Shown piece after piece: positions 1 through 64,000 of a stretch of 64,000 nt of DNA. A program made the translations under genes and the position numbers. The notes beneath the pieces are model-generated. The model saw only the letters and a program-made list of their open reading frames with translations, was not told the DNA's origin and searched no databases. Every line of letters begins with the position of its first letter. Positions within the stretch are counted from its first letter, which is position 1. The stretch is from Candidatus Marinacidobacterales bacterium (GTDB taxonomy: Bacteria > Acidobacteriota > Vicinamibacteria > Marinacidobacterales > DATDRI01): assembly GCA_965219415.1 (NCBI GenBank), contig CBDCNP010000002.1, positions 1,120,001 through 1,184,000 of the forward strand, in the 5' to 3' direction.

Positions 1-1132
1 CCGCCTCGAATTGAAAACCGCGGCTCTCGAGCTCCTTGATCCTTTTCAAGAGGGCCTGCTCGTTGCCTTGGACCCGGAGCCCGAGATCCGCCGCGCCGAC
101 GCGCAGGTTCGCACAGCCGGAAAGCTCCGAAACCACGAAGCGACGCCCGTTGCCGACCTGCTCCGGAGGGAGATGTTCGTAGCTCGACTTGACTCGCTCG
201 ACCGCTGAGCCATGGATACCGCCTTTATGCGCGAAGGCCGAATAGCCGACGTAGGGCGCATAGGGATCGGGGCTCTGGTTCGCTATCTCGGCAACCGTGC
301 GAGAGAGATCGGTCAGACCCGCGAGGTTATCTTCGGGGACGCAGCTTCGCGCCATCTTGAGTTGCAGGGTGGGAAGCAACGAAACCAGGTTGGTGTTGCC
401 GCAGCGCTCGCCGTAGCCGTTGATTGTCCCCTGAACTTGAGTACAGCCGGCGTCGACGGCTGCCAAGGCGTTAGCCACCGCAAGCTCACCGTCGTTGTGA
501 GTGTGAATGCCGAGTGGAGTGGAAACCTGCGTGTGGACTGCGGCAACGACTTCGCCGATCCAGCTCGGGAGGCTGCCTCCGTTGGTGTCGCAAAGGACGA
601 TCCAATCGGCACCCGCGTCGGCCGCGACCCTGACGGTCTCGAGCGCATACTCGGAGTCGGCTTTGTAACCGTCGAAGAAGTGCTCGGCATCGTAGACGAC
701 CTCACGGCCATGCGCATTCATCCAGCGCACGCTATCGGCAATCATGGTCAGATTTTCGTCGAGCGTCGTTCTCAAGACATTCGTTACGTGAAGTGTCCAC
801 GACTTACCAACCAGTGCTACGGTCGGGGTCGCGGCCTCGAGCAAGGCCTGCAGATTGGCGTCTCCGTCGGGTGTCCGGCCCGCCCGTCGTGTACTCCCGA
901 AGGCCACGACTTTGGCCTGACTGAGGCTCGCCCCTCGCATCCGGCGAAAGAACTCGACGTCTTTGGGGTTCGAACCGGGCCAGCCACCCTCGATGTAGTG
1001 AATACCGAAATCATCCAACAGGCGCGCGATAGTCAGCTTGTCTTCGACGGACAGGCTGATCCCCTCGCCCTGCGTGCCGTCGCGTAAGGTGGTGTCGTAG
1101 AGTCGAACCTGGTTGTCTTTTATTTCAGGCAT
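1..1132 (-). CDS. cimA: Citramalate synthase (DRE-TIM, LeuA/CimA family), 3' end runs off the window
   Basis: Manual minus-strand translation from ATG 1132: MPEIKDNQVRLYDTTLRDGTQGEGISLSVEDKLTIARLLDDFGIHYIEGGWPGSNPKD, the CimA-type N-terminus. GGAG RBS at 1142-1139. Absent from the ORF track because there is no stop in the window. Confidence 0.9.
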   Translation of the reverse strand, partial: MPEIKDNQVRLYDTTLRDGTQGEGISLSVEDKLTIARLLDDFGIHYIEGGWPGSNPKDVEFFRRMRGASLSQAKVVAFGSTRRAGRTPDGDANLQALLEAATPTVALVGKSWTLHVTNVLRTTLDENLTMIADSVRWMNAHGREVVYDAEHFFDGYKADSEYALETVRVAADAGADWIVLCDTNGGSLPSWIGEVVAAVHTQVSTPLGIHTHNDGELAVANALAAVDAGCTQVQGTINGYGERCGNTNLVSLLPTLQLKMARSCVPEDNLAGLTDLSRTVAEIANQSPDPYAPYVGYSAFAHKGGIHGSAVERVKSSYEHLPPEQVGNGRRFVVSELSGCANLRVGAADLGLRVQGNEQALLKRIKELESRGFQFEA

Positions 1133-1146
1133 TTTGGTCTCCAAAC

Positions 1147-1188
1147 AAAAAAAAGGCCCCGCACCCCATCGTGGGGTGCGGGGCCTTT
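1147..1188 (-). terminator. Intrinsic terminator of the cimA attenuator
   Basis: Perfect 17-bp stem (1188-1172 pairs with 1168-1152), 3-nt loop, U-tract (A-run 1147-1154 on +). It lies just upstream of the cimA RBS. Confidence 0.9.
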
Positions 1189-1196
1189 GCTTCCAA

Positions 1197-1310
1197 CTAG
1201 TTGGGTGGCCCGCACCCTTCGGTAATGACGATGATGCTGATGTGCAGGCTACCGAAAATGCGCAAACTTCTAGACCAGACGGCGTTACTCCTGGGCCGTT
1301 GGCCAGTCAT
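1197..1310 (-). CDS. Ile-rich attenuator leader peptide (37 aa)
   Basis: MTGQRPRSNAVWSRSLRIFGSLHISIIVITEGCGPPN*. I-S-I-I-V-I at 1241-1224. GGGTGCGGGCC (1217-1207) is complementary to the terminator 5' arm. Confidence 0.8.
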   Translation of the reverse strand: MTGQRPRSNAVWSRSLRIFGSLHISIIVITEGCGPPN

Positions 1311-1316
1311 GACTCG

Positions 1317-1345
1317 AGCCTACCGGGCGCGAGACGACCTGTCAA
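1317..1345 (-). promoter_or_regulatory. Sigma70 promoter for the leader-cimA transcript
   Basis: TTGACA (1345-1340), 17-nt spacer, TAGGCT (1322-1317), then 6 nt and the leader ATG at 1310. Confidence 0.8.
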
Positions 1346-1353
1346 ATCTTTCT

Positions 1354-1641
1354 CTATTCGTCCCCAGATCCTGAGGAATCGGAGGCGTCCGGTGGGCAGC
1401 ACCGTTCCAAATCCATTCCGACGCGAGTCACGACCGTTGGCACCGTGATCCCGACCACTGCAGAGGCGATGGCCAGGATCCCGCCAGCCAACAGGCCGGT
1501 TATGACCATCGCCACTTTTGCACCGCTCGATAGATCTCCACCATATGCTAAGACCACCCATGGCAACCCTAGCGAGATGGCGACCCCTCCCAGAACTCCG
1601 AGTGCGGCCAGCCAACGTGGAAAACGCATCTCATTCATCAT
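1354..1641 (-). CDS. Small two-TM membrane protein downstream of ECF sigma factor (possible anti-sigma or partner)
   Basis: AAGGAG RBS, two hydrophobic segments, start overlaps the sigma 3' end. Confidence 0.6.
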   Translation of the reverse strand: MMNEMRFPRWLAALGVLGGVAISLGLPWVVLAYGGDLSSGAKVAMVITGLLAGGILAIASAVVGITVPTVVTRVGMDLERCCPPDASDSSGSGDE

Positions 1642-2126
1642 GCTCTCCTTTTTCTGCAGCAGGCCGGAGCAACCGCTGCAAGTTAGCCAACGCATAGCGG
1701 CTTCGGCTGGCCGCGGTGTTCATCGAAATCGACAAACTCTTGCCGATCTCGGCGAACGTAAGACCCAGGTAGAACCTCAGCCGGATGACCGACTGTTGGG
1801 CCGGGGGAAGTCCCTCCAGGGCCTGCTCGACTTCAAATGCGTCGAGCCGGTTCTCCACTCTCAGCTCGGGCACCGAATCCAACGAAACGATCGCCCGACG
1901 CCGAGACCGGCGCTTCACGGCATTACAGTCCACCGCCCGAGAGATGTAGGCGTCGAGACGCCGGATATCCCGTTTCTGTGCCAACACCGCCAAAAGCGTT
2001 TCCCTGGACCACGTCTTCTGCTTCCTCGTGGCTGCGCAGGATCCGGAAGGCCTGCCTCACCCAACGGCTGCGCCGGCCTCGAACCCATTGCGCGAGCCCA
2101 TCGCCGTGTAGCTCCAAATCCGTCAC
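1631..2126 (-). pseudogene. ECF sigma factor with one frameshift (mutation or sequencing error)
   Basis: Region 2 (AFRILRSHEEAEDVVQ) and region 4 (LPPAQQSVIRLRFYLGLTFAEIGKSLSISMNTAASR) are in different frames. Removing one G from CAGGGAAAC (~2003) restores VVQETLLAVL. Confidence 0.8.
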
Positions 2127-2264
2127 CTATGGGCCTCTATATATATAGATCCGCGGCCCGGCGGTTTTTGTCTAACCGTAGAAGAATTTTTTCGACCGGA
2201 GCGGACGGTCCGCCTTGTCAGGTCCGGGCAAGCAACGTGGGTTGGAAGGCAAGTTTAGGGGTCA

Positions 2265-3236
2265 TCAATTCTCTACGTTCCGGGATTCACTTTTGCGGTG
2301 AATGCAATCCGCCAATAGGCAGAGCTCTTCAAACATGATGTTCGCAGCCACCAAAGCTGTGTTGCCGGTTGGATCCAAGGGAGGTGCGATTTCATTGATA
2401 TCGGCGCCGATCAGACTCAACCCATACATCCCTCTTAGCAACAACTGGGCATCGCGCGTCGTTAGACCGCCTATCTCCAGGCCGCCGGTTCCCGGCGCAT
2501 AGGCCGGGTCCAACACATCCATGTCGAACGTCAGGTAAACGGGTTCGTCGGCGAGAATACTGCGAGCCTTCTCGATCACTTTCTCGACACCCAGCTCAAA
2601 AAAGTCGTCGGTGCTAATAATGGTTACGCCTTGCTCATACGCCCAGTCATGCTCGCCGGCTTCAAACAGTGTGCCGCGAATACCAATCTGTACCGCACGC
2701 CGTGGGTCAATCAATCTTTCTTCAATTGCACGTCGAAACGGCGTGCCATTGGCAAATTCTTTCCCGAGCATGCGATCCATGGTGTCTGAATGCGCGTCAA
2801 TCTGAAGTAGGCCAACCGGACGATCTTTGGCCACTGCACGTAGCACCGGTAGTGAAATCGTATGGTCACCACCAACCGCCAGTGGCACAGCACCGTTTGC
2901 GACAATGTCCTCAAAGAAAGCTTGAATACTCTCGAGGCTAGCTTCAATATCCAACGAATTTACTGGCGCATCACCCACATCAGCAATCTTACAAAGCTCG
3001 AACGGCGCAACTTTGGTGCTGTAATTGAGTTGTTTGATCAGGCGGGACATTTCACGGACTTGTGCGGGTCCGTGCCGGGCTCCAGAGCGAAAGGATGAAC
3101 CTAAGTCAAAAGGTACGCCGGCCAGGGCGATATCGAGCCCCGCAGCATTCGCTTTTTGGACGGCCCGGAGAAACGTGGCGACATTGGCAAACCGCGGGAC
3201 TCGATTGACATCGTGCTGACCATGCTCGCCGGCCAC
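2265..3236 (-). CDS. Ureohydrolase (agmatinase/guanidinopropionase-like)
   Basis: GVPFD, GARHGP, GGDHT, DAHSD and DMDVLDP motifs. Likely GTG start at 3236 overlapping the upstream TAG (TAGTG). Confidence 0.9.
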   Translation of the reverse strand: MAGEHGQHDVNRVPRFANVATFLRAVQKANAAGLDIALAGVPFDLGSSFRSGARHGPAQVREMSRLIKQLNYSTKVAPFELCKIADVGDAPVNSLDIEASLESIQAFFEDIVANGAVPLAVGGDHTISLPVLRAVAKDRPVGLLQIDAHSDTMDRMLGKEFANGTPFRRAIEERLIDPRRAVQIGIRGTLFEAGEHDWAYEQGVTIISTDDFFELGVEKVIEKARSILADEPVYLTFDMDVLDPAYAPGTGGLEIGGLTTRDAQLLLRGMYGLSLIGADINEIAPPLDPTGNTALVAANIMFEELCLLADCIHRKSESRNVEN

Positions 3237-6200
3237 TAGTTCGCGTCCTGGGGATCTTTCCCCTGCCAGTATGTCTTGGGGAGTTTTCGCTGGACGGGCC
3301 ACAGCATGTCGAGCGTGTCGGCGTCGTAGAGCAGTCCGTTCTTCATCACGTAGCGGAGCGATGTCGTGTTCTGGATATCTTCCAGAGGATCCTTGTCCAG
3401 CACCACCAGGTCCGCCAACTTCCCTTCCGAGATCGATCCGAGATCCTGCTCGAATCCAATACCCTGGGCTCCGAAGATGGTTGCCGCCTTGAGCGCGTCC
3501 ATTTCCTTCATGCCGCCCGATTGGATATTCCAGAGCTCCCAATGAAACGAGATGCCCTGCATCTCCCCGTGGCTGCCAACCGTCACTTTGCCGCCGGCCT
3601 CGACGATCTTCTTCAAGTCCTTCGCGTGCTCCTCATAGTAGAACTCCCCGTCGTGAAACCAAGGTAGGCGCCTCGTGGCGCGATCCAACAAGTCGTGAGG
3701 CGTGAAACGCCGGACCTTCGGATCATCGTGAACGTCGGTTCGGGTCCACCAGTAGTACTCGGGCCGGGGACCGGTGCTGACAATCAGCGTAGGATCGTAG
3801 AATGTGCCCGACTGCGCGACGAGCTCGACCACATCCTTGGACAATGGGAAATGAGGCAGCAGATGCTCGAGCGAGTAGCCATCCATCACCTGCGTGATCA
3901 TCGTCTTCATATCGATGCCTTCGGTAGTCGGGGTCGCGCGGAGCCGGCGTGACGCCATGCTCATCCATTGCCGCACGGTGCGGTCGCCGGTGAGGTACAT
4001 CTTGATCGTGTTGTGACCATAGTACTGGCGGTAACGCTCAACGACTCGGACTGCATCTTCTAGAGACCGGATGCCATTATCGGCAAGAATGGGAGGTCCG
4101 GTGGAAAAGATCCGTGGCCCCAAGAAATCCCCCATCTCGACCAGACAGCTGTACGTGAGATTGTCGGTCGGATCGGCGGCGTTTCTCGTCGTTGTGACAC
4201 CGAAAGCGAGGTAGTTGAGATAGTCCCACGCCATGTTGCGATGCATGCCGCGCTCCGCGCGCAGGTGGGCGTGGAGATCCACGAAGCCCGGAAGGATGGT
4301 CTTGCCGGCGATATCGATTTCTCGAGCACCGGTTGGAGTCTCGATCTCCGTGCTCGGCCCGACCCGCTGGATACGGTTGTCGACCACCACCACCGCACCG
4401 TTCTCGATGATGCCATCGGCTGCTCGGCCAGGCTCCATCGTTAGCAAGCGACCGCCACGGAGAACGATGGTTCCCTCGCCTTTGAAGCGAGGAAACTGTA
4501 ACTCGACTCGCGACTCTTTCGGTTCATAGTCGGTGCCCCCAACAGCACCGGCGAATCGATACTGAAAGAGCGTGCTGCCGAGCGACCACGTCGCTTCCGC
4601 GCCTGCGGCACCCCAGCTCATGAACTCGGCACCCAAGACGCTCAGCTTCTCAATCGATGGATCGTCCGATTGCACCGAGACCGTCTGTTCCTCATCCTCT
4701 TCTGACAGCGCGACCCGATACACGTTCCAATCCGCATAAACCAAGGCGTGCCTGCCATCGGGCCCCATGACCACTTGCTCGGCGGGCTGCGGCCCACCCG
4801 GGCCAAGAGGCGGTCGCATTCCCGTGACACGCAAATGAGCGCGACGGTCGTTGCCATCCAACCCGATCGACACCAGACCCTCCTCACCTTCGTAAACGTA
4901 GAACCGGTCGTCGCTCGGACCGAAATGAGGGCGCGAGCCCGAGACGGGTGCCACCGCCGTTGCTTCTCCGCCGCTAGCCGGGATCCGAACCCACTCCATG
5001 TTCTCGCCGCGTTGCTGCCAGGGTCCCTTGGCGACGAGAATTTCTTGATCCCCAGGCACCCAGACCGGATCGGTATAGAACGCACTGACCCCACTCAATC
5101 GCTCCAACGAGCTGCCATCGGAAGCCACTTTGAGAAGCTCCCCTCCCTCGAAATCAGACCAGCTCACAAACGCGATCCACCGGCCGTCGTGGCTCCAGGT
5201 CGGCGCCGCCTGGACGTCTTTCATCTCCGCTATCCGATCGATGCGACCGCTGGCTAGATCCATGACATAGAGGCGGTGCACCGCGGTGAATACCAACTTC
5301 GCGCCATCGGGAGAGACCGAGGGCCATCGGATCTGTCGGAGCTCGATCGGCCCATCGGGAACGCGCTCCTTGAAGTGAATGACGGGTTCGATATCGAGCG
5401 CGACGTCTACCTCGAAAGGGATCTCGGTCCTTTGGCCCGATGGAGCGTCAATTCGATAGATCTTTCCATCAATCGACGTAATGATGGCTTCGCTATCCGG
5501 AGTAAAGGCGTAGGCAGGCATATGGTCCGAAGAAGTTCCCATCCAAGTGTTCTCTTGAAGATCGTGTTGCACTGGGAAGCTCAGCCACTCTTCGGTGCCG
5601 TTAGCTAGCCGGCGCAAGCGGTAACCAGTCTGACCGTCGTGCCTGGATGCATAGACCATGAAACGACCGTCGGGCGAGAGAGCCGGCCTCACCGCACCGC
5701 CTACCCGGCCAACGACCGGCCGCATTTCACCCGTCTCCAGATCGTAGCGGTCGATCCGATGCCCGAAGGCATCGTCGTCGTAGCCTCCCGGTTCGCGGTG
5801 CGCCATGTACAAGTAGCCATCCGGACCAAAGGCCGATCCCATGCCGTATATCGGTGCGCCATTGGCCGATAACTCGACGCCGTCCTCGCCGTCCAAGAGA
5901 TGGATCCACAAAGTGTGATTGGCGTCGATCCAGGTGAACCGATCGGTTTTCGATGCCCCCACGTACTTCCCATCTGGGCTCCACGCGGGCGACGCGTAGG
6001 AAGCGTCCTTGCCCCGGGTGACCGCATATAGTCCCGATGCGGTGGACGCTTCGGTCGAGTCGTCGATGGACTTGTCGAGCTCGACCGTCCAAAGATTCTC
6101 CGAGCCGCTTCGGTCGCTTACGAAGAGAATCCGGTCGCCATCGGGAGAAAAACGTGGCTGCGTGTCGAGAGCCATCCCGCTGGTGATCCTTTGCGCTTTT

Positions 6201-6421
6201 CCACCCGTAATGGGCAGGATGTAGAGATCTCCGAGAACCTCGAACACGATCGTGCGGCCGTCGGGAGACACGTCTAGTGACATCCAAGTCACTTCGTCGG
6301 TGGTGAACTCGATCCGCTGTGAGGGTTTCAAGGGGAGCGGCTCATCGCCCGAGCCCTGGAGTGGAATCGCCGGGGCGGTTGCTGCGACGAGAATCGAAAT
6401 CAAGCAAAAATTGGAGGGCAC
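3236..6421 (-). CDS. Secreted amidohydrolase with N-terminal TolB/PD40 beta-propellers
   Basis: Signal peptide, repeated SPDG/PxWSPDG motifs, PGFVDLHAH, GSISEGKLADLVVL. Confidence 0.9.
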   Translation of the reverse strand: MPSNFCLISILVAATAPAIPLQGSGDEPLPLKPSQRIEFTTDEVTWMSLDVSPDGRTIVFEVLGDLYILPITGGKAQRITSGMALDTQPRFSPDGDRILFVSDRSGSENLWTVELDKSIDDSTEASTASGLYAVTRGKDASYASPAWSPDGKYVGASKTDRFTWIDANHTLWIHLLDGEDGVELSANGAPIYGMGSAFGPDGYLYMAHREPGGYDDDAFGHRIDRYDLETGEMRPVVGRVGGAVRPALSPDGRFMVYASRHDGQTGYRLRRLANGTEEWLSFPVQHDLQENTWMGTSSDHMPAYAFTPDSEAIITSIDGKIYRIDAPSGQRTEIPFEVDVALDIEPVIHFKERVPDGPIELRQIRWPSVSPDGAKLVFTAVHRLYVMDLASGRIDRIAEMKDVQAAPTWSHDGRWIAFVSWSDFEGGELLKVASDGSSLERLSGVSAFYTDPVWVPGDQEILVAKGPWQQRGENMEWVRIPASGGEATAVAPVSGSRPHFGPSDDRFYVYEGEEGLVSIGLDGNDRRAHLRVTGMRPPLGPGGPQPAEQVVMGPDGRHALVYADWNVYRVALSEEDEEQTVSVQSDDPSIEKLSVLGAEFMSWGAAGAEATWSLGSTLFQYRFAGAVGGTDYEPKESRVELQFPRFKGEGTIVLRGGRLLTMEPGRAADGIIENGAVVVVDNRIQRVGPSTEIETPTGAREIDIAGKTILPGFVDLHAHLRAERGMHRNMAWDYLNYLAFGVTTTRNAADPTDNLTYSCLVEMGDFLGPRIFSTGPPILADNGIRSLEDAVRVVERYRQYYGHNTIKMYLTGDRTVRQWMSMASRRLRATPTTEGIDMKTMITQVMDGYSLEHLLPHFPLSKDVVELVAQSGTFYDPTLIVSTGPRPEYYWWTRTDVHDDPKVRRFTPHDLLDRATRRLPWFHDGEFYYEEHAKDLKKIVEAGGKVTVGSHGEMQGISFHWELWNIQSGGMKEMDALKAATIFGAQGIGFEQDLGSISEGKLADLVVLDKDPLEDIQNTTSLRYVMKNGLLYDADTLDMLWPVQRKLPKTYWQGKDPQDAN

Positions 6422-6454
6422 TGGGACTAGATCCTTTCCGCTCCAAGCTCGAGC

Positions 6455-7816
6455 TTAGTGGATCAGATGAATTCTCTCATTTGGCGGTTGAATCCATTCA
6501 ACACCACGGCTGGTGACCGCCTGAACATTGGAAATATTGATGGAGACTGGAAAACCGGGTCTTTCCGGAAGGTTGGTATGGACCATATATTCGAAAGCTA
6601 GAATGTGATTCTCCTGAATCACCAGGTGGTCCCGGTCCCGCCGAAATGGTGCCATAGAGGGCCCGACCGTCACCAGAGAGCCGCCATTATTGCCTTGAAC
6701 GTGAAGATCGACGGAAAACCCGGATTCGTCCGTATTCGCGAGCGCCTTTTGAATCATCGGATGGTCGACGGAGTGATCGTCGGTAAAAGGTGTGTAGATA
6801 TAGCCCGCCTCTTCCATCGACGTGATCATGGCGCTCAAACTCTCGCCGGCCGTGGCGCCGACTCGTACCGCCGGCCTCATGATCCATTGACCCTTTATCG
6901 CCTTATCAAAGGCTTGCTGTATGCTCTCGGGAGCACTCGACTCTCCTTCTCTCAAAATGTAAGCGTGGTACTTCGTATCCACGCCAAAAGAAGAAAACCC
7001 GAAGTCCATCCAGTTGGATCGGTCATTCACGTAGAAAAAATCGCCACGCTGCAATGTGTAGTGAGGGGACTCTATCTCGGAGAGCTCTGAAACAGCGGAA
7101 TAGTACATTTGACCACCAGGAAGATCTCCCAACGCCGTCACACCCGGCTTGACACTATTGATGGCTTTCAGCGCGTTCTGGCGAGCTATTTCTATGGTGT
7201 TGGCCTGTACCACGATCTCCCTAAGGATCCTTCTGGAACGGAAGTCGGTGATGAGATTCTCTGCGGAAACAATCCTCTTGGAGTATGTCGGCCCCAAGAT
7301 TTTCTGCAGCTTCACGTATTGGGAATAGGAAATCCCATCTGCAACGGCAAGCCAGTCTGAGTAGTTGACGGCGATCGTTTTCGGATCGCGTTCGGCAACG
7401 AATTCCTTGATTTCGTCGTAGACCGCGGGATATACTTTCCCGTAGTCATACCCGGCAACGGCGCGAGCAAGCTCGAGCGAGCCGCGTACGTCGATGTTTT
7501 CAACGCCACCACCACGGGTAAAGATGCCGCCAAACATCGCCCGCTCAATCCTGTCTCCCAGGTCAGTAAAGATTAAAAACCCGTCCACCCTTCCAAATTC
7601 ATATTCCAATGCATCCGGGTCACCGTGACGAGCGACATAAATCCACATGTCCACGTTATTGTCGCGCATGGCACCGGGCAGAACGAGGTCGAGCTTGTCG
7701 TTCCTTATCTGACGGAGAACCGTCCGGGCGTCCGGCCTATAGACATCTGGCTGTGCGGCGACCGAAGTGGCTGTGAGAAAAACAAAAATAAGACAGATTG
7801 TGGCTCTAAAGAGCAT
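6455..7816 (-). CDS. Secreted M24 (Xaa-Pro aminopeptidase-like) paralog 1
   Basis: Signal peptide; family blocks LPGAMRDNNVDMWI, FTDxGDRIER, DGIS, YILREGE, GVEWIQPP. Confidence 0.8.
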   Translation of the reverse strand: MLFRATICLIFVFLTATSVAAQPDVYRPDARTVLRQIRNDKLDLVLPGAMRDNNVDMWIYVARHGDPDALEYEFGRVDGFLIFTDLGDRIERAMFGGIFTRGGGVENIDVRGSLELARAVAGYDYGKVYPAVYDEIKEFVAERDPKTIAVNYSDWLAVADGISYSQYVKLQKILGPTYSKRIVSAENLITDFRSRRILREIVVQANTIEIARQNALKAINSVKPGVTALGDLPGGQMYYSAVSELSEIESPHYTLQRGDFFYVNDRSNWMDFGFSSFGVDTKYHAYILREGESSAPESIQQAFDKAIKGQWIMRPAVRVGATAGESLSAMITSMEEAGYIYTPFTDDHSVDHPMIQKALANTDESGFSVDLHVQGNNGGSLVTVGPSMAPFRRDRDHLVIQENHILAFEYMVHTNLPERPGFPVSINISNVQAVTSRGVEWIQPPNERIHLIH

Positions 7817-7978
7817 GACTTCACCTCGTGGGCGATATTTTCACCCAAAGCAGTTCGCTGAGGGTGCCGCGATGTTACTGAGAGACTTACCAAAGAAGCA
7901 AGTGGTGGGTGCAAAGTGATTTCTTTTCTTTCGCGACCCACTCGTGCTAGGCTCATCGCCCGACGGGGAGGACAGTTG

Positions 7979-9310
7979 ATGATGAACCATAACCTCGTAG
8001 GAAGCCTTGTCTTCTTCTCACTGGTGACGGTAAACGCCGCTCAATCCCAGGACTACTCCATCGAGCCCGCGGGCGACGTCCACAACGTCCTGCCGCTCTG
8101 GGAACAGGCGAAGGTCATGGAGAGTCAGCTCCGCCAGCGCAAAGAGACCGTGCTTCCCGAAGTCATGAGAAGCGCCGGGGTGGACATGTGGCTCGTCTCG
8201 CGGGATCAGCGGCTGCTCTACCTCTCATTGGTGACCGCCGACGACGAAGGCCTGGTCTCGCATCGACCGGATGTACTCGTCTTCTACGATCGGGGCGATG
8301 ACCAGGATATCGAAGCCTTGGAAGAGGACCGCGACCGGCTTGAGAGTATCGTTCGTTCGCGCAATCCGAAGAGAATCGCAGTGAGCAACGAGGCGCGGCA
8401 GCGGTTGGCCTCGCTGGTAGGAGTTCCGTTCGGCAATCGAATGATCTCTTCCGCTGAGCTACGAGACGCGTTCCTCGAAATCCGAAGCAACGAAGAAATG
8501 AGCCTCTTCGAGTACGTCGCTCGTCTCGCCTATGAAATCATTGCCGAGGCTTTCTCGAATGAAACGATTATCCCGGACGTTACCACTACCGACCAGCTCA
8601 ACTGGTGGATTCGGCAAAGGTACCGAGCCCTCGGACTCTTGACCAGCGACCATCCCACGATCACCGTCCAGCGGAGCAGTCTGGAGAGGCCGAAGTACTC
8701 GGAGAGTGACGAGCATTTTCGGATCGACATACCTCCTCGCAATGGATACAACACCGTCATCCGGCGAGGAGACCTCATCTTCTGCGACACAGGCATCGAC
8801 TATCTCGGAGTGGGAACCGACACCCAGCAGGTCGCATACATTCTGAAACATGACGAGACAGAAGCCCCTCCCGGATTGCGGCAAGCCCTACGCAACACGA
8901 ACCGACTGGAGGAGCTCTTCGCCGCGGAGTTCGCAGAGGGCCGCCGGTCGAACGACGTGGTTCTCGCAGCGCTTCAAAAGGCCCGAGCCGACGGCTTGCG
9001 CGCCGAGATCTACAGTCATCCCTTGCCCCACTTCCTGATGCGCTATTCACTGAACGGAGGGTTCTACTCTGGAACCCGTCATTTCGTTGGGCCGGAGCTG
9101 GGCGGTGATGGGGATCGCGACCCAGAACCGGGCGGCGGCTCTCCCATCTTGAGGAATACGGTCTACGCCATGGAGCTCGATACCAAGACTTCGGTGCCGG
9201 AGTGGGGTGGACAAGATGTCCGCATCGTGCTCGAACATAACGTCGCCTTCACGCGAGGCGAGCTCGTTTTTCTGGGAGGCCGGGAGACGGAGTACTACCT
9301 GATTAAGTGA
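7979..9310 (+). CDS. Secreted M24-like paralog 2
   Basis: GGGGAGG RBS, signal peptide; PDVTTT, FCDTG..TDTQQ, YSHP, AMEL, VLEH ligand positions. Confidence 0.85.
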   Translation: MMNHNLVGSLVFFSLVTVNAAQSQDYSIEPAGDVHNVLPLWEQAKVMESQLRQRKETVLPEVMRSAGVDMWLVSRDQRLLYLSLVTADDEGLVSHRPDVLVFYDRGDDQDIEALEEDRDRLESIVRSRNPKRIAVSNEARQRLASLVGVPFGNRMISSAELRDAFLEIRSNEEMSLFEYVARLAYEIIAEAFSNETIIPDVTTTDQLNWWIRQRYRALGLLTSDHPTITVQRSSLERPKYSESDEHFRIDIPPRNGYNTVIRRGDLIFCDTGIDYLGVGTDTQQVAYILKHDETEAPPGLRQALRNTNRLEELFAAEFAEGRRSNDVVLAALQKARADGLRAEIYSHPLPHFLMRYSLNGGFYSGTRHFVGPELGGDGDRDPEPGGGSPILRNTVYAMELDTKTSVPEWGGQDVRIVLEHNVAFTRGELVFLGGRETEYYLIK

Positions 9311-9323
9311 AAGGGAACGACGA

Positions 9324-10683
9324 ATGCAAAGACATTTGAAGATAGCTGCCACGATAGCGATTACAGGCTTGCTCAGCCTGCCTGTGTTTGGTGTGCAAGA
9401 GTCCGGTCTTCTGATCGAGAACGTGACCTTGATCGACGGTACCGAAAAAGCGCCACAGGCGAACGCATCCGTGTTGGTGCAAGGCGACCGCATCCTTCGC
9501 GTTCGGGATCGCACTATTCAAGCTCCCTCCGGAACCCAACGGATCGACGGCACCGGAAAGTCTTGATCCCCGGTCTGATGGATATGCACGTCCACATTCG
9601 AGGCATTCCGGATGGCAACCTCTATGTTGGATCGCAGCAAGGCGACTACGAACGTGTAGGGGTACAGGTCCTCCATTCGTACCTCTACTCAGGGGTGACC
9701 TCCCTCTTCGACTCCGGCAATAATCCGGACTTCATTATGGGTCTGCGCGATAAGGAGCGTTCGGGCGCCATCACGAGCCCCCGCATCTTCGCCACCGGCG
9801 GCATCGTCACCGCACCCGGTAGCCACGGCGGTTTCGAAGGAGCAACCCTGGTCGACGACTGGCCGGAGGCCATCGCCAAGCTGGATGAGCACATCGCACG
9901 CGAGCCCGACATGGTCAAGCTGACCTACGAAGAACGCGGATGGAGGAGCCGCCCTCAGTTCCCCTGCTCGACCTCGATCTGATGCAGCGCATCATCGAGT
10001 ACTACAACGACCACGGCATCCGTGCGACGGTGCGTACGTCCAACGAGAACAGGACGCGAGAAGCGATCTTCGCCGGCGTGGACGCTCTTTCTCACCCCAT
10101 CTCGATCCGGGGGCCTTTGACGGAAGAGTTCGCCCGACTCATGGGTGCCAAGAAGATCCCCACCGTCTCTACGTTGACGATCGGAGAAAACTACAGTCGC
10201 TTGGTGGATGACCCGGCGTTTCTCGATCAGCGGTTATACCAAGCTACTCTGGAACCGGCCGAGATCGAGCGCCTCAAGACGGAAGAAAGGCCAAAACAGG
10301 AGGCGCGCCCGTGGACTTGGTGGATGAAGATCATGACCCCCATCGCCCAAGAAAATCTCCGGATGGTGCACGAGCAAGGGGGCATCATCGTCGCGGGCAC
10401 CGACCAGTCGTTGGGTCCCGCTTTGCATCGCGAGATGGAGCTCCTCGTCGCAGCGGGGTTCTCTCCTGCCGATGTGATCCGTTGTGCCACACTCAACGCG
10501 GCCATCTTCCTCGGAAAATCGGACGACCTGGGCTCGGTCGAAGAAGGAAAGCTCGCCGACCTAGTTCTTCTCGATGCCGACCCGACGCAAGACATCGACA
10601 ACGCAAAGCGCATCTCCTTGGTCGTCAAAAATGGACAAGTGATCGACCTATCTAAGTTGGACCTACCCGTGAATCGGAGGTGA
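9324..10683 (+). pseudogene. Secreted amidohydrolase split by two frameshifts
   Basis: Three consecutive frames give signal peptide/ENVTLIDGT, PGLMDMHVH and GTD...GSVEEGKLADLVLLDADP. Shifts at ~9560 and ~9955. Confidence 0.8.
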
Positions 10684-10716
10684 AGCATGTCTCTATCGGA
10701 GGTGAAGCATGTCTCT
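10673..10716 (+). repeat. Perfect 22-bp tandem duplication (ATCGGAGGTGAAGCATGTCTCT)x2
   Basis: Copies at 10673-10694 and 10695-10716; each contains a GGAGG RBS, TGA and ATG. Confidence 0.95.
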
Positions 10717-12034
10717 ACGAACCACCGTTCTTCTCTTGTCACTCGCTCTGATCGCGGCCGATTCCTTCGCCGGCGAAGCCAACGATGAATGGCAAATCAA
10801 CTGCATGATCCGCAAAGACAAGTTTCGATTTGTCCTCCCGCAGGCCATGCGAAGGAACAACATCGACATGTGGATCGTCATCGACAAGGGCCGCGGTACC
10901 GAGCCGCTGTTCCGGGATCTCGGGATCGCCACCAGTAACGGCAACGGCCTTTTCGTTTTCACCGACCGAGGCGACCGGATAGAAAAAACGCAAATGGGCG
11001 GCCACGACGATCTGGCAAAGAGGTGCGGCGCCTACGACATCATCGGCGGGCGGCGCGGCGACCTGAGGTCCTTTGTCGCGGAGCGAGATCCGGAGCGAAT
11101 CGGTGTGAATTTCACGACCGACGAGGAGCTCTTCCCTCCCGAAGGCCGCCACCTGAGCAATGGGATTTCGCATACCGACTACAAGAATCTCGAGGCAACG
11201 CTCGGCGATCCCTATGCGTCCCGCCTGGTGTCGGCGGAACGCCTGATCGCGGACTTCCGCGCCCAGCGGGTGGCCAGCGAAGTCATCGAATTCTCCAAGA
11301 TCGCCGATATCACGCGGAAACTCGAAGAACGCGCCTTGTCGAACGAGGTCATCACCCCGGGCAAGACCTCGCAGGCCGATCTCGTTTGGTGGCTGGAGGA
11401 GCAGCGAAAGGCCATGGGCCTGGAACGCGGTTGGCGCCCCTCCGTATATCTGAGCCCGCCCGACGGTGTCGAGATTGGGGACTCCAACCGGGTCATTCGG
11501 CGCGGCGACGTCATGCAGATCGACTATGGGATCGGCCGCAACAACTTCTTCACCGACGTCAAACGTTTTGCATATGTTTTAAGGGAGGGAGAAACCGAGG
11601 CCCCCGACTGGGTCAAGAAAGCCCTCGAAGAATCGGTCAAGGTGCGCAACATCATCCAGTCAAGCGTGGTGAGCGGGAAAACGGGACGCGTGCAAATCGA
11701 CAACCTGAAACGGCTGGTCAAGGCGGCTGGATACGTCTATACCGAGGAAGAGCGGGCCAGCGATGTCGAAGGCATCGAAGTCAATATCGGCATGCATGCT
11801 GCCGGCAACCTGGGGCACGACGTCGGTGCCGGCCTCTTCGAAATCTATCCGACACGAACGACCTATGAAGTCCGGCCCAACAGCATCATTTCGGTCGAGT
11901 TCATCGTGTTTACCCCCGCCGACGAATGGGGCGGCAAGAAAGTGCCGGTCAACATCGAAGAGAACGTGTTGATCACGGACCATGGAATCGAATGGCTGGT
12001 CCCCACGCAGAATGAAGTCTTGGTGATCCGATGA
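10709..12034 (+). CDS. Secreted M24-like paralog 3
   Basis: Signal peptide; IDYG..FTD, GMH, VEF, IEEN (full D-D-H-E-E set). Confidence 0.85.
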   Translation: MSLRTTVLLLSLALIAADSFAGEANDEWQINCMIRKDKFRFVLPQAMRRNNIDMWIVIDKGRGTEPLFRDLGIATSNGNGLFVFTDRGDRIEKTQMGGHDDLAKRCGAYDIIGGRRGDLRSFVAERDPERIGVNFTTDEELFPPEGRHLSNGISHTDYKNLEATLGDPYASRLVSAERLIADFRAQRVASEVIEFSKIADITRKLEERALSNEVITPGKTSQADLVWWLEEQRKAMGLERGWRPSVYLSPPDGVEIGDSNRVIRRGDVMQIDYGIGRNNFFTDVKRFAYVLREGETEAPDWVKKALEESVKVRNIIQSSVVSGKTGRVQIDNLKRLVKAAGYVYTEEERASDVEGIEVNIGMHAAGNLGHDVGAGLFEIYPTRTTYEVRPNSIISVEFIVFTPADEWGGKKVPVNIEENVLITDHGIEWLVPTQNEVLVIR

Positions 12035-13233
12035 AAGAAGCTACCGCCCTTTCACGATTGCTTTTTCTCGCGCTCGGCCTCTCCATGGTGAGCTGCGCGC
12101 CGACACCAAACCAGACCGCGCATCGGTACGATTCCTTCAATCTCGAGCGAGCCATCAAGAACTCGCAAGCCGTTATCGACGGAGTCCGGGCGGAGAACCC
12201 CACGCAAGGCGCCGACAACAAGGAGCAAGAACGAGAGTTCTTCGGCCATGGCATCGAATCTTTCCAAGAGCTCGTTGCCGACGCTCAGACCATGGTCGAG
12301 GCGGGCACTGCGTCTTCGGAAGACGTCCATCGCATGGTCGTGGAGTTGATCGCATGGCAGTACTTTTTTACACCTCACAATGTCTCTATTCCGCCCACAC
12401 CCCTGGTGGAGTCTGGCGACAAGATCATCGCGCCTCCCGAGGGAGTCCATCCTTTTTACAAGAGGTACATGAACGTCTACGTGGACGACTACCGTCACGG
12501 GTGCCCGATCATCACTTCTGGGGAAGTTCCCGACGCCGCTATCTACAAAGTCCGAGAGACGATGCTGAAGCTTATGAAGCGCCAGGATATCCGTGAGGCG
12601 CTCGCGGCCAACAACATTCGGGTTGCACTGCGTGGCGCCGACGAACGAAACAGCGACCATCCGGGCATCATCGGCCCCGGAGGCGCGGTCCCGGGTCAGC
12701 CCACGACCTATATAGAAGAAGAAGGCGTCTATTGGACGGACGAGAACGGGGTACCGCACGAGGCTTTCGCGCGCCTGAACCGGCACGTCGCGGTCGAGGA
12801 GTTCGGCCATTCGGTTCATGCCAGCGCCCTGCCCTTTATCGAGCCTGATCGGGACATCCTGGAAGAGATCAACGATGCGTTTCGCACCGCGGTGCGAAAC
12901 GGCTACTACGATCCAGATCCCGATAGTGGCAAGGACTTACTGACCGACCCCGATCGCGCCGAGGAGCTAGCGTTCCTACTAGCGGAAGAGTACAAGCCGG
13001 ATCCTGAGAGGATCGAGAGCTTGCCGCCTGGCATGAGGCCCTACGCCGGCCGGGACTTCCGTGCAGGAGAATACTTCGCAGTGGGTCTCGACTTGATGTA
13101 CGGCGTAAAGCACGAAAACCGCGAGTACAAGCTGGAAAGCGTCGAGGAGATGAAGGCGAAGGATCCCAAGCTCTACAAGCTACTCACCGATTTTTGGGAC
13201 GACGACGGCTGGTCGCCGTACGACGGGAAGTAG
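12031..13233 (+). CDS. Lipoprotein, zincin-like with EEFGHSVH motif
   Basis: MVSC lipobox; EEFGHSVH ... EYFAVG ... KDPKLY. ATGA-coupled to the upstream M24 gene. Confidence 0.7.
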   Translation: MKEATALSRLLFLALGLSMVSCAPTPNQTAHRYDSFNLERAIKNSQAVIDGVRAENPTQGADNKEQEREFFGHGIESFQELVADAQTMVEAGTASSEDVHRMVVELIAWQYFFTPHNVSIPPTPLVESGDKIIAPPEGVHPFYKRYMNVYVDDYRHGCPIITSGEVPDAAIYKVRETMLKLMKRQDIREALAANNIRVALRGADERNSDHPGIIGPGGAVPGQPTTYIEEEGVYWTDENGVPHEAFARLNRHVAVEEFGHSVHASALPFIEPDRDILEEINDAFRTAVRNGYYDPDPDSGKDLLTDPDRAEELAFLLAEEYKPDPERIESLPPGMRPYAGRDFRAGEYFAVGLDLMYGVKHENREYKLESVEEMKAKDPKLYKLLTDFWDDDGWSPYDGK

Positions 13234-13264
13234 CTGAACCTAGAGATCTACACCATGGATCTCG

Positions 13265-14728
13265 ATGGCTGAATCCACAACGATTCTCGCCGGCGCGGTC
13301 TTCTATGTCATCATCCTCATGGCGGTGGGCTTCTACGCCAGCCGAAACGTTAGAGACAGCACTGATTTCATTGTTGCCGGGCGTAGGCTCCCCCTCTGGC
13401 TGTGCGTCTTTACCGTCTTCGCTACCTGGTTCGGTTCGGGCACTCTGATCGGCGCCGCGGGAGCGGCCTACAGCAACGGTATCCCGGGCGTGCTATCCAA
13501 TCCCGTCGGCTCGGCCATTTGCTTGTTCCTGGCGGGTCTCTTCTACGTGCGCATTCTCCGCCGCATGCGTTTGCTCACTTTGCCGGACTTGTTTCGGCAG
13601 CGTTTCGGCAAATGTGCGGAGATCTTGTCCGCGGTCTGTATCATTCCCGCGTATGTCGGATGGGTGGCCTCCATATTCGTCGCCTTCGGATACGTGCTTC
13701 ACACCATCGCCGGTGTCGACACCACCACCGCCATTGTGGTCAGCGCCGCGGTTACCTTGATCTACACGTTCGCCGGCGGGATGTGGGCGGTCTCGCTCAC
13801 CGACTTCGTGCAGGCGCTGATTATCATCGTCGGCTTAGTCGTCTTGTATCCCCTCGTCTTGGGCGACGTCGGCGGCTTGAGCGGCTTGGTGGCACGAGCA
13901 CCGCCAGGGCATTTCTCGCTTCTTCCCGAGAATCACCTCAAGGACTGGCTGTGGTTCATACAGGCCTTGCTGGTGATCGGCCTGGGCAATATCGCGTCCC
14001 AAGATCTGCTCCAGCGGGCGTTCGCTGCGCGCGATGAAAAAGTTGCGCAATGGAGCATGTACATCACGACCTTTCTCTACATAACCATCGCGATGATTCC
14101 GGTTCTGCTCGGCATCGCCGGCCGCGTGATCATGCCCGACATCGGGGATCCGGAGTTCATTCTCCCATCGCTAGGCATGAAGTACCTACCTCCGGTGGCG
14201 ATGGCGGTCTTTGTCGGAGCCCTCTTCTCGGCGCTGATGAGCTCGGCGGACGGAGGCGTGCTCGCACCGGCTAGCATTTTCGGCCAGAACATCCTGAGGG
14301 CTTTCAAACGCGACATGTCGGAGCGAGAGCTTCTGTGGTCGATACGCTGGGCCATCCTCGGTGTAGGGTTGTTCTCGTTGATAACCGCGCTCTACTTCCA
14401 AAACGTCTATACATTGATGGTCAAATCTTTCTCTATTCTGTTCGTTGGATTGATCATTCCGATGACCGCCGCTCTCTACTGGCCAAGAGCGAACAATCCA
14501 GGTGCAGTCGCTAGCATACTTGTCGGCATGGGGAGTTGGCTGACTTTGGAAGTGGCTCGGATCGAGTATCCCGCGGATCTGATCGCGGCGGGCTTAGGGC
14601 TGGCAGCGCTGGTGCTGGTCACCCTGGCGACAGAGCAGAGGGTTCCGGCCCTGCCTCTCACCGATGTCGATGGTCATCCACTCGAGTATCGAGAGCGTTT
14701 GGGGAGGTTCGGATTTCCCCGTTCATGA
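13265..14728 (+). CDS. Sodium:solute symporter (SSS; choline-transporter-like)
   Basis: DFIVAGRRLP, ATWFG, YTFAGGMWAVSLTD, SALMSSAD; about 13 TM segments. Confidence 0.9.
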   Translation: MAESTTILAGAVFYVIILMAVGFYASRNVRDSTDFIVAGRRLPLWLCVFTVFATWFGSGTLIGAAGAAYSNGIPGVLSNPVGSAICLFLAGLFYVRILRRMRLLTLPDLFRQRFGKCAEILSAVCIIPAYVGWVASIFVAFGYVLHTIAGVDTTTAIVVSAAVTLIYTFAGGMWAVSLTDFVQALIIIVGLVVLYPLVLGDVGGLSGLVARAPPGHFSLLPENHLKDWLWFIQALLVIGLGNIASQDLLQRAFAARDEKVAQWSMYITTFLYITIAMIPVLLGIAGRVIMPDIGDPEFILPSLGMKYLPPVAMAVFVGALFSALMSSADGGVLAPASIFGQNILRAFKRDMSERELLWSIRWAILGVGLFSLITALYFQNVYTLMVKSFSILFVGLIIPMTAALYWPRANNPGAVASILVGMGSWLTLEVARIEYPADLIAAGLGLAALVLVTLATEQRVPALPLTDVDGHPLEYRERLGRFGFPRS

Positions 14729-14745
14729 GAAAGGATCGAAGACCA

Positions 14746-16488
14746 ATGAGACCGAATAGGAAATCCGGGACTTTTGTGCTTCTCCTACTTGCCGGTGCGG
14801 TCTTTGGAGCAGAGAGCGACACGGAACTAGATGCCTTGATTACCCGGTTCTATCGGCCCGGGGAGCAAGAGAAGGCGCCGTTTCAAGGAATGGGTCGAGC
14901 CACTTACCTGGCACGTATTCAAAGGGCGAAAGATTTCTTGCGGGAATTGCACGAGCGGATCGACTACGACCAACTCGATATCGCCGACCAAGTGGACTAT
15001 GACTATTTCCGGGCCCAGCTGGACAACAGCATTCTAATGATGGAAGTACTGCGGCGGTGGGAAAGGGATCCATCGATGTACTTTCCATTCGACGCATTTT
15101 TCGAACCCCTTTTGGATGAAGGGAGCCCGTGGGAAGAACGCTTCGAGCAAATGGTCCAAGGCATGGAAGAGAGTGTCGTGCGATTCCAATGGGGAAAGGA
15201 GAACCTGAAAGATCCGCCACTGGTTTGGACGGAGCAGGCGATTCGCCATTGCGACGGAATCATGCGCTACTTCCGGCAGTCCGTACCCAAGTTGCTCGAG
15301 CGGTCACCCTCGGCCTCCCTGAAGGAACGGCTTTCGGCCGCGTCCGAGAACTACCAGAAGCGTCTGGTCGATTACAAGCATTTCCTCGAGACCGACTTGA
15401 AACCGCGATCCACGGGCACCTTTGCCATCCGGGAAGAGAACTATGACCGCATGCTCGAGGACTATTTTCTGGACTATACCGTCGACGAACTGATCGATTG
15501 GGGGAAACGACTCTACGACGAAAACGTAGCTCTCATGGAACGCGTGGCCGCACAAATCGATCCCGACAAGACCTGGCAGGAGTTGCTGCAGGAAAACATG
15601 ATGGACCATCCGGCGCCGTGGGAGCTGTACACCACACTCGCCCGTGAGGCAGACCGGGCGAGAGAGATCGTCTACACCAAGCTAGTGAATGTACCGGAGG
15701 GGATGACCGAGCAGTACCGATACGTGGAAGCCGGGCACTGGGCGACGCTGCCAAGGGGCGCTTCTGGCATTGGGCCGTTCGTCTTCACGGGAGACGCGCA
15801 CGTCGGCTACTATGCGCTCCCTTCCATCGACTTCTACGACTCGTTCGAGAGAAAAAACGAGTTGATGCTCGATTTGAGTCGCGCCTGGTTCATCGCTCAG
15901 CAGATCCCCCACGAAGTGTATCCCGGCCACCATTTCCAGGTGTTCATGGCCTCGCAGAACGAGCGCCCGGCCCGGCGACTGGTGGGAGCCAGTCCCTTCA
16001 CTGACGTCGGCGCTTCGTTTAGCGAGGGGTTCGCGGTTTATTCCGAAGAAGTGATGTACGATCTGGGTTATCTACAGAACGACCCCCGACTGTATCTTGC
16101 GCATCTTGCCCATCGCCATTGGCGCATTGCCCGCGTCAGCATCGATCCGTTGGTCCATGCGCGGGGAATGAGCTATGAAGAAGCCCACAAATTCTTCATG
16201 GATGCCGGCCTAACGGAAGGACAGGCTCATGTGGAAACGACCCAAATCACACGGATGCCGGTCCACGACGTAGCCTATTACGTCGGAAAGCTAGAGGTGA
16301 TGGATCTTCTCAGGGAGTACCGAGAATTAGCCGGAGACGATTTCGATTACAAGAGATTTCATACCGGGCTGATGCTACTCGGGGGAACTCCGGTGAAACT
16401 TGCAAGGAAGGAAATGCTGGCCAAATTCGTAGAAAAAACTAGCCGCGGTAGTCGATCACCACTCAGAACCCGAAGTGATCATCGATAG
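14746..16488 (+). CDS. Secreted DUF885-family protein
   Basis: HEVYPGHHFQ, FSEGFAVYSE, YYVGKL, FDYKRFH; signal peptide. Confidence 0.85.
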   Translation: MRPNRKSGTFVLLLLAGAVFGAESDTELDALITRFYRPGEQEKAPFQGMGRATYLARIQRAKDFLRELHERIDYDQLDIADQVDYDYFRAQLDNSILMMEVLRRWERDPSMYFPFDAFFEPLLDEGSPWEERFEQMVQGMEESVVRFQWGKENLKDPPLVWTEQAIRHCDGIMRYFRQSVPKLLERSPSASLKERLSAASENYQKRLVDYKHFLETDLKPRSTGTFAIREENYDRMLEDYFLDYTVDELIDWGKRLYDENVALMERVAAQIDPDKTWQELLQENMMDHPAPWELYTTLAREADRAREIVYTKLVNVPEGMTEQYRYVEAGHWATLPRGASGIGPFVFTGDAHVGYYALPSIDFYDSFERKNELMLDLSRAWFIAQQIPHEVYPGHHFQVFMASQNERPARRLVGASPFTDVGASFSEGFAVYSEEVMYDLGYLQNDPRLYLAHLAHRHWRIARVSIDPLVHARGMSYEEAHKFFMDAGLTEGQAHVETTQITRMPVHDVAYYVGKLEVMDLLREYRELAGDDFDYKRFHTGLMLLGGTPVKLARKEMLAKFVEKTSRGSRSPLRTRSDHR

Positions 16489-17517
16489 TCACACAACCGT
16501 CATCTTCATCCAATCCGCCGTGTTGTGGAAGTCGGCGACGAAGCTCCCGGGCGGCACTAATTCGTCGCACGCCGCGCGCAGATCGTCGCTTAGCTCCATC
16601 CCCATCAAGGGCACCAATCTTTCGAGCTGCTCGGACGTTCGAGGACCGACCAGTGGTGCGGTGATCCCCGGCTGGTCTTTGCACCAGAGAACGGCCAGTT
16701 GCGCTGAACTCAGACCCGCCTCTTTTGCGATCGCGGCGAGCTGGCGAGCGATGTCGATTCCCGCCGCGGTCACCCGGTCGGCGTAGTAGCCGCCTCTCAA
16801 TGCCGCGCGGGAACCCTCCGGGTACTCGGTGTCGGCCGCGTAACGCCCGGAGAGAATACCCTGCGCCATCGGCGCCCAACTGATGATCCCCAGTCCCCAC
16901 TTCTGACACATCGGGATGAGCTCGTTCTCGATGCGCCGGTCGAGCAGATTGTAGGGCGGCTGCTCGGATACGTAACGCACGTAACCTTTCAGCTCGCTGG
17001 TCATGAGGGCTTCCATCACCATCCATGCCGGGTGTGTGGAGCAGCCGACGTAGCGCACTTTGCCCTGGCGGACGAGGTCGGTCAGTGCTCCCAGCGTCTC
17101 GTCGATCGGAGTTTCGGGAGAGGGACGATGCATCTGATAGAAATCGATGTAGTCCGTTTGCAACCGAGCGAGTGCCTCCTCACAGGCGCGGATAATGTTC
17201 AGGCGAGAATGGCCATGGTGGTTGGGATTGATTCCGGGCGCGTAGACGTCGAGGTTCACCCCCGGCACGTGATCGACCTTGGTCGAAATGAGCGTCGAGT
17301 GGCGACGGCCGTTGGACTTGAGCGCTCGGCCGATGATCCTTTCGCCCTCTCCCTCGGCGTAGATGTCGCCGGTATCCAGCAGGTTGATGCCGGCATCGAA
17401 CGCCCGGTCGAGCATCTCGATGCACTCCGCTTCGGGTGTCGCGTCCGCGAAGTTATCGGTCCCGAAGCACAGTGGAGAGACCCTTACGCCGGTTCGACCT
17501 AGCTGGCGGTATTCCAC
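16489..17517 (-). CDS. Aldo/keto reductase (copy 1)
   Basis: LGRTGVRVS, DTGDIY, STK, RLQTDYID, GKVRY, QPPYNLL. Confidence 0.92.
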   Translation of the reverse strand: MEYRQLGRTGVRVSPLCFGTDNFADATPEAECIEMLDRAFDAGINLLDTGDIYAEGEGERIIGRALKSNGRRHSTLISTKVDHVPGVNLDVYAPGINPNHHGHSRLNIIRACEEALARLQTDYIDFYQMHRPSPETPIDETLGALTDLVRQGKVRYVGCSTHPAWMVMEALMTSELKGYVRYVSEQPPYNLLDRRIENELIPMCQKWGLGIISWAPMAQGILSGRYAADTEYPEGSRAALRGGYYADRVTAAGIDIARQLAAIAKEAGLSSAQLAVLWCKDQPGITAPLVGPRTSEQLERLVPLMGMELSDDLRAACDELVPPGSFVADFHNTADWMKMTVV

Positions 17518-17519
17518 AG

Positions 17520-18866
17520 TTAGGGAACCAAAATGATCTTCTCATTCGGCGGATACAACCACTCCACCCCGTTGGCGGTGACGACGTGATTGTCTTCGAA
17601 ATTGATGGCCAATCGCCTATTCCATTCCGGCATCCAGGTGTGAACGATGTACTCGAACGAGAACAAGTTGTTCGGTTGAATCATGACGTGGCCGCGATAC
17701 GGTCGAAACGGGGCAATGGCAGGTCCCACCGCGACCTCACTGTTTCCAGTGTTGCCTACCGTATGACAATCGATGGAGATCCCCGGTCTCGGATCGTCCC
17801 CCAGTGCAGCCACGATTTCGCGATCTCTATCTGTATCCTCGAACGGCGTGTAGACGTAACCCGCTTCTTCGAGTGCGGCGACGATCGCCTTCAGCGTGTC
17901 GCCCGCGGTGCGACCCACTCTGATATTTCGGCGGATAATGGGTCTTGCGTCCAGACCGTATTGCCATGCCTTGGCGACACTATCCGGCACCTCGGTCTCC
18001 CCTTCACGCAGGAGATAGGCGTTTCGCTTCCAATCGGTTCCGAAATTGAGCCATCGGAGATTCGCGTCCCAAGACAACAGATCGCCGGGCTGCAGTATGT
18101 AATCGCTCTTCCTTGTTTCCGACCGGTCTGACACATGAGAGTGCATCACACCCGGCATGCTCCTACTCGTGCCGTACAAGGACGTCCACAACCCTTTTTC
18201 CATTTGGCGGTCTTGAGCCCACCAACCCACGTCCTCCAGCGTCGTGATCCCCGGCTTGATATGACGATACGCCGACTCCATGATCTGCCGTTGTATCTCC
18301 GAGATGTTCGCGAAGGCGATGATCTCCCTCTGCACTCTTCTGACCCGGAAGTCGGTGATGACGTTCTCCGAGGACGTCAGGCGGGACGCGTACTTGTCGC
18401 CCAGCATTTTGACCAGCTTCAAGTATTGGGTGTGGGAGAGACCGTCGGCATGGGTTAGCCATTCCGACATGTTGACCGCGATGGTTTTCGGATCACGTTC
18501 CGCGACGAACTCGGTCAGTTCGCTCTCCGGGCCAAAGATATCGAAAACGGACCGGTCCGCAAGGTACGCAAAATCGTGTCCGAGAAGCGCTCGTTCGATG
18601 CGGTCGCCACCGCGATCGGTGAAGATGATCCATCCCGCGGTGGCACCGAAGTCCAAGTCGAAAGCGTCGGGATCACCTCTTCGCATGGCGTGGATCCACA
18701 TATCGACGTTGTTGTCCCGCATCGCCCCGGGGAGGATGAGATCAAGCTTTTCCTTACGGATGAGGTTCATGATCTGATAGCGAGTTCGCGCATCCTGAGA
18801 GTAGGCCTCGAGCCCTACCAAAAGCAGGACGGCACTCAATGAAACGAGGAGAATCCTATTCTTCAT
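17520..18866 (-). CDS. Secreted M24-like paralog 4
   Basis: Signal peptide; SWD..GTD, DCH, SFE, NFEDN. Confidence 0.85.
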   Translation of the reverse strand: MKNRILLVSLSAVLLLVGLEAYSQDARTRYQIMNLIRKEKLDLILPGAMRDNNVDMWIHAMRRGDPDAFDLDFGATAGWIIFTDRGGDRIERALLGHDFAYLADRSVFDIFGPESELTEFVAERDPKTIAVNMSEWLTHADGLSHTQYLKLVKMLGDKYASRLTSSENVITDFRVRRVQREIIAFANISEIQRQIMESAYRHIKPGITTLEDVGWWAQDRQMEKGLWTSLYGTSRSMPGVMHSHVSDRSETRKSDYILQPGDLLSWDANLRWLNFGTDWKRNAYLLREGETEVPDSVAKAWQYGLDARPIIRRNIRVGRTAGDTLKAIVAALEEAGYVYTPFEDTDRDREIVAALGDDPRPGISIDCHTVGNTGNSEVAVGPAIAPFRPYRGHVMIQPNNLFSFEYIVHTWMPEWNRRLAINFEDNHVVTANGVEWLYPPNEKIILVP

Positions 18867-18870
18867 GGCT

Positions 18871-20088
18871 CTATTCCTCTACAGCAACTGTATCGTCGCT
18901 GAATTGAAGCAGCTCGATATTGCGGAGTGAGTCCGTTCCATCTCGATCGGCGACTCCGTCACTTACAGTAACGGTCCCCCCTTCTTTCGAGATCTCGTAT
19001 TCGGTAGAAGGCCCGGAAAAGACTGCGGTGTCTTCTCCCTCCCCGCCGTCGAGCTCGTTGTTTCCCGCGTTCCCCGTCAGGACGTTGTCGTAGCCATTGC
19101 CCTTCAGGTTGGCGTCGTTGGCACCGGTCAGGGTCGCTTTCGTCAGGTGCTGAGACTTGTAGGTATAGGCGGCGGATGGATCGAGCTCCATCGAGAACGT
19201 GCCAGAGAAATCCTCGGGAAGCTCAGGAGTATAGGTTAAATAGGGAGGAAAGAACTTCTCGATGACCGCATAGCCCAGCGGGTCTTTCTCCTTCTGCTTT
19301 GCGCGACTGTTGGCGAAGTAGCGGCCGAAGTGAGAGTGCCCTTCCGGAATTTCACCGGGCTCGATAGCTCGCCCTTCATACTTGGTGGGGTGGATCGCCC
19401 ATAGGTCGAGGTAATTGTCGATGAGAACGCCAACGTATTCGTTGGTGTGCTCCTCCGGTTCGTCATCGGGCCAGCCCCGCCAGCCGTTCTCGGTCGCTAC
19501 AGCGTTGGCTTCTTTCATCTCCGCGATCATTTCCGGTAGCGTGGGCTTGATACCGTAATCATGAACCAGGTGCCAGATCTCCTCGTACGATGCATCGCGG
19601 GTCACGTGACTCATATAGTCTTCGTCGCCAACGGCGGGGCTCTCGTTGGCCCGCAGATCCTGCATGCTCAAGTCTGTGGCAACGCCCAGCCCGCCGCGCA
19701 TAGCGGCTTGCAGATCGGGTTGGGTGTTGAAGAAGACCATCGTGGCCTTCTTGTCCGACATCGAGTTGGCGACTGCGGACTTGTCGTCACCATAGGCCGA
19801 GCCCGGGTAGTCGGTGAGGATATACTCCAAGACATTTCTGCCGTGCTTGATCTGGTCATCGGTCCAGCCGTCCTGGGCCAGAATGTGGATGGGTTTTCCG
19901 TTCGGAGCGATGACCTTGGTGTACTTCACGAAGTGCCCCTTGAATACCTCAGGAACGTCATCGGGCAGCGGAACGATACCGTTGGGTGAAGTAGAAGTGT
20001 CGATCTCAGGAAGAGTGACTTGCTCTTTCGGCTGACACGAGACCAGCAAGAAAGAGCTCGCGAGAAGAACTAGCAGTCCGGTTTTCAT
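18871..20088 (-). CDS. Lipoprotein, zincin-like (EEIWHLVH) with C-terminal RTX/serralysin-like Ca-binding tail
   Basis: LVSC lipobox; YEEIWHLVH..NEY..KDP; GNGYDNVLTGNAGNNELDGGEGED; DGTDSLRNIELLQFSD. Confidence 0.75.
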   Translation of the reverse strand: MKTGLLVLLASSFLLVSCQPKEQVTLPEIDTSTSPNGIVPLPDDVPEVFKGHFVKYTKVIAPNGKPIHILAQDGWTDDQIKHGRNVLEYILTDYPGSAYGDDKSAVANSMSDKKATMVFFNTQPDLQAAMRGGLGVATDLSMQDLRANESPAVGDEDYMSHVTRDASYEEIWHLVHDYGIKPTLPEMIAEMKEANAVATENGWRGWPDDEPEEHTNEYVGVLIDNYLDLWAIHPTKYEGRAIEPGEIPEGHSHFGRYFANSRAKQKEKDPLGYAVIEKFFPPYLTYTPELPEDFSGTFSMELDPSAAYTYKSQHLTKATLTGANDANLKGNGYDNVLTGNAGNNELDGGEGEDTAVFSGPSTEYEISKEGGTVTVSDGVADRDGTDSLRNIELLQFSDDTVAVEE

Positions 20089-20115
20089 TCGTAATCCCCT
20101 GAATTCGCAAGCAGC

Positions 20116-22860
20116 CTACTGGTCGTACCACTGATCTGCCAAGATACGGGCGGTGCGTTTCATGACAAGGTCGCCGACAGTTAGCACGATCGTGTATTCA
20201 CCAGGCCGCACCCGGAAGTGCCTGAAATCTCGCTCGGTGGGCCCGGCATCGTGGACCCGGGTTCGCATGGAGTAGCCGTCCATGGTCACTTCCTCGTCGG
20301 CGGCGCCGTAGAAATCGACCGTGTCGTAGTAATCGAAGAACTCCTGATCCGCTTCCCGGTATTGCTGCCCTTCATCCCAGCGAGCCCGTTCCTCTTCGGG
20401 GCGAGGTTCCCGCCGGGTCATGCCCCACTCGACGCGGTTCAACCCCACTGCGCCCGAGCCAGTGAGCTGGTTGATGAGTTTGTCTCCGTCGTAGACCTGG
20501 ACCGAGACGTCTGCTGCGGGCTCACCGACGTAGTAGTTGATGACGACACCATGGGGCTCGTTTTCGCCCACGAAGTTCTGCGCACTCACCGCCGGCTGAC
20601 TCGTCATCACCCATTGGATCTTGGGCTCGACCTCGAAAAGATAGGCTTCGCTTTCGAGCACCTCCGCGGTGAGCTCCTGCAAGGGCGAGATGTCGGTAAT
20701 AAAGAGACTGCGGCCGTGCGTGCCGACCACGAGATCGTTCTCCCGCGGATGGATCACCAGATCGTGCACGCCGTTGGTGGGCATGTTGTTCTGCATACGA
20801 GCCCAATGCGCTCCGCCGTCGATCGACACGTACACCGCTTTTTCGTTGCCGACAAACAGCAGGTTCGCGTTCTTATGATCTTCCACGATCACGTTGATCG
20901 GTTCATCAGGCAGTCCGCCAGCGATCGATTCCCACATCTCTCCAGAATCCGTGGTCTTGTACAAGTATGCTTTGAAGTCATCACGTCGCCGCCCGTTATA
21001 CGCCACGTACGCCGTGTTGGGGTCGTGGTGGGAAGCCGTCACACGGCTTACCCAGGTCTCGGGATTTCCGGGAATATGCTTGTTTAGCAGAGTCCACGTC
21101 TTCCCCCCGTCCCGGGTGACCTGAACGTTGCCGTCGTCGGTCCCCACCCAAAGTATGGTCTTGTCTAGCGGTGATTCGTCCAAAGTGGTGATCGTTCCAT
21201 AGGCGAGCGGTCCCATCGCGCGGGTTGCGGGATCGTTCTTCGTCAGATCCGGACTCACCTCTTCCCAATCTCGACCCTGGAAAGACGAGCGCAACACCAT
21301 GTTGGCCCCGTGATAAATCACGTTGCTGTCGTGCCGTGAAAGCAGAATGGGAGCGTCCGGATTGAAACGCAGCTCCGGATTCCCGTCGTACATGATCCGA
21401 AGACGGGTGCCCATCTTTTGATCGATCTTCATCAGGTCGCCATTCTGTGACTCGGCGTAAAGCCAGCGTCCGTTGGTCGAGTCTACTTGGCAAAAGTACC
21501 CATCCCCACCGAGCATATGTTCCCAGTCTTCGAACCGGATCGGGAACCGACCCTTCTTCGTGCTCGGGCCTTTCCAGGTTCCGAAGTCCTGTGTTCCGCC
21601 GTACACGTTATAGGGGTAATCCATGTCGACGCAGATGCCGTAGAACTGTCCGAAGGGCAGTTCATCGGGGTGGTACCAGTTCTTTCCCCCGTCGTAGGTG
21701 ATCGCCATACCGTAGTCGTACCCCAAGAGCATGTGGTCCGGGTTTCGCTCGTCGATCCACATCGCGTGGTTGTCGCCACCCCACTCGAACCCGAGGCTCC
21801 ATGTGGCTCCACCGTCACGAGATTGAACGTTTCCGTACCCGAGTACATAGACATGGTCGGAGTCGGTGGGATCGATTCGGATCCGACCGAAATACGATCC
21901 TCCGGTGAGCTGCCTGCCCACCGGGCTCACTCGTCGCCAGGTCTCGCCGCCGTTGTCGGTCCGATAGACACGATTGCGATACCGCTCGTCGTCCGTTTCC
22001 TTCACAAGTATCGAGGCGTAGAGTATCGCCGGTCCCTCGGGATAGATCGTGAGGCCGATTCGACCCACCGAGCCGGTCGGCAGACCCGTCTCGAGCTTCC
22101 TCCACGTGTCGCCGCCGTCGGTCGTCTTGTATATGCCGCTTCCCGGACCACCTTCGAAAAACATCCAAGGCTTGCTGGTTCTGTCATAGGCGGCCGCATA
22201 GAGGGTCTTCGGCTCTTGGGGATCGATGGCCAGATCGACGAAGCTGATATGCCGCCCTTCTTCGACAACCTTCAGCACCTGTTCCCAGCTCCCTCCACCG
22301 TCCGTCGTCCGGTAGATTCCTCGTTCCGGGTTATCGGTGTACAAGTGGCCAAGCGCCGCCACATAGACGACATCGGAGTCCCTCGGATGGATCACGATCC
22401 GCCCGATCTGGTGGGATTCGGGGAGCCCCATGTTGGTCCAGGTCCTCCCCGCGTCGGTCGACTTGTACACTCCGTCGCCCCAGTAGGAGGCGTAAGGGTC
22501 GGTGGTGCTGTTGTTGGGCTCCCCCGTTCCGACCCAGACGACATCTGGATTGGAAGGCGCGACGGCAATGTTACCGATCGCAATCACGTTTTGATGGTCG
22601 AAAATCGGCTCGAACGTCGTCCCGTTGTTCACCGTCTTCCACAAGCCACCGTTGGCGGCGGCAACGTAGAAAGTGTACGGCTGCTTCGACGGGTCGGGTA
22701 CGGCAAAGTCCACGATCCGCCCACCCTGGCGAGTGGGGCCGATGGAGCGGTAGTGAAAATGGGACAGAAGCTCCTGGGACAACTCCTGCGCCTCTCCCCC
22801 TGACGGCACGAGCAAGGCAACGCAGGCGACGACAACGAGAACACAACGGAACCTAGTCAT
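20116..22860 (-). CDS. Secreted VPS10/sortilin-like BNR-repeat beta-propeller protein
   Basis: RSIGPTRQGGRI and many Asp-box repeats (STDAGRTW, TTDGGGSW, TTDGGDTW); signal peptide from Met 22860. Confidence 0.88.
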   Translation of the reverse strand: MTRFRCVLVVVACVALLVPSGGEAQELSQELLSHFHYRSIGPTRQGGRIVDFAVPDPSKQPYTFYVAAANGGLWKTVNNGTTFEPIFDHQNVIAIGNIAVAPSNPDVVWVGTGEPNNSTTDPYASYWGDGVYKSTDAGRTWTNMGLPESHQIGRIVIHPRDSDVVYVAALGHLYTDNPERGIYRTTDGGGSWEQVLKVVEEGRHISFVDLAIDPQEPKTLYAAAYDRTSKPWMFFEGGPGSGIYKTTDGGDTWRKLETGLPTGSVGRIGLTIYPEGPAILYASILVKETDDERYRNRVYRTDNGGETWRRVSPVGRQLTGGSYFGRIRIDPTDSDHVYVLGYGNVQSRDGGATWSLGFEWGGDNHAMWIDERNPDHMLLGYDYGMAITYDGGKNWYHPDELPFGQFYGICVDMDYPYNVYGGTQDFGTWKGPSTKKGRFPIRFEDWEHMLGGDGYFCQVDSTNGRWLYAESQNGDLMKIDQKMGTRLRIMYDGNPELRFNPDAPILLSRHDSNVIYHGANMVLRSSFQGRDWEEVSPDLTKNDPATRAMGPLAYGTITTLDESPLDKTILWVGTDDGNVQVTRDGGKTWTLLNKHIPGNPETWVSRVTASHHDPNTAYVAYNGRRRDDFKAYLYKTTDSGEMWESIAGGLPDEPINVIVEDHKNANLLFVGNEKAVYVSIDGGAHWARMQNNMPTNGVHDLVIHPRENDLVVGTHGRSLFITDISPLQELTAEVLESEAYLFEVEPKIQWVMTSQPAVSAQNFVGENEPHGVVINYYVGEPAADVSVQVYDGDKLINQLTGSGAVGLNRVEWGMTRREPRPEEERARWDEGQQYREADQEFFDYYDTVDFYGAADEEVTMDGYSMRTRVHDAGPTERDFRHFRVRPGEYTIVLTVGDLVMKRTARILADQWYDQ

Positions 22861-22978
22861 ACTCCTCGAGTACGGCATGGTGGGCGCCATGATACAAGAA
22901 AAACTTTCAAAGTCGAGCCGGGATTGTACTCGCGAGACCCGCTGCAGTAGGCTCCTAGCCCAACGAAAGGGGGAGGTC

Positions 22979-24394
22979 ATGAGATCTCGGGTAGCGTTCG
23001 TTCTAACTTTGATTCCTATCCTATTCACGGCGGAGGCCGCTCAAGGGCAACCAGGGGTCCATACGGCGAAGACCAGCTCAGAAGTCCTGGCGCTCATACG
23101 AGCGGAAAAACTCGATCTCATTCTGCCGGGTGCTATGCGCGACAACAAAGTCGATATGTGGATTCACGTCACTCGCACCGGCAACCAAGATCCTCTGTAC
23201 CCGCATTTCGGGTACACCGCGGGCTATCTTATTTTTACCGATAGGGGCGACAAGATTGAGCGGGCCGTCTTCGGCCGGGCCGGCGCGGTTCCCGATATCG
23301 ACGTACGCGGTTCCCGCGCCATCGCCCGAGCGATCGAGGGCTACGATTATCGAACCCTGGACTTCTCCGTTTACGACGAGCTCAGGGACTTCGTGGCGGA
23401 GCGCGATCCGCAAACGATCGCGGTCAACTTTTCCGATTGGCTCGCGATAGCAGATGGGATCTCTTACACCCAATACAAAAAACTGGAAGAGATCCTGGGC
23501 CCCAAGTACTCCGAGAGAATCGTGTCCGCGGAAAACCTGATCACCGATTTCAGGGTGAGAAGGACTATCAGAGAAGTGGCTGCATTTATCGAGGCACTCG
23601 AGATTCATCGTCAGATCCTCGAGCGTTCTTTGTCGAATGAGGTGATCACGCCGGGCGTGACAACCCGGGCGGATGTCGGTTGGTGGGTCAAGGAACAGTT
23701 CTTCAAGCGCGGTTTGACCCAGGGATTTAGAACCAGGGTAGGGACGCCAGGTGTCATCTATTCAGCGGTCTCGGACCGAGACACAACACGCTCCCCCGAC
23801 TACGTCTTGCAACGAGGGGATTTTCTCTCCTTCGACAACGGAGTCCGGTATCTGGACTACTACCAGACGGACTACAAGCGCAATGCCTACATCATGAGGG
23901 AAGGCGAAACCAGTGTTCCCGCCCCCATACAGCTGGCCTACGACCGAGCGATCGCGGCACGCGGGATTATCCGGCAGCACGTCAAGGTAGGCAAAACGGC
24001 GGGACAAACGTTGGAAGATCTCATCGCCGCGTTAAAAGATGCAGGCTATATCTACACACCCTTTACCGATCGATCCCCGGAAGATTATGAGAACCTACAA
24101 AAGGCGCTAGCCAACACGGACAAGTCCGGATTTTCCATCGATCTCCACAGCGAGGGAAACAGAAATGGCGGCTTGGAAACGCTCGGGCCATCCATCGCAG
24201 CATTTCGGCGGGACCGCGATGATTTAGTGGTCCAGGAGAATCATCTCTTTTCGCTAGAGTTCTTGGTCAACACCAACCACCCCGATCGGCCAGGTTTTCC
24301 GATGGTCCTCAACATCGAGGGCAATCACATCGTATCGAGCCGGGGAGTGGAGTTTCTTCATCCACCCAATGAACGAATCTTGCTGATCCATTGA
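22979..24394 (+). CDS. Secreted M24-like paralog 5
   Basis: GGGAGG RBS, signal peptide; SFD..QTD, DLH, SLE, NIEGN. Confidence 0.85.
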   Translation: MRSRVAFVLTLIPILFTAEAAQGQPGVHTAKTSSEVLALIRAEKLDLILPGAMRDNKVDMWIHVTRTGNQDPLYPHFGYTAGYLIFTDRGDKIERAVFGRAGAVPDIDVRGSRAIARAIEGYDYRTLDFSVYDELRDFVAERDPQTIAVNFSDWLAIADGISYTQYKKLEEILGPKYSERIVSAENLITDFRVRRTIREVAAFIEALEIHRQILERSLSNEVITPGVTTRADVGWWVKEQFFKRGLTQGFRTRVGTPGVIYSAVSDRDTTRSPDYVLQRGDFLSFDNGVRYLDYYQTDYKRNAYIMREGETSVPAPIQLAYDRAIAARGIIRQHVKVGKTAGQTLEDLIAALKDAGYIYTPFTDRSPEDYENLQKALANTDKSGFSIDLHSEGNRNGGLETLGPSIAAFRRDRDDLVVQENHLFSLEFLVNTNHPDRPGFPMVLNIEGNHIVSSRGVEFLHPPNERILLIH

Positions 24395-24414
24395 GTCTGA
24401 GGCTCTCCCAAGCG

Positions 24415-25880
24415 CTAGTGTATTAGGAACACTTCCTCGTTGGGTGGCTGAATGAACTCAACGCCCTTGCTGGTTATGAGCTGGGGATTCGAAATGTTGA
24501 AACACAGCGGGTAACCGGGTCTTTCGGCAATGTTCATATGGACCATGTACTCGAAAGCGAATAGATGGTTCTCTTGGATCCTCAAATGGTGCGTGTCGGG
24601 CCGAAACCCCGACATGGAGGGTCCGATAACTCCGTTTCCCATGCCGGCGTTTCCAAAACTGTGATTGTCAATGGAAAAGCCGGCTACGTCAGTTCCTTTG
24701 TTAGCAAGCGCTTTCTGCACCAGCAGATAATCTAGCGTGTTCTTGCCGTTGGCAGTCAATCCTCGTGAATTGATGAAAGGCGTATATATGTAGCCCTTTT
24801 CTTCCATGGCTTTGACCATGGCATTCAAAGATTCCCCGGCGGTCATCCCGACCTTCATGTGGTCCCGCATCATCCATTGACCTGCGATCGCCTTGTCATA
24901 GACCCTCTGCAAAAAGTCGGGCACCTTTGTCTCACCCTCCCTCAAAATATAGGCATGAATCTTGGTATCGACCCCGAAGCCCATGTAGTCACCCCCAGGA
25001 TCGCCGCCACCGCCTACAAATAGATCGCCACGCTGAAGAACGTAGTCGGGGTTATGAATAAACCATCTGACGTCGGGGGGCGATATGTCTACCGTTTTTT
25101 CGGGTGGGTTGACCGCCGAATAGTAAACCCGGGCGTTGATGTCGGCGATTGTGGTTACTCCGGGGACGACTTTCGATAGCCTCTCTAGGGCCCGCTGGCG
25201 AGCCAGCGCCAAAACTTCGACCTGTGCCGCCACTTCTCTGCTCGTTCTTCTTATTACGAAGTCTGAGATGACCTTCTCTGCCGATACAATCCTCGAAGAG
25301 TATTTGGCGCCCAAGATTTTCGTCAACCGCAGGTACTCAGAATACGAAATCCCATCTGATTGGACGATCCACACGGACGTGTTGACCGCGATCGTTTTTG
25401 GATCACGTTTAGCAACAAACTCCGTGAATTCGTCGTAGACATCGGGCTCTTCCCTGGGATAGGGAATGTAGACATAGCCCGCCTCTTCGCCATATTCCTC
25501 TGACACGCGAAATCCTTCACCCTGAGGATCAATGGCCCGCGCGAAGTCGGTGGAGCCGCGTACGTCGATTCTTTCAACGGCCCCTTCTTCGCCAAAGACA
25601 GCCCGTTCGATCCGGTCCCCTAGGTCCGTGAAAACCAGATAACCCCAGGTACTGCCAAAAACTGAGCCAGCGGATCCGGGTCTCCGTCACGAGTGACGTG
25701 AATCCACATGTCCACGTCGTTGTCGCGCATAGCACCCGGCAGAATCAGGTCGAGTTTGTCGTTTCTCATCAGGCGAAGCGCTTCCACGTCGGTCTGCGGC
25801 GTACGTGCGGGTAATTGTGCTTGGACCGTAGACACGGTGAACATCGAAGAAACGAGAAATACGATGGTTCGGAAGACCAT
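24415..25880 (-). pseudogene. Secreted M24-like paralog 6 with one frameshift in a T homopolymer (possibly a sequencing error)
   Basis: Adding one T to CAGTTTTTGGC (~25660) joins the 86-aa N-terminal ORF to the 363-aa ORF through GSTWGYLVFTDLGDRIERAVFG. Confidence 0.8.
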
Positions 25881-25898
25881 GAGCTCCTCCCTTCCTAC

Positions 25899-26819
25899 CT
25901 AAACTGATATTCCTGACGAGGATTCCCAACCAGCCGACAAGTCCCGAGCCATTAAGAGCTCTCGGTGTGTCTGAAGGATCTCTTCGGTATAGTCCCTATC
26001 TATCTCGTCGGCCTCGACGGCTCGAATGAAGTTCGCAATCAGGGCGGCGTACTCGACTGGCTCATCTTCAGGTGCCGGCTTCGGCAGATCGGAGTCAGGA
26101 AAGCTTCCTTCGTCGGCATCGATTTCCAAAACCAGATCGGAGTCGGAATCACCGCGTAGATCGGTGCCGGCAACAATCTCGACGCCGCTCGGAAGAGTCC
26201 CGGATAGCGCTACGTTGAGCGGGTAGTCTGCCGAAGCATCGGAGTGAGTCGCACTGGCCTGCAGGTTTTTCAAAGGCCTGCCATCGGCATCAGCCAGCCA
26301 GCGAGCAAGATCGAGTGTGTGCACGCCCAGGGTGAAGAAACTGCCGCCGGTGATGTCGAGTTGTCGGGTCCAATCCTTGTCGTCGGCGAGCTGATCTATA
26401 CCCAGCACGTAAATGCATTTTACGCGTCTCAAGTTCGAGATCCGCGACTTGATCGCCAACAGCTTCGGGTTCCATCTCAAACGATAGCCGAGGTGAACCG
26501 GCACCCTGAGGTCATCAAATGACCGCTCGAGGTTTAGAAGCTCGCTTCTGGAAATGCAAAGCGGCTTTTCGACGAGTACCGGCGTGTCGGCCTCAATCGC
26601 TTGCAGACAAAGCCGGGCGTGCAAGTGGTTGGGAACAGCAACTGTAATCGCGTCCACGTGAGGCAACATATCCTTCAGGTTCTGAAATACGGGCACGTCT
26701 AGATCCAAATGTTGTCGCCGGGAAACAACGCCACCCAGTTCGGCGCCGTTGGGAGCGAAATGAGCCGCATGGTCGCGAGCGATTTCCCCCCATCCCACAA
26801 TCCCGATTTTCATGCCCAT
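25899..26819 (-). CDS. Gfo/Idh/MocA-family NAD(P)-dependent oxidoreductase
   Basis: KIGIVGWGEIA, AVPNHLH, VLVEKP, GGSFFTLGVHTLD. Confidence 0.9.
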   Translation of the reverse strand: MGMKIGIVGWGEIARDHAAHFAPNGAELGGVVSRRQHLDLDVPVFQNLKDMLPHVDAITVAVPNHLHARLCLQAIEADTPVLVEKPLCISRSELLNLERSFDDLRVPVHLGYRLRWNPKLLAIKSRISNLRRVKCIYVLGIDQLADDKDWTRQLDITGGSFFTLGVHTLDLARWLADADGRPLKNLQASATHSDASADYPLNVALSGTLPSGVEIVAGTDLRGDSDSDLVLEIDADEGSFPDSDLPKPAPEDEPVEYAALIANFIRAVEADEIDRDYTEEILQTHRELLMARDLSAGWESSSGISV

Positions 26820-26856
26820 TTCAATGCTCCTCGACTCAACCGTGAGCGCATCCGGG

Positions 26857-27555
26857 TCAACCGGGAAACGCCACGACTTGCGCCGTCGCGCCACAAAAAC
26901 GGTCCACCACTTCCTTGGTGATCGCGAAATCCTTCTCGTGTCGCACCGCATCGTGCACGGTGGTCGATTCGACGATGAGCAGCGCCCGCTTCGTGTCGAC
27001 GGTAACCTTGCTGAAGTCGGCTTGCAACGAGTCGAGCCGGCAGATGACGCGGTTCTCGGCGTCCACGTATCCGAATTCGCGGGCATGGACTGTTTGGTCT
27101 CGTTGGCTCCCTAGCGGTCGAAAACTCTCGTTCCCCCGGAAAAGGCGTAACTCGACAGGAAGCGCAAGGCGGTCGAGGTCATGTGCCCCGAGGCTGTTCC
27201 GAGTGAGCAGAGAGACAAGGTTATAGGCATCGACCAGATTGTTTACCTCCGGAAGCCTGCGGCGCTTCCAGGCAGATTCGAGCAGTTTTTGCGTCGAGGG
27301 TGGATGGCTACGAGGTTTCACGCCAACTCTGCGCAAGATTTCGTGGTGTTTCCTGAGTTCCGCGATAGAGCGAATCTCCGCCGGGCTGGCGAATTGGCCA
27401 CGAATCCGTTGAACCTCGTCGTCGATCTGCGCACGAAGCTCTTGCGAGGCCGCTGTGATTTGTAGGCCTTCGAGCACGAAAGCGCCTGCCCGCAGGCCGA
27501 GATCCATGCATTCTTGTGACACGAGAAACGAGCTCATAGAAGCCGCATCTGGCAT
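26857..27555 (-). CDS. Standalone B3/4 (PheRS-beta editing-like) domain protein
   Basis: GVKPRSHPPS, LPEVNNLVDAYNLVSL, GAHDLD, ESFRPLG, EFGYVD, ICR. Confidence 0.88.
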   Translation of the reverse strand: MPDAASMSSFLVSQECMDLGLRAGAFVLEGLQITAASQELRAQIDDEVQRIRGQFASPAEIRSIAELRKHHEILRRVGVKPRSHPPSTQKLLESAWKRRRLPEVNNLVDAYNLVSLLTRNSLGAHDLDRLALPVELRLFRGNESFRPLGSQRDQTVHAREFGYVDAENRVICRLDSLQADFSKVTVDTKRALLIVESTTVHDAVRHEKDFAITKEVVDRFCGATAQVVAFPG

Positions 27556-27583
27556 CTCTTCTTCCCGATACACTGACCGAAAA

Positions 27584-28783
27584 TCAGGCGGATACCGCGG
27601 CCGCCGCCTTCTCGCCGACCAGTCGATTTTCGCGAAAGCGGTTGTAATGGAAGACTCGGATATTCTTCGGCACCCGACCGCTGGCGATCATCTTGGCGCT
27701 GTTCAACCCACTGGCCGGCGCGGCCTTGAACCCGTATGTTCCCCAGCCGCAATTAATGTAGAGGTTTTGGATCTCGTCTACCGGCGAGATGATGGGGCTG
27801 TAATCGGGCGTCATGTCGCACAGACCTGCCCACTGCCGCTGAACTTTTACGTTGTGCAGAATTGGAAACAGCTCCAGGGTATGCGCGGCGTAACTCTCGA
27901 GGAATCCTAATGTCGCTCGCATTCCGTAATGCGGATAGCCGTCGATGCCGTTGCCACAGACCAACTCACCGCGGTCGGTCTGACTCATATAAATGTGCAG
28001 GTTCGAGCTCACCACCACGTGATGGAGCCAGGGCTTGTAGGATTCGGTAACCAGCGCCTGTAAGGGATGCGTGACCAGCGGGAGCTTCACCCCAATTTGG
28101 TTGCACAGGATCGAGCTCCAGCCCGCCAATGCGGTCAGGAGTTTTTCGCATGCGATGTTGCCGCGATTGGTTTCGACCCCCACTACCCTTCCGCCCTCAA
28201 CCTTCACGTTTCTTACTTCGGTCAAATTGTGGATATCGACTCCCATGCGATCCGCGGCGCGCGCATAGGCCCACACCACCGCATCGTGGCGGATGATTCC
28301 GCCGGGCGGGTGGTACAGCGCGCCGAGAATCGGGTAGCGCGGGTGATCGGAGACATCGATTTCGGGCAGCATCTTTTTTATTTCAGGCGGCGAAAGAATG
28401 TAGCTGTCCACATTCACCGCCTTGTTGATCTCGGCCCGCGTGGTCAAGGTGTTCATCGTCGCCGTCGAGTGGCCCAAGGTAAAGTGGCCCTGTTGGCTGA
28501 ACATCAAATTGAAGTCGAGCTCTTGGGACAAGTTTTCGTATAGTTTCAAGCTCTCGTCGTAAAAACGCACTCCCTCCGGCGTGCGGTAGTTCGAGCGCAA
28601 GATCGCGGTATTGCGGCCCGAACCGCCGTAGCCCACGAATTTGGCTTCCAGGACCGCTATATCCTTGACGCCCATCTTGGCCAGATAATAGGCGGTGGCC
28701 AAGCCATGTGCTCCGCCGCCAACGATGACCACGCTGTAGGATTTCTTGAGCTCGGGCGTGCGCCACATCTTCCCGCTAGCCAT
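27584..28783 (-). CDS. mgdA: N-methylglutamate dehydrogenase / sarcosine oxidase beta (FAD) subunit
   Basis: VVIVGGGAHGLATAYYLA, GSGRNTAILRSNY, RQWAG, CGWGTYGFKA, EKAAAAVS. Confidence 0.88.
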   Translation of the reverse strand: MASGKMWRTPELKKSYSVVIVGGGAHGLATAYYLAKMGVKDIAVLEAKFVGYGGSGRNTAILRSNYRTPEGVRFYDESLKLYENLSQELDFNLMFSQQGHFTLGHSTATMNTLTTRAEINKAVNVDSYILSPPEIKKMLPEIDVSDHPRYPILGALYHPPGGIIRHDAVVWAYARAADRMGVDIHNLTEVRNVKVEGGRVVGVETNRGNIACEKLLTALAGWSSILCNQIGVKLPLVTHPLQALVTESYKPWLHHVVVSSNLHIYMSQTDRGELVCGNGIDGYPHYGMRATLGFLESYAAHTLELFPILHNVKVQRQWAGLCDMTPDYSPIISPVDEIQNLYINCGWGTYGFKAAPASGLNSAKMIASGRVPKNIRVFHYNRFRENRLVGEKAAAAVSA

Positions 28784-29447
28784 GGACGCCTCCCCAATGT
28801 ACCGGCACGCAATCCAGACCGGCCGCCACCAGGCCGACGCCTTTGCCGACATCCATCAAGGCATCGAAGAGACTTTGGGTGTAGTCCCTCCCCTCCAGAA
28901 AAAGGTATCCGTCCACCAACCTGAATACGGTACAGGGGATCAGGTGAACGGTGGTCTGCACGACCGCGCCGGGCGGCAGCACCGCCGGCTGAAGATTCAT
29001 TGCCGAGGAGCGCTCCATCACCTCTTCCTGTTGCGCGCCGCCCAGATACAGCGCACCGAGACCGCCGCTGAGATTGATGGTCGCCGTACCCTGCTCCCCC
29101 ATCTTGGCCATCCAATCCGGGGCGCGTCCCGGTTCACACAGAATTAGATACTCATCCGAGGTGAAGCGAAGGATCGCGCCACCGTCAAAAAGGACGCTCT
29201 TCAGCGGCGGGATCGAAGAGGCGGCGACGTCGATTTTCGAGACCTGTGCGACGGCGCCGGCTCCACGCACCGAAATCTTTCCGATATGAGACCAATCGAT
29301 CAGGACCGATCCTTCCTTTAGCGCCGCGCTTTCGCTTTCGGCCTCACCCAGGCTGAGCGCCACCTCCCATCCGGCCACCTCGGTCATCGGGGCATTGGCG
29401 GCGCGAAAGACCGGCGTCAATGGCGATCTCTTGGCCAGGCGACTCAT
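28776..29447 (-). CDS. mgdD: Sarcosine-oxidase gamma-like subunit (GcvT-like fold)
   Basis: KRSPL N-terminus, DWSHIGKISVRG; start overlaps the alpha-subunit stop. Confidence 0.75.
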   Translation of the reverse strand: MSRLAKRSPLTPVFRAANAPMTEVAGWEVALSLGEAESESAALKEGSVLIDWSHIGKISVRGAGAVAQVSKIDVAASSIPPLKSVLFDGGAILRFTSDEYLILCEPGRAPDWMAKMGEQGTATINLSGGLGALYLGGAQQEEVMERSSAMNLQPAVLPPGAVVQTTVHLIPCTVFRLVDGYLFLEGRDYTQSLFDALMDVGKGVGLVAAGLDCVPVHWGGVHG

Positions 29448-32362
29448 GAGCGCAACTTTCCTCCTTGGGGGTCGTAGGCCGCAAACCCATCCAGGATCTC
29501 CCCGATCACGTCTTGACCACTGGCCAGCCGGATACTCACTTTTGTACCAGGCTTGGCATACGGTGCCTTGACCCAACCCAATCCGATACCGTGACCCAAT
29601 ACCGGACTCATGCGCGAACTGGTCACGCGACCAATGATGTCTCCCCGATCGAGAATGACCACGCCGTCGTCGGGAACCGGCACACCGGGCGCCAGCTTGT
29701 AACTGATCAATTGCTCTTCGATCCCCCGTTCCTTGAAATGAGCGAGGAAGCTCTTGCCTATGAAATCGGGTTTGTCGTCTTTAACCGTAAAGCCAACCCC
29801 GGCCTGATAAGGAGTGGTCAGCGCGTCCGTATCCACCCCCGGCAGAATGTGCCCTTTCTCCAGACGCAGCACGCGCTGGGTCTCCACTCCAAAGGGCTTC
29901 ATGCCGAACGATCGCCCTTTCTCGAGCAGGAAGTCCCACATCGCTTCGCCATACTCGGCCGGATAATGAACCTCGTAACTGAGCTCGCCGGTAAAGCCGA
30001 TGCGAAACAGATAAACCGGCACCTCCTCGATGTGAGTCAATCCGCACGCCATGTAGGAGAAAGCCTCGTTGGACAGATCGATGTCCACCAGCGGTTGCAT
30101 CATCTCGCGCGCCTCAGGCCCGGTCACATTGACCGCTGCCAGAGAGGCGCCCAGATCTTTGACGTGAACATCGAATCCGTCGGTGGTAATCCACCAACGG
30201 AAGTTGTTGTGGATCGCCTCGGCGTTTCCGGTGGTGGTGGAGATGAAGTATCGGCCTTCGGCGACATGCGAGATCGTCCCGTCCTCGGTCAGGATGCCGT
30301 CCTCATCGACCATGGTGTGGTACCGAACTCTTCCCACTTTCAGCTTGGCGTACTTTCCGGGCATCATGAAGTGCAGAAACTTTTGAACATCAGGCCCTGA
30401 GACTTCGAGCTTGCCCAACGTGCCTACATCGATGATCGCCAGGCCCTCGCGAACCGCCACCGCCTCGTCCTCGGTGCTGGTATAAGTCTCCGGGCGTTTC
30501 CACAACCCGGCGAGCAGGAATTTGGCCCCTAGTTTCTCGTGACGATCATGCATCGCGGTACGGCGCACCGGAACGAGATGCGGCGCTCGACCGGCTAGAA
30601 CGCCAAAGGAGACCGGGACCAAGGGAGGGCGCATGGTGGTCGGAACGCCATCGGAATTCTTTTCGCTGCTATCGAGGACGGCGAGGCGAGCCGCGGCTTC
30701 ATAACAGGTCTTACCCTGGCAATGTCCCATCCCCATGCTGGTGAAACGCTTCAACGTCTCGATCTGATCGTAGCCTTCGGCTATCGAGGCCTGCGTTTCC
30801 TTGCGCGTCACGTCCATGCATTTGCAGATGAAATGTTTGTTTCCACCGCAATCGATGTCTGGTGGCAGAGCCTGGATGCACTCGTTCGGCTCCCGCTTGC
30901 TTTCGCGCACAGGCGCACGATGCGCTGCGGCTTTGCCGATGTCGGTGCCCTCCTGAATCAGCCTAGTGAAACCCGCATGCCCGTTGACTTCGCCGGCCGC
31001 ATAGAGACCATCCGGCGGATCGGAAACCCTGAATACGGCCCGTTCCTCGTCCCAGCGAGGGCGATTGCGCCCCATGGCCAGGAGTCCCAATTGAGGGGTC
31101 AAGCCCACCGCCAAAACGAGAAGATCACATGGGAGCGTTTGTGAAGCTTGTCCATCGAGGGGCGGTGCCGCGCCGAAGCCTTGGCGAAGGAGGGGCCCTA
31201 TGCGAACCGAGGAGACCCGCTTGGAACCAAGGGCGGCGTGCACGGTTTGACCGCGAAGGATCGTGACACCCAAAGCGTTCACTCTTTCCGCAAAGTAGCC
31301 TGATGGATTTTCGCGGGCATCAACGACCGCAGCGATCTCAACCCCCGCCCCCTTGAGAAGGTAGGCGCAGTGGTATCCACCGTCGTGGGTGGTCACGATA
31401 ACCGCTCGCCGGCCGGGCACGACGCCGTGCAGGCCAATCACCCTCTCAACACCCCGCCCGGTCATGATGCCGGCCAGGTCGTTGTTCTCGAAAACCAGAT
31501 GTCGGTCGTTGGCACCGCCAGCTACAACAACCGCGCTAGCCCGGATCTTGAACAGGTCGCTGCCGTTCTCGGCGGCCACCAGATTGTCTTCGTAGACGCC
31601 AAACGCAAGCGTGCCGGCGAGCACTTCGATCTTCCCTTCCTGCTCGACCTGATCAATCAGTTTTGTGACGGCCTTCTGCTCGGTTCGGCCGTTCAAGGAT
31701 TCATCGGCGCAGCCCTCTACAATCGAGACGTTGTAGCGGGCGTGTCCCCCCAGTTGCGGATCGCGTTCGATCAGTAAAACGTCTTTTCCTTCCCGTGCCC
31801 CGGCCAATGCGGCCGACAAACCCGCCGGTCCGGCACCGACCACACACAGATCGGGAAAACGGTAGCGCTTCTCGTACCGTCTGTTGACCTCGCGCCCATG
31901 GACATCAATTTTTCCAAGGCCCGCCGCTTTACGAATCATCGGCTCGAAGAAGGGCCAAGCCCACTTGGGTTTATGAAACATCTTGTAGTAAAAACCGTTG
32001 GGCAGTAGCGGCACGAGCGAATCGTTGATGGCCATCAGATCGAATTCGACCGAAGGCCAAGCGTTTTGTGTTTCCACCTGTAAGCCCTCTTGGGCCAGAA
32101 CGCGGTCGGCCAGCAGATTGGGCGCCCCGTCGACGGTAACTAGCGTCTCGGCACCATAACCCTGGTTGTCGTAAAGGCCACGCGCGCGATGGTACTTGAA
32201 GCTTCGCGAGAAAATGGTGATACCAGATGCAAACAGGGCCGATGCGACGGTGTCGCCTTCCATGAAGCGAATCGGTTTTCGGTTAAAGTGAAAGACTCCG
32301 ACGGATTCTTGTCGCGGTAGCGACAGGTAGGGGTGCTCGGACAAACGATTACGCGCAGGCAT
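29444..32362 (-). CDS. mgdC: N-methylglutamate dehydrogenase / sarcosine oxidase alpha subunit
   Basis: GDTVASAL, SRSFKYHR, GFYYKMF, VGAGPAG, TTMRPP, GcvT-like IDVGTLGK, FTGELSYE, LRLEKGH. Confidence 0.9.
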   Translation of the reverse strand: MPARNRLSEHPYLSLPRQESVGVFHFNRKPIRFMEGDTVASALFASGITIFSRSFKYHRARGLYDNQGYGAETLVTVDGAPNLLADRVLAQEGLQVETQNAWPSVEFDLMAINDSLVPLLPNGFYYKMFHKPKWAWPFFEPMIRKAAGLGKIDVHGREVNRRYEKRYRFPDLCVVGAGPAGLSAALAGAREGKDVLLIERDPQLGGHARYNVSIVEGCADESLNGRTEQKAVTKLIDQVEQEGKIEVLAGTLAFGVYEDNLVAAENGSDLFKIRASAVVVAGGANDRHLVFENNDLAGIMTGRGVERVIGLHGVVPGRRAVIVTTHDGGYHCAYLLKGAGVEIAAVVDARENPSGYFAERVNALGVTILRGQTVHAALGSKRVSSVRIGPLLRQGFGAAPPLDGQASQTLPCDLLVLAVGLTPQLGLLAMGRNRPRWDEERAVFRVSDPPDGLYAAGEVNGHAGFTRLIQEGTDIGKAAAHRAPVRESKREPNECIQALPPDIDCGGNKHFICKCMDVTRKETQASIAEGYDQIETLKRFTSMGMGHCQGKTCYEAAARLAVLDSSEKNSDGVPTTMRPPLVPVSFGVLAGRAPHLVPVRRTAMHDRHEKLGAKFLLAGLWKRPETYTSTEDEAVAVREGLAIIDVGTLGKLEVSGPDVQKFLHFMMPGKYAKLKVGRVRYHTMVDEDGILTEDGTISHVAEGRYFISTTTGNAEAIHNNFRWWITTDGFDVHVKDLGASLAAVNVTGPEAREMMQPLVDIDLSNEAFSYMACGLTHIEEVPVYLFRIGFTGELSYEVHYPAEYGEAMWDFLLEKGRSFGMKPFGVETQRVLRLEKGHILPGVDTDALTTPYQAGVGFTVKDDKPDFIGKSFLAHFKERGIEEQLISYKLAPGVPVPDDGVVILDRGDIIGRVTSSRMSPVLGHGIGLGWVKAPYAKPGTKVSIRLASGQDVIGEILDGFAAYDPQGGKLRS

Positions 32363-32388
32363 GAGTCTCTAGAACTAGCCCTGATGCG

Positions 32389-32652
32389 TTACGTCGGACG
32401 ATCCTCAAACCAGAAACTCTTGTGGTCCACATTATTGGCCGTATCCCGCTCAACCAAAAACCAACGCTTGCATCCCGAGCGGTGAAACCACCACTCCACT
32501 TGCTTGCCTTTCGGATTGCGTGCCATGTACACGTAGTCGGTCCATTCATCGAATGGCGCCTCCGGCTTCGGCCGCGGACAGTATTCGCCGCGAAAGGCAA
32601 ATTCGCCCACATGTCGTTTGCCGCAATTCGGGCACATCAACATGAAGCTCAC
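32389..32652 (-). CDS. mgdB: Sarcosine-oxidase delta subunit
   Basis: CPNCG..EF, YVYMARNPKG, EWWFH..GC..W...ERDT (Cys3His Zn site). Confidence 0.9.
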   Translation of the reverse strand: MSFMLMCPNCGKRHVGEFAFRGEYCPRPKPEAPFDEWTDYVYMARNPKGKQVEWWFHRSGCKRWFLVERDTANNVDHKSFWFEDRPT

Positions 32653-33995
32653 GCTGGCTCTTTCCCTGGATACCAGTCCGTACCGGCCAGCGGGATCTTG
32701 GCCATCGCTGCGGCCTCCAAGGTCAAGGCCGCAAGATCCTCCCGCTCGAGATGGTGCACGTTGTTCTTCCCGCAGGCCCGTGCCAGCGTCTGCGTTTCCA
32801 ACGCCAGGGTCTTGAGATAATTTCGGACGCGGGTCGTGGCCTGGGCCACGTCGAGGCGGCGTTCCAGATCCGGGTCCTGTGTCGTGATCCCCGCCGGACA
32901 CCGCCCGGTCTCGCAAAAATGGCAGGAGCCGGCCCGCGTACCCAACCGCTCATAGTCGGACTCCCACTCCGGGACGTCCCAATTGCACCCCATTGCAATC
33001 ATGGCGGCCTGACCGATGGATACCGCGTCGGCGCCCATGGCAAGGGCCTTGGCCACATCCGAGCCGGTGCGGATACCGCCGGAGACAATCAACTGCACCT
33101 TCCGATGGAGATTCAACTCTTGCAGTGCCTCCACCGCTAGACGGACCGCGGCCAACGTGGGAATCCCGGTGTCCTCTATGAAGCAATCCTGAGTCGCGGC
33201 GGTGCCGGCCTGCATGCCATCGACCACCACGGCATCGGCACCGGCGTGGCAGGCCAACGTGACGTCGTGCCAGACCCGGGTGGCTCCGAGTTTGACGTAG
33301 ACGGGGATGCGCCACTGGGTAATCTCTCGCAGTTCTTCAATCTTGATCACCAGGTCGTCGGGCCCCGTCCAGTCCGGATGCCGACAGGGGGAACGCTGAT
33401 CGATCCCCTCCGGCAATTTGCGCATACCGGCCACGCGCGGACTGATCTTGTTCCCGAGCAGCATGCCGCCGCCGCCGGGTTTGGCTCCCTGGCCCACGAC
33501 GACTTCGACGGCGTCCGCCTTTCTGAGGTCCACCGGATTGAACCCGTATCGGGAAGGCAGACATTGGTAGATGAGAATTTTGGAGGCCTTCCGTTCCTCC
33601 GGCGTCATGCCCCCGTCTCCGGTGGTGGTGCAGGAGCCGGCCATGTTCGCGCCACGACCGAGGGCTTCTTTCGCGTGAGCCCCCAGCGCTCCGAAACTCA
33701 TGCCGGCGATGGTGATCGGAATGTCCAGTTCCAGCGGCTTCTCAGCGAAGCGCGTCCCCAGAACCGTCTTAGTCGAACAGGCCTCTCGGTAGCCTTCCAG
33801 CGCATAGCGGCTGAGGGAGCCGGTGAGGAACGTTAAATCATCGAAGTTGGGGATTTTTCGCTTGGCGCCCATGCCCCGAATTTCGTAGCGCCCGGCCTCG
33901 GCGGCACACCGAATCCAGTCGACCTTGCCGGTCGAATAGGTGAAATTGGAAACTCCCGCCACTTTCGGGGGGTGTGCGTCCGCGTTTCCACTCAT
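32649..33995 (-). CDS. mgsC: N-methylglutamate synthase FMN subunit (GlxD)
   Basis: IAGMSFGAL, TTGDGG, GQGAKPGGGG, RHPDWTGPDDL, SGGIRTGSD, CHFC..GRCP. Confidence 0.92.
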   Translation of the reverse strand: MSGNADAHPPKVAGVSNFTYSTGKVDWIRCAAEAGRYEIRGMGAKRKIPNFDDLTFLTGSLSRYALEGYREACSTKTVLGTRFAEKPLELDIPITIAGMSFGALGAHAKEALGRGANMAGSCTTTGDGGMTPEERKASKILIYQCLPSRYGFNPVDLRKADAVEVVVGQGAKPGGGGMLLGNKISPRVAGMRKLPEGIDQRSPCRHPDWTGPDDLVIKIEELREITQWRIPVYVKLGATRVWHDVTLACHAGADAVVVDGMQAGTAATQDCFIEDTGIPTLAAVRLAVEALQELNLHRKVQLIVSGGIRTGSDVAKALAMGADAVSIGQAAMIAMGCNWDVPEWESDYERLGTRAGSCHFCETGRCPAGITTQDPDLERRLDVAQATTRVRNYLKTLALETQTLARACGKNNVHHLEREDLAALTLEAAAMAKIPLAGTDWYPGKEPA

Positions 33996-34008
33996 GAGAA
34001 CGGCCTTT

Positions 34009-34683
34009 CTAGTATGTCTGACTCTTCTCGGCGTCGAAATGGTAAAGCGTCTTTGCCGATGCGACCCGTTGGAACGACTTCGGATCCAAATCGATATCGG
34101 CCTCTTTCAACAGCTTGGCCAATGTTTGATGATCTGCCTTCTGCATCTTTTCGATCCGAGCGTCGGCGCCGAGGTTCGCAATTTTTCCGCGAACATAAAT
34201 GACCGCCTCGTACAGGCTGTCACCCAGGCCATGTCCCGCGTCCCCGCAAACCACGATGTGACCGACTTGCGCCAAGAACCCGCACATGTTGCCCACATCA
34301 CCCCCCACGACGATGTCCCCACCCTTGAGGGCAATGCCGCACCGAATCGAGGCCTGCTTTTCGATGATCAGCAACCCGCCGTGTGCCGACGCCCCGGCGG
34401 CCGAGGAAGCGTATCCTTTTACTCGCACCCGACCCGACATCATATTCTCCGCGACACCGGGCCCCGCGTTGCCGTGAATCGTGACATCGGCCTGCTGATT
34501 CATGCCGGCGTAATAGTAGCCACCATGCCCTTCGATCGAGACCTCGATGGCCCGCTCCAAACCTACGGCCAGATTGTGCCGGCCATCGGGGTGCAATATG
34601 CGCACCCGCGCGCCTTCCTCCAGGGCCCCTAGGCGGCGGTTTATTTCGCGCGTGGAAAGCTCGGTGCAATCTAGCGTGACCAT
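34009..34683 (-). CDS. mgsB: N-methylglutamate synthase GXGXG subunit (GlxC)
   Basis: HNLAVG, GYYYAGMN, GVAENMMSG, GDSLYEA, LYHF. Confidence 0.92.
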   Translation of the reverse strand: MVTLDCTELSTREINRRLGALEEGARVRILHPDGRHNLAVGLERAIEVSIEGHGGYYYAGMNQQADVTIHGNAGPGVAENMMSGRVRVKGYASSAAGASAHGGLLIIEKQASIRCGIALKGGDIVVGGDVGNMCGFLAQVGHIVVCGDAGHGLGDSLYEAVIYVRGKIANLGADARIEKMQKADHQTLAKLLKEADIDLDPKSFQRVASAKTLYHFDAEKSQTY

Positions 34684-35567
34684 ACGTAAATCTGCTCCGG
34701 CATGGGCTCAAAGGTTTCGGCTTCCTGGATCCCCGGCAGGCGAGCCAAGGCTCGAAATTCGGTTGCGCACGCGACGTAGTCGTCCGTCTCCGCCACCACC
34801 AGGGGCTTGCACGCGTAGGTGTCGCGGAGAACCGCAAATTGATCGCGCAGCCCGATGGCCAGGGTGAAGAACCCTGAGAAGCTGTCGATCATTCCGCGCA
34901 ACGCTTCCTTCAGGGACGCGCCGTCACCGAGCCGCCATTGCAGATAGCGAGCCGCCACTTCGGTATCGTTCCAACTATCGCAGGCGATCCCTTCCCGAAC
35001 TAATTCGCGCCGGATGGTATTGTGATTGGCATAGGAGCCGTTGTGCACGACACACAAATCCTTCCCGGCGGTGAACGGATGGCAACCTTCTAGATTGACG
35101 GCCGATTCCGTGGCCATGCGCGTATGGCCAATCATGCAGTTACCCTCCATACTGGGTAGCCCGTATCGTTCGGCCACGCTGGCTGGTGCCCCCACGTCTT
35201 TGTAGATCTCCATCTCTACACCCTGGCCGCTCATGCGAACCACTGGCGCCTCGGCCGCCAAGCGCCGACGCACCTCCTCAGCAGGCTCTTGCGCGACGAG
35301 AATCGCAAACCGGCCCACGGTTCGAAACCGTCCTTCCTTCTTTGCCGTATCGGGGAAAGCGTCCCGCACCGCGGTCCAATCGAATTCCACGTTGGGTGCA
35401 GAAAGCGAATACTTGATGTGACCTGCATCGACGGGTTGGCGATAAACCGCGACCCCGGCGGAATCCGGTCCGCGCTCGGTCATGGCTTCCAGCATCGGAG
35501 TGAACAGGGCGCCGAGCTCGGGACGCAAGGTGTCGGTGCGGGTGAAGAGGCCGACGATGCCACACAT
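34671..35567 (-). CDS. mgsA: N-methylglutamate synthase Ntn amidotransferase subunit (GlxB)
   Basis: MCGIVG, RGPDSAG, GHTRMATES, VHNGS, NDTE. Confidence 0.92.
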   Translation of the reverse strand: MCGIVGLFTRTDTLRPELGALFTPMLEAMTERGPDSAGVAVYRQPVDAGHIKYSLSAPNVEFDWTAVRDAFPDTAKKEGRFRTVGRFAILVAQEPAEEVRRRLAAEAPVVRMSGQGVEMEIYKDVGAPASVAERYGLPSMEGNCMIGHTRMATESAVNLEGCHPFTAGKDLCVVHNGSYANHNTIRRELVREGIACDSWNDTEVAARYLQWRLGDGASLKEALRGMIDSFSGFFTLAIGLRDQFAVLRDTYACKPLVVAETDDYVACATEFRALARLPGIQEAETFEPMPEQIYVWSR

Positions 35568-35576
35568 GGGAGCGCC

Positions 35577-36920
35577 CTAATAGAACTCCAGATAGCGTTG
35601 CACTTCCCAGTCGGTGACGTCCCGGTGGTAGTCGATCCACTCCTGGGTCTTCAGGTCGATGAACTCCCTGGTCAGAGCCTTGCCAATCCCTTCCGCGATC
35701 ACTTCGTCAGCTTTCAGGGCTTCCAGCGCTTCCCAGAGGCTTTGTGGCAATGTGCCGATGCCCAGCTCGGCGCGTTCAGCGGCACTGGTTTCGTAGACAT
35801 TGATGTTGTGCGGCTTGCCCGGATCGAGCTTGTTCTTGACCCCATCCACTCCAGCCGCCAACACCGCCGCCATCATGAGGTAGGGGTTGGCGGAGCTATC
35901 GGGGCTGCGCAGTTCCAGATGATTCCCACACACCCGCACCATCGCCGTTCGGTTGTTGTCGCCGTAACAAATGTAAGCGGGCGCCCACGTCGCACCCGAG
36001 GCAGTGCCACCAACCACCAGGCGTTTGTAGGAATTGACGGATGGGCAAGTCAACGCGGTCAACGCGGGAGCATGGGCGAGGATGCCGCCCATGAAATGGT
36101 AGGCGAGGGAGGAGAGGCCCATTCCCTTGGCATCCGCATCGTCGTGAAATGCATTTTTTCCATCTTTGACGAGCGAGAAGTGCATGTGCATGCCGTTGCC
36201 GGTGCGGTCGGTCATCGGCTTGGGCATGAAACTGCAAATCATGCCGTGCTTCCGGGCGATCGCGCTGGCAGCCATCTTGAAGAGAATGTAATGGTCGGCC
36301 ATGGTCAGGGCATCGGTATAGGTGAAGTTGATTTCGAACTGCCCGTTGGCGTCTTCATGGTCGATCTGGTACACATCCATGCCGCAGGCCACGATGGCGC
36401 GAGTGAGCTCGGCGATGAAGACGCTGCTGCGATTGAGCCCGTCGTAGTCGTAGCAAGGCTTGTCCAACACATCATCGTCATCCGCCGGTGAGACCCGGCC
36501 CGAAACAGGATCTTTTTTCACCAGGAGGAACTCGGGCTCCAGCCCGGCGTACAGCTCGCATCCCAGGTCTCTCTGGGCTTTTTCGAGCGCTCGACGGCAA
36601 ACGGTGCGGGCATCGTATTCGTAGGGCTTGCCGTTCACGTACCCGTCGCACGCAATGCGCGCGAAACCGGGCATCCAATCGATCTTGCGCAGGGTCGACA
36701 GATCGCCGCGGGCCATGAAGTCCGGTCCGTGCGGTCCCATCCCCAATCCCCACACCGCGAACCCGGCGAATCCGGCGCCGTCCTCGACCACCATGCTCAG
36801 ATGTTTCGCTGGTACGGCTTTGGTCTTGGCGGCACCGTGGATATCCACGAACTGCGCAAGCACGAACTCAATCCCGTTTTCCGAGATGTACTGTTCAGCC
36901 TCTGACAAGGTCGTCATCAT
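35577..36920 (-). CDS. gmaS: Gamma-glutamylmethylamide synthetase (GlnT-type GS homolog)
   Basis: AQFVDIHGAAKTKAVP, GAGFAGFA, KPCYD, DHEDANGQFE, SGATWAP, NNRT; adjacent to mgsABC. Confidence 0.92.
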   Translation of the reverse strand: MMTTLSEAEQYISENGIEFVLAQFVDIHGAAKTKAVPAKHLSMVVEDGAGFAGFAVWGLGMGPHGPDFMARGDLSTLRKIDWMPGFARIACDGYVNGKPYEYDARTVCRRALEKAQRDLGCELYAGLEPEFLLVKKDPVSGRVSPADDDDVLDKPCYDYDGLNRSSVFIAELTRAIVACGMDVYQIDHEDANGQFEINFTYTDALTMADHYILFKMAASAIARKHGMICSFMPKPMTDRTGNGMHMHFSLVKDGKNAFHDDADAKGMGLSSLAYHFMGGILAHAPALTALTCPSVNSYKRLVVGGTASGATWAPAYICYGDNNRTAMVRVCGNHLELRSPDSSANPYLMMAAVLAAGVDGVKNKLDPGKPHNINVYETSAAERAELGIGTLPQSLWEALEALKADEVIAEGIGKALTREFIDLKTQEWIDYHRDVTDWEVQRYLEFY

Positions 36921-36978
36921 GCACCTCCCCGGTAGGCGCCAGTTCCGATGTTACATATACACCCATATATGCGCCCTA

Positions 36979-37044
36979 ATGGTACTATTTTCAAGTAAAT
37001 AGTCAATATTATTGCGTTTTGGACTAATTTGGAGTAACTAGGCT
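36979..37044. promoter_or_regulatory. Divergent promoter region between gmaS and the Lrp regulator
   Basis: AT-rich. Minus-strand TTGACT (37006-37001), 16 nt, TACCAT (36984-36979). Inverted repeat ACTATTT-N6-AAATAGT (36984-37003). Plus-strand TAGGCT (37039-37044) 5 nt before the regulator ATG. Confidence 0.55.
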
Positions 37045-37049
37045 ACCAA

Positions 37050-38075
37050 ATGCTAAAGCAGGCTCATCCGATTCCGGGCTCCGACACCGCCACCCTAACC
37101 CCGACCCAGGCCCGCATCCTTTCGGCCTTGTCGCTGAACGCCCGGGCGCCCTATTCCGAGATAGCCGAGCAGTTAGGTGTCTCGCGGCAGGCCGTCAAGT
37201 ACAACCACGACTTGCTGCTCTCCCGGGGGATCATCGAGTCGCACTACGCCCTGCTCAACATCGTCAAACTGGGCCTTTTATACCATCGGGTCTTCTTGCA
37301 TGTCGCCAACATCTCGCCTGCCGCAGAGAAGAAATTGATCGAGTACTTCCGTCGGCATCCCAACGTGGGCTGGGTCGTCGAACAAGATGGCCCTTGGGAT
37401 CTAGCGCTTGCGGTATGGACACGCAGCATGACGGCGTTCGAAAAGGTGCTGGATGACATGATGTTCAAGATGGGGCGCCAGGTCGACGAAAAGCGGGTCT
37501 CCTATTCGGCCCGCATCTACCACCTGAAACACAAATTCCTGACCCAGGAGACGAACCTCGGTGCCCTGGAGGTCGGTGGCGAAGTTGCAGAGGTCGCGCT
37601 GGACGATACCGACTACGAGGTGCTCGGGGTCCTCACGCAAACCGGTCGCAAATCTTTCAGCGAGATCGGGGCCCACCTGGCCATCAGTCCCAAAGTGGTG
37701 GAGTACCGTACTCGCCGCATGCTCGATTTGGGTGTCATCCTAGGCTTCAACGTGAAGCTGAGCCACGGGCGCTTGGGATACACTCACCACAAGATCCTGC
37801 TCGAACTAACTTACGTATCGAAGCAGAAGATCGCACAGCTCGTTCGACACCTAAAACAGCTCACCTCCACCGTTTGCATTACTCGGTCGATCGGGTTCTC
37901 GGACTTGGAATTCGAGCTCATGGTCCGCTCCAACGCCGAATTCAATGCGGTCATGAAGGACTTGCGGTACACCTTTCCCGATCTCATCCAGAACTACACT
38001 TCCTTCATTATCCTAAAGGAGGCCTACATCAATTACCTTCCGGCAAAAAAACAAGTTGGTGATGCGGCGCCGTGA
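37050..38075 (+). CDS. Tandem (double) Lrp/AsnC transcriptional regulator
   Basis: Two HTH+RAM units: ARAPYSEIAEQLGVSRQAV..KLG..GPWDL and GRKSFSEIGAHLAISPKVV..RLG..GFSDLE. Confidence 0.88.
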   Translation: MLKQAHPIPGSDTATLTPTQARILSALSLNARAPYSEIAEQLGVSRQAVKYNHDLLLSRGIIESHYALLNIVKLGLLYHRVFLHVANISPAAEKKLIEYFRRHPNVGWVVEQDGPWDLALAVWTRSMTAFEKVLDDMMFKMGRQVDEKRVSYSARIYHLKHKFLTQETNLGALEVGGEVAEVALDDTDYEVLGVLTQTGRKSFSEIGAHLAISPKVVEYRTRRMLDLGVILGFNVKLSHGRLGYTHHKILLELTYVSKQKIAQLVRHLKQLTSTVCITRSIGFSDLEFELMVRSNAEFNAVMKDLRYTFPDLIQNYTSFIILKEAYINYLPAKKQVGDAAP

Positions 38076-38110
38076 TCCGACTCCAGCGTTCCGCAGGCGA
38101 GCGCATCATC

Positions 38111-38148
38111 CATTAATAAGGTGCTCCAACATTAATAAGGTACTCCAA
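38111..38148 (+). repeat. 19-bp tandem direct repeat CATTAATAAGGT(G/A)CTCCAA, candidate operator upstream of amt
   Basis: Copies at 38111-38129 and 38130-38148 with one mismatch. Confidence 0.8.
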
Positions 38149-38250
38149 GCAACGCGCCCATGCAATATGCAATCAGCCCTCGATTCGTCATTGCATACAA
38201 TTTCACGTTTCGAATAGAGTGACGCGGACGGGAGCGGGACAGAGATTGAT

Positions 38251-39638
38251 ATGACGGACGAACTCAGTGCCCTGACGGTCGTGTTCACCGAGTTCTACTA
38301 CTGGGTGACGGTCGTAATCATGTTCTTGATTCACGTCGGGTTTTGCCTTTACGAGGTTGGCGTCTCTCGGGAGAAGAACAAGATCAACACGCTGATGAAG
38401 AACGCGATGTTGATCCCCATGATCACGGTGGGGTTTTTCTTGTTTGGGTGGTGGTTGTATTTCGCGATGCAGAACGGGCCGGGAATCGGCGGCAACGGTG
38501 AGCTGAAGTCGGCCCCCTGGGCGGCACCCACGAGTGAGCTCATGGGTGCCCACTTGGGCGGCCAACCCGCCGACGAAAACCTCACGACCGAAGACACGGC
38601 GACCTGGGCCCGACTGAACGGCGTGTTCTGGGCCGCCTTCCTGCTCTTCTCCTGGACCGCCGGATCCATCCTTTCCGGCGCCGTGATTGAGCGGATCCGT
38701 TCGGGTACCTTTTGGGTACTGGCAGTCCTGGTGGGATCGGTCACTTGGGTAATCGACGCTGCCTGGGGATGGTCGGACGGCGGCTGGATGGTCCAGAGGC
38801 TCGGCTACCATGACGCGTACGCCTCGGGAGTGATCCATGGCTTGGCCGGTGGATCGGTGCTCGCGATCTTGTGGCATTTGGGACCCCGCATCGGCCGGTT
38901 TCGAGCCGACGGAAGTCCGCGCGACTTCCCCGCCCACAATACCTGGATGGTCGCCATCGGAATGTTTCTCATCTATACCGGCTTCTGGGGCTTTTACGCC
39001 GCCTGCAACGTGCCTATCCTCGATGTCGATCAGGGCGAAGGAGTCGTCTTTTCGGCGACGACGATTTACCTCACGCCCACCACGCTGAGCGCCATCACGT
39101 TCAATTTCCTGATGTCGCTGGCGGCCGGATTCATTGCCGGGTATTGGATTTCGAACGGCGACGCTTTCTGGACGTTTCAAGGCGGGTTAGGCGGGATCAT
39201 CACCGCCTCGGCCGGCAACGATCTCTACCATCCGTACCAGGCTTTTCTGGTGGCCGCGGTGGGGGTGTGCTGCGCTTATAAGCTGCACTTTTGAGTGGAA
39301 AGGAAGTTCAAGATCGATGATGCGGTAGGAGCGGTCGCAATCCATGGATACTGCGGCTTCCTGGGCGTGGTCATGGCCGGCTTCTTGCTGTGGGCCTACC
39401 CTAGCTCCCCGTACGAAGGCTTCGCGCCGATCACTCCATGGGGGCAGCTCGCCGGCGCCATCATCATGTTCTTCGTACTGGGATTTGTGCCCTGCTTCGG
39501 GCCGCCGGGTTGGCAAAGAGGGCCGGCGTCTTACGGATTCCGCCCGAAGTCGAAGTCGCCGGCTTGGATCACGTGATCGCCGAGAACGAGGCCACCGCGT
39601 CCGCGAAGCTGGCATCCGCAGAGCGCGCGGCCGGTTAG
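38251..39638 (+). pseudogene. amtB: Amt-family (methyl)ammonium transporter with in-frame TGA and a 3' frameshift
   Basis: GFCLYEVG, SGAVIER, WGW, DAYASGVIH, GPRIGRF, DDAVGAVAIHG. Reads LHF-TGA-VERKF at 39292-39294; frame change at ~39500. Confidence 0.85.
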
Positions 39639-39665
39639 GACGATGCAAAAACGACGGAGCACCGT

Positions 39666-39875
39666 GTGAGACCCACCGGATTGGTTGAGAGCTGGCGTGG
39701 CTCCCCGGCCGACTGGGGGCCCGTATATCCCTTCGTCGGTTACGAAGGGGTCCTGCTGGCGATCTGCGCCACCGTCTTCATCGGCTTTCTGGTCTGGAAA
39801 TTTCGAAATGAGCGAGCTCGCTACGATCGGGAGGTGCGCATACTGCGCTCCTCTCGAGGAAGTAGAAAGAACTAA
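39666..39875 (+). CDS. Small single-TM protein downstream of amt
   Basis: ESW...GPVYPFVGYE followed by a TM helix; GGAG RBS. Resembles, from recall, small ORFs next to this Amt subtype. Confidence 0.65.
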   Translation: MRPTGLVESWRGSPADWGPVYPFVGYEGVLLAICATVFIGFLVWKFRNERARYDREVRILRSSRGSRKN

Positions 39876-39914
39876 TCGCCCGTCCATTAAACACTTAGTT
39901 AAGGAGGCTACCTC

Positions 39915-41345
39915 ATGCTTAACGGAAAATGGTTTTGCGCAATTTTCCTAGTGTACGTGTCTCTAAGCTTCGGCATCAGCACGGCACCCGCTCAGGATAT
40001 GAAGGAATGGAATAATCAGATTCGTCAGGAAAAATTTGACCTCGTTCTGCCCCAAGTCATGAAAAAGAACAATATCGACATGTGGATCCATGTGATGAGG
40101 ACGGCAAGGCCGGATCCCTTTGGTGCGGAAGACCTGGGCAGCACCTCCGGTGTTTTCGTCTTCACCGACCGGGGCGGTGACAGAATCGAACGTGCGATTC
40201 TCGGACGTCGCTGGGGAGGTAGCCAGCGCCAACGGGGAGAGAATACGAGCAAGTTGGTAGAAGAATATGGAGTCTACGACATTATCGGAGAACCGGTCTT
40301 TGTGGGAGAACCGGTGTCAGAGCCCGAGACGGAGTATGACTACCGATTCAAGGGCCTCCGAGAATTCGTCGAAGAACGCGACCCCCAGCGCATCGCTCTG
40401 AATTACAGGGTAAAGCTGGGACCGTGGGGGACTTCCAACGGCATGGATGAAAGGGGAAGCACGGCAGAAGACGGCATTTCGCATACCGACTACCTCCTAA
40501 TAACGAAAGAGCTCGGTGACAAATATGCCAAGAGGTTGGTCTCGTTTGAATATGTGATGATGGACTACCTCGTAACTCCGGTACCGAGCGAAGTCGAACT
40601 ACTCAAAAAAATGCGCAAAGACGAGCTCGAACGGGTTAAGAAAACCTTTGCCGCAATCGAACCGGGTGTAACCAAGACTCGCGGGAACGGATTCACTGTC
40701 TTTCGTCGGATGAGCACAGGATTGTCACAAAGGGGCAGAAGTGCAGGCTGGGAAAACGCCGTGGTCCAGGGAGGCGACATGATTGCCGCGCCAAGCCAGG
40801 GCATGTACGCCTATGTGCTCCGTGAAGGAGAGGCTGCACCACCTCCAGAAATCAAGCAACTGTGGGCAGAATATCTGAAAATCGACAAGATTTTTTCAGA
40901 AACTATCAAGGCAGGGCTTACCCCTCGCGAAATAGTGCAAAACTACACGCGGCAATTGGATGCGGTAGGGGTTATTGTTGTGGATCCGCAATTGCATATG
41001 GTTCAGCCAAAGAATGACTTCCCTGCCTATGCCAAAGGCTACGATCCAGAAAAAACTCTGCTTTCTGTCGACCACCATGGCAAGGGAAAAGGAGCGCGGG
41101 AGAGGAAGCACGACATCTATTTTGGTCCCAGGATGGGCTCTTATGGCCCAGATTGGACGCACGATATACCCCTCGCACCCAATCACCACTTTGTCTTAGA
41201 GTACTTTTTCTATATGCCGTCGCCTACTTCCAACAAAAGCGAAGACCAGTATCTATTGTTTTGGGATCATGAACAGGCAATTGGCACCGAAAACGGAGTC
41301 GAGTACTTATCTCCGCCGCAAAAGGAGCTCTATCTCATCAAGTAG
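39915..41345 (+). CDS. Secreted M24-like paralog 7 (most degenerate)
   Basis: AAGGAGG RBS, signal peptide; LPQVMKKNNIDMWI, FTDRGGDRIER, DGISH, AYVLREGE. The Asp-ligand segment is missing (GDMIAAPSQGMY). Confidence 0.8.
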   Translation: MLNGKWFCAIFLVYVSLSFGISTAPAQDMKEWNNQIRQEKFDLVLPQVMKKNNIDMWIHVMRTARPDPFGAEDLGSTSGVFVFTDRGGDRIERAILGRRWGGSQRQRGENTSKLVEEYGVYDIIGEPVFVGEPVSEPETEYDYRFKGLREFVEERDPQRIALNYRVKLGPWGTSNGMDERGSTAEDGISHTDYLLITKELGDKYAKRLVSFEYVMMDYLVTPVPSEVELLKKMRKDELERVKKTFAAIEPGVTKTRGNGFTVFRRMSTGLSQRGRSAGWENAVVQGGDMIAAPSQGMYAYVLREGEAAPPPEIKQLWAEYLKIDKIFSETIKAGLTPREIVQNYTRQLDAVGVIVVDPQLHMVQPKNDFPAYAKGYDPEKTLLSVDHHGKGKGARERKHDIYFGPRMGSYGPDWTHDIPLAPNHHFVLEYFFYMPSPTSNKSEDQYLLFWDHEQAIGTENGVEYLSPPQKELYLIK

Positions 41346-42857
41346 GGTTCGCAAATCGTAAATTCTTGCCGCGAGGTTTCGAGCTCCTTGAGGACCACGG
41401 AGGAGATTCGGTCCGCGAGCTCGGTGGCTTCTGACAAATACTCCTCCGCTTGCTTGCGGGTCGGGGTCACGAAACGCGAATCCTTGATGCTCTTCAAGTT
41501 GATCATGACGTTGTAAAAGGCACCCTCGGCGGCCGCACGACCGATGAGTCCGGCCACGCCCGCGTCGCTGACGGTGTTGCGATTTCCTTTTTCCACCGCC
41601 ACTTTCGCAATGCGAAGCGCCGCCAAAGACTCGCGGAGCACCTCGAGAGGAACCAGCGTCGCTTGCTTGTTGGCTTCCTCGAGAGCTTCCTCACGCTCCT
41701 CCTCCGGCACCCTCATGGCGGTCATGACCTGGCTAAACGCATCGGTGTCGCGGTCGATCGCTTGTAGGAGAAAATCTTTGATGGTCTGGCCGGTGATGCC
41801 GACCTTCTTCATCTCTTCGTTGAACTTTTCGTAGCCCTTCTTGTTGAAGGTGAGGTTGGAAACCATCGCCGACAGGGCCGCGCTCAACGCTCCGGCCAGC
41901 GCCGCCACACTTCCCCCGCCGGGGGCCGGCGAGTCAGAGGAAAGTTCGTTGACGAAATCCCGTTGATTGAGGCTCGCTAAACGACCGGTTTTGCGAAAAC
42001 GCTATTCGATGATCTTCTTGTCCGGATCGAAGGGGCCGACGTCGCCGAGGCCCATCGACTGGATTGCGGTCGCCACGATCTGCTCTTCGGGAACCCCGGG
42101 CGACTTGAGCTGCTTTTCGAGATAGTAGCGACCCGCCATGAGCATCGCTTCCAAAGGAATGAGCCCCACCACTTCGCTCCCGGTAACCAACAAGCCACGC
42201 TCGAGCGCCTGCTTACGAGCTTCCTCGAGGACGATGTGCGGCGGCGTGATCTTGTAGTTCGTGAGGTTGATGGAGATTTGCGCTCGTCCATACTCTTCGA
42301 TGAACCAGCCGACGGCGCGGCAATGCTTGAAGATTACGGGGATGTTTATCTTGTTCCCCTTCTTGTCTAAGACGATATCCCCCTTGATGTAGAACTGGGC
42401 AATGTCGCCTTCCCTTTCACGCAGCCGTGTTCGCGTAGGTTGGAGGCAATATCGGAAGCGTAGGACTTGTCGCGGGTGTTCAAATTGATGTTGTACGCGA
42501 TCAGGAATTCACGTGCACCGATCGCCGTCGCCCCGGCACGCTCGTTGAGCTCAGCCGGACCGAAGCTCGGTTTCCACTTCGGATCACCGGCTCGATCCTT
42601 CAAGCCCTCGTACTCGCCTTGACGCACGTTGGCGAGGTTTTGCCACTCCTCTTTAGTGGCCGCCTGATCGTAGAGATAGACCCAGATTCCCAATTCTTCG
42701 CCGACCCGCCGGCCCAGCCGTTTGGCCAGCTCGGCGCACTCCTCCATGGTGATACCGGAGACGGGCACGAACGGGCATACATCGGTGGCTCCCATGCGAA
42801 GGATGGGCTCCTTTGTGTTGACGCATGTCGATGAGCTCGGCGGCCTTCTTGATGGCA
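41330..42857 (-). pseudogene. ftcd: Bifunctional glutamate formimidoyltransferase/cyclodeaminase, 5'-truncated and decayed
   Basis: AAELIDMRQHKGAHP/RMGATDVCPFVP, GAREFLIAYN, AQISINL, SEVVGL, SPAPGGGS. Frameshifts at ~42800 and ~42415; in-frame TAG at 42002; N-terminal ECVPN region absent. Confidence 0.88.
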
Positions 42858-43517
42858 ACTCGGGAGAGAATCCTTCACACCGCCCTCTCCTTGTTCCGGG
42901 AGCAGGGATTCGACAAGACCACGATGCGCGATGTCGCCGCGCAGGCCGGCCTGTCTTTGGGGGCCGCCTACTACTACTTCGAAAGCAAAGAAGCGATCGT
43001 CGGGGCCTACTACGACTACGTCCAGGCAGAGCACAAGGCGCGCGCCGAAGAGAGCTTCCTAGAGAGCGCCGATCTTCGCGCTCGGCTGGGGGCGGCCATG
43101 CACACCAAGCTCGACACACTTCAAGACGACCGAAAGCTGCTGGCGGCCCTCTTCCGCTACGGCGGTGATCCCGACCACCCCCTTTCCTGGTTCGGGGAGG
43201 CGACGCAGCATCAGAGAGACCTGAGCGAAGCCGTCTTCGCGAGCGCGCTCAGTGACGAGTCATTCCCGGAGGACATACGCCGCATGGCGCCCCGCCTTCT
43301 CTGGACGCTTCACATGGGCATGGTTCTTTACTTCGTCTTCGACCGATCGTCGGGACAGGAAAAAACGCGAAGGCTCACCGATGGGGCGCTCGATCTCGTG
43401 GTTCAAGCGAAACGAATCGCGACGAATCCGCTACTACGTCCCTTCCGTAAGAAAGTAACTGTATTGCTCGAGGATGCGGGATTGTTGCCGCGATTCGCCC
43501 CTCACGAGCCCAGATGA
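42852..43517 (+). CDS. TetR-family regulator (possibly 5'-truncated)
   Basis: TRERILHTALSLFREQGFDKTTMRDVAAQAGLSLGAAYYYFESKE. Confidence 0.9.
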   Translation: MATRERILHTALSLFREQGFDKTTMRDVAAQAGLSLGAAYYYFESKEAIVGAYYDYVQAEHKARAEESFLESADLRARLGAAMHTKLDTLQDDRKLLAALFRYGGDPDHPLSWFGEATQHQRDLSEAVFASALSDESFPEDIRRMAPRLLWTLHMGMVLYFVFDRSSGQEKTRRLTDGALDLVVQAKRIATNPLLRPFRKKVTVLLEDAGLLPRFAPHEPR

Positions 43518-43557
43518 TCGAAGGAGTCCCGTTTCTCAACGACGTAGGAGAAAACTC

Positions 43558-44833
43558 ATGGACAGAATCAACCGGTATCAGTGGTTAGCAGCAGCATTGT
43601 TAGTCATGGCGTGCGTCTGGCGCATGGGCACGGGCGCGGGGCAGTACCTTCTTCGCCCGCCCGAGGGAGGAACTGTGCTCCTAGGGCTCCTCGCCCTGTT
43701 GTGGCCGTGGTCCGGTGGCATCGGCCGAGTCGTCATTCGCGGGGCCGTGGTTTGGATGGCCGTCATAGCCGTTGCTTGGCCGTCGCGGTTCGTCGACATT
43801 TTCCTGCCGAACCTGGCGCTCGCCGGAATCTGGGCAGTCTGGCTCGCCTTGCTCGCTGGTCCAATTGTCGTCCCGGTGTTTTTGTTCAGGTCCAAGACCT
43901 GGCAAACCAGCAAGGGAGCCATGTTGGACGCAGGCAAGGCTTCTAATCAGAAACCCCGCATGGCGCTGGCCGCTCTCATTCTCGCCACCGCCCTAGGCGT
44001 GCTGCTCTACAGGTTCCTGGTTCATAACGGCTTGGAGCAAACATCGGCGCTGTTCATCGGAATCCCTGCTCTCCTCGCGGTGGTGGTCGTTCTCACGGTC
44101 GAGCCCCAGAACGTCCGCGGCATGATCTGCAAGGCGATCACGGTCATGCTGCTCGCTTCGGGGATCTTTCTGCGCGAGGGATTCATTTGCATCCTGATGG
44201 CCGCACCGCTCTTCCTAGGCGTCGGGCTTGTCATCGCGGCCTTGGTCGAGCGAACAAGAAAGAGTTTCACCGGCCCCGGTGCGGTGTCGTGTGTAGTGCT
44301 ACTGAGCACCACGATGAGCTTCGAGGGGGTCATCAATCAGTGGAGCTTCCCCCGGGACGAGGTCGTCTACGTCGACCAAGTGGTCGAAGCCAGCGCGCAC
44401 GAGGTGAGTAGACGCCTTTCACAGACCCCTACTTTCGATAGGGATCTACCCGTTTTTCTGAGATTCGGTTTCCCCACTCCCCAACTCACGTCGGGCTCCG
44501 GAATAGCAGTGGGAGATGTGCGCAGGAGATGTGCGCACGATTCTTTTCGCCGGTGGAGAGGGTGACCCCGGTGAGCTGACTCTGGAAGTGATTGAGTCCC
44601 AGCCCGGTCGTGTCCGCTTCCGCTCGATCTCGGACGAAAGTCACATCACCCATTGGCTGACCTGGAAGGAAGCCGAGGTGGAATGGCAGACGCTCGGGCA
44701 ACGTAGGACGCACGTTCGATGGACGTTACGTTACCGTCGTGAGCTCGCCCCCTACTGGTACTTCGCCCCCTGGGAACGCTATGCGGTTTCCCTGGCCGCG
44801 GACTACCTGATCGAAACGGTCATCACGCCCTAG
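43558..44833 (+). pseudogene. Multi-TM membrane protein with C-terminal SRPBCC-like domain, frameshifted by a 13-bp duplication
   Basis: LEQTSALFIGIP, EGFICILMAAP, GFPTP, YRRELAPYWYF. GGAGATGTGCGCA is duplicated at 44512-44537. Confidence 0.75.
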
Positions 44834-44844
44834 GAGAACACTTG

Positions 44845-46174
44845 ATGATCGACAACGCCCTGGCGGTCCGCGCGGTAGGACTCTACTTGCCAACGCTACT
44901 CACGCTCGCTGCCTGGCTCTGGACGCGCCCTTCAATGCGGGAACGCGCGGGCGTTCTCCTAGCCTGTATCTGGAACCTCGTAACGCTCTTGACCGTAAAC
45001 GGACTCGCCCCTCGATTCGGTTGGTGGAGCTTCGATGCCGAGGGTGGCCTCCTGATGGGTATGCCGGTGGATCTGTATTTGGGCTGGGTTCTCTTTTGGG
45101 GAGCCGTCCCCGCCTTGGGGTTTCGTCGGGTTCACCTCGCACTCGTCGTGGCGGTCCTGGTTTGGCTCGATCTGGTCGCCATGCCTCAGGCGACACCCGT
45201 CGTACGGCTCGGAGCAAACTGGCTGCTCGGTGAAGCCGCGGCCGTCGCGTTGTGTCTTGTCCCGTCACAGCTCTTGGCGCGATGGACGGCCGAGGATCAG
45301 AACCTGGGCGCTCGAGCGTGCTTGCAGGTGATGGCCCTTCTCGGGCCTCTTGCTGCTCGTGATGCCCCAAATTATCTTGGAGCAAACGGGAGGAGACTGG
45401 GCCGGCTTGTTGAATCGCTCACGCTGGAGCTTGGGTCTCGCGCTGCAAGCGCTCGCGATCCCGGCCGTCATCGGACTCAGCGCGGTCCAGGAGTTCGCAA
45501 ACCGTGGCCGCGGGACTCCCCTCCCCTACGACCCACCGAAGCAACTCGTCTCTACTGGTCCGTACGCGTACGTAGCCAACCCCATGCAACTATCGGCAGT
45601 GCTGTTGCTCGTCGGGTGGGGACTACTCTTGGAGAGCCTTTGGATCGCTTCCGCGGGGATCATGAGCCATATCTTCAGTGCTGGCATAGCAGCTTGGTCG
45701 GAGAGCCAGGATCTCCGCGAACGATTCGGCGATCGCTGGTACAACTATCGCCTGGCGGTTCGAAATTGGTGGCCGCGTTGGCGGCCTTGGCATCCGTCCG
45801 ACTTCGATCCGGGCGCACCCAAGGCTCGACTCTATATTGCAGAAAGCTGCCTCCCGTGCTCCCAAATCCAGCGATGGTTCTCGCGTCGGAATCCGATGGG
45901 ACTGATGGTTGTACCGGCCGAAGACCATCCGAGGCGCGATCTCGACCGCATCACTTACGACCCGCAAAACGGGTGCCGCGAGGAATCTGGCATTGCTGGG
46001 CTTGCTCGTGGACTGGAGCACATCAACTTGGCGTACGCCTGGCTTTCGTTCCTGATGAGGCTCCCCGGCCTGAGTCGTTTGTTGCAGCTCGTTGCTGATG
46101 CCTCGGGCACGACGCCTCGCCGGGTGCATCGCTCTCCCGCGGCGAATCGCCGAGCGATTTCCAGTCGCAACTAA
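44845..46174 (+). pseudogene. Membrane methyltransferase (ICMT/PEMT-like) with DCC1-like CxxC C-terminal domain, one frameshift
   Basis: GRGTPLPYDPP..LV.TGPYAYVANPMQ, RFG..W..Y...V..W.PR, YIAESCLPC. Extra C in GCCCTTC (~45336). Confidence 0.75.
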
Positions 46175-46263
46175 CTAAGGACCCGCCCTGCTCTTGTAGC
46201 GGAGGTATTGTCATTGGTTTGTCGCTTGGGATAGTCTCTACGACGACGGGAGGAGAATAGCGG

Positions 46264-47331
46264 ATGCGATTGGCGAGCATGATCAATGCCGTGGATCTTC
46301 ACTGCGGTGGTGAGCCCGGCCGAGTCATCGTGGGAGGCGTGTGCGACGTCCCCGGCAAGACGATGTTCGAGAAAATGAAATACCTCGAGACGCAGGCGGA
46401 CGACTTGCGCAAGCGCATGCTTCGCGAGCCACGGGGATTCCCTGCTTCGAATTGCAACCTCATCCTGCCTCCGACATTGCCGGAAGCGGACGCGGGATTC
46501 GTCATCATGGAACAGACCGAATACCCGGTTATGTCCGGCACCAACACCATTTGCGTGACCACGACGCTCATCGAAACAGGAATGGTGCCGGTGGAAGAGC
46601 CGATCACCAAACTGCTCCTGGAATCGCCCGCCGGCCTGGTCCCGGTGACGGCGGAAGTCAAGAACGGGAAGGTGAAGCGAGTGACGTTCGAGAATCTTCC
46701 TGGCTTTGCTGTGCATCTCGACGCCCCCATCGAAGTACCCGAGCTCGGCACCGTTAAGGTGGACGTGACCTATGGCGGCATGTTTTACGTCATCGCCGAT
46801 GCCACGCAGTTCGGGCTGCGACTGACGGCCGATGAGGGCCGAGACATCGTGCGTATCGGAGAGATGATCAAGGCAACGGCCGCGGAGAAGTTCAAGGTCG
46901 TCCATCCCGAGAACCCCGGCATCAACGGCATCACCATCGCCCAACTTTCCGGACCTCCTCTACATCCGGAGGCGACGGTCAAGAATGCGGTGATCGTCTC
47001 GACCGGCGTCCTCGACTGGGACCAACGCTCGTCCTGGACAGGAGCCCTGGATCGCTCACCGTGCGGTACCGGCACCTGCGCCAAGATGATGGCGCTTCAC
47101 GCCAAGGGCGAGTTGCCGTTGAACCAGGATTTCTTCCACGAAGGACCCCTAGGAACGATCTTCACCGGCCGACTGATCCGGGAGACCAAAGTCGGAGACT
47201 ACAAGGCGGCGGTGCCCACTTTGAGCGGCCAGGCGTGGATCACGGGGTTCGCTCAGTATGTGGTGGATCCGGAAGACCCCTTCCCTGACGGGTTCACGGT
47301 CGGCGATATCTGGGGGAAGGTCGATGATTAG
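46264..47331 (+). CDS. Proline racemase superfamily protein (Ser/Cys type)
   Basis: HCGGEPGR, EPRG, MSGTN, DRSPCGTGT. Confidence 0.92.
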   Translation: MRLASMINAVDLHCGGEPGRVIVGGVCDVPGKTMFEKMKYLETQADDLRKRMLREPRGFPASNCNLILPPTLPEADAGFVIMEQTEYPVMSGTNTICVTTTLIETGMVPVEEPITKLLLESPAGLVPVTAEVKNGKVKRVTFENLPGFAVHLDAPIEVPELGTVKVDVTYGGMFYVIADATQFGLRLTADEGRDIVRIGEMIKATAAEKFKVVHPENPGINGITIAQLSGPPLHPEATVKNAVIVSTGVLDWDQRSSWTGALDRSPCGTGTCAKMMALHAKGELPLNQDFFHEGPLGTIFTGRLIRETKVGDYKAAVPTLSGQAWITGFAQYVVDPEDPFPDGFTVGDIWGKVDD

Positions 47332-47352
47332 GATCCAAACCACAGGCGGCCA

Positions 47353-48942
47353 ATGAGATTCGCGGTCACTGCCTTACTCGTTCTCCCCATGCTCATCGGG
47401 TGCGAGCGGCGGGAGCCGGCGCCCATCGCCCCTATCCCACTTGTCGAAGCCACGATTGCGGACATCCAGGAGGCGATCCTCTCGGGTCGAACGACCTGTC
47501 GCCTGGTCGTCGAAGGCTACCTGGCGCGCATCGAGGAATACGACAAGTCCACGGGGCTTAACGCCATCACCGTAGTGAACCCGAACGCGCTCGCGCGCGC
47601 GGACGAAATCGACCAAGCCGTCGCGAGAGGGGAGGAGCTCGGGCCCCTCTTTTGCGCGCCCATCCTCGTCAAGGACAACTTCGACACGCACGATCTGCCC
47701 ACCACTGGAGGTTCGATCGCGCTCAAGGACAGCATTCCGCCAGACGATGCCTTCATGGTCCGGAAGCTCCGAGAAGCGGATGCGATCGTGCTCGCGAAGA
47801 CCAACATGGCGGAGTGGGCCTTCAGTGCGCGGCAAACAGTGAGCTCGTCCTACGGAACCACCGCGAACGCCTACGCGCTCGACCGCGTACCCGCGGGCTC
47901 GAGCGGTGGGACCGCGTCGGGAGTCGCTGCGAGCTTCGGCGTGGCCGGGCTCGGTTCCGACACCGGAAACTCCATTCGAGGACCCTCCTCGCATTCGGCG
48001 CTTTTCGGGATTCGCTCGACCATCGGTCTCACCAGCAGGGACGGGGTCATCCCACTCGCCTTCGACCACGATATCGCCGGTCCCATGACTCGGACGGTCG
48101 AGGACGGCGCCCGTCTGTTCGACGTCGTGGCTGGGTACGACCCGGCGGATCCCTACACCGAGCTCGGGAGGGGAAAACGCGAGACCGACTACCGAGATTT
48201 TCTCGACGCCAACGGCCTGAACGGAGCGCGTCTGGGTGTCCTGCGGGCGCTCGTCGATACCGAAGACGCCGATCCCGAGGTGACGGCGCTCTTCGAGAAA
48301 GCGCTCGCGGACCTAAGGGCGGCGGGCGCAACCCTCATCGACCCGGTCGTGGTGGATGACTTCGAAGAGCATTCGAACGCGGACAACGATTGTCGGCGCT
48401 TTCGCTACGACATGCACGTCTACCTCCAATCGCTGGGACAGGAGGCTCCCATTAGGGATATCAAAGACGTATACGAAGCGGGAACCTATTCGCCCTACAT
48501 CGAGAGTCGGCTCGCACGCCACCAGGACACGCCGCTCGATGTCGCGCCCGAGAATTGGAATCCACCCTGCCCCGCCTACGCGGAGCACCCGGGCCGGCAA
48601 GCCTATCTCGCCGACGTGGTCGCGGCCATGGATCGCGAGGGGGTCGATGCGCTCGTGTACCCGACGTGGACGAACCCTCCGGCGCACCTCGACAAACCCA
48701 TCGAGGAGTACAAGGGGGACAACAGCCAGCTGGTCGCACCCGCAACCGGCATGCCGGCGGTCACCGTGCCGATGAGCGTCACGTACGGCAACCTTCCCGC
48801 CGGGCTACAGATCCTCGGCCGCCCCTACTCGGAAGGAGTCCTAATTCGACTGGCCTACGCCTACGAGCAGGCGACCCACCACCGACTCCCGCCGGAAAGT
48901 TTCCCACAGCTTAAAGGCGAGGGGATACCTGCTGAGAACTAG
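47353..48942 (+). CDS. Amidase-signature family lipoprotein
   Basis: LIGC lipobox; VKDN, GSSGG, GSDTGNSIRGP. Confidence 0.92.
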   Translation: MRFAVTALLVLPMLIGCERREPAPIAPIPLVEATIADIQEAILSGRTTCRLVVEGYLARIEEYDKSTGLNAITVVNPNALARADEIDQAVARGEELGPLFCAPILVKDNFDTHDLPTTGGSIALKDSIPPDDAFMVRKLREADAIVLAKTNMAEWAFSARQTVSSSYGTTANAYALDRVPAGSSGGTASGVAASFGVAGLGSDTGNSIRGPSSHSALFGIRSTIGLTSRDGVIPLAFDHDIAGPMTRTVEDGARLFDVVAGYDPADPYTELGRGKRETDYRDFLDANGLNGARLGVLRALVDTEDADPEVTALFEKALADLRAAGATLIDPVVVDDFEEHSNADNDCRRFRYDMHVYLQSLGQEAPIRDIKDVYEAGTYSPYIESRLARHQDTPLDVAPENWNPPCPAYAEHPGRQAYLADVVAAMDREGVDALVYPTWTNPPAHLDKPIEEYKGDNSQLVAPATGMPAVTVPMSVTYGNLPAGLQILGRPYSEGVLIRLAYAYEQATHHRLPPESFPQLKGEGIPAEN

Positions 48943-49781
48943 GGCATACTGCGGTAGATGTTCTCGATCCAACCCTCGGCGTTCATATAGCCCTTACCCC
49001 AGTCGTCATACTTCGGCGGGAAGCCTTCTTTCTTGATTTGATCCAGGCTCATTCCAGCGTTCTTTTTTCGCTGGACGATCCCGATCGTCTCCTCGAGCAT
49101 ATCCCGATAAGACCTCAACTCCCTCAGGTCGGAAACCGGCCCGTGACCGGCGATGAGCATCGCATTTTGGGGTATCAACGGCAACACCGCTTCTATGTTC
49201 TTCCAGATTCCCATCGCCGTCCCGCCGGCTCCAATATCGGCGAGAGGAAAACTCGAGATTCCGGAGTTCCATAGATCTCCCAGGTGCACCACGTTCGATT
49301 CCGTGAAGAAGATCACGATATCGCCGTCGGTATGACCATCGGGATAGTGAACGGCCTTGATCTCCTCGCCGTTGAAGTAAACGGAGGCTTCCTGTACGAA
49401 CGTTACCTCCGGCCAATGTCCCTTGGCCTTATGGAGAAGGCGCTTTCGCGCGTTGGTGTGGGCGATGATCGTAGCGCTCGCGCCGAGATTCTCGTTGCCG
49501 TCCGAATGGTCATCGTGAAAGTGTGTGTTCAGGATGTACCTGAGATCACTTCTTGCTGGGCCGCTCAACTTGTTGAGGGCGGCGCCGATCTGATCGGTTA
49601 GTGGAGCAAACTGATCATCGACGATCAGGATGCCGTCCTCACCCACCGACACCCCGATATTGCCGGCTACGTCCCCGCTCGCCTCCAGCATGTACACGTT
49701 CCCGCCCACGTGCTCGGCCCGGATCGTCACGCCGGTGAGGTCGGGCATTTGCGCTAGAAGCGCGACGAGTAGGATGGGCAT
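48939..49781 (-). CDS. Metallo-beta-lactamase fold hydrolase (cyclase-like)
   Basis: NTHFHDDHSDGN, GHTDGD, HLGD, GHG. Confidence 0.9.
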   Translation of the reverse strand: MPILLVALLAQMPDLTGVTIRAEHVGGNVYMLEASGDVAGNIGVSVGEDGILIVDDQFAPLTDQIGAALNKLSGPARSDLRYILNTHFHDDHSDGNENLGASATIIAHTNARKRLLHKAKGHWPEVTFVQEASVYFNGEEIKAVHYPDGHTDGDIVIFFTESNVVHLGDLWNSGISSFPLADIGAGGTAMGIWKNIEAVLPLIPQNAMLIAGHGPVSDLRELRSYRDMLEETIGIVQRKKNAGMSLDQIKKEGFPPKYDDWGKGYMNAEGWIENIYRSMP

Positions 49782-49784
49782 GGC

Positions 49785-50819
49785 CTACACGACCTGCATT
49801 TTCATCCAGCCGGCGGTGTTGTGGAAATTGGCCACCACACTGCCCGGGGGAACCAGCGCATCACATGCGGCGCGGGTCGAATCATCCAGGGTCATTTCCT
49901 TCACCGGCAGGAGATCATCCATGTGTTTTTCGGTCCGGGGCCCGATGAGAGGTGCGGTAATCCCCGGCTGGTCCTTGCACCAAAGCACCGCGAGCTGAGC
50001 CGGCTTCAATCCAGCCTCTTTCGCGATGCGCGTGAACTCGATGCCCACTTCGATGCCTCGGTCGCTGACCCGATCGGCGTAGAATCCTCCCCGCAGTTTG
50101 GCCCGCGAGCCCTCCGGAAACTCTCCGGCCTTCTTGTATCGACCGGCGAGAACTCCCATCGCCATAGGTGCCCAGGTGATGATCCCCACTCCGTTTCTCT
50201 GGCACATGGGGACCAGCTCGTTCTCGATGCGTCGGTCCAACAGATTGTAGGGCGGCTGCTCGGAAACATAGCGTGGATAGCCTTTCAGCTCGGCCACCAT
50301 GATCGCCTCCTGAACCACCCACGCCGGGTGTGTCGAACAGCCGATATAACGCACCTTCCCCTGGCGCACCAGGTCATTCAAGGCGCTCAAGGTCTCGTCG
50401 AGAGGGATGTCGTCAGAGTAGCGATGGATCTGATAGAGATCGATGTAGTCGGTCTGTAGACGCTTCAGCGAATTTTCACACGCACGGATTACGTTCAGGC
50501 GCGTGTGGCCGTGGTCGTTGGGACCAAAGGTGCTCGGATCGTCCAGCGAGAACCCGGGCTGCCTTTTGCCGTGATCCACTTTCGTCGCGATGACCATATC
50601 GTGGCGGCGCCCGTTGGCCTTCAAGGCTCGTCCGATGATCTTTTCCCCTTCCCCATCCGCATAGACATCTCCCGTATCGAGGAGATTGAGGCCCTCGTCC
50701 ATCGCTCGGTTCAATATCCGTGTCGCCTCATCTTCCGGTGTCGGATCGGCGAAATTGTCGGTACCCAGGCAAATCGGCGATACGCGAACGCCGGTGCGAC
50801 CCAGAACGCGGTATTCCAT
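49785..50819 (-). CDS. Aldo/keto reductase (copy 2)
   Basis: Same motifs as 16489..17517, with long identical blocks. Confidence 0.92.
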   Translation of the reverse strand: MEYRVLGRTGVRVSPICLGTDNFADPTPEDEATRILNRAMDEGLNLLDTGDVYADGEGEKIIGRALKANGRRHDMVIATKVDHGKRQPGFSLDDPSTFGPNDHGHTRLNVIRACENSLKRLQTDYIDLYQIHRYSDDIPLDETLSALNDLVRQGKVRYIGCSTHPAWVVQEAIMVAELKGYPRYVSEQPPYNLLDRRIENELVPMCQRNGVGIITWAPMAMGVLAGRYKKAGEFPEGSRAKLRGGFYADRVSDRGIEVGIEFTRIAKEAGLKPAQLAVLWCKDQPGITAPLIGPRTEKHMDDLLPVKEMTLDDSTRAACDALVPPGSVVANFHNTAGWMKMQVV

Positions 50820-50864
50820 AAGAACTCCTTTTCAAATTGGACGCTGCGGTCCGAATACCCTCAA

Positions 50865-52151
50865 TTAGTTCCCCACGTAGCCGAAAAGGGTCGGCAGGAA
50901 CAGCGTAATAGCGGGAACATAGCTGATTAGCAGAAGCGTTGCCACAAGAATCACAAGAAACGGAATGAGCGGCCTGACGACCGACTCGATCGGCGTTCCA
51001 CTAATACCGCAAGACACATACAGACAGATCCCCACCGGTGGCGAGATCATTCCAATGCCGACGTTGGCCGCGATCAAAATCCCAAGGTGAATGGGCTCGA
51101 TCCCGAAGGCAACGCCGGCGGGAACGAGAATGGGCATCAAAACGATGATGGGCGGCAAGGCATCCATGATCATCCCCAGGACTAAGAACACCACATGGAC
51201 CATGAGAAGGAACACGATCCAGTTGAACGCATAGGTCGTGATCAGCTCTGCCAGAAGATGAGGGATTCGCTCGAAGGTCAAGACGAACGAGAAGAGGGCG
51301 GCCATGCCGAGCACGAGCAGAACCACACCCGTAAGCGAGCAGGTTTGCAATAGAACCTTCGGCAGATCGGTCAGCTTCAGATCTTTATAGACGAAGAAAG
51401 AAACGATGAAACCGTAGACGACGGCGACCGCAGAGGCCTCGGTGGGTGTGAAGATGCCGCCATAGATCCCACCCAGAATGATCACCACCATCAGTATTGG
51501 AAGAAAACCCTTCCCGCAGGTTCGGAGTTTTTCTCGCCACGGTACCTGAGGCTCGAGGGGGAGGTTGAGCTTGCGAGAAAAATGGTAAGCCAATCCCATG
51601 ATCGCGAGGCCGTTCACTGCGGCCGGGAGAAGACCCGCCGCGAAGAGGCCGCCGATCGATATGTTAGCCACCACCCCGATGATGATGAGGTCGATGGCCG
51701 GAGGAACCAGCGTCGACACGCCGCCCGCCGCGGCGAAGATCGCGGTTGCGAAAGGTGCTGGATACTGCTTTCGCCTCATCTCTGGTAGCGCCACCGATCC
51801 GATGGCGGCGGTGTTCGCGCTGGGCGACCCGGAGATTCCGGAAAACAGCATCGTGGAAAAGATGACCACCAGGCCCAGTCCGCCGCGGATCCTACCGACG
51901 AAAACGAGCGCCATATCCACGATGCGTTGGGCGAAACCGCCCTGCGACATTAGTGAGCCCGCCAGGACAAACAGCGGTATGGCGAGGAGCGGAAACGAAT
52001 CGAGGCCAGCAAGGAACTTCTGCGGCAGCACGATGAGAAATTCGGGTGAAACGTAGAGGAGTCCCGCTAGGGCCGACAAACCGAGCGCGAAACCTACGGG
52101 CACTGACAGAAGCAGCGTCACGACCAGGGTGATGGCAACGACCAGTCCCAT
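50865..52151 (-). CDS. dctM: TRAP transporter large permease
   Basis: LLAIPLFVLAG, GISGS, GIFTPTEAS, SPPVG. Confidence 0.93.
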   Translation of the reverse strand: MGLVVAITLVVTLLLSVPVGFALGLSALAGLLYVSPEFLIVLPQKFLAGLDSFPLLAIPLFVLAGSLMSQGGFAQRIVDMALVFVGRIRGGLGLVVIFSTMLFSGISGSPSANTAAIGSVALPEMRRKQYPAPFATAIFAAAGGVSTLVPPAIDLIIIGVVANISIGGLFAAGLLPAAVNGLAIMGLAYHFSRKLNLPLEPQVPWREKLRTCGKGFLPILMVVIILGGIYGGIFTPTEASAVAVVYGFIVSFFVYKDLKLTDLPKVLLQTCSLTGVVLLVLGMAALFSFVLTFERIPHLLAELITTYAFNWIVFLLMVHVVFLVLGMIMDALPPIIVLMPILVPAGVAFGIEPIHLGILIAANVGIGMISPPVGICLYVSCGISGTPIESVVRPLIPFLVILVATLLLISYVPAITLFLPTLFGYVGN

Positions 52152-52155
52152 AAGA

Positions 52156-52650
52156 TCAGCCTTCGGCGTCGAGCGCCCGATTCCGGCGCTCCGACCACCA
52201 GTTTCGAAGCACGTAGTAGAGCATCAAGACGCCACCGACGATCGCCGAGGAATACGGGATCGCCATGGACATCTGAGTGCCGGGCGCCGTCATATTCGTG
52301 ACGCTCAGAGTGTAGAGGACGGCCTGATAAGAGAAAAAGATTAGGAAGATCGAAACAGACAGCACCACCAGGTCGCTCACAACGGTCCGCGGTCTCGGCC
52401 CGAGACGGTTAACCACGAAACGTAAGGCGAAGTGAGATTTGGTCTTGAAGGCATAGGCGGAGCTGAGCGCGGCCAACCACAGGAAAAGGAAACGGGCCAG
52501 CTCCTCCGACCAGTCGAGAGAGGTGCGGAACACGTAGCGGAAAAGGACCTGCGAGAAGGTTACCGCCACGATCGCGACGAGCACCAGGCACAGGACCACT
52601 TCCAGAGGATTCTTCCTGATGACGGCCCAAATCGAATCGCCTCGTTCCAT
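52156..52650 (-). CDS. dctQ: TRAP transporter small permease
   Basis: QVLFRY, WSEELAR; 4 TM segments. Confidence 0.9.
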   Translation of the reverse strand: MERGDSIWAVIRKNPLEVVLCLVLVAIVAVTFSQVLFRYVFRTSLDWSEELARFLFLWLAALSSAYAFKTKSHFALRFVVNRLGPRPRTVVSDLVVLSVSIFLIFFSYQAVLYTLSVTNMTAPGTQMSMAIPYSSAIVGGVLMLYYVLRNWWSERRNRALDAEG

Positions 52651-52663
52651 GCGGCCGAGCTCC

Positions 52664-53662
52664 CTATTGATCGAGGACTTGTTGGATGACTTCCAAGCCA
52701 CCGACCTGGTCGGCGTTGTTGGCGTAGACGCTTTGGACCTTTTCTTGGAAAAGCTTCTTGTCGACTTCGTAGAATTGCAGTCCCTTCTCTTGCAGCTCTT
52801 CGAAGGCGGTCGCGGTCACCGTCTCCATCGCTTGCCGCTCGGCGACAATGGAAGCGTGACCGGCTTTGAGCACCGCGGTCTGAATGTCCGGTGGCAGCCG
52901 GTCGTACTGGGCGCGGCTGAAGAGCACCGCCACCGCGAGAAACAGGTGGTTGGTGTAGGAAACGTGCTCGGTCACTTCGTAGAACTTCTCGTACAGCAGA
53001 TCGATGTGATCGCTCTCCGCCCCATCGACCACTCCTTGCTGGAGGCCGGAGTAGAGCTCACCGAAGGACATCGGGGTAGCCTGCGCTCCCAGCGCGTTGA
53101 AGGTCTCGACCAGGACCGGGCTCGACATGACCCGAATCTTGAGCCCCGCGAAATCGTCCGGCACCAGGATGGGTCTCTTCGCATTCCAGACATTCCTGAC
53201 CCCGGAGAACCAGTACCCCAGCATGATGCAATTGAGGGCTTTTTCGGTGGCCAAGCCGACCCGCTGGCCGATGGGGCCGTCGACAACGCGGTAGAAATGC
53301 TCCAGATCGCGGAAGAGGAACGGAAAATTGAACAACTCCGCCTCGGGAACGAAGGGCGCCAGCCCCCCGCCGGCGCTGGCCGCCGTGGCCGCGATCGTGC
53401 CCACCTTCACCATTTGGCTGGTCTGCTCCTCGGTGCCCAGCTGCTCGGCGGGAAAGATCTGCACCTCGACGCGCCCGTTGGTCTCTGTCTCGAGAACCTC
53501 CTTGAACTTCTCGTATCCGACATTGTAGGGATGGAGGGCGCTCCCGTTGTGGGCAACTCGCAGAACGATCTTTTCACCGGCATCGGTATCGCCAGACTTA
53601 CCTTGGCAGTAGATTGCGGTAAACGCCAGAAGAACAACAAGTAGGACTTTCTCAAAACTCAT
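52664..53662 (-). CDS. dctP: TRAP substrate-binding protein
   Basis: FPAEQLG, GLKIRVM, FGELYSGLQQGVVDG. Confidence 0.92.
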   Translation of the reverse strand: MSFEKVLLVVLLAFTAIYCQGKSGDTDAGEKIVLRVAHNGSALHPYNVGYEKFKEVLETETNGRVEVQIFPAEQLGTEEQTSQMVKVGTIAATAASAGGGLAPFVPEAELFNFPFLFRDLEHFYRVVDGPIGQRVGLATEKALNCIMLGYWFSGVRNVWNAKRPILVPDDFAGLKIRVMSSPVLVETFNALGAQATPMSFGELYSGLQQGVVDGAESDHIDLLYEKFYEVTEHVSYTNHLFLAVAVLFSRAQYDRLPPDIQTAVLKAGHASIVAERQAMETVTATAFEELQEKGLQFYEVDKKLFQEKVQSVYANNADQVGGLEVIQQVLDQ

Positions 53663-53794
53663 AGAATCGCTCTCATCATCACTCGCTGGGCTCGATGGCG
53701 AGCGTATGCGGAGACGCATTCTATCCCGACCGCTGTAGGATTGTGCTAGTCTTCTCCCGCGAACCGACTATCTTTCGAACCCCCAGGAGGCAAG

Positions 53795-54550
53795 ATGTCC
53801 AACGCGAGCGAAGAAAAAGTCATCCTGATTACTGGTTCTTCTAGTGGCCTAGGAGCCGCGCTCATCGAGAACTTCGCCAAAAAAGGCTACGGAGTCGTCA
53901 TCAACTACATCATCGAAGACCAGGCGCAAGCGTTCTACGACAAAATGGCCAAGGAAATCGATGAATCGAAGCTGATGAAGTACAAGGCCAACGTGGCTGA
54001 CCGCGGACAAGTAAAGGCTATGTTCGACGCGGTCATCGAAAAGTTCGGCCGAATCGACATTCTCGTCAATACGGCTGGCATCAACCGCGACGCACCGTTT
54101 CTAGAGTTGACGGACGCCAACTGGGACGCCGTGCTCAACGCCCACCTGAAAGGCCACTTCGTCTGTGGCCAAGAGTACGCGTTTCATAACACCGATCGGG
54201 AAGGGACGATCATCAACGTGGGGGCGGCGTGCGGGTTCGCAGGCAGAAAAGACGGGGCGAACTTCTGTAGCGCCAAGGGTGGCATCCTCGCCTTGACCAA
54301 GTGCATGGCGCGGGAGCTGGCTCCCCGGATTCGAGTGAATGCTCTCGTCCCGGGATCGGTCAAGACGCGAGAAGTCATCGAACGTTACAACCTGGAGACG
54401 AAGGAGGGCCTCGAGAAAGAACTGGCTACCCTGCCGATAGGCCGTTTGGGCGAGTTCGAGGACATTATCAAGATGGTGGAGTGCATGATCGATGCCGAGT
54501 ACACAACCGGGTCTACCTTCTTCGCCAACGGCGGGCAATTCATGCACTAG
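53795..54550 (+). CDS. Short-chain dehydrogenase/reductase with atypical catalytic motif
   Basis: TGSSSGLG, NTAG, IRVN..PG; FCSAK in place of YxxxK. Confidence 0.88.
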   Translation: MSNASEEKVILITGSSSGLGAALIENFAKKGYGVVINYIIEDQAQAFYDKMAKEIDESKLMKYKANVADRGQVKAMFDAVIEKFGRIDILVNTAGINRDAPFLELTDANWDAVLNAHLKGHFVCGQEYAFHNTDREGTIINVGAACGFAGRKDGANFCSAKGGILALTKCMARELAPRIRVNALVPGSVKTREVIERYNLETKEGLEKELATLPIGRLGEFEDIIKMVECMIDAEYTTGSTFFANGGQFMH

Positions 54551-54556
54551 CAGGCT

Positions 54557-54585
54557 GTACCAACGAAGTTGGTACCACCTTTTTT
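54557..54585 (+). terminator. Putative intrinsic terminator after the SDR gene
   Basis: GTACCAAC-GAA-GTTGGTAC hairpin followed by CACCTTTTTT. Confidence 0.5.
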
Positions 54586-54703
54586 ACCTCTCCCCCGACC
54601 GCGGGGGAGAGGTCGTCCGCCGCAGGCGGGCGGGTGAGGGGGCATTTGAAGACGGCTTCTCTCCGTTACTCCCTCTCCCTCAGGGAGAGGGCCGGGGTGA
54701 GGG
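54586..54703 (+). repeat. Two BoxC/REP-like palindromic repeats (CCTCTCCC..GGGAGAGG..GGGTGAGGG)
   Basis: ACCTCTCCCCCG-ACCG-CGGGGGAGAGGT...GGGTGAGGGG (54586-54642) and CCCTCTCCCTCAGGGAGAGGGCCGGGGTGAGGG (54671-54703). Confidence 0.8.
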
Positions 54704-54769
54704 TGGTCGTGGATAGCGGCGATGAAGTCCAGTATCGATTTCATTGTTACAGTCCACTAGGAGGTTGAC

Positions 54770-56173
54770 ATGAAAGAGCTAAGAATCGCGGCATTCGCGA
54801 TGGCGGCGGCACTAATCCTTCTTCCAGGAAGCAGTCGAGGGCAAGGCGGCGCGACCAAGACCGTCTTGACCAACGCCAACGTCATCGACGGTAACGGTGG
54901 GCCGGTCATGGAGAATATGACGGTTACTCTATCCGGCAGAGAGATCGAGTCCATTCGCAGCGGGGCTTACCGTTCTTCAGGAGGCAGCGGGGGCGACGTG
55001 CGGGTCGTCGATCTGGACGGCGCGTACATTCTGCCGGGCTTTTGGAACATGCACACCCATTTGACCGCTCTCCTTCCCTACAACCACGCCATGGACGACG
55101 AGACGGTTCCATCTAAGACCATACGGGCCGGTTTGAACGCCATGGACGGTCTCCGCCACGGATTCACCGCCTTACGTTCGGTCGGCGAAGAAGACTATAT
55201 CGACGTGGCTTGGCAAGAAGCGTTCGATCACGGCTTCTTCTTCGGGCCCCGTATTTTCGCCAGCGGAATGTCCGTATCTCCCACCGCCGGCCATCGCGGC
55301 GGCGTGCGCGACGGGGCGGACGGTGTGGCAGAGATCAGGAAGGCGGTACGCTCGCGTATCACGAACGGCGTCAGCGTGATCAAGATCGTCAACGTGGAGA
55401 TGCTTCCCGACGAGCTCGAAGCCGTCGTCGAAACCGCACACAGCTTCGGCATCCATGTGACCGCCCACTCCAGAGAACCGAAAGTCTACGAGGCCGTTGC
55501 CGCCGGCGTGGACTGTGTCGAGCACGGATACGGATTGACAGACGAGACGATTGCCCTGATGGTCGAAAAAGGGACCTTCTACGACCCGACGATCATCTGT
55601 AATTTGGACGACCGTTACATCAAGGAGCGGGAGGAGCGGCTGGCCAAGCTAGGTTACTCCGAGGATGAGCAGGCTGTGAGAGTGCGCACTGCCGTCGCCT
55701 ATGCCGATGAACGATCCCCCGAACATGCCCAGTATCAGAGACAAGCGCTCAAGAAAGCCGCAGACGCGGGTGTGAAACTCCTAATTGGCTCCGATTCCAT
55801 GCCCATTGGCGAGATAGGCGTCCTGGAAATGGAGCAGTTCGTCCTATCCGGTGTGAGCGAGATGGACACCATTATCGCAGCGACCCGGAACGGTGCGGAC
55901 ATGTTGGGACTTCTGGACAGACTGGGGACCGTCGAGGAAGGCAAACTGGCGGATCTCGTCGTCGTTGCCGATAATCCCCTAGACAACATCTCCAATATCC
56001 GGAAGGTGAAGATGGTCTTCAAGGACGGGATTTCGGTGGATCTAGAGCAGCCTTTGGGCTCGACGCCTTATTGGGACTACTTCGAGATGACCGGATTCGA
56101 CAAAGGATATTTGGGAGCGGCCGAAAAAGACGCCGGTTTCAACAGAGGCAAAACAGAGCCCGAAACGCAATAG
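54770..56173 (+). CDS. Secreted amidohydrolase
   Basis: Signal peptide; PGFWNMHTH, IK, AH, EHG, GSD, GKLADLVVV. Confidence 0.9.
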   Translation: MKELRIAAFAMAAALILLPGSSRGQGGATKTVLTNANVIDGNGGPVMENMTVTLSGREIESIRSGAYRSSGGSGGDVRVVDLDGAYILPGFWNMHTHLTALLPYNHAMDDETVPSKTIRAGLNAMDGLRHGFTALRSVGEEDYIDVAWQEAFDHGFFFGPRIFASGMSVSPTAGHRGGVRDGADGVAEIRKAVRSRITNGVSVIKIVNVEMLPDELEAVVETAHSFGIHVTAHSREPKVYEAVAAGVDCVEHGYGLTDETIALMVEKGTFYDPTIICNLDDRYIKEREERLAKLGYSEDEQAVRVRTAVAYADERSPEHAQYQRQALKKAADAGVKLLIGSDSMPIGEIGVLEMEQFVLSGVSEMDTIIAATRNGADMLGLLDRLGTVEEGKLADLVVVADNPLDNISNIRKVKMVFKDGISVDLEQPLGSTPYWDYFEMTGFDKGYLGAAEKDAGFNRGKTEPETQ

Positions 56174-56262
56174 CGGGTCGACCGCTGCCGCCGACGGCTA
56201 CTGGTACACTCCCCATCTCGGAACGGAAACAGAGGAAAACCGACTCATGCCCTCGGGTAAAG

Positions 56263-57798
56263 TCATGCTGTACTAATATGTTCCGCCAATCTAACGGCCA
56301 GCGCTGATACCGTTAACGTCGGGTTCGCTGCTGCAATACTGGGGAAAACAGCGTTCGAACATACATAGAGATTATCCGTGCCGTGAACCTGTAGATTGGG
56401 ATTGACGACACCGTCTACATCGGAACTGCTCATGCGGCAGGTTGACGATGCATGGGCTCCGTCAGGATCTCGAACGTCGCCTTCGATACTGTCTTCTTTG
56501 CACCCTGCGGTTTTTAGTATCTCAACAAGCGTCTGCACGTGTTCCTGTCGAGTTTTTATATTGATTTCGTGAACGTCAACCTCTATTTTTGTAGTGGGAA
56601 GGCCATGTCTCGTTGTACCGCTTCCCAAGCTCACTCGATTCTCCGGGCTTTCAAATTGCTCCATCTCACCGCCCAATGAGATTCTCACCTCAGAAATCAT
56701 TCTTGCATCCATATCAGCCCGCGACACATTTGAAAGGATTTGCCTTTCCAGAGAAGAGTTTGAGCCGACACCCCCAGAAAACCACATTTTGCCTTTGTGC
56801 TGATATTCCGGTGAATCAAAATGTCGGCTGATCAGAGAGGAAAAGCCGAGTTCCTCATGGAGTTTGTCCGAGTTTCCTGGCCGAACACCCGAGGCGTCCA
56901 TCACTGGATGGCCGATCAAATGCCGGCCGACATGCCCTGAGTCGTTGCCAATACCGTCGGTCCAGTCCTTGTTGGCAGAGGAAAGCAGAAGTTTCGCGGA
57001 TTCGATTGTGCCACTGCAAACGATAACTACATCGGCTTCCATTGAGTCAGGAGTACCCGTCTTAAGGTTTAGAAAGCTGACGCCTCGGGTACGCTTTTTC
57101 CCATCCATTAATATTTTTGTGACTGGCGATTCTGTTTTCAGGGTCAGCTTGTCGTCATATTCGTCTTGCAGTTGTGCCAAATCGTAGAGAGCCGTATATC
57201 GGGCATTCACAGGGCAATAATTGCAGGTTCCTGTCGTAATACAGCGATTGCCGTCCCTGGCTATCGACATATGCCCGTAGGATATGTCATGGCTTTTGAG
57301 GGCCTCGATGATCAGCACGTCACCCAAGGTAAAAGCGGTTGGTGGGAATGGGTATTTCGCACCATACCGTGGTGGATCATCATTCTCTGAATCACCCGTA
57401 ATGCCCAGTAGAATCTCGGCCTTCGCATAATAGGGCGCCATATCGTCATAATTGATTGGCCAGTCGACCCCGAAACCAGTGCGGGACTTTAGTTCAAAGT
57501 CTTCAGGCTTAAAGCGTGGCGTCAGACCGCCCCAGTGATTGGTCGTGCCGCCTTTCACAAAAAGCCTTGAGCCACGTAGTCCGAAGTGTTCGTTCTCGGT
57601 TCTCGGATCATCCACGAACTCTCTGTAGAGATAGTCGTTGTCGGCCATTACTTGATCAAGCCATATTCGATAATCGCCAGGCTTGAAGTCGGGACCTGCC
57701 TCAAAAACAGTGATCTGATAGTCGTTCTCAGTTTTGAGTAACTGCCTTGCCAATGTCGCACCGGCCACGCCGGAGCCAACGATGATGATGGACTTCAT
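56263..57798 (-). CDS. GMC-family flavoprotein oxidoreductase
   Basis: IVGSGVAG, GGTTNHWGG, C..GTC..CP, H...TCRM, NPTLT. Confidence 0.9.
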   Translation of the reverse strand: MKSIIIVGSGVAGATLARQLLKTENDYQITVFEAGPDFKPGDYRIWLDQVMADNDYLYREFVDDPRTENEHFGLRGSRLFVKGGTTNHWGGLTPRFKPEDFELKSRTGFGVDWPINYDDMAPYYAKAEILLGITGDSENDDPPRYGAKYPFPPTAFTLGDVLIIEALKSHDISYGHMSIARDGNRCITTGTCNYCPVNARYTALYDLAQLQDEYDDKLTLKTESPVTKILMDGKKRTRGVSFLNLKTGTPDSMEADVVIVCSGTIESAKLLLSSANKDWTDGIGNDSGHVGRHLIGHPVMDASGVRPGNSDKLHEELGFSSLISRHFDSPEYQHKGKMWFSGGVGSNSSLERQILSNVSRADMDARMISEVRISLGGEMEQFESPENRVSLGSGTTRHGLPTTKIEVDVHEINIKTRQEHVQTLVEILKTAGCKEDSIEGDVRDPDGAHASSTCRMSSSDVDGVVNPNLQVHGTDNLYVCSNAVFPSIAAANPTLTVSALAVRLAEHISTA

Positions 57799-57799
57799 G

Positions 57800-57901
57800 C
57801 TAGACGGCTCCTCTCCTGTAACTGTCGGGGGCCGTGAACGAACCACCAAAATAGCCGCTGTAGTTCCATAGCCCGAAACTCCTTATCGGAGTAGCCTTTT
57901 T
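57800..57901 (-). pseudogene. C-terminal remnant of the gene upstream of the GMC gene, cut by IS256
   Basis: Open frame KATPIRSFGLWNYSGYFGGSFTAPDSYRRGAV* runs from the IS end and stops 1 nt before the GMC ATG. Confidence 0.5.
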
Positions 57902-59270
57902 CGGATGTGTCCCGAGGTCCGTGGAAAAAGAACGGCGCCCTCCACTCCGTCATCAGAGTATCGTATCAGGCGGCAACCTCCGCGTGTTCGAGAACCTCGC
58001 TCAGACGTTGGTAGCCGTCGATGCGTCGTAGTTGAATCTGGCCAGAGGCGATAAGCCCAAACAGCAAAGCGACCGCAGACTCCTCGCTGGAGAACGACGC
58101 TTGGGTTTTCGTCCGGCGTCGAAACTCGCGGTTGAGATTCTCCAGAGCTTTGGTCGTTCGAATCGATTTCCACATGGCACGAGGGAATCCGTAGAAGGTC
58201 AGCAGCTGATTACCGGCCTCCTCTAGGCTTCGGACGACGGCCGGCGCGAGAGGCGTCCACTTGGCGACGAGCTCGTCATAGGCTTTGCGAGCATCGAACC
58301 CGTTCTTGGCGTAGACGATCCGGTTGTAGTCACGCCGGAGCTCACGGCGTGCGTGCGCCGGGCAATGTTGGAGCAAGTTGGCGCGCTTGTGCTCGGTACA
58401 TCGCTGCAACCGGCACCCCGGCCACTTCTCCAGCGCTTTCGTCAGCCCCTTGTGGCCGTCGCTGATCACTAGCTTGGGAGCCCGGAGTCCTCGAGCCTGG
58501 AGTCCCTCCAGCACGGAGCCCCAATGCGTCGAGGCTTCGCTCACCGCCAGACGCAATGACAACAGACGTTTGTGCCCGTCTGGCGCGACCCCGAGCGCGA
58601 CCCGTACGGGTACGCTGATCACACGTTTCGCCATCCGCACTTTCAGGTGGAAGCCGTCCAGGTAAACGATCGCGTAGACCTCCTCGCTGAGAGCACGGTT
58701 CTGCCATTCCTCGAAGCGCTCCTTCAGCCGGCTAACCACGCGAGACACCGCGCTCTTCGATAGGTGCTCCTCACCGAGCAGTGGTTTCAGCGCTTTGCGG
58801 ACCCGGCGGCTATTCGCGCCCGACAAGTACGTCCCCAAGAGCGCCTCGTCGACCTCACGAGTCCGGCGCGCGTACCGGGGCAACAGCTCGCTCCTGAACT
58901 CTGTCGTTTCTCCCGTTTCCTCGTCTCGCACGCGGGCTCGTGGCACCCGGAGCTCGCGAGTTCCCACCGACGTCGTCACGCGACGGGTTTCGGCTCCGTT
59001 GCGATATCCACGGCGGTCTTCCGCACGCTCGTAGCTACAACACCTCAGCGCTTGGTCGACTTCTTCCTCAAGCACAACCTCGATCGCCTCCAGTACCCGC
59101 TTACGCAGCCGAAGTTGGACGAACTCCCGGTACTCGCTTACAGACTCCTTCGATATGGTGGTAGGCTTCTTCATGGCGTAATCCTCCTCCTCGCCTTTCC
59201 AGGCGCGGTTTCGTTTTGCTTAACCGGAGGTTACGCCATTCTTATTTCCACGGGAAGCGGGACGGATCCC
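57902..59270 (-). mobile_element. IS256-family insertion sequence
   Basis: Imperfect ~36-bp terminal inverted repeats: GGATGTGTCCCGAGGTCCGTGGAAAAAGAACGGCG (57903-57937) vs reverse complement GGATCCGTCCCGCTTCCCGTGGAAATAAGAATGGCG (59269-59234). No target-site duplication. Confidence 0.9.
57966..59174 (-). CDS. IS256 (Mutator-type) transposase
   Basis: GYRNG, VPRAR, YLDG, ISDG, QRCxxH, TTxxLENLNREFRRRT. Confidence 0.93.
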   Translation of the reverse strand: MKKPTTISKESVSEYREFVQLRLRKRVLEAIEVVLEEEVDQALRCCSYERAEDRRGYRNGAETRRVTTSVGTRELRVPRARVRDEETGETTEFRSELLPRYARRTREVDEALLGTYLSGANSRRVRKALKPLLGEEHLSKSAVSRVVSRLKERFEEWQNRALSEEVYAIVYLDGFHLKVRMAKRVISVPVRVALGVAPDGHKRLLSLRLAVSEASTHWGSVLEGLQARGLRAPKLVISDGHKGLTKALEKWPGCRLQRCTEHKRANLLQHCPAHARRELRRDYNRIVYAKNGFDARKAYDELVAKWTPLAPAVVRSLEEAGNQLLTFYGFPRAMWKSIRTTKALENLNREFRRRTKTQASFSSEESAVALLFGLIASGQIQLRRIDGYQRLSEVLEHAEVAA

Positions 59271-59501
59271 ATGTTTCCGCAACCATGTGGGTTGGTTTGC
59301 CATTGGGTGCCATGACCTTCGTGTACCGGTCGAAGTACTTGAACACTTCATCAACGTGTTCCGGTATGGGCACAATCTATTCTCCGACTGCGAAGTATCA
59401 ATATCAGGAAGCACCGGGTTGCTTAGGGCTATCTTCAGAACAAGGCCCACGACCACTAGTGCGATTACCAGTAATATCCGTAGTACTACCTTCTTGATCA
59501 C
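59271..59501 (-). pseudogene. N-terminal fragment of a paralog of 18871..20088, truncated by IS256
   Basis: LPDIDTSQSEN / IVPIPEHVDEVFKYFDRYTKVMAPNGKPTH (frameshift ~59380) matches LPEIDTSTSPNGIVPLPDDVPEVFKGHFVKYTKVIAPNGKPIH. Confidence 0.8.
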
Positions 59502-59512
59502 GATGTCCCTAA

Positions 59513-60718
59513 TCAACCGGCGTCCACGATTGCCCTGATTTTCTGGAGGTCTTTGTGGCAACTCGGGATGTCGCTACGATCGGCCGCCTGGCGAAGATCA
59601 CGAAGTTTCTCCAGCGCGCTCACCACGACTGGCAGCGGCGGACCGCTGGCGGTAATGCCCTCGAGATTCTGCTCGGGAAGCGTCTTCGCCGGTTGTTCGA
59701 TGAATTTCTTCACGAGCTGGTCATGGTGTTGTGCCGCAGCCGCACCGTGCGCATCGCAGACTCTGAGGAAAACGGCGGCGTTTTTCCTGAACCACGTGCT
59801 CGCGCCCGACACGTCCGCCTGCTCCAGCAGGCTGTCCAACAAACTTTGCTGCCGCATGGCATCTCGAAGCCGTTTCTGGTCTTCCGGCATAATGTACAAA
59901 AATTTATCAACCAGCAGCTGGGAATAGGAGGAATGGTCTGCTTGGCACAGGCCGAGCAACAAATCGATTTCATTGATGCCCGCGAAATCTCCGGCATTGG
60001 CGCCACGGTATTCGTGGAGACCCACGCGGTACGGTTTGTAGTACGGTCGTACGCAATAGAAGAACCGATCGGTGTCGAGATTCTGATGCAGCTCTTCATT
60101 GGAGCGCGCGACATCGTGAAGCGCCTGCTCCGCGGTAAGTAGCAGTTCATGCGCGAGGGGGTGCGAGATGCCCATGGGCGGGATCCGCACCAACGCATCC
60201 GCCGCACGTTTGTAAGCTAAAACACCTCTTCCGTTGTATTCGAGAAACAGATACTCCGACTCCAAACTAGTGAAGCTCTTGTAAACGCCATCAATGGCCC
60301 GATTATGCGTGACCAGATGGCTGGTAGCGAACCTCGGCGCAACCCCGAGCGATGCACCCAGCTGAAGTGCGAGCGCCGAGGCCTCGATGAGCGGCGAGGA
60401 TCTCTCGCGAGACGGTTCGGTGATCTCATGACGACGACAGCCACCCATGTAGATACCCACGTTGCCGAGGAGATCGAAACCCCGCTCGAAGCCTTCGTCG
60501 GTGTTGCCCTCGTTTAGCAACCGGACGATGAAATTTCGGCCCTCGGCAACCAGCTCTTCCTTGAGGGCATTGCCAATTCCGTCCACCGATGCGCGGTTCG
60601 ACTGCGCAAAATACAGCTCTTCGAGCTCGGTATTGAGCTCGACGAATCGGGTCCGAATCCATTCATCGAATGCACGGACATTTTCTGTCAGTGGCCTGCG
60701 CTTGTAGCTGTCGGACAT
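59513..60718 (-). CDS. PrnB/DUF1864-like protein (IDO/TDO heme superfamily)
   Basis: FDEWIR..F, FFYCVRPYYKPY, YRGANAGD, HH, TASGPPL. Confidence 0.8.
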   Translation of the reverse strand: MSDSYKRRPLTENVRAFDEWIRTRFVELNTELEELYFAQSNRASVDGIGNALKEELVAEGRNFIVRLLNEGNTDEGFERGFDLLGNVGIYMGGCRRHEITEPSRERSSPLIEASALALQLGASLGVAPRFATSHLVTHNRAIDGVYKSFTSLESEYLFLEYNGRGVLAYKRAADALVRIPPMGISHPLAHELLLTAEQALHDVARSNEELHQNLDTDRFFYCVRPYYKPYRVGLHEYRGANAGDFAGINEIDLLLGLCQADHSSYSQLLVDKFLYIMPEDQKRLRDAMRQQSLLDSLLEQADVSGASTWFRKNAAVFLRVCDAHGAAAAQHHDQLVKKFIEQPAKTLPEQNLEGITASGPPLPVVVSALEKLRDLRQAADRSDIPSCHKDLQKIRAIVDAG

Positions 60719-60845
60719 GATTTCCTTACCTCGGCCGGCCCGGCAGAAACCAAGAGTTCAACATTCCCAACGATCCTATCCTAAATAGCCGCGATCCACA
60801 GACTCGGGACGCTTTGCGGTATCGGAAAAACGCCCATTCGAAGTC

Positions 60846-62165
60846 CTAGTCGAAGCGACGGCGATCGCGGACGATCCGGCTGAAACCGCCGCTCGAGCCG
60901 GTGAACCGTGGATTTACGATATTGTTGAAGATCGAGCCGAACGTATAACTAACGCCCAAGCCAAGAAAGTAGCGGAAGTCGGTCTCCAAGGCGCGCCTCT
61001 GCAACAGGATCTCTTCGTCGGTCGTTCCCCCCTTGGGCAAGAAGATCTGGTCTCGCACCAAGGCAAGATCGCCAAAAATGTCCAGCGAGAGACCCCTTAC
61101 GATCCGCCATTCGATATTGCCGCGGAAAGTGACGCGATACTTACTCGCATCGTTGAGGAAGTGAGATGCCTCGACATCAAAACCGGCCTGCCCCCAGGGT
61201 TGGTTCAGATCTAGCGAGGCCATCACTCCTTGGTCGGCGAGGGTCTCTTCGGTCTTTTCGAAGATCGTCTCTTCCTCGTAGTTGAGAAAGTTCACACCGG
61301 CAAAATAAGTAAAGGTCATCAGCCGCTGGGAGGACTCTGAAAACGGAAAGATGTCGTATTGGATCGCACCTGAGTAGCGGGTGGATGGATCGAGGTTGGA
61401 AAAGGTCGACGCCGCCAGCGCGAAACCGGCCCCCAAACCCCAGCGCTCGCCTAGACTCTTTACCACCTGGCCGCCAAGGCCGATCTCACGGGTCCTATTG
61501 TTGAAGGTCTCGCCGTCGTCGAACTCAAAGTTGTCCTCTTCGAATTCTCCGTCGAGCCCGATGGCGATCTTCCACGCGTCGGTAACCCGGTTGGCTGTCA
61601 CCGAGCCTTCGACCGATGTGAAATCCTGGCGCGACTCGCCGCTGAGACGGGCGTTCGTTCCCAGGCGGAAGACCCAAAAATTCCAGCGGTCGTCTCCGGG
61701 TCCCGCCATGGGCTGCTCACCGTCAGCAGGCGGCGTGAACTCCAGCTCGATAAGCTCCGCGAGGGGTGTCTGTGCGACGTACCGCATCAGACCCAGGGCG
61801 AAAATCTTGGCAAAGCCCTGCCGCCGCTCGTCGTCGGTATCGGTGCCTGACGAGGCGAAGAGGAGGACGTGGTCGTCGCCCTCGAACTCTTCGACGCCGA
61901 TAAAGTCGAGCGTAAACTCGCGTCCCCGACTTCCCGTCCGCCGGAGCGTCACCAGCACGTGGACTTGGGCGTCACGTCGATCTCGCACGTAGTTGACGAA
62001 GTCCACTTCCCGGCGCAGGTAGTCGAAATCGCAACCTCGATCGCAGTCCAGGAAGACCCTGAGCGCGAGCTCGTGTTGCCGCGCGCTACCCAACGCCGTT
62101 TCCTGGGCAAGGGCCGGAGAGCGCCCGCACAGGACGACCAGGATCCACAGTAGGCTGCGCTTCAT
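60846..62165 (-). CDS. Putative outer-membrane beta-barrel protein
   Basis: Signal peptide; VFLDCDRGCDFDY..VNYVRDR; alternating beta strands; SYTFGSIFNNIVNPRF. Confidence 0.75.
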   Translation of the reverse strand: MKRSLLWILVVLCGRSPALAQETALGSARQHELALRVFLDCDRGCDFDYLRREVDFVNYVRDRRDAQVHVLVTLRRTGSRGREFTLDFIGVEEFEGDDHVLLFASSGTDTDDERRQGFAKIFALGLMRYVAQTPLAELIELEFTPPADGEQPMAGPGDDRWNFWVFRLGTNARLSGESRQDFTSVEGSVTANRVTDAWKIAIGLDGEFEEDNFEFDDGETFNNRTREIGLGGQVVKSLGERWGLGAGFALAASTFSNLDPSTRYSGAIQYDIFPFSESSQRLMTFTYFAGVNFLNYEEETIFEKTEETLADQGVMASLDLNQPWGQAGFDVEASHFLNDASKYRVTFRGNIEWRIVRGLSLDIFGDLALVRDQIFLPKGGTTDEEILLQRRALETDFRYFLGLGVSYTFGSIFNNIVNPRFTGSSGGFSRIVRDRRRFD

Positions 62166-62273
62166 GCTATGGAAAGGCAGGGAGAATCCGTTTGAGGGGC
62201 GCGCTGACTGCTCAGTGTGCGAGGGAGAGCAGCCGCACCGCCTTTGGCCCGTGCACCCGGGGCACGATTCCCT

Positions 62274-63659
62274 TCAACGAATGATGTGCCATTGATCACC
62301 TGGCTGCGCGCGGTCCAAGTATTTCAAACCCTCCTCGGTGAACACCGCGATCTGTCCGATGCCGATCTCCACACCGTTCTCACCCCAGCCCGGTACGGCC
62401 ACGCGGGTGTGCGGCTCGAACGCATAGAGCGTGTTGTACTGCAGCGTGTGCTCGTTGCTCACGACCTTGTGCCGCTTGTAGCCGCGGCCCGAAGTCAGCC
62501 CGGCGACCCAAGTGCCACGGGAAAACATCAGGCCATTAACCGTGAAGCGGCGCAGGTACATGGGCGGTGGATGAAAGCCCAGGCCAGATCGAATAACGCC
62601 ATCTTCCAAGGGAATCTGGTCGGCCGCTTCTTCGATGTCGATCCCGGTGCGCCCGTATTGAAACTGTTCGGCGAACCGGTCCTGCATTCTGTTTATCTTG
62701 CGCAATGCTTCCTTGAGCGGCTCGGGGACGTCGGTCTCCCCATGTTCCAGCACGTACGCGTGCTGGTGCGAGTCGGTCACCAGGCCGAGGAGCATGATGT
62801 CGGAGTCGAGGCTGATGATGTCGCCCCGTCGGATGGTCGGGTTCATGCCATTGTCGGAGCGGCCGTAGCGGAAGAAATCCGGCGAGTCCTCATTGGCGTA
62901 CTTGTCGATGTTGGCCGGCTTCCTCTGAATTCCGACGGTCGGGTGATTCTCCTTCTCGATGTCGAGATCCAACATCTTCTGTCGGAACCACCAGTTGAGG
63001 TCCTCGACCGTCGTGACGTCCGGAACGATGGTCCGGTTGGAAAAACCCTCGGCGATGATGTCGTTGGCGACTCCCTGCACATAGCGGTAGACGCTGATCT
63101 GCACGGGCCCCGTGGTCTCTAACCATCGGACGCCCAGAGTCCAGGAACCAACTGTACGGGACTCGTACTCGCCAAGTGCTTGCTGCATCGCGTCGCTGTT
63201 GGTTCGGCTGATGGCGATCTTCTTTGGATCACGCGCCCGCACGAGCTCGGCGATGTGCTGGTAGTCGCGCGGCTGTATATATTCGATCTCGTCGCCGGTA
63301 TCGTAAAAGAGCAGAAACTCCGGAATTGCGGGACCTTCCTCGTACTGGCTCGGCAGAACCATGCCTTCGTGGTTGGCCGGCAGCAGTGACGTATAAAAGG
63401 GCCCTTCCTTGTAGGAAGTCTGCCGGTACTCTGGTTGCTCGTCGTTGCGAACGATCCACATGTCGACACCCTGCTCGCGGAGAATCATCGGCAGGACGTT
63501 CTCCTTCTTCCAATCCCAGAAGCCCTGCATGATCTGGACGCGCTCCCGCATGGGAATCACGTTCTGCGCGTTTTGGCCGTCGGTGAGCTGTACTGCCGAA
63601 ACGCCGGTGGCGGCGAGCAACAAGACTGAAGCAAATGCGGTCAGTCGATTTTTTGTCAT
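62274..63659 (-). CDS. Secreted M24-like paralog 8
   Basis: Signal peptide; PDVTTVEDLNWW, SLD..VTD, GFHP, AFEP; last Glu position reads GIGQ. ATGA-coupled to the upstream gene. Confidence 0.85.
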   Translation of the reverse strand: MTKNRLTAFASVLLLAATGVSAVQLTDGQNAQNVIPMRERVQIMQGFWDWKKENVLPMILREQGVDMWIVRNDEQPEYRQTSYKEGPFYTSLLPANHEGMVLPSQYEEGPAIPEFLLFYDTGDEIEYIQPRDYQHIAELVRARDPKKIAISRTNSDAMQQALGEYESRTVGSWTLGVRWLETTGPVQISVYRYVQGVANDIIAEGFSNRTIVPDVTTVEDLNWWFRQKMLDLDIEKENHPTVGIQRKPANIDKYANEDSPDFFRYGRSDNGMNPTIRRGDIISLDSDIMLLGLVTDSHQHAYVLEHGETDVPEPLKEALRKINRMQDRFAEQFQYGRTGIDIEEAADQIPLEDGVIRSGLGFHPPPMYLRRFTVNGLMFSRGTWVAGLTSGRGYKRHKVVSNEHTLQYNTLYAFEPHTRVAVPGWGENGVEIGIGQIAVFTEEGLKYLDRAQPGDQWHIIR

Positions 63660-64000
63660 TCTTTCCACCCCATCTCGTTGAAGAACTCCTCCCGGGTTGG
63701 GAACAGGAACGAGAGGATTTCGTATAACTCTGGATCCAGTTTCGCGAGGTTCTCGGGCGTCAGCGCGACACCGTTGTAAGAATGCCGCTGGTGAGCGCCG
63801 TAGAAGATGTCGAGGCCCCAGGCCAGATACTCATCGCTGAACGAATCGGCAGGTAGTCCGTCGTGTGGACGGTAGAATCCCCTGTCGATGGCGGCCTGGG
63901 TCGCCTTCTCCAACCGCTCCTGGACCTCCGGATAGGTTTTCATGATGCCACCACGATGGATCAGGTGCGTGATCTCCTCCACCGAGGCATCACGCCGAAC
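63656..64000 (-). CDS. Zincin-like protein with EEITHLIH motif (5' end outside the window)
   Basis: DASVEEITHLIH...DEYLAWG...DPELY; parallels 12031..13233 and 18871..20088. Confidence 0.75.
   Translation of the reverse strand, partial: VRRDASVEEITHLIHRGGIMKTYPEVQERLEKATQAAIDRGFYRPHDGLPADSFSDEYLAWGLDIFYGAHQRHSYNGVALTPENLAKLDPELYEILSFLFPTREEFFNEMGWKE

Follow-up and report, generated by a model that had tools for sequence, protein, structure and literature searches.

The window, that is, the whole stretch of 64,000 nucleotides that was analysed, contains a methylamine (N-methylglutamate, NMG) operon on its minus strand. This operon starts with gmaS (35577..36920), which encodes a type III glutamine-synthetase-like gamma-glutamylmethylamide synthetase (TIGR03105, 606.7 bits for a cut-off of 469.6), followed by the three genes of the NMG synthase: mgsA (34671..35567) for a class-II amidotransferase subunit matching GATase_6 and GATase_7, mgsB (34009..34683) for a GXGXG subunit (PF01493, E 1.5e-9), and mgsC (32649..33995) for a subunit with an FMN glutamate-synthase domain (Glu_synthase, E 7.1e-95) that shares 58-71% identity with the genes of related clusters. 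A putative N-methylglutamate dehydrogenase of sarcosine-oxidase-like type comes next, of which the alpha-, beta- and gamma-like genes were recognised, all below the sarcosine-oxidase cut-offs: mgdC (29444..32362, SoxA-like alpha subunit; GCV_T, SO_alpha_A3 and Fer2_4 matches, TIGR01372 at 718.7 bits for a cut-off of 1164), mgdD (28776..29450, SoxG-like gamma subunit; GCV_T E 1.9e-17, TIGR01375 E 1.5e-10, below cut-off) and mgdA (27584..28852, SoxB-like beta subunit; DAO E 2.3e-66, TIGR01373 at 460 bits for a cut-off of 529). The 87-aa ORF found at 32349..32612 (minus strand) occupies the place of the delta subunit (mgdB); it matches no Pfam or NCBIfam family and was assigned by position only. 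Upstream of gmaS and divergent from it are an AsnC/Lrp-type regulator with two HTH units (37050..38075, plus strand; HTH_24 and HTH_AsnC-type matches in two stretches each) and an Amt-family gene for a probable methylammonium transporter (38251..39626, plus strand; TIGR00836, E 5.2e-32). The reading frame of the transporter gene is broken twice, by an in-frame TGA (39292-39294) and by a shift of frame close to 39500; in a tblastn comparison with the homolog of another locus (L008), the alignment runs over 38218-39498 in frame 1, then over 39504-39626 in frame 3.

Directly downstream of mgdA lies a gene for a stand-alone B3/4 protein of the CtdA family (26857..27555, minus strand), which matches Pfam B3_4 (PF03483) with E 3.3e-19 (69.6 bits, cut-off 29.3). 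Counted from its GTG, the ORF covers 26857..27573 (238 aa), with two likely starts inside it: ATG 27555, giving 232 aa and a gap of 28 nt to the mgdA stop, and ATG 27537, giving 226 aa and a gap of 46 nt. The start equivalent to ATG 27537 is the one used by most orthologs, according to their lengths and to the ortholog alignment (A1). A purine-rich run precedes ATG 27555, and a listed protein with 99% identity to the B3/4 protein (P0001) has the length expected from that start (232 aa). A sequence-only reading of this DNA had placed the gene 28 nt past mgdA in the same direction, as the end of the gmaS-mgsABC-mgd run. The distance is exact with ATG 27555, the direction is correct because the B3/4 gene and the genes on both sides of it all lie on the minus strand, and the composition of the run agrees with the Pfam and NCBIfam matches of the upstream genes. 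A consensus scan of the gap between mgdA and the B3/4 gene found no promoter-like or terminator-like site, which is weak evidence, and a search for sequencing runs listed 24, none of them of RNA; the gene may be co-transcribed with the gmaS-mgsABC-mgdABCD genes, in which case its product would be made together with the pathway.

On the other side of the B3/4 gene, the Gfo/Idh/MocA oxidoreductase gene (25899..26813, minus strand; PF01408, E 2.3e-17) and the M24-like ORF (24415..25506, minus strand; weak Pfam match, E 0.0032, below cut-off) that the same reading had reported are both present. The M24-like ORF shares 37-52% identity with three other M24-like genes of the window and 25-26% with two more. 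Both genes were considered as candidate parts of the system and rejected, since neither adjoins any of the B3/4 orthologs examined; they are not conserved neighbours, and the end of the operon is therefore variable in the window.

Comparison of the B3/4 protein with CtdA was performed using HMMER alignments to PDB chains and Foldseek searches with an AF2 model (pLDDT 96.1). The best solved matches of the model are CtdA structures (9f7e, TM 0.83/0.81 over 232 columns, i.e. full length, and 9mkl, TM 0.82), whereas PheRS-beta chains reach a TM of only 0.47-0.61. Profile comparisons gave the same relative (E 7.9e-10 for 9f7e, and 3.9e-9). Identity to CtdA in the structural comparison is 19-21%. 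The model thus predicts a free protein of 226-232 aa with a B3/4 fold and a helical insert of the CtdA type. No fused B3/4 form was found at E <= 1e-10 among proteins of 397-2000 aa, which is weak evidence, and an ESM Atlas search returned generic B3_4 clusters only.

Residues Y105, N106, S109, G117, C166, Q172, I188 and E190 are invariant or nearly so in the clade of orthologs and align without gaps to CtdA Y104, N105, S108, G116, C166, Q173, I189 and E191. Across 55 orthologs N106 never varies and Y105 is conserved to at least 90%, and N106 is present as well in all 60 family rows of a further set; G117, C166, Q172 and I188 are invariant in alignment A1. In addition, a group of basic residues (R69, K74, K91/R92, R167 and K177) aligns with the CCA-binding patch proposed for CtdA. 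The available part of PMC12268091 reports that mutation of CtdA Y104, N105 or E191 abolishes activity, and that of PMC12449066 reports the same for G116 or Q173. By this likeness, the protein would be a CtdA-like stand-alone deacylase hydrolysing an aminoacyl ester with the help of the Tyr-Asn pair, around a rebuilt side-chain pocket.

The pocket itself is changed. The guanidinium-binding E118 of CtdA is replaced by His119 in all 62 near-full-length rows of the clade, the tryptophans W158, W169 and W187 that line the CtdA pocket correspond to the smaller Y157, L168 and L186, its G117 to Ala and its N119 to Asp. The acidic floor pair of CtdA (E118 and E191) is thus half kept, with E190 matching E191 and His119 in the place of E118; in the f56 subclade position 190 is a Gly. 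The full 16-site pocket signature is found in 49 of the 62 near-full-length rows. These changes could correspond to an altered specificity relative to CtdA in a protein that would still be hydrolytic. The E118Q mutant of CtdA is inactive, so that His119, besides a new specificity, could also mean that the protein works by a different chemistry or is inactive.

Since the closest solved relative is CtdA and five of the six positions given for the pocket of the S. enterica enzyme hold identical residues, the gene might be regarded as a true CtdA ortholog, encoding a canavanyl-tRNA(Arg) deacylase, or else as a passenger unrelated to its neighbours, as the non-conserved Gfo/Idh/MocA and M24-like genes and the variable operon end would allow. 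This we consider very improbable. Identity to CtdA is low (see above), the residue that binds guanidinium is His in every member of the clade, the three cavity tryptophans are replaced, and a separate paralog in the window's genome (L002) carries a CtdA-like GGED / CRW / E signature. Moreover, an Rfam search of window positions 20000-42000 at gathering thresholds gave no match, so no guanidine riboswitch was found there, nor did a search at E <= 0.01 give any match in five other loci (L004, L093, L109, L094 and L135). The passenger form of this explanation is further weakened by the gene contexts of the orthologs.

In a tree built without CtdA-1 and CtdA-2 reference sequences, the orthologs form one clade with 100/100 support, apart from the archaeal rows; the clade comprises Planctomycetota and Acidobacteriota, and the next relatives found are archaeal and Ktedonobacterales homologs with 25-32% identity. 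An ortholog was considered as NMG-linked when NMG genes were present at a distance of up to 8-10 kb, which is the case for 9 of 18 genome loci (eight established by tblastn, the ninth, L019, by a GCV_T fragment at a contig edge) and for 17 of 80 metagenome loci; when only the 43 loci flanked by 5 kb or more are counted, 20 are linked. Grouping of the orthologs at 80% identity gave 66 clusters, of which 18 are NMG-linked, 7 gltX-linked, 12 in other contexts and 29 uninformative, the NMG context therefore being the commonest among the 37 informative ones. About one third of the informative clusters lie in unrelated contexts, such as dnaA/dnaN, DUF1501/PSD1, or an aminotransferase with a DoeB/AstE-like gene.

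The NMG-linked clusters show at least five different arrangements. The ortholog follows a SoxG-like gene with a 4-nt start/stop overlap (L006 and L013), stands between amt and mgsA (L008, L076 and L143), is divergent from amt (L015 and L016) or from mgsA (L023), or follows mgsC (L101 and L106) or, in the window, mgdA; in L009 a gap of 11 nt precedes it. The recurrence of NMG genes (and of gltX, as described below) beside the ortholog, in changing orders, is unlike the pattern expected of a passenger gene, and speaks against the proviso of the sequence-only reading that an unrelated gene might simply have been appended to the operon.

Co-occurrence at the scale of genomes was determined in the window's phylum, where among 401 genomes the ortholog is present in 8 and an mgsC-like gene in 19. 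All 8 carriers belong to these 19 and the ortholog is found in none of the 382 genomes lacking an mgsC-like gene, in a 2x2 table that overstates independence because the genomes with both genes are closely related, being the window's own and those of one family. The ortholog is unlinked in nine genomes, eight of which have an mgsC-like gene elsewhere; in family f56 it and mgsC lie on different contigs or some 1 Mb apart. The association suggested earlier, through a co-occurrence check with gmaS, thus holds beyond the window, both in the linked loci and in the mgsC-like gene of every carrier of the phylum. In the other direction, the ortholog is absent from 11 of the 19 genomes that have an mgsC-like gene and, in a second phylum that was sampled, from all 8 that have one, not counting the chosen centre; the NMG clusters inspected in three genomes (G754, G190 and G367) have no B3/4 gene nearby. 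The B3/4 gene is accordingly an accessory to the NMG pathway and not a required part of it, because it is missing from most of the NMG clusters sampled.

The short overlaps and the 11-nt gap mentioned above are typical of subunits that are made together, and a same-genome paralog (L040) also follows oxidoreductase genes, of the DAO and Pyr_redox_2 types. The protein could therefore have no role on tRNA and be an accessory subunit of the NMG pathway, or one of its proteins that bind or hydrolyse small molecules; it might, for example, bind gamma-glutamylmethylamide (GMA) or NMG, or partner the SoxBDAG-like dehydrogenase. This explanation appears unlikely in view of the retention of the full CtdA fold, of the Tyr-Asn pair and of the basic residues aligned with the CCA patch, and of the distance between the gene and mgsC in f56. 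In addition, binding of free canavanine was not measurable for the authors of the CtdA work (available part of PMC12268091), and clade members with an identical pocket signature are found upstream of gltX and glnS.

These last loci represent the second recurrent context. In 11 of the 80 metagenome loci, gltX (GluRS) lies 57-230 nt downstream of the ortholog on the same strand, and it is followed by glnS (GlnRS) in the only two of these loci that extend far enough (L093 and L109). NCBIfam scores in these two loci are 459.8 and 493.8 bits for gltX (cut-off 290), and 772.7 and 758.3 bits for glnS (cut-off 425.8). No NMG genes were found in the upstream flank of the gltX-linked loci, whose contigs hold up to about 3.7 kb of it, and the pocket signature of the gltX-linked members is the same as that of the NMG-linked members.

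This neighbourhood, together with the presence of both GlnRS and GatB in the window's genome and the conservation of the catalytic residues, would also suit the trans-editing of ordinary charging errors (Glu-tRNA(Gln) escaping the amidotransferase, or cross-charging between Gln and Glu), the link with methylamine then arising only through disturbed Glu/Gln pools. We judge this improbable, as NMG-linked clusters outnumber gltX-linked ones (18 versus 7 of 37), all 8 carriers of the phylum possess an mgsC-like gene, and the acidic floor (E190 and D120) would be expected from the CtdA papers to disfavour a glutamyl side chain. GlnRS was also evaluated as a discriminating trait, without success: all six ortholog-bearing genomes tested (the window's and five others) have it, and so do 5/5 genomes that have an mgsC-like gene and lack the ortholog.

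The reading that we prefer, with a confidence just above even, is that of a trans-editing aminoacyl-tRNA deacylase of the CtdA family acting on a Glu/Gln analogue produced by the NMG pathway, most likely on N5-methylglutaminyl-tRNA(Gln). Such an enzyme would clear tRNA bearing a pathway-made look-alike of glutamine or glutamate, the likeliest substrate being GMA (i.e. N5-methylglutamine) on tRNA(Gln), and would probably prevent this glutamine look-alike from entering proteins. The mischarged tRNA(Gln) might come from an error of GlnRS, or from GatCAB if it takes methylamine instead of ammonia. Removal of the pathway's intermediates from tRNA(Gln/Glu) had been proposed from the sequence; the tRNA(Gln) part of that proposal agrees with the linkage, the kept catalytic residues, the changed pocket and the gltX/glnS synteny, and the NMG-tRNA(Glu) part is disfavoured, as the acidic pocket floor (E190, D120) argues against this substrate. 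The synthetases of the Gln/Glu arm of translation are not known to have an editing domain. The protein might represent the first factor dedicated to proofreading in this arm, an N5-alkylglutaminyl-tRNA(Gln) deacylase guarding the proteome from self-made GMA mischarged via GlnRS or a methylamine-using GatCAB, a more ambitious version that we advance tentatively and at somewhat below even confidence.

The link between the B3/4 gene and the NMG pathway, which the first reading did not know to be described, was indeed not encountered in the open-access literature searched: no paper found connects B3/4 or CtdA proteins to this pathway, and members of the clade may be listed in the supplement of PMC12449066 (Table S2, Fig. 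S14). Likewise, no report of tRNA charging with gamma-glutamylmethylamide or theanine was found in the same literature. The only substrate known for stand-alone B3/4 deacylases is canavanyl-tRNA(Arg), other specificities being considered possible and undefined in the available part of PMC12449066. The clade thus offers a concrete and testable second specificity, to which two independent genomic pointers agree, namely a pathway that makes Glu/Gln analogues and the synthetases that would mischarge them. If this is true, translation could be threatened by an ordinary intermediate of catabolism, as well as by toxins from outside, strongly enough to select a dedicated editor; the NMG pathway, a route of methylamine turnover that matters globally, would gain a quality-control step and carry mistranslation as a hidden cost. 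Bacteria would then recruit CtdA-type deacylases into different catabolic pathways as modules, each tuned in its specificity, and the Glu-to-His and Trp-to-Leu changes that occur naturally in the pocket could serve to understand or engineer the specificity of a small deacylase scaffold.

Among known systems, the closest is CtdA (9F7E from P. canavaninivorans and 9MKL from S. enterica; CtdA-1), with which the protein has in common a stand-alone format of about 230 aa, the full-length fold including the CtdA-type insert, the Tyr-Asn pair, the Ser, the Gly, Cys166, the Gln, the Ile and the second floor Glu. Each gene stands next to a pathway for the catabolism of an amino-acid analogue, ctdA being located directly in front of a canavanine-catabolic operon in two bacteria according to the available part of PMC10018355. 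They differ in their neighbours, which are NMG genes or gltX-glnS in the B3/4 clade instead of canavanine genes or a guanidine-I riboswitch, and in the presumed threat, which would be a self-made intermediate instead of a plant toxin; Planctomycetota and Acidobacteriota are not among the main CtdA-holding phyla named in the available part of PMC12449066. The same part of that paper describes a CtdA-2 group as uncharacterised, occurring in Chloroflexi, Bacillota and archaea, and suggested to have a different substrate. The B3/4 clade resembles this group in being stand-alone and in its suggested different substrate, and differs from it in retaining Cys166, the CtdA-1 hallmark, the absence of which partly defines CtdA-2. 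A functional parallel is the fluorothreonyl-tRNA deacylase (INS superfamily; also in the available part of PMC12449066), where a maker or user of a near-cognate amino acid likewise encodes a dedicated deacylase, although its INS/YbaK fold is unrelated to B3/4 and it belongs to another tRNA system. Finally, the PheRS beta subunit has the same Pfam domain (PF03483), a recognisable fold and the conserved Asn holding the hydrolytic water in position, whereas the B3/4 protein is free, not part of a multidomain synthetase subunit of about 800 aa, and is devoid of the PheRS-type inserts. With 20.3 bits against TIGR00472 (cut-off 402.65) the gene is not pheT, and the pheT of the genome is located elsewhere (L001, G000:C3:197763-198281, in an 818-aa frame).

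The B3/4 gene lies in an ORF at 26857..27573 (minus strand) for which Pfam B3_4 (E 3.3e-19) was the sole family matched; NCBIfam gave just one match, to pheT, below threshold. Two starts are available: ATG 27555, which follows a purine-rich run and gives 232 aa, the length of P0001 (a database protein 99% identical to that of the window), and ATG 27537, which gives 226 aa and is the start point of most orthologs. With ATG 27555 the gene begins 28 nt past the stop of the upstream gene mgdA, as the sequence-only reading had it. That reading also set the gene in the direction of the gmaS-mgsABC-mgd run and ahead of Gfo/Idh/MocA and M24 genes, and both points hold: the genes 5' of it, all on the minus strand, are in transcription order gmaS (TIGR03105, 606.7 bits, above cut-off), mgsA, mgsB, mgsC, an 87-aa ORF and the SoxA-like (mgdC), SoxG-like (mgdD) and SoxB-like (mgdA) genes, and a Gfo/Idh/MocA gene and an M24-like ORF are found 3'. 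We take the gmaS-mgsABC-Sox-like set to encode the N-methylglutamate (NMG) pathway for using methylamine; its flanks carry a divergently oriented regulator of AsnC type and a gene for an Amt-family transporter. A consensus scan of the gap ahead of the B3/4 gene gave no promoter-like or terminator-like sites, and the 24 sequencing runs listed included none from RNA. The 87-aa ORF (32349-32612, minus) occupies the position of a sarcosine-oxidase delta subunit, overlaps the start of the SoxA-like gene by 14 nt and had no match in Pfam or NCBIfam. The Amt-family gene (38218-39626, plus) is interrupted by an in-frame TGA (39292-39294), beyond which conserved Amt sequence resumes, and changes frame near 39500; homologs in related clusters have ~490 aa and are 71-82% identical, and the interruption may reflect a pseudogene or a sequencing error.

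The closest solved protein by sequence is CtdA, a canavanyl-tRNA(Arg) deacylase, matched by the single sequence at E 4.9e-4 and by a profile of 55 orthologs at E 7.9e-10 (PDB 9f7e) and 3.9e-9 (9mkl). An AlphaFold2 model built from the ortholog alignment (mean pLDDT 96.1) had CtdA as its top Foldseek match over the full length (TM 0.82-0.83, 19-21% identity), followed by PheRS beta subunits (TM 0.47-0.61). Database relatives at E <= 1e-3 numbered 855, the close ones being numerous (52-99% identity), and PF03483 was present in all of the best 120 of the 855; JGI metagenomes held 405 relatives. In a maximum-likelihood tree, the orthologs form a single clade (26 rows) with support 100/100.

According to the CtdA papers (PMC12449066, PMC12268091, PMC10018355), Y104 and N105 adjoin the ester bond and their mutants are inactive, E118 and E191 form a negative floor holding the guanidinium group, and the pocket takes its shape from G116, C166, Q173 and I189 and is lined by W158, W169, W187 and I189. 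Correspondences with the clade were read from ungapped HMMER blocks. Eight residues are retained (Y104 as Y105, N105 as N106, S108 as S109, G116 as G117, C166 as C166, Q173 as Q172, I189 as I188 and E191 as E190), each invariant or at least 90% conserved within the clade, and six are changed (E118 to H119, G117 to A118, N119 to D120, W158 to Y157, W169 to L168 and W187 to L186), so that, on this alignment, residues tied to the chemistry persist and the pocket that receives the side chain has been remodelled relative to CtdA. Asn106 and Ser109 are universal in 60 stand-alone B3/4 homologs, in which the pocket positions form discrete signatures; all 62 rows of the clade carry His119, 49 of them with the complete 16-site signature. 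Because the residues that place the hydrolytic water in CtdA and bacterial PheRS are retained, and basic residues (R69, K74, K91/R92, R167, K177) align with the proposed CCA-binding patch of CtdA, the B3/4 protein is taken to be an active aminoacyl-tRNA deacylase; what we infer of its function follows from homology and context. Where CtdA has two Glu on the floor of the pocket, the clade has His119 and Glu190, next to Asp120, and the end of the cavity is lined by Leu168, Leu186 and Ile188. Such a pocket would suit an uncharged end group that can hydrogen-bond and bears a small hydrophobic tip, for example the N-methylamide of gamma-glutamylmethylamide (GMA), and would be a poorer match for the N-methylglutamate carboxylate.

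Related loci, with genes called by a greedy ORF picker, were examined for linkage to the NMG genes. The genome scan gave 33 loci, 18 of which (L006-L023) hold near-full-length orthologs (44-69% identity); a 90-residue fragment (L024) and 14 distant or partial matches were left out. Eight of the 18 have NMG genes (gmaS, mgsABC, SoxA/B-like, amt) no more than 10 kb from the ortholog, and L019 adds a ninth, where the contig edge immediately 5' of the ortholog carries a GCV_T fragment. The check for linkage to gmaS pathway genes elsewhere was thus positive in 9/18 genome loci, as well as in 17 of 80 kept metagenome loci, many of which are short. In a pooled set of 105 ortholog copies (one duplicate and the copies from the window itself left out, at least four metagenome contigs repeating genome contigs), 20 of the 43 loci with at least 5 kb of flank are NMG-linked, and clustering at 80% identity gave 66 clusters (18 NMG-linked, 7 gltX-linked, 12 other, 29 uninformative). 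The ortholog follows the SoxB-like gene in the window, the SoxG-like gene in L006 and L013 (4-nt overlap) and L009 (gap of 11 nt), and mgsC in L101 and L106; it sits between amt and mgsA in L008, L076 and L143, immediately before mgsA in L075 and L078, and is divergent from amt in L015 and L016 and from mgsA in L023. Because it persists through repeated rearrangement, this proximity argues for selection on co-expression rather than hitch-hiking.

Annotation of the unlinked loci brought out a second, independent context, shared by 11 metagenome loci out of the 80 (L084, L093, L094, L098, L104, L105, L109, L115, L118, L135, L145), where a GluRS gene lies 57-230 nt 3' of the ortholog on the same strand. 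The sole two loci with enough 3' sequence (L093, L109) have a GlnRS gene 0.7-1.2 kb beyond it; NCBIfam scores in two loci were 459.8 and 493.8 bits for gltX (cut-off 289.95) and 772.7 and 758.3 bits for glnS (cut-off 425.8). These loci represent one lineage, since their GluRS genes are 74-99% identical; their B3/4 proteins are 60-73% identical between sub-groups (7 clusters at 80% identity), have Gemmataceae MAGs as nearest genome relatives and share the 16-site signature of the NMG-linked members. The arrangement ties the clade to both synthetases that would mischarge Glu/Gln analogues. It would also fit an editor of ordinary Glu/Gln mischarging, which we consider improbable, being at odds with the dominant NMG linkage and with the acidic pocket.

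Among 401 genomes of the window's phylum, the ortholog (E <= 1e-49) was found in 8, namely the window's and 7 of one Acidobacteriota family (f56), and an mgsC-like gene (E <= 1e-80) in 19, including all 8 ortholog carriers; none of the 382 genomes without an mgsC-like gene had the ortholog, a table inflated by kinship, as the 8 carriers are close kin amounting to two or three independent lineages. Of nine genomes with an unlinked ortholog, eight encode an mgsC-like gene elsewhere (48-71% identity), and one (G404) has none elsewhere in the genome. Conversely, 11 of the 19 genomes with an mgsC-like gene are without ortholog, 400 genomes of Planctomycetota (the phylum of the L007 genome) gave 8 with mgsC-like and none with ortholog at E <= 1e-40, and three NMG clusters (G754, G190, G367) had no B3/4 gene within a 20-kb stretch of each; the predicted role of the B3/4 gene is therefore that of an accessory of the NMG pathway. 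Other ortholog contexts include dnaA/dnaN, DUF1501/PSD1 and an enolase-superfamily and Zn-ADH pair. In f56 (L018, L020, L021, L022; G088-G260) the ortholog is unlinked to NMG genes and stands in a conserved block of a divergent class I/II aminotransferase, the B3/4 gene, a ~408-aa protein and a DoeB/AstE-like deacylase gene; these copies may have shifted specificity, because two pocket sites differ (S81A and E190G). The window's protein nests (100/95) among Planctomycetota MAG sequences (64-69% identity), while the genome it comes from groups with Acidobacteriota; mgsC and amt of the window are ~70-80% identical to Planctomycetota versions, with gmaS at ~48% and SoxA-like at ~35%; the nesting and the uneven identities suggest a mosaic, horizontally acquired cluster.

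GlnRS is encoded in the window's genome and in 5/5 other ortholog-bearing genomes examined, and GatB in the window's genome, which would open two conjectural routes to the mischarged species: GlnRS could charge the analogue directly, or methylamine could amidate Glu-tRNA(Gln). The B3/4 gene adjoins NMG pathway genes much as ctdA adjoins canavanine catabolism, lying directly ahead of the degradation operon in two bacteria (PMC10018355). Papers from 2023-2025 already describe the CtdA family and its pathway-adjacent logic and flag a second group of unknown specificity. In the main texts of openly accessible papers, no report was found that connects the methylamine/NMG pathway or GluRS/GlnRS with any B3/4 or CtdA protein, nor one of tRNA charging with GMA; new here is a B3/4 clade with a specific substrate prediction, open to test.

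The window's genome (G000) encodes pheT and four stand-alone B3/4 paralogs, no two pocket signatures being alike. Three of the paralogs lie outside the window: L002/L039 (C3:1342551-1342946) has the CtdA-like signature GGED / CRW / E, and L003/L040 (C3:3104694-3105110) and L005/L041 (C3:1697343-1697720) each have their own. That the window's gene is a true CtdA or a passenger is very unlikely, contradicted as it is by the E118 change, by the CtdA-like paralog that this genome encodes separately, by the lack of any Rfam match, riboswitches included, in window positions 20000-42000 or in five related loci, and by the recurrent synteny. A non-tRNA accessory of the dehydrogenase would fit the 4-nt overlaps and the placement of the L040 paralog after DAO and Pyr_redox_2 genes, but is a misfit with both the gltX context and the retained deacylase features, and we hold it doubtful beside the deacylase reading. 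Given the discrete signatures across homologs and the differing paralogs in one genome, stand-alone B3/4 proteins look like a family diversifying by substrate.

The DAO-type and Pyr_redox_2-type oxidoreductase genes ahead of L040 belong to a cluster flanked by transposase genes, and the neighbours of L041 are housekeeping genes, with ispF and a SpoU methylase gene close by and pth at ~6 kb. In a Methanosarcinales MAG (L036, match 10001-10492), a distant B3/4 homolog occupies the N-terminal end of an open frame of 799 aa, which may be a fused form. The 64-kb window also holds seven M24-like (creatinase/prolidase fold) paralogous regions, at 6458-7828 (-), 10760-12031 (+), 17520-18866 (-), 22877-24394 (+), 24415-25865 (-), 39915-41345 (+) and 62316-63548 (-); the fifth looks split, the copy at 24415-25506 standing apart from a stretch (25629-25865) that matches roughly the first 80 residues of its paralogs. 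Two aldo/keto-reductase genes, at 16489-17517 (-) and 49788-50819 (-), share 69.6% identity.
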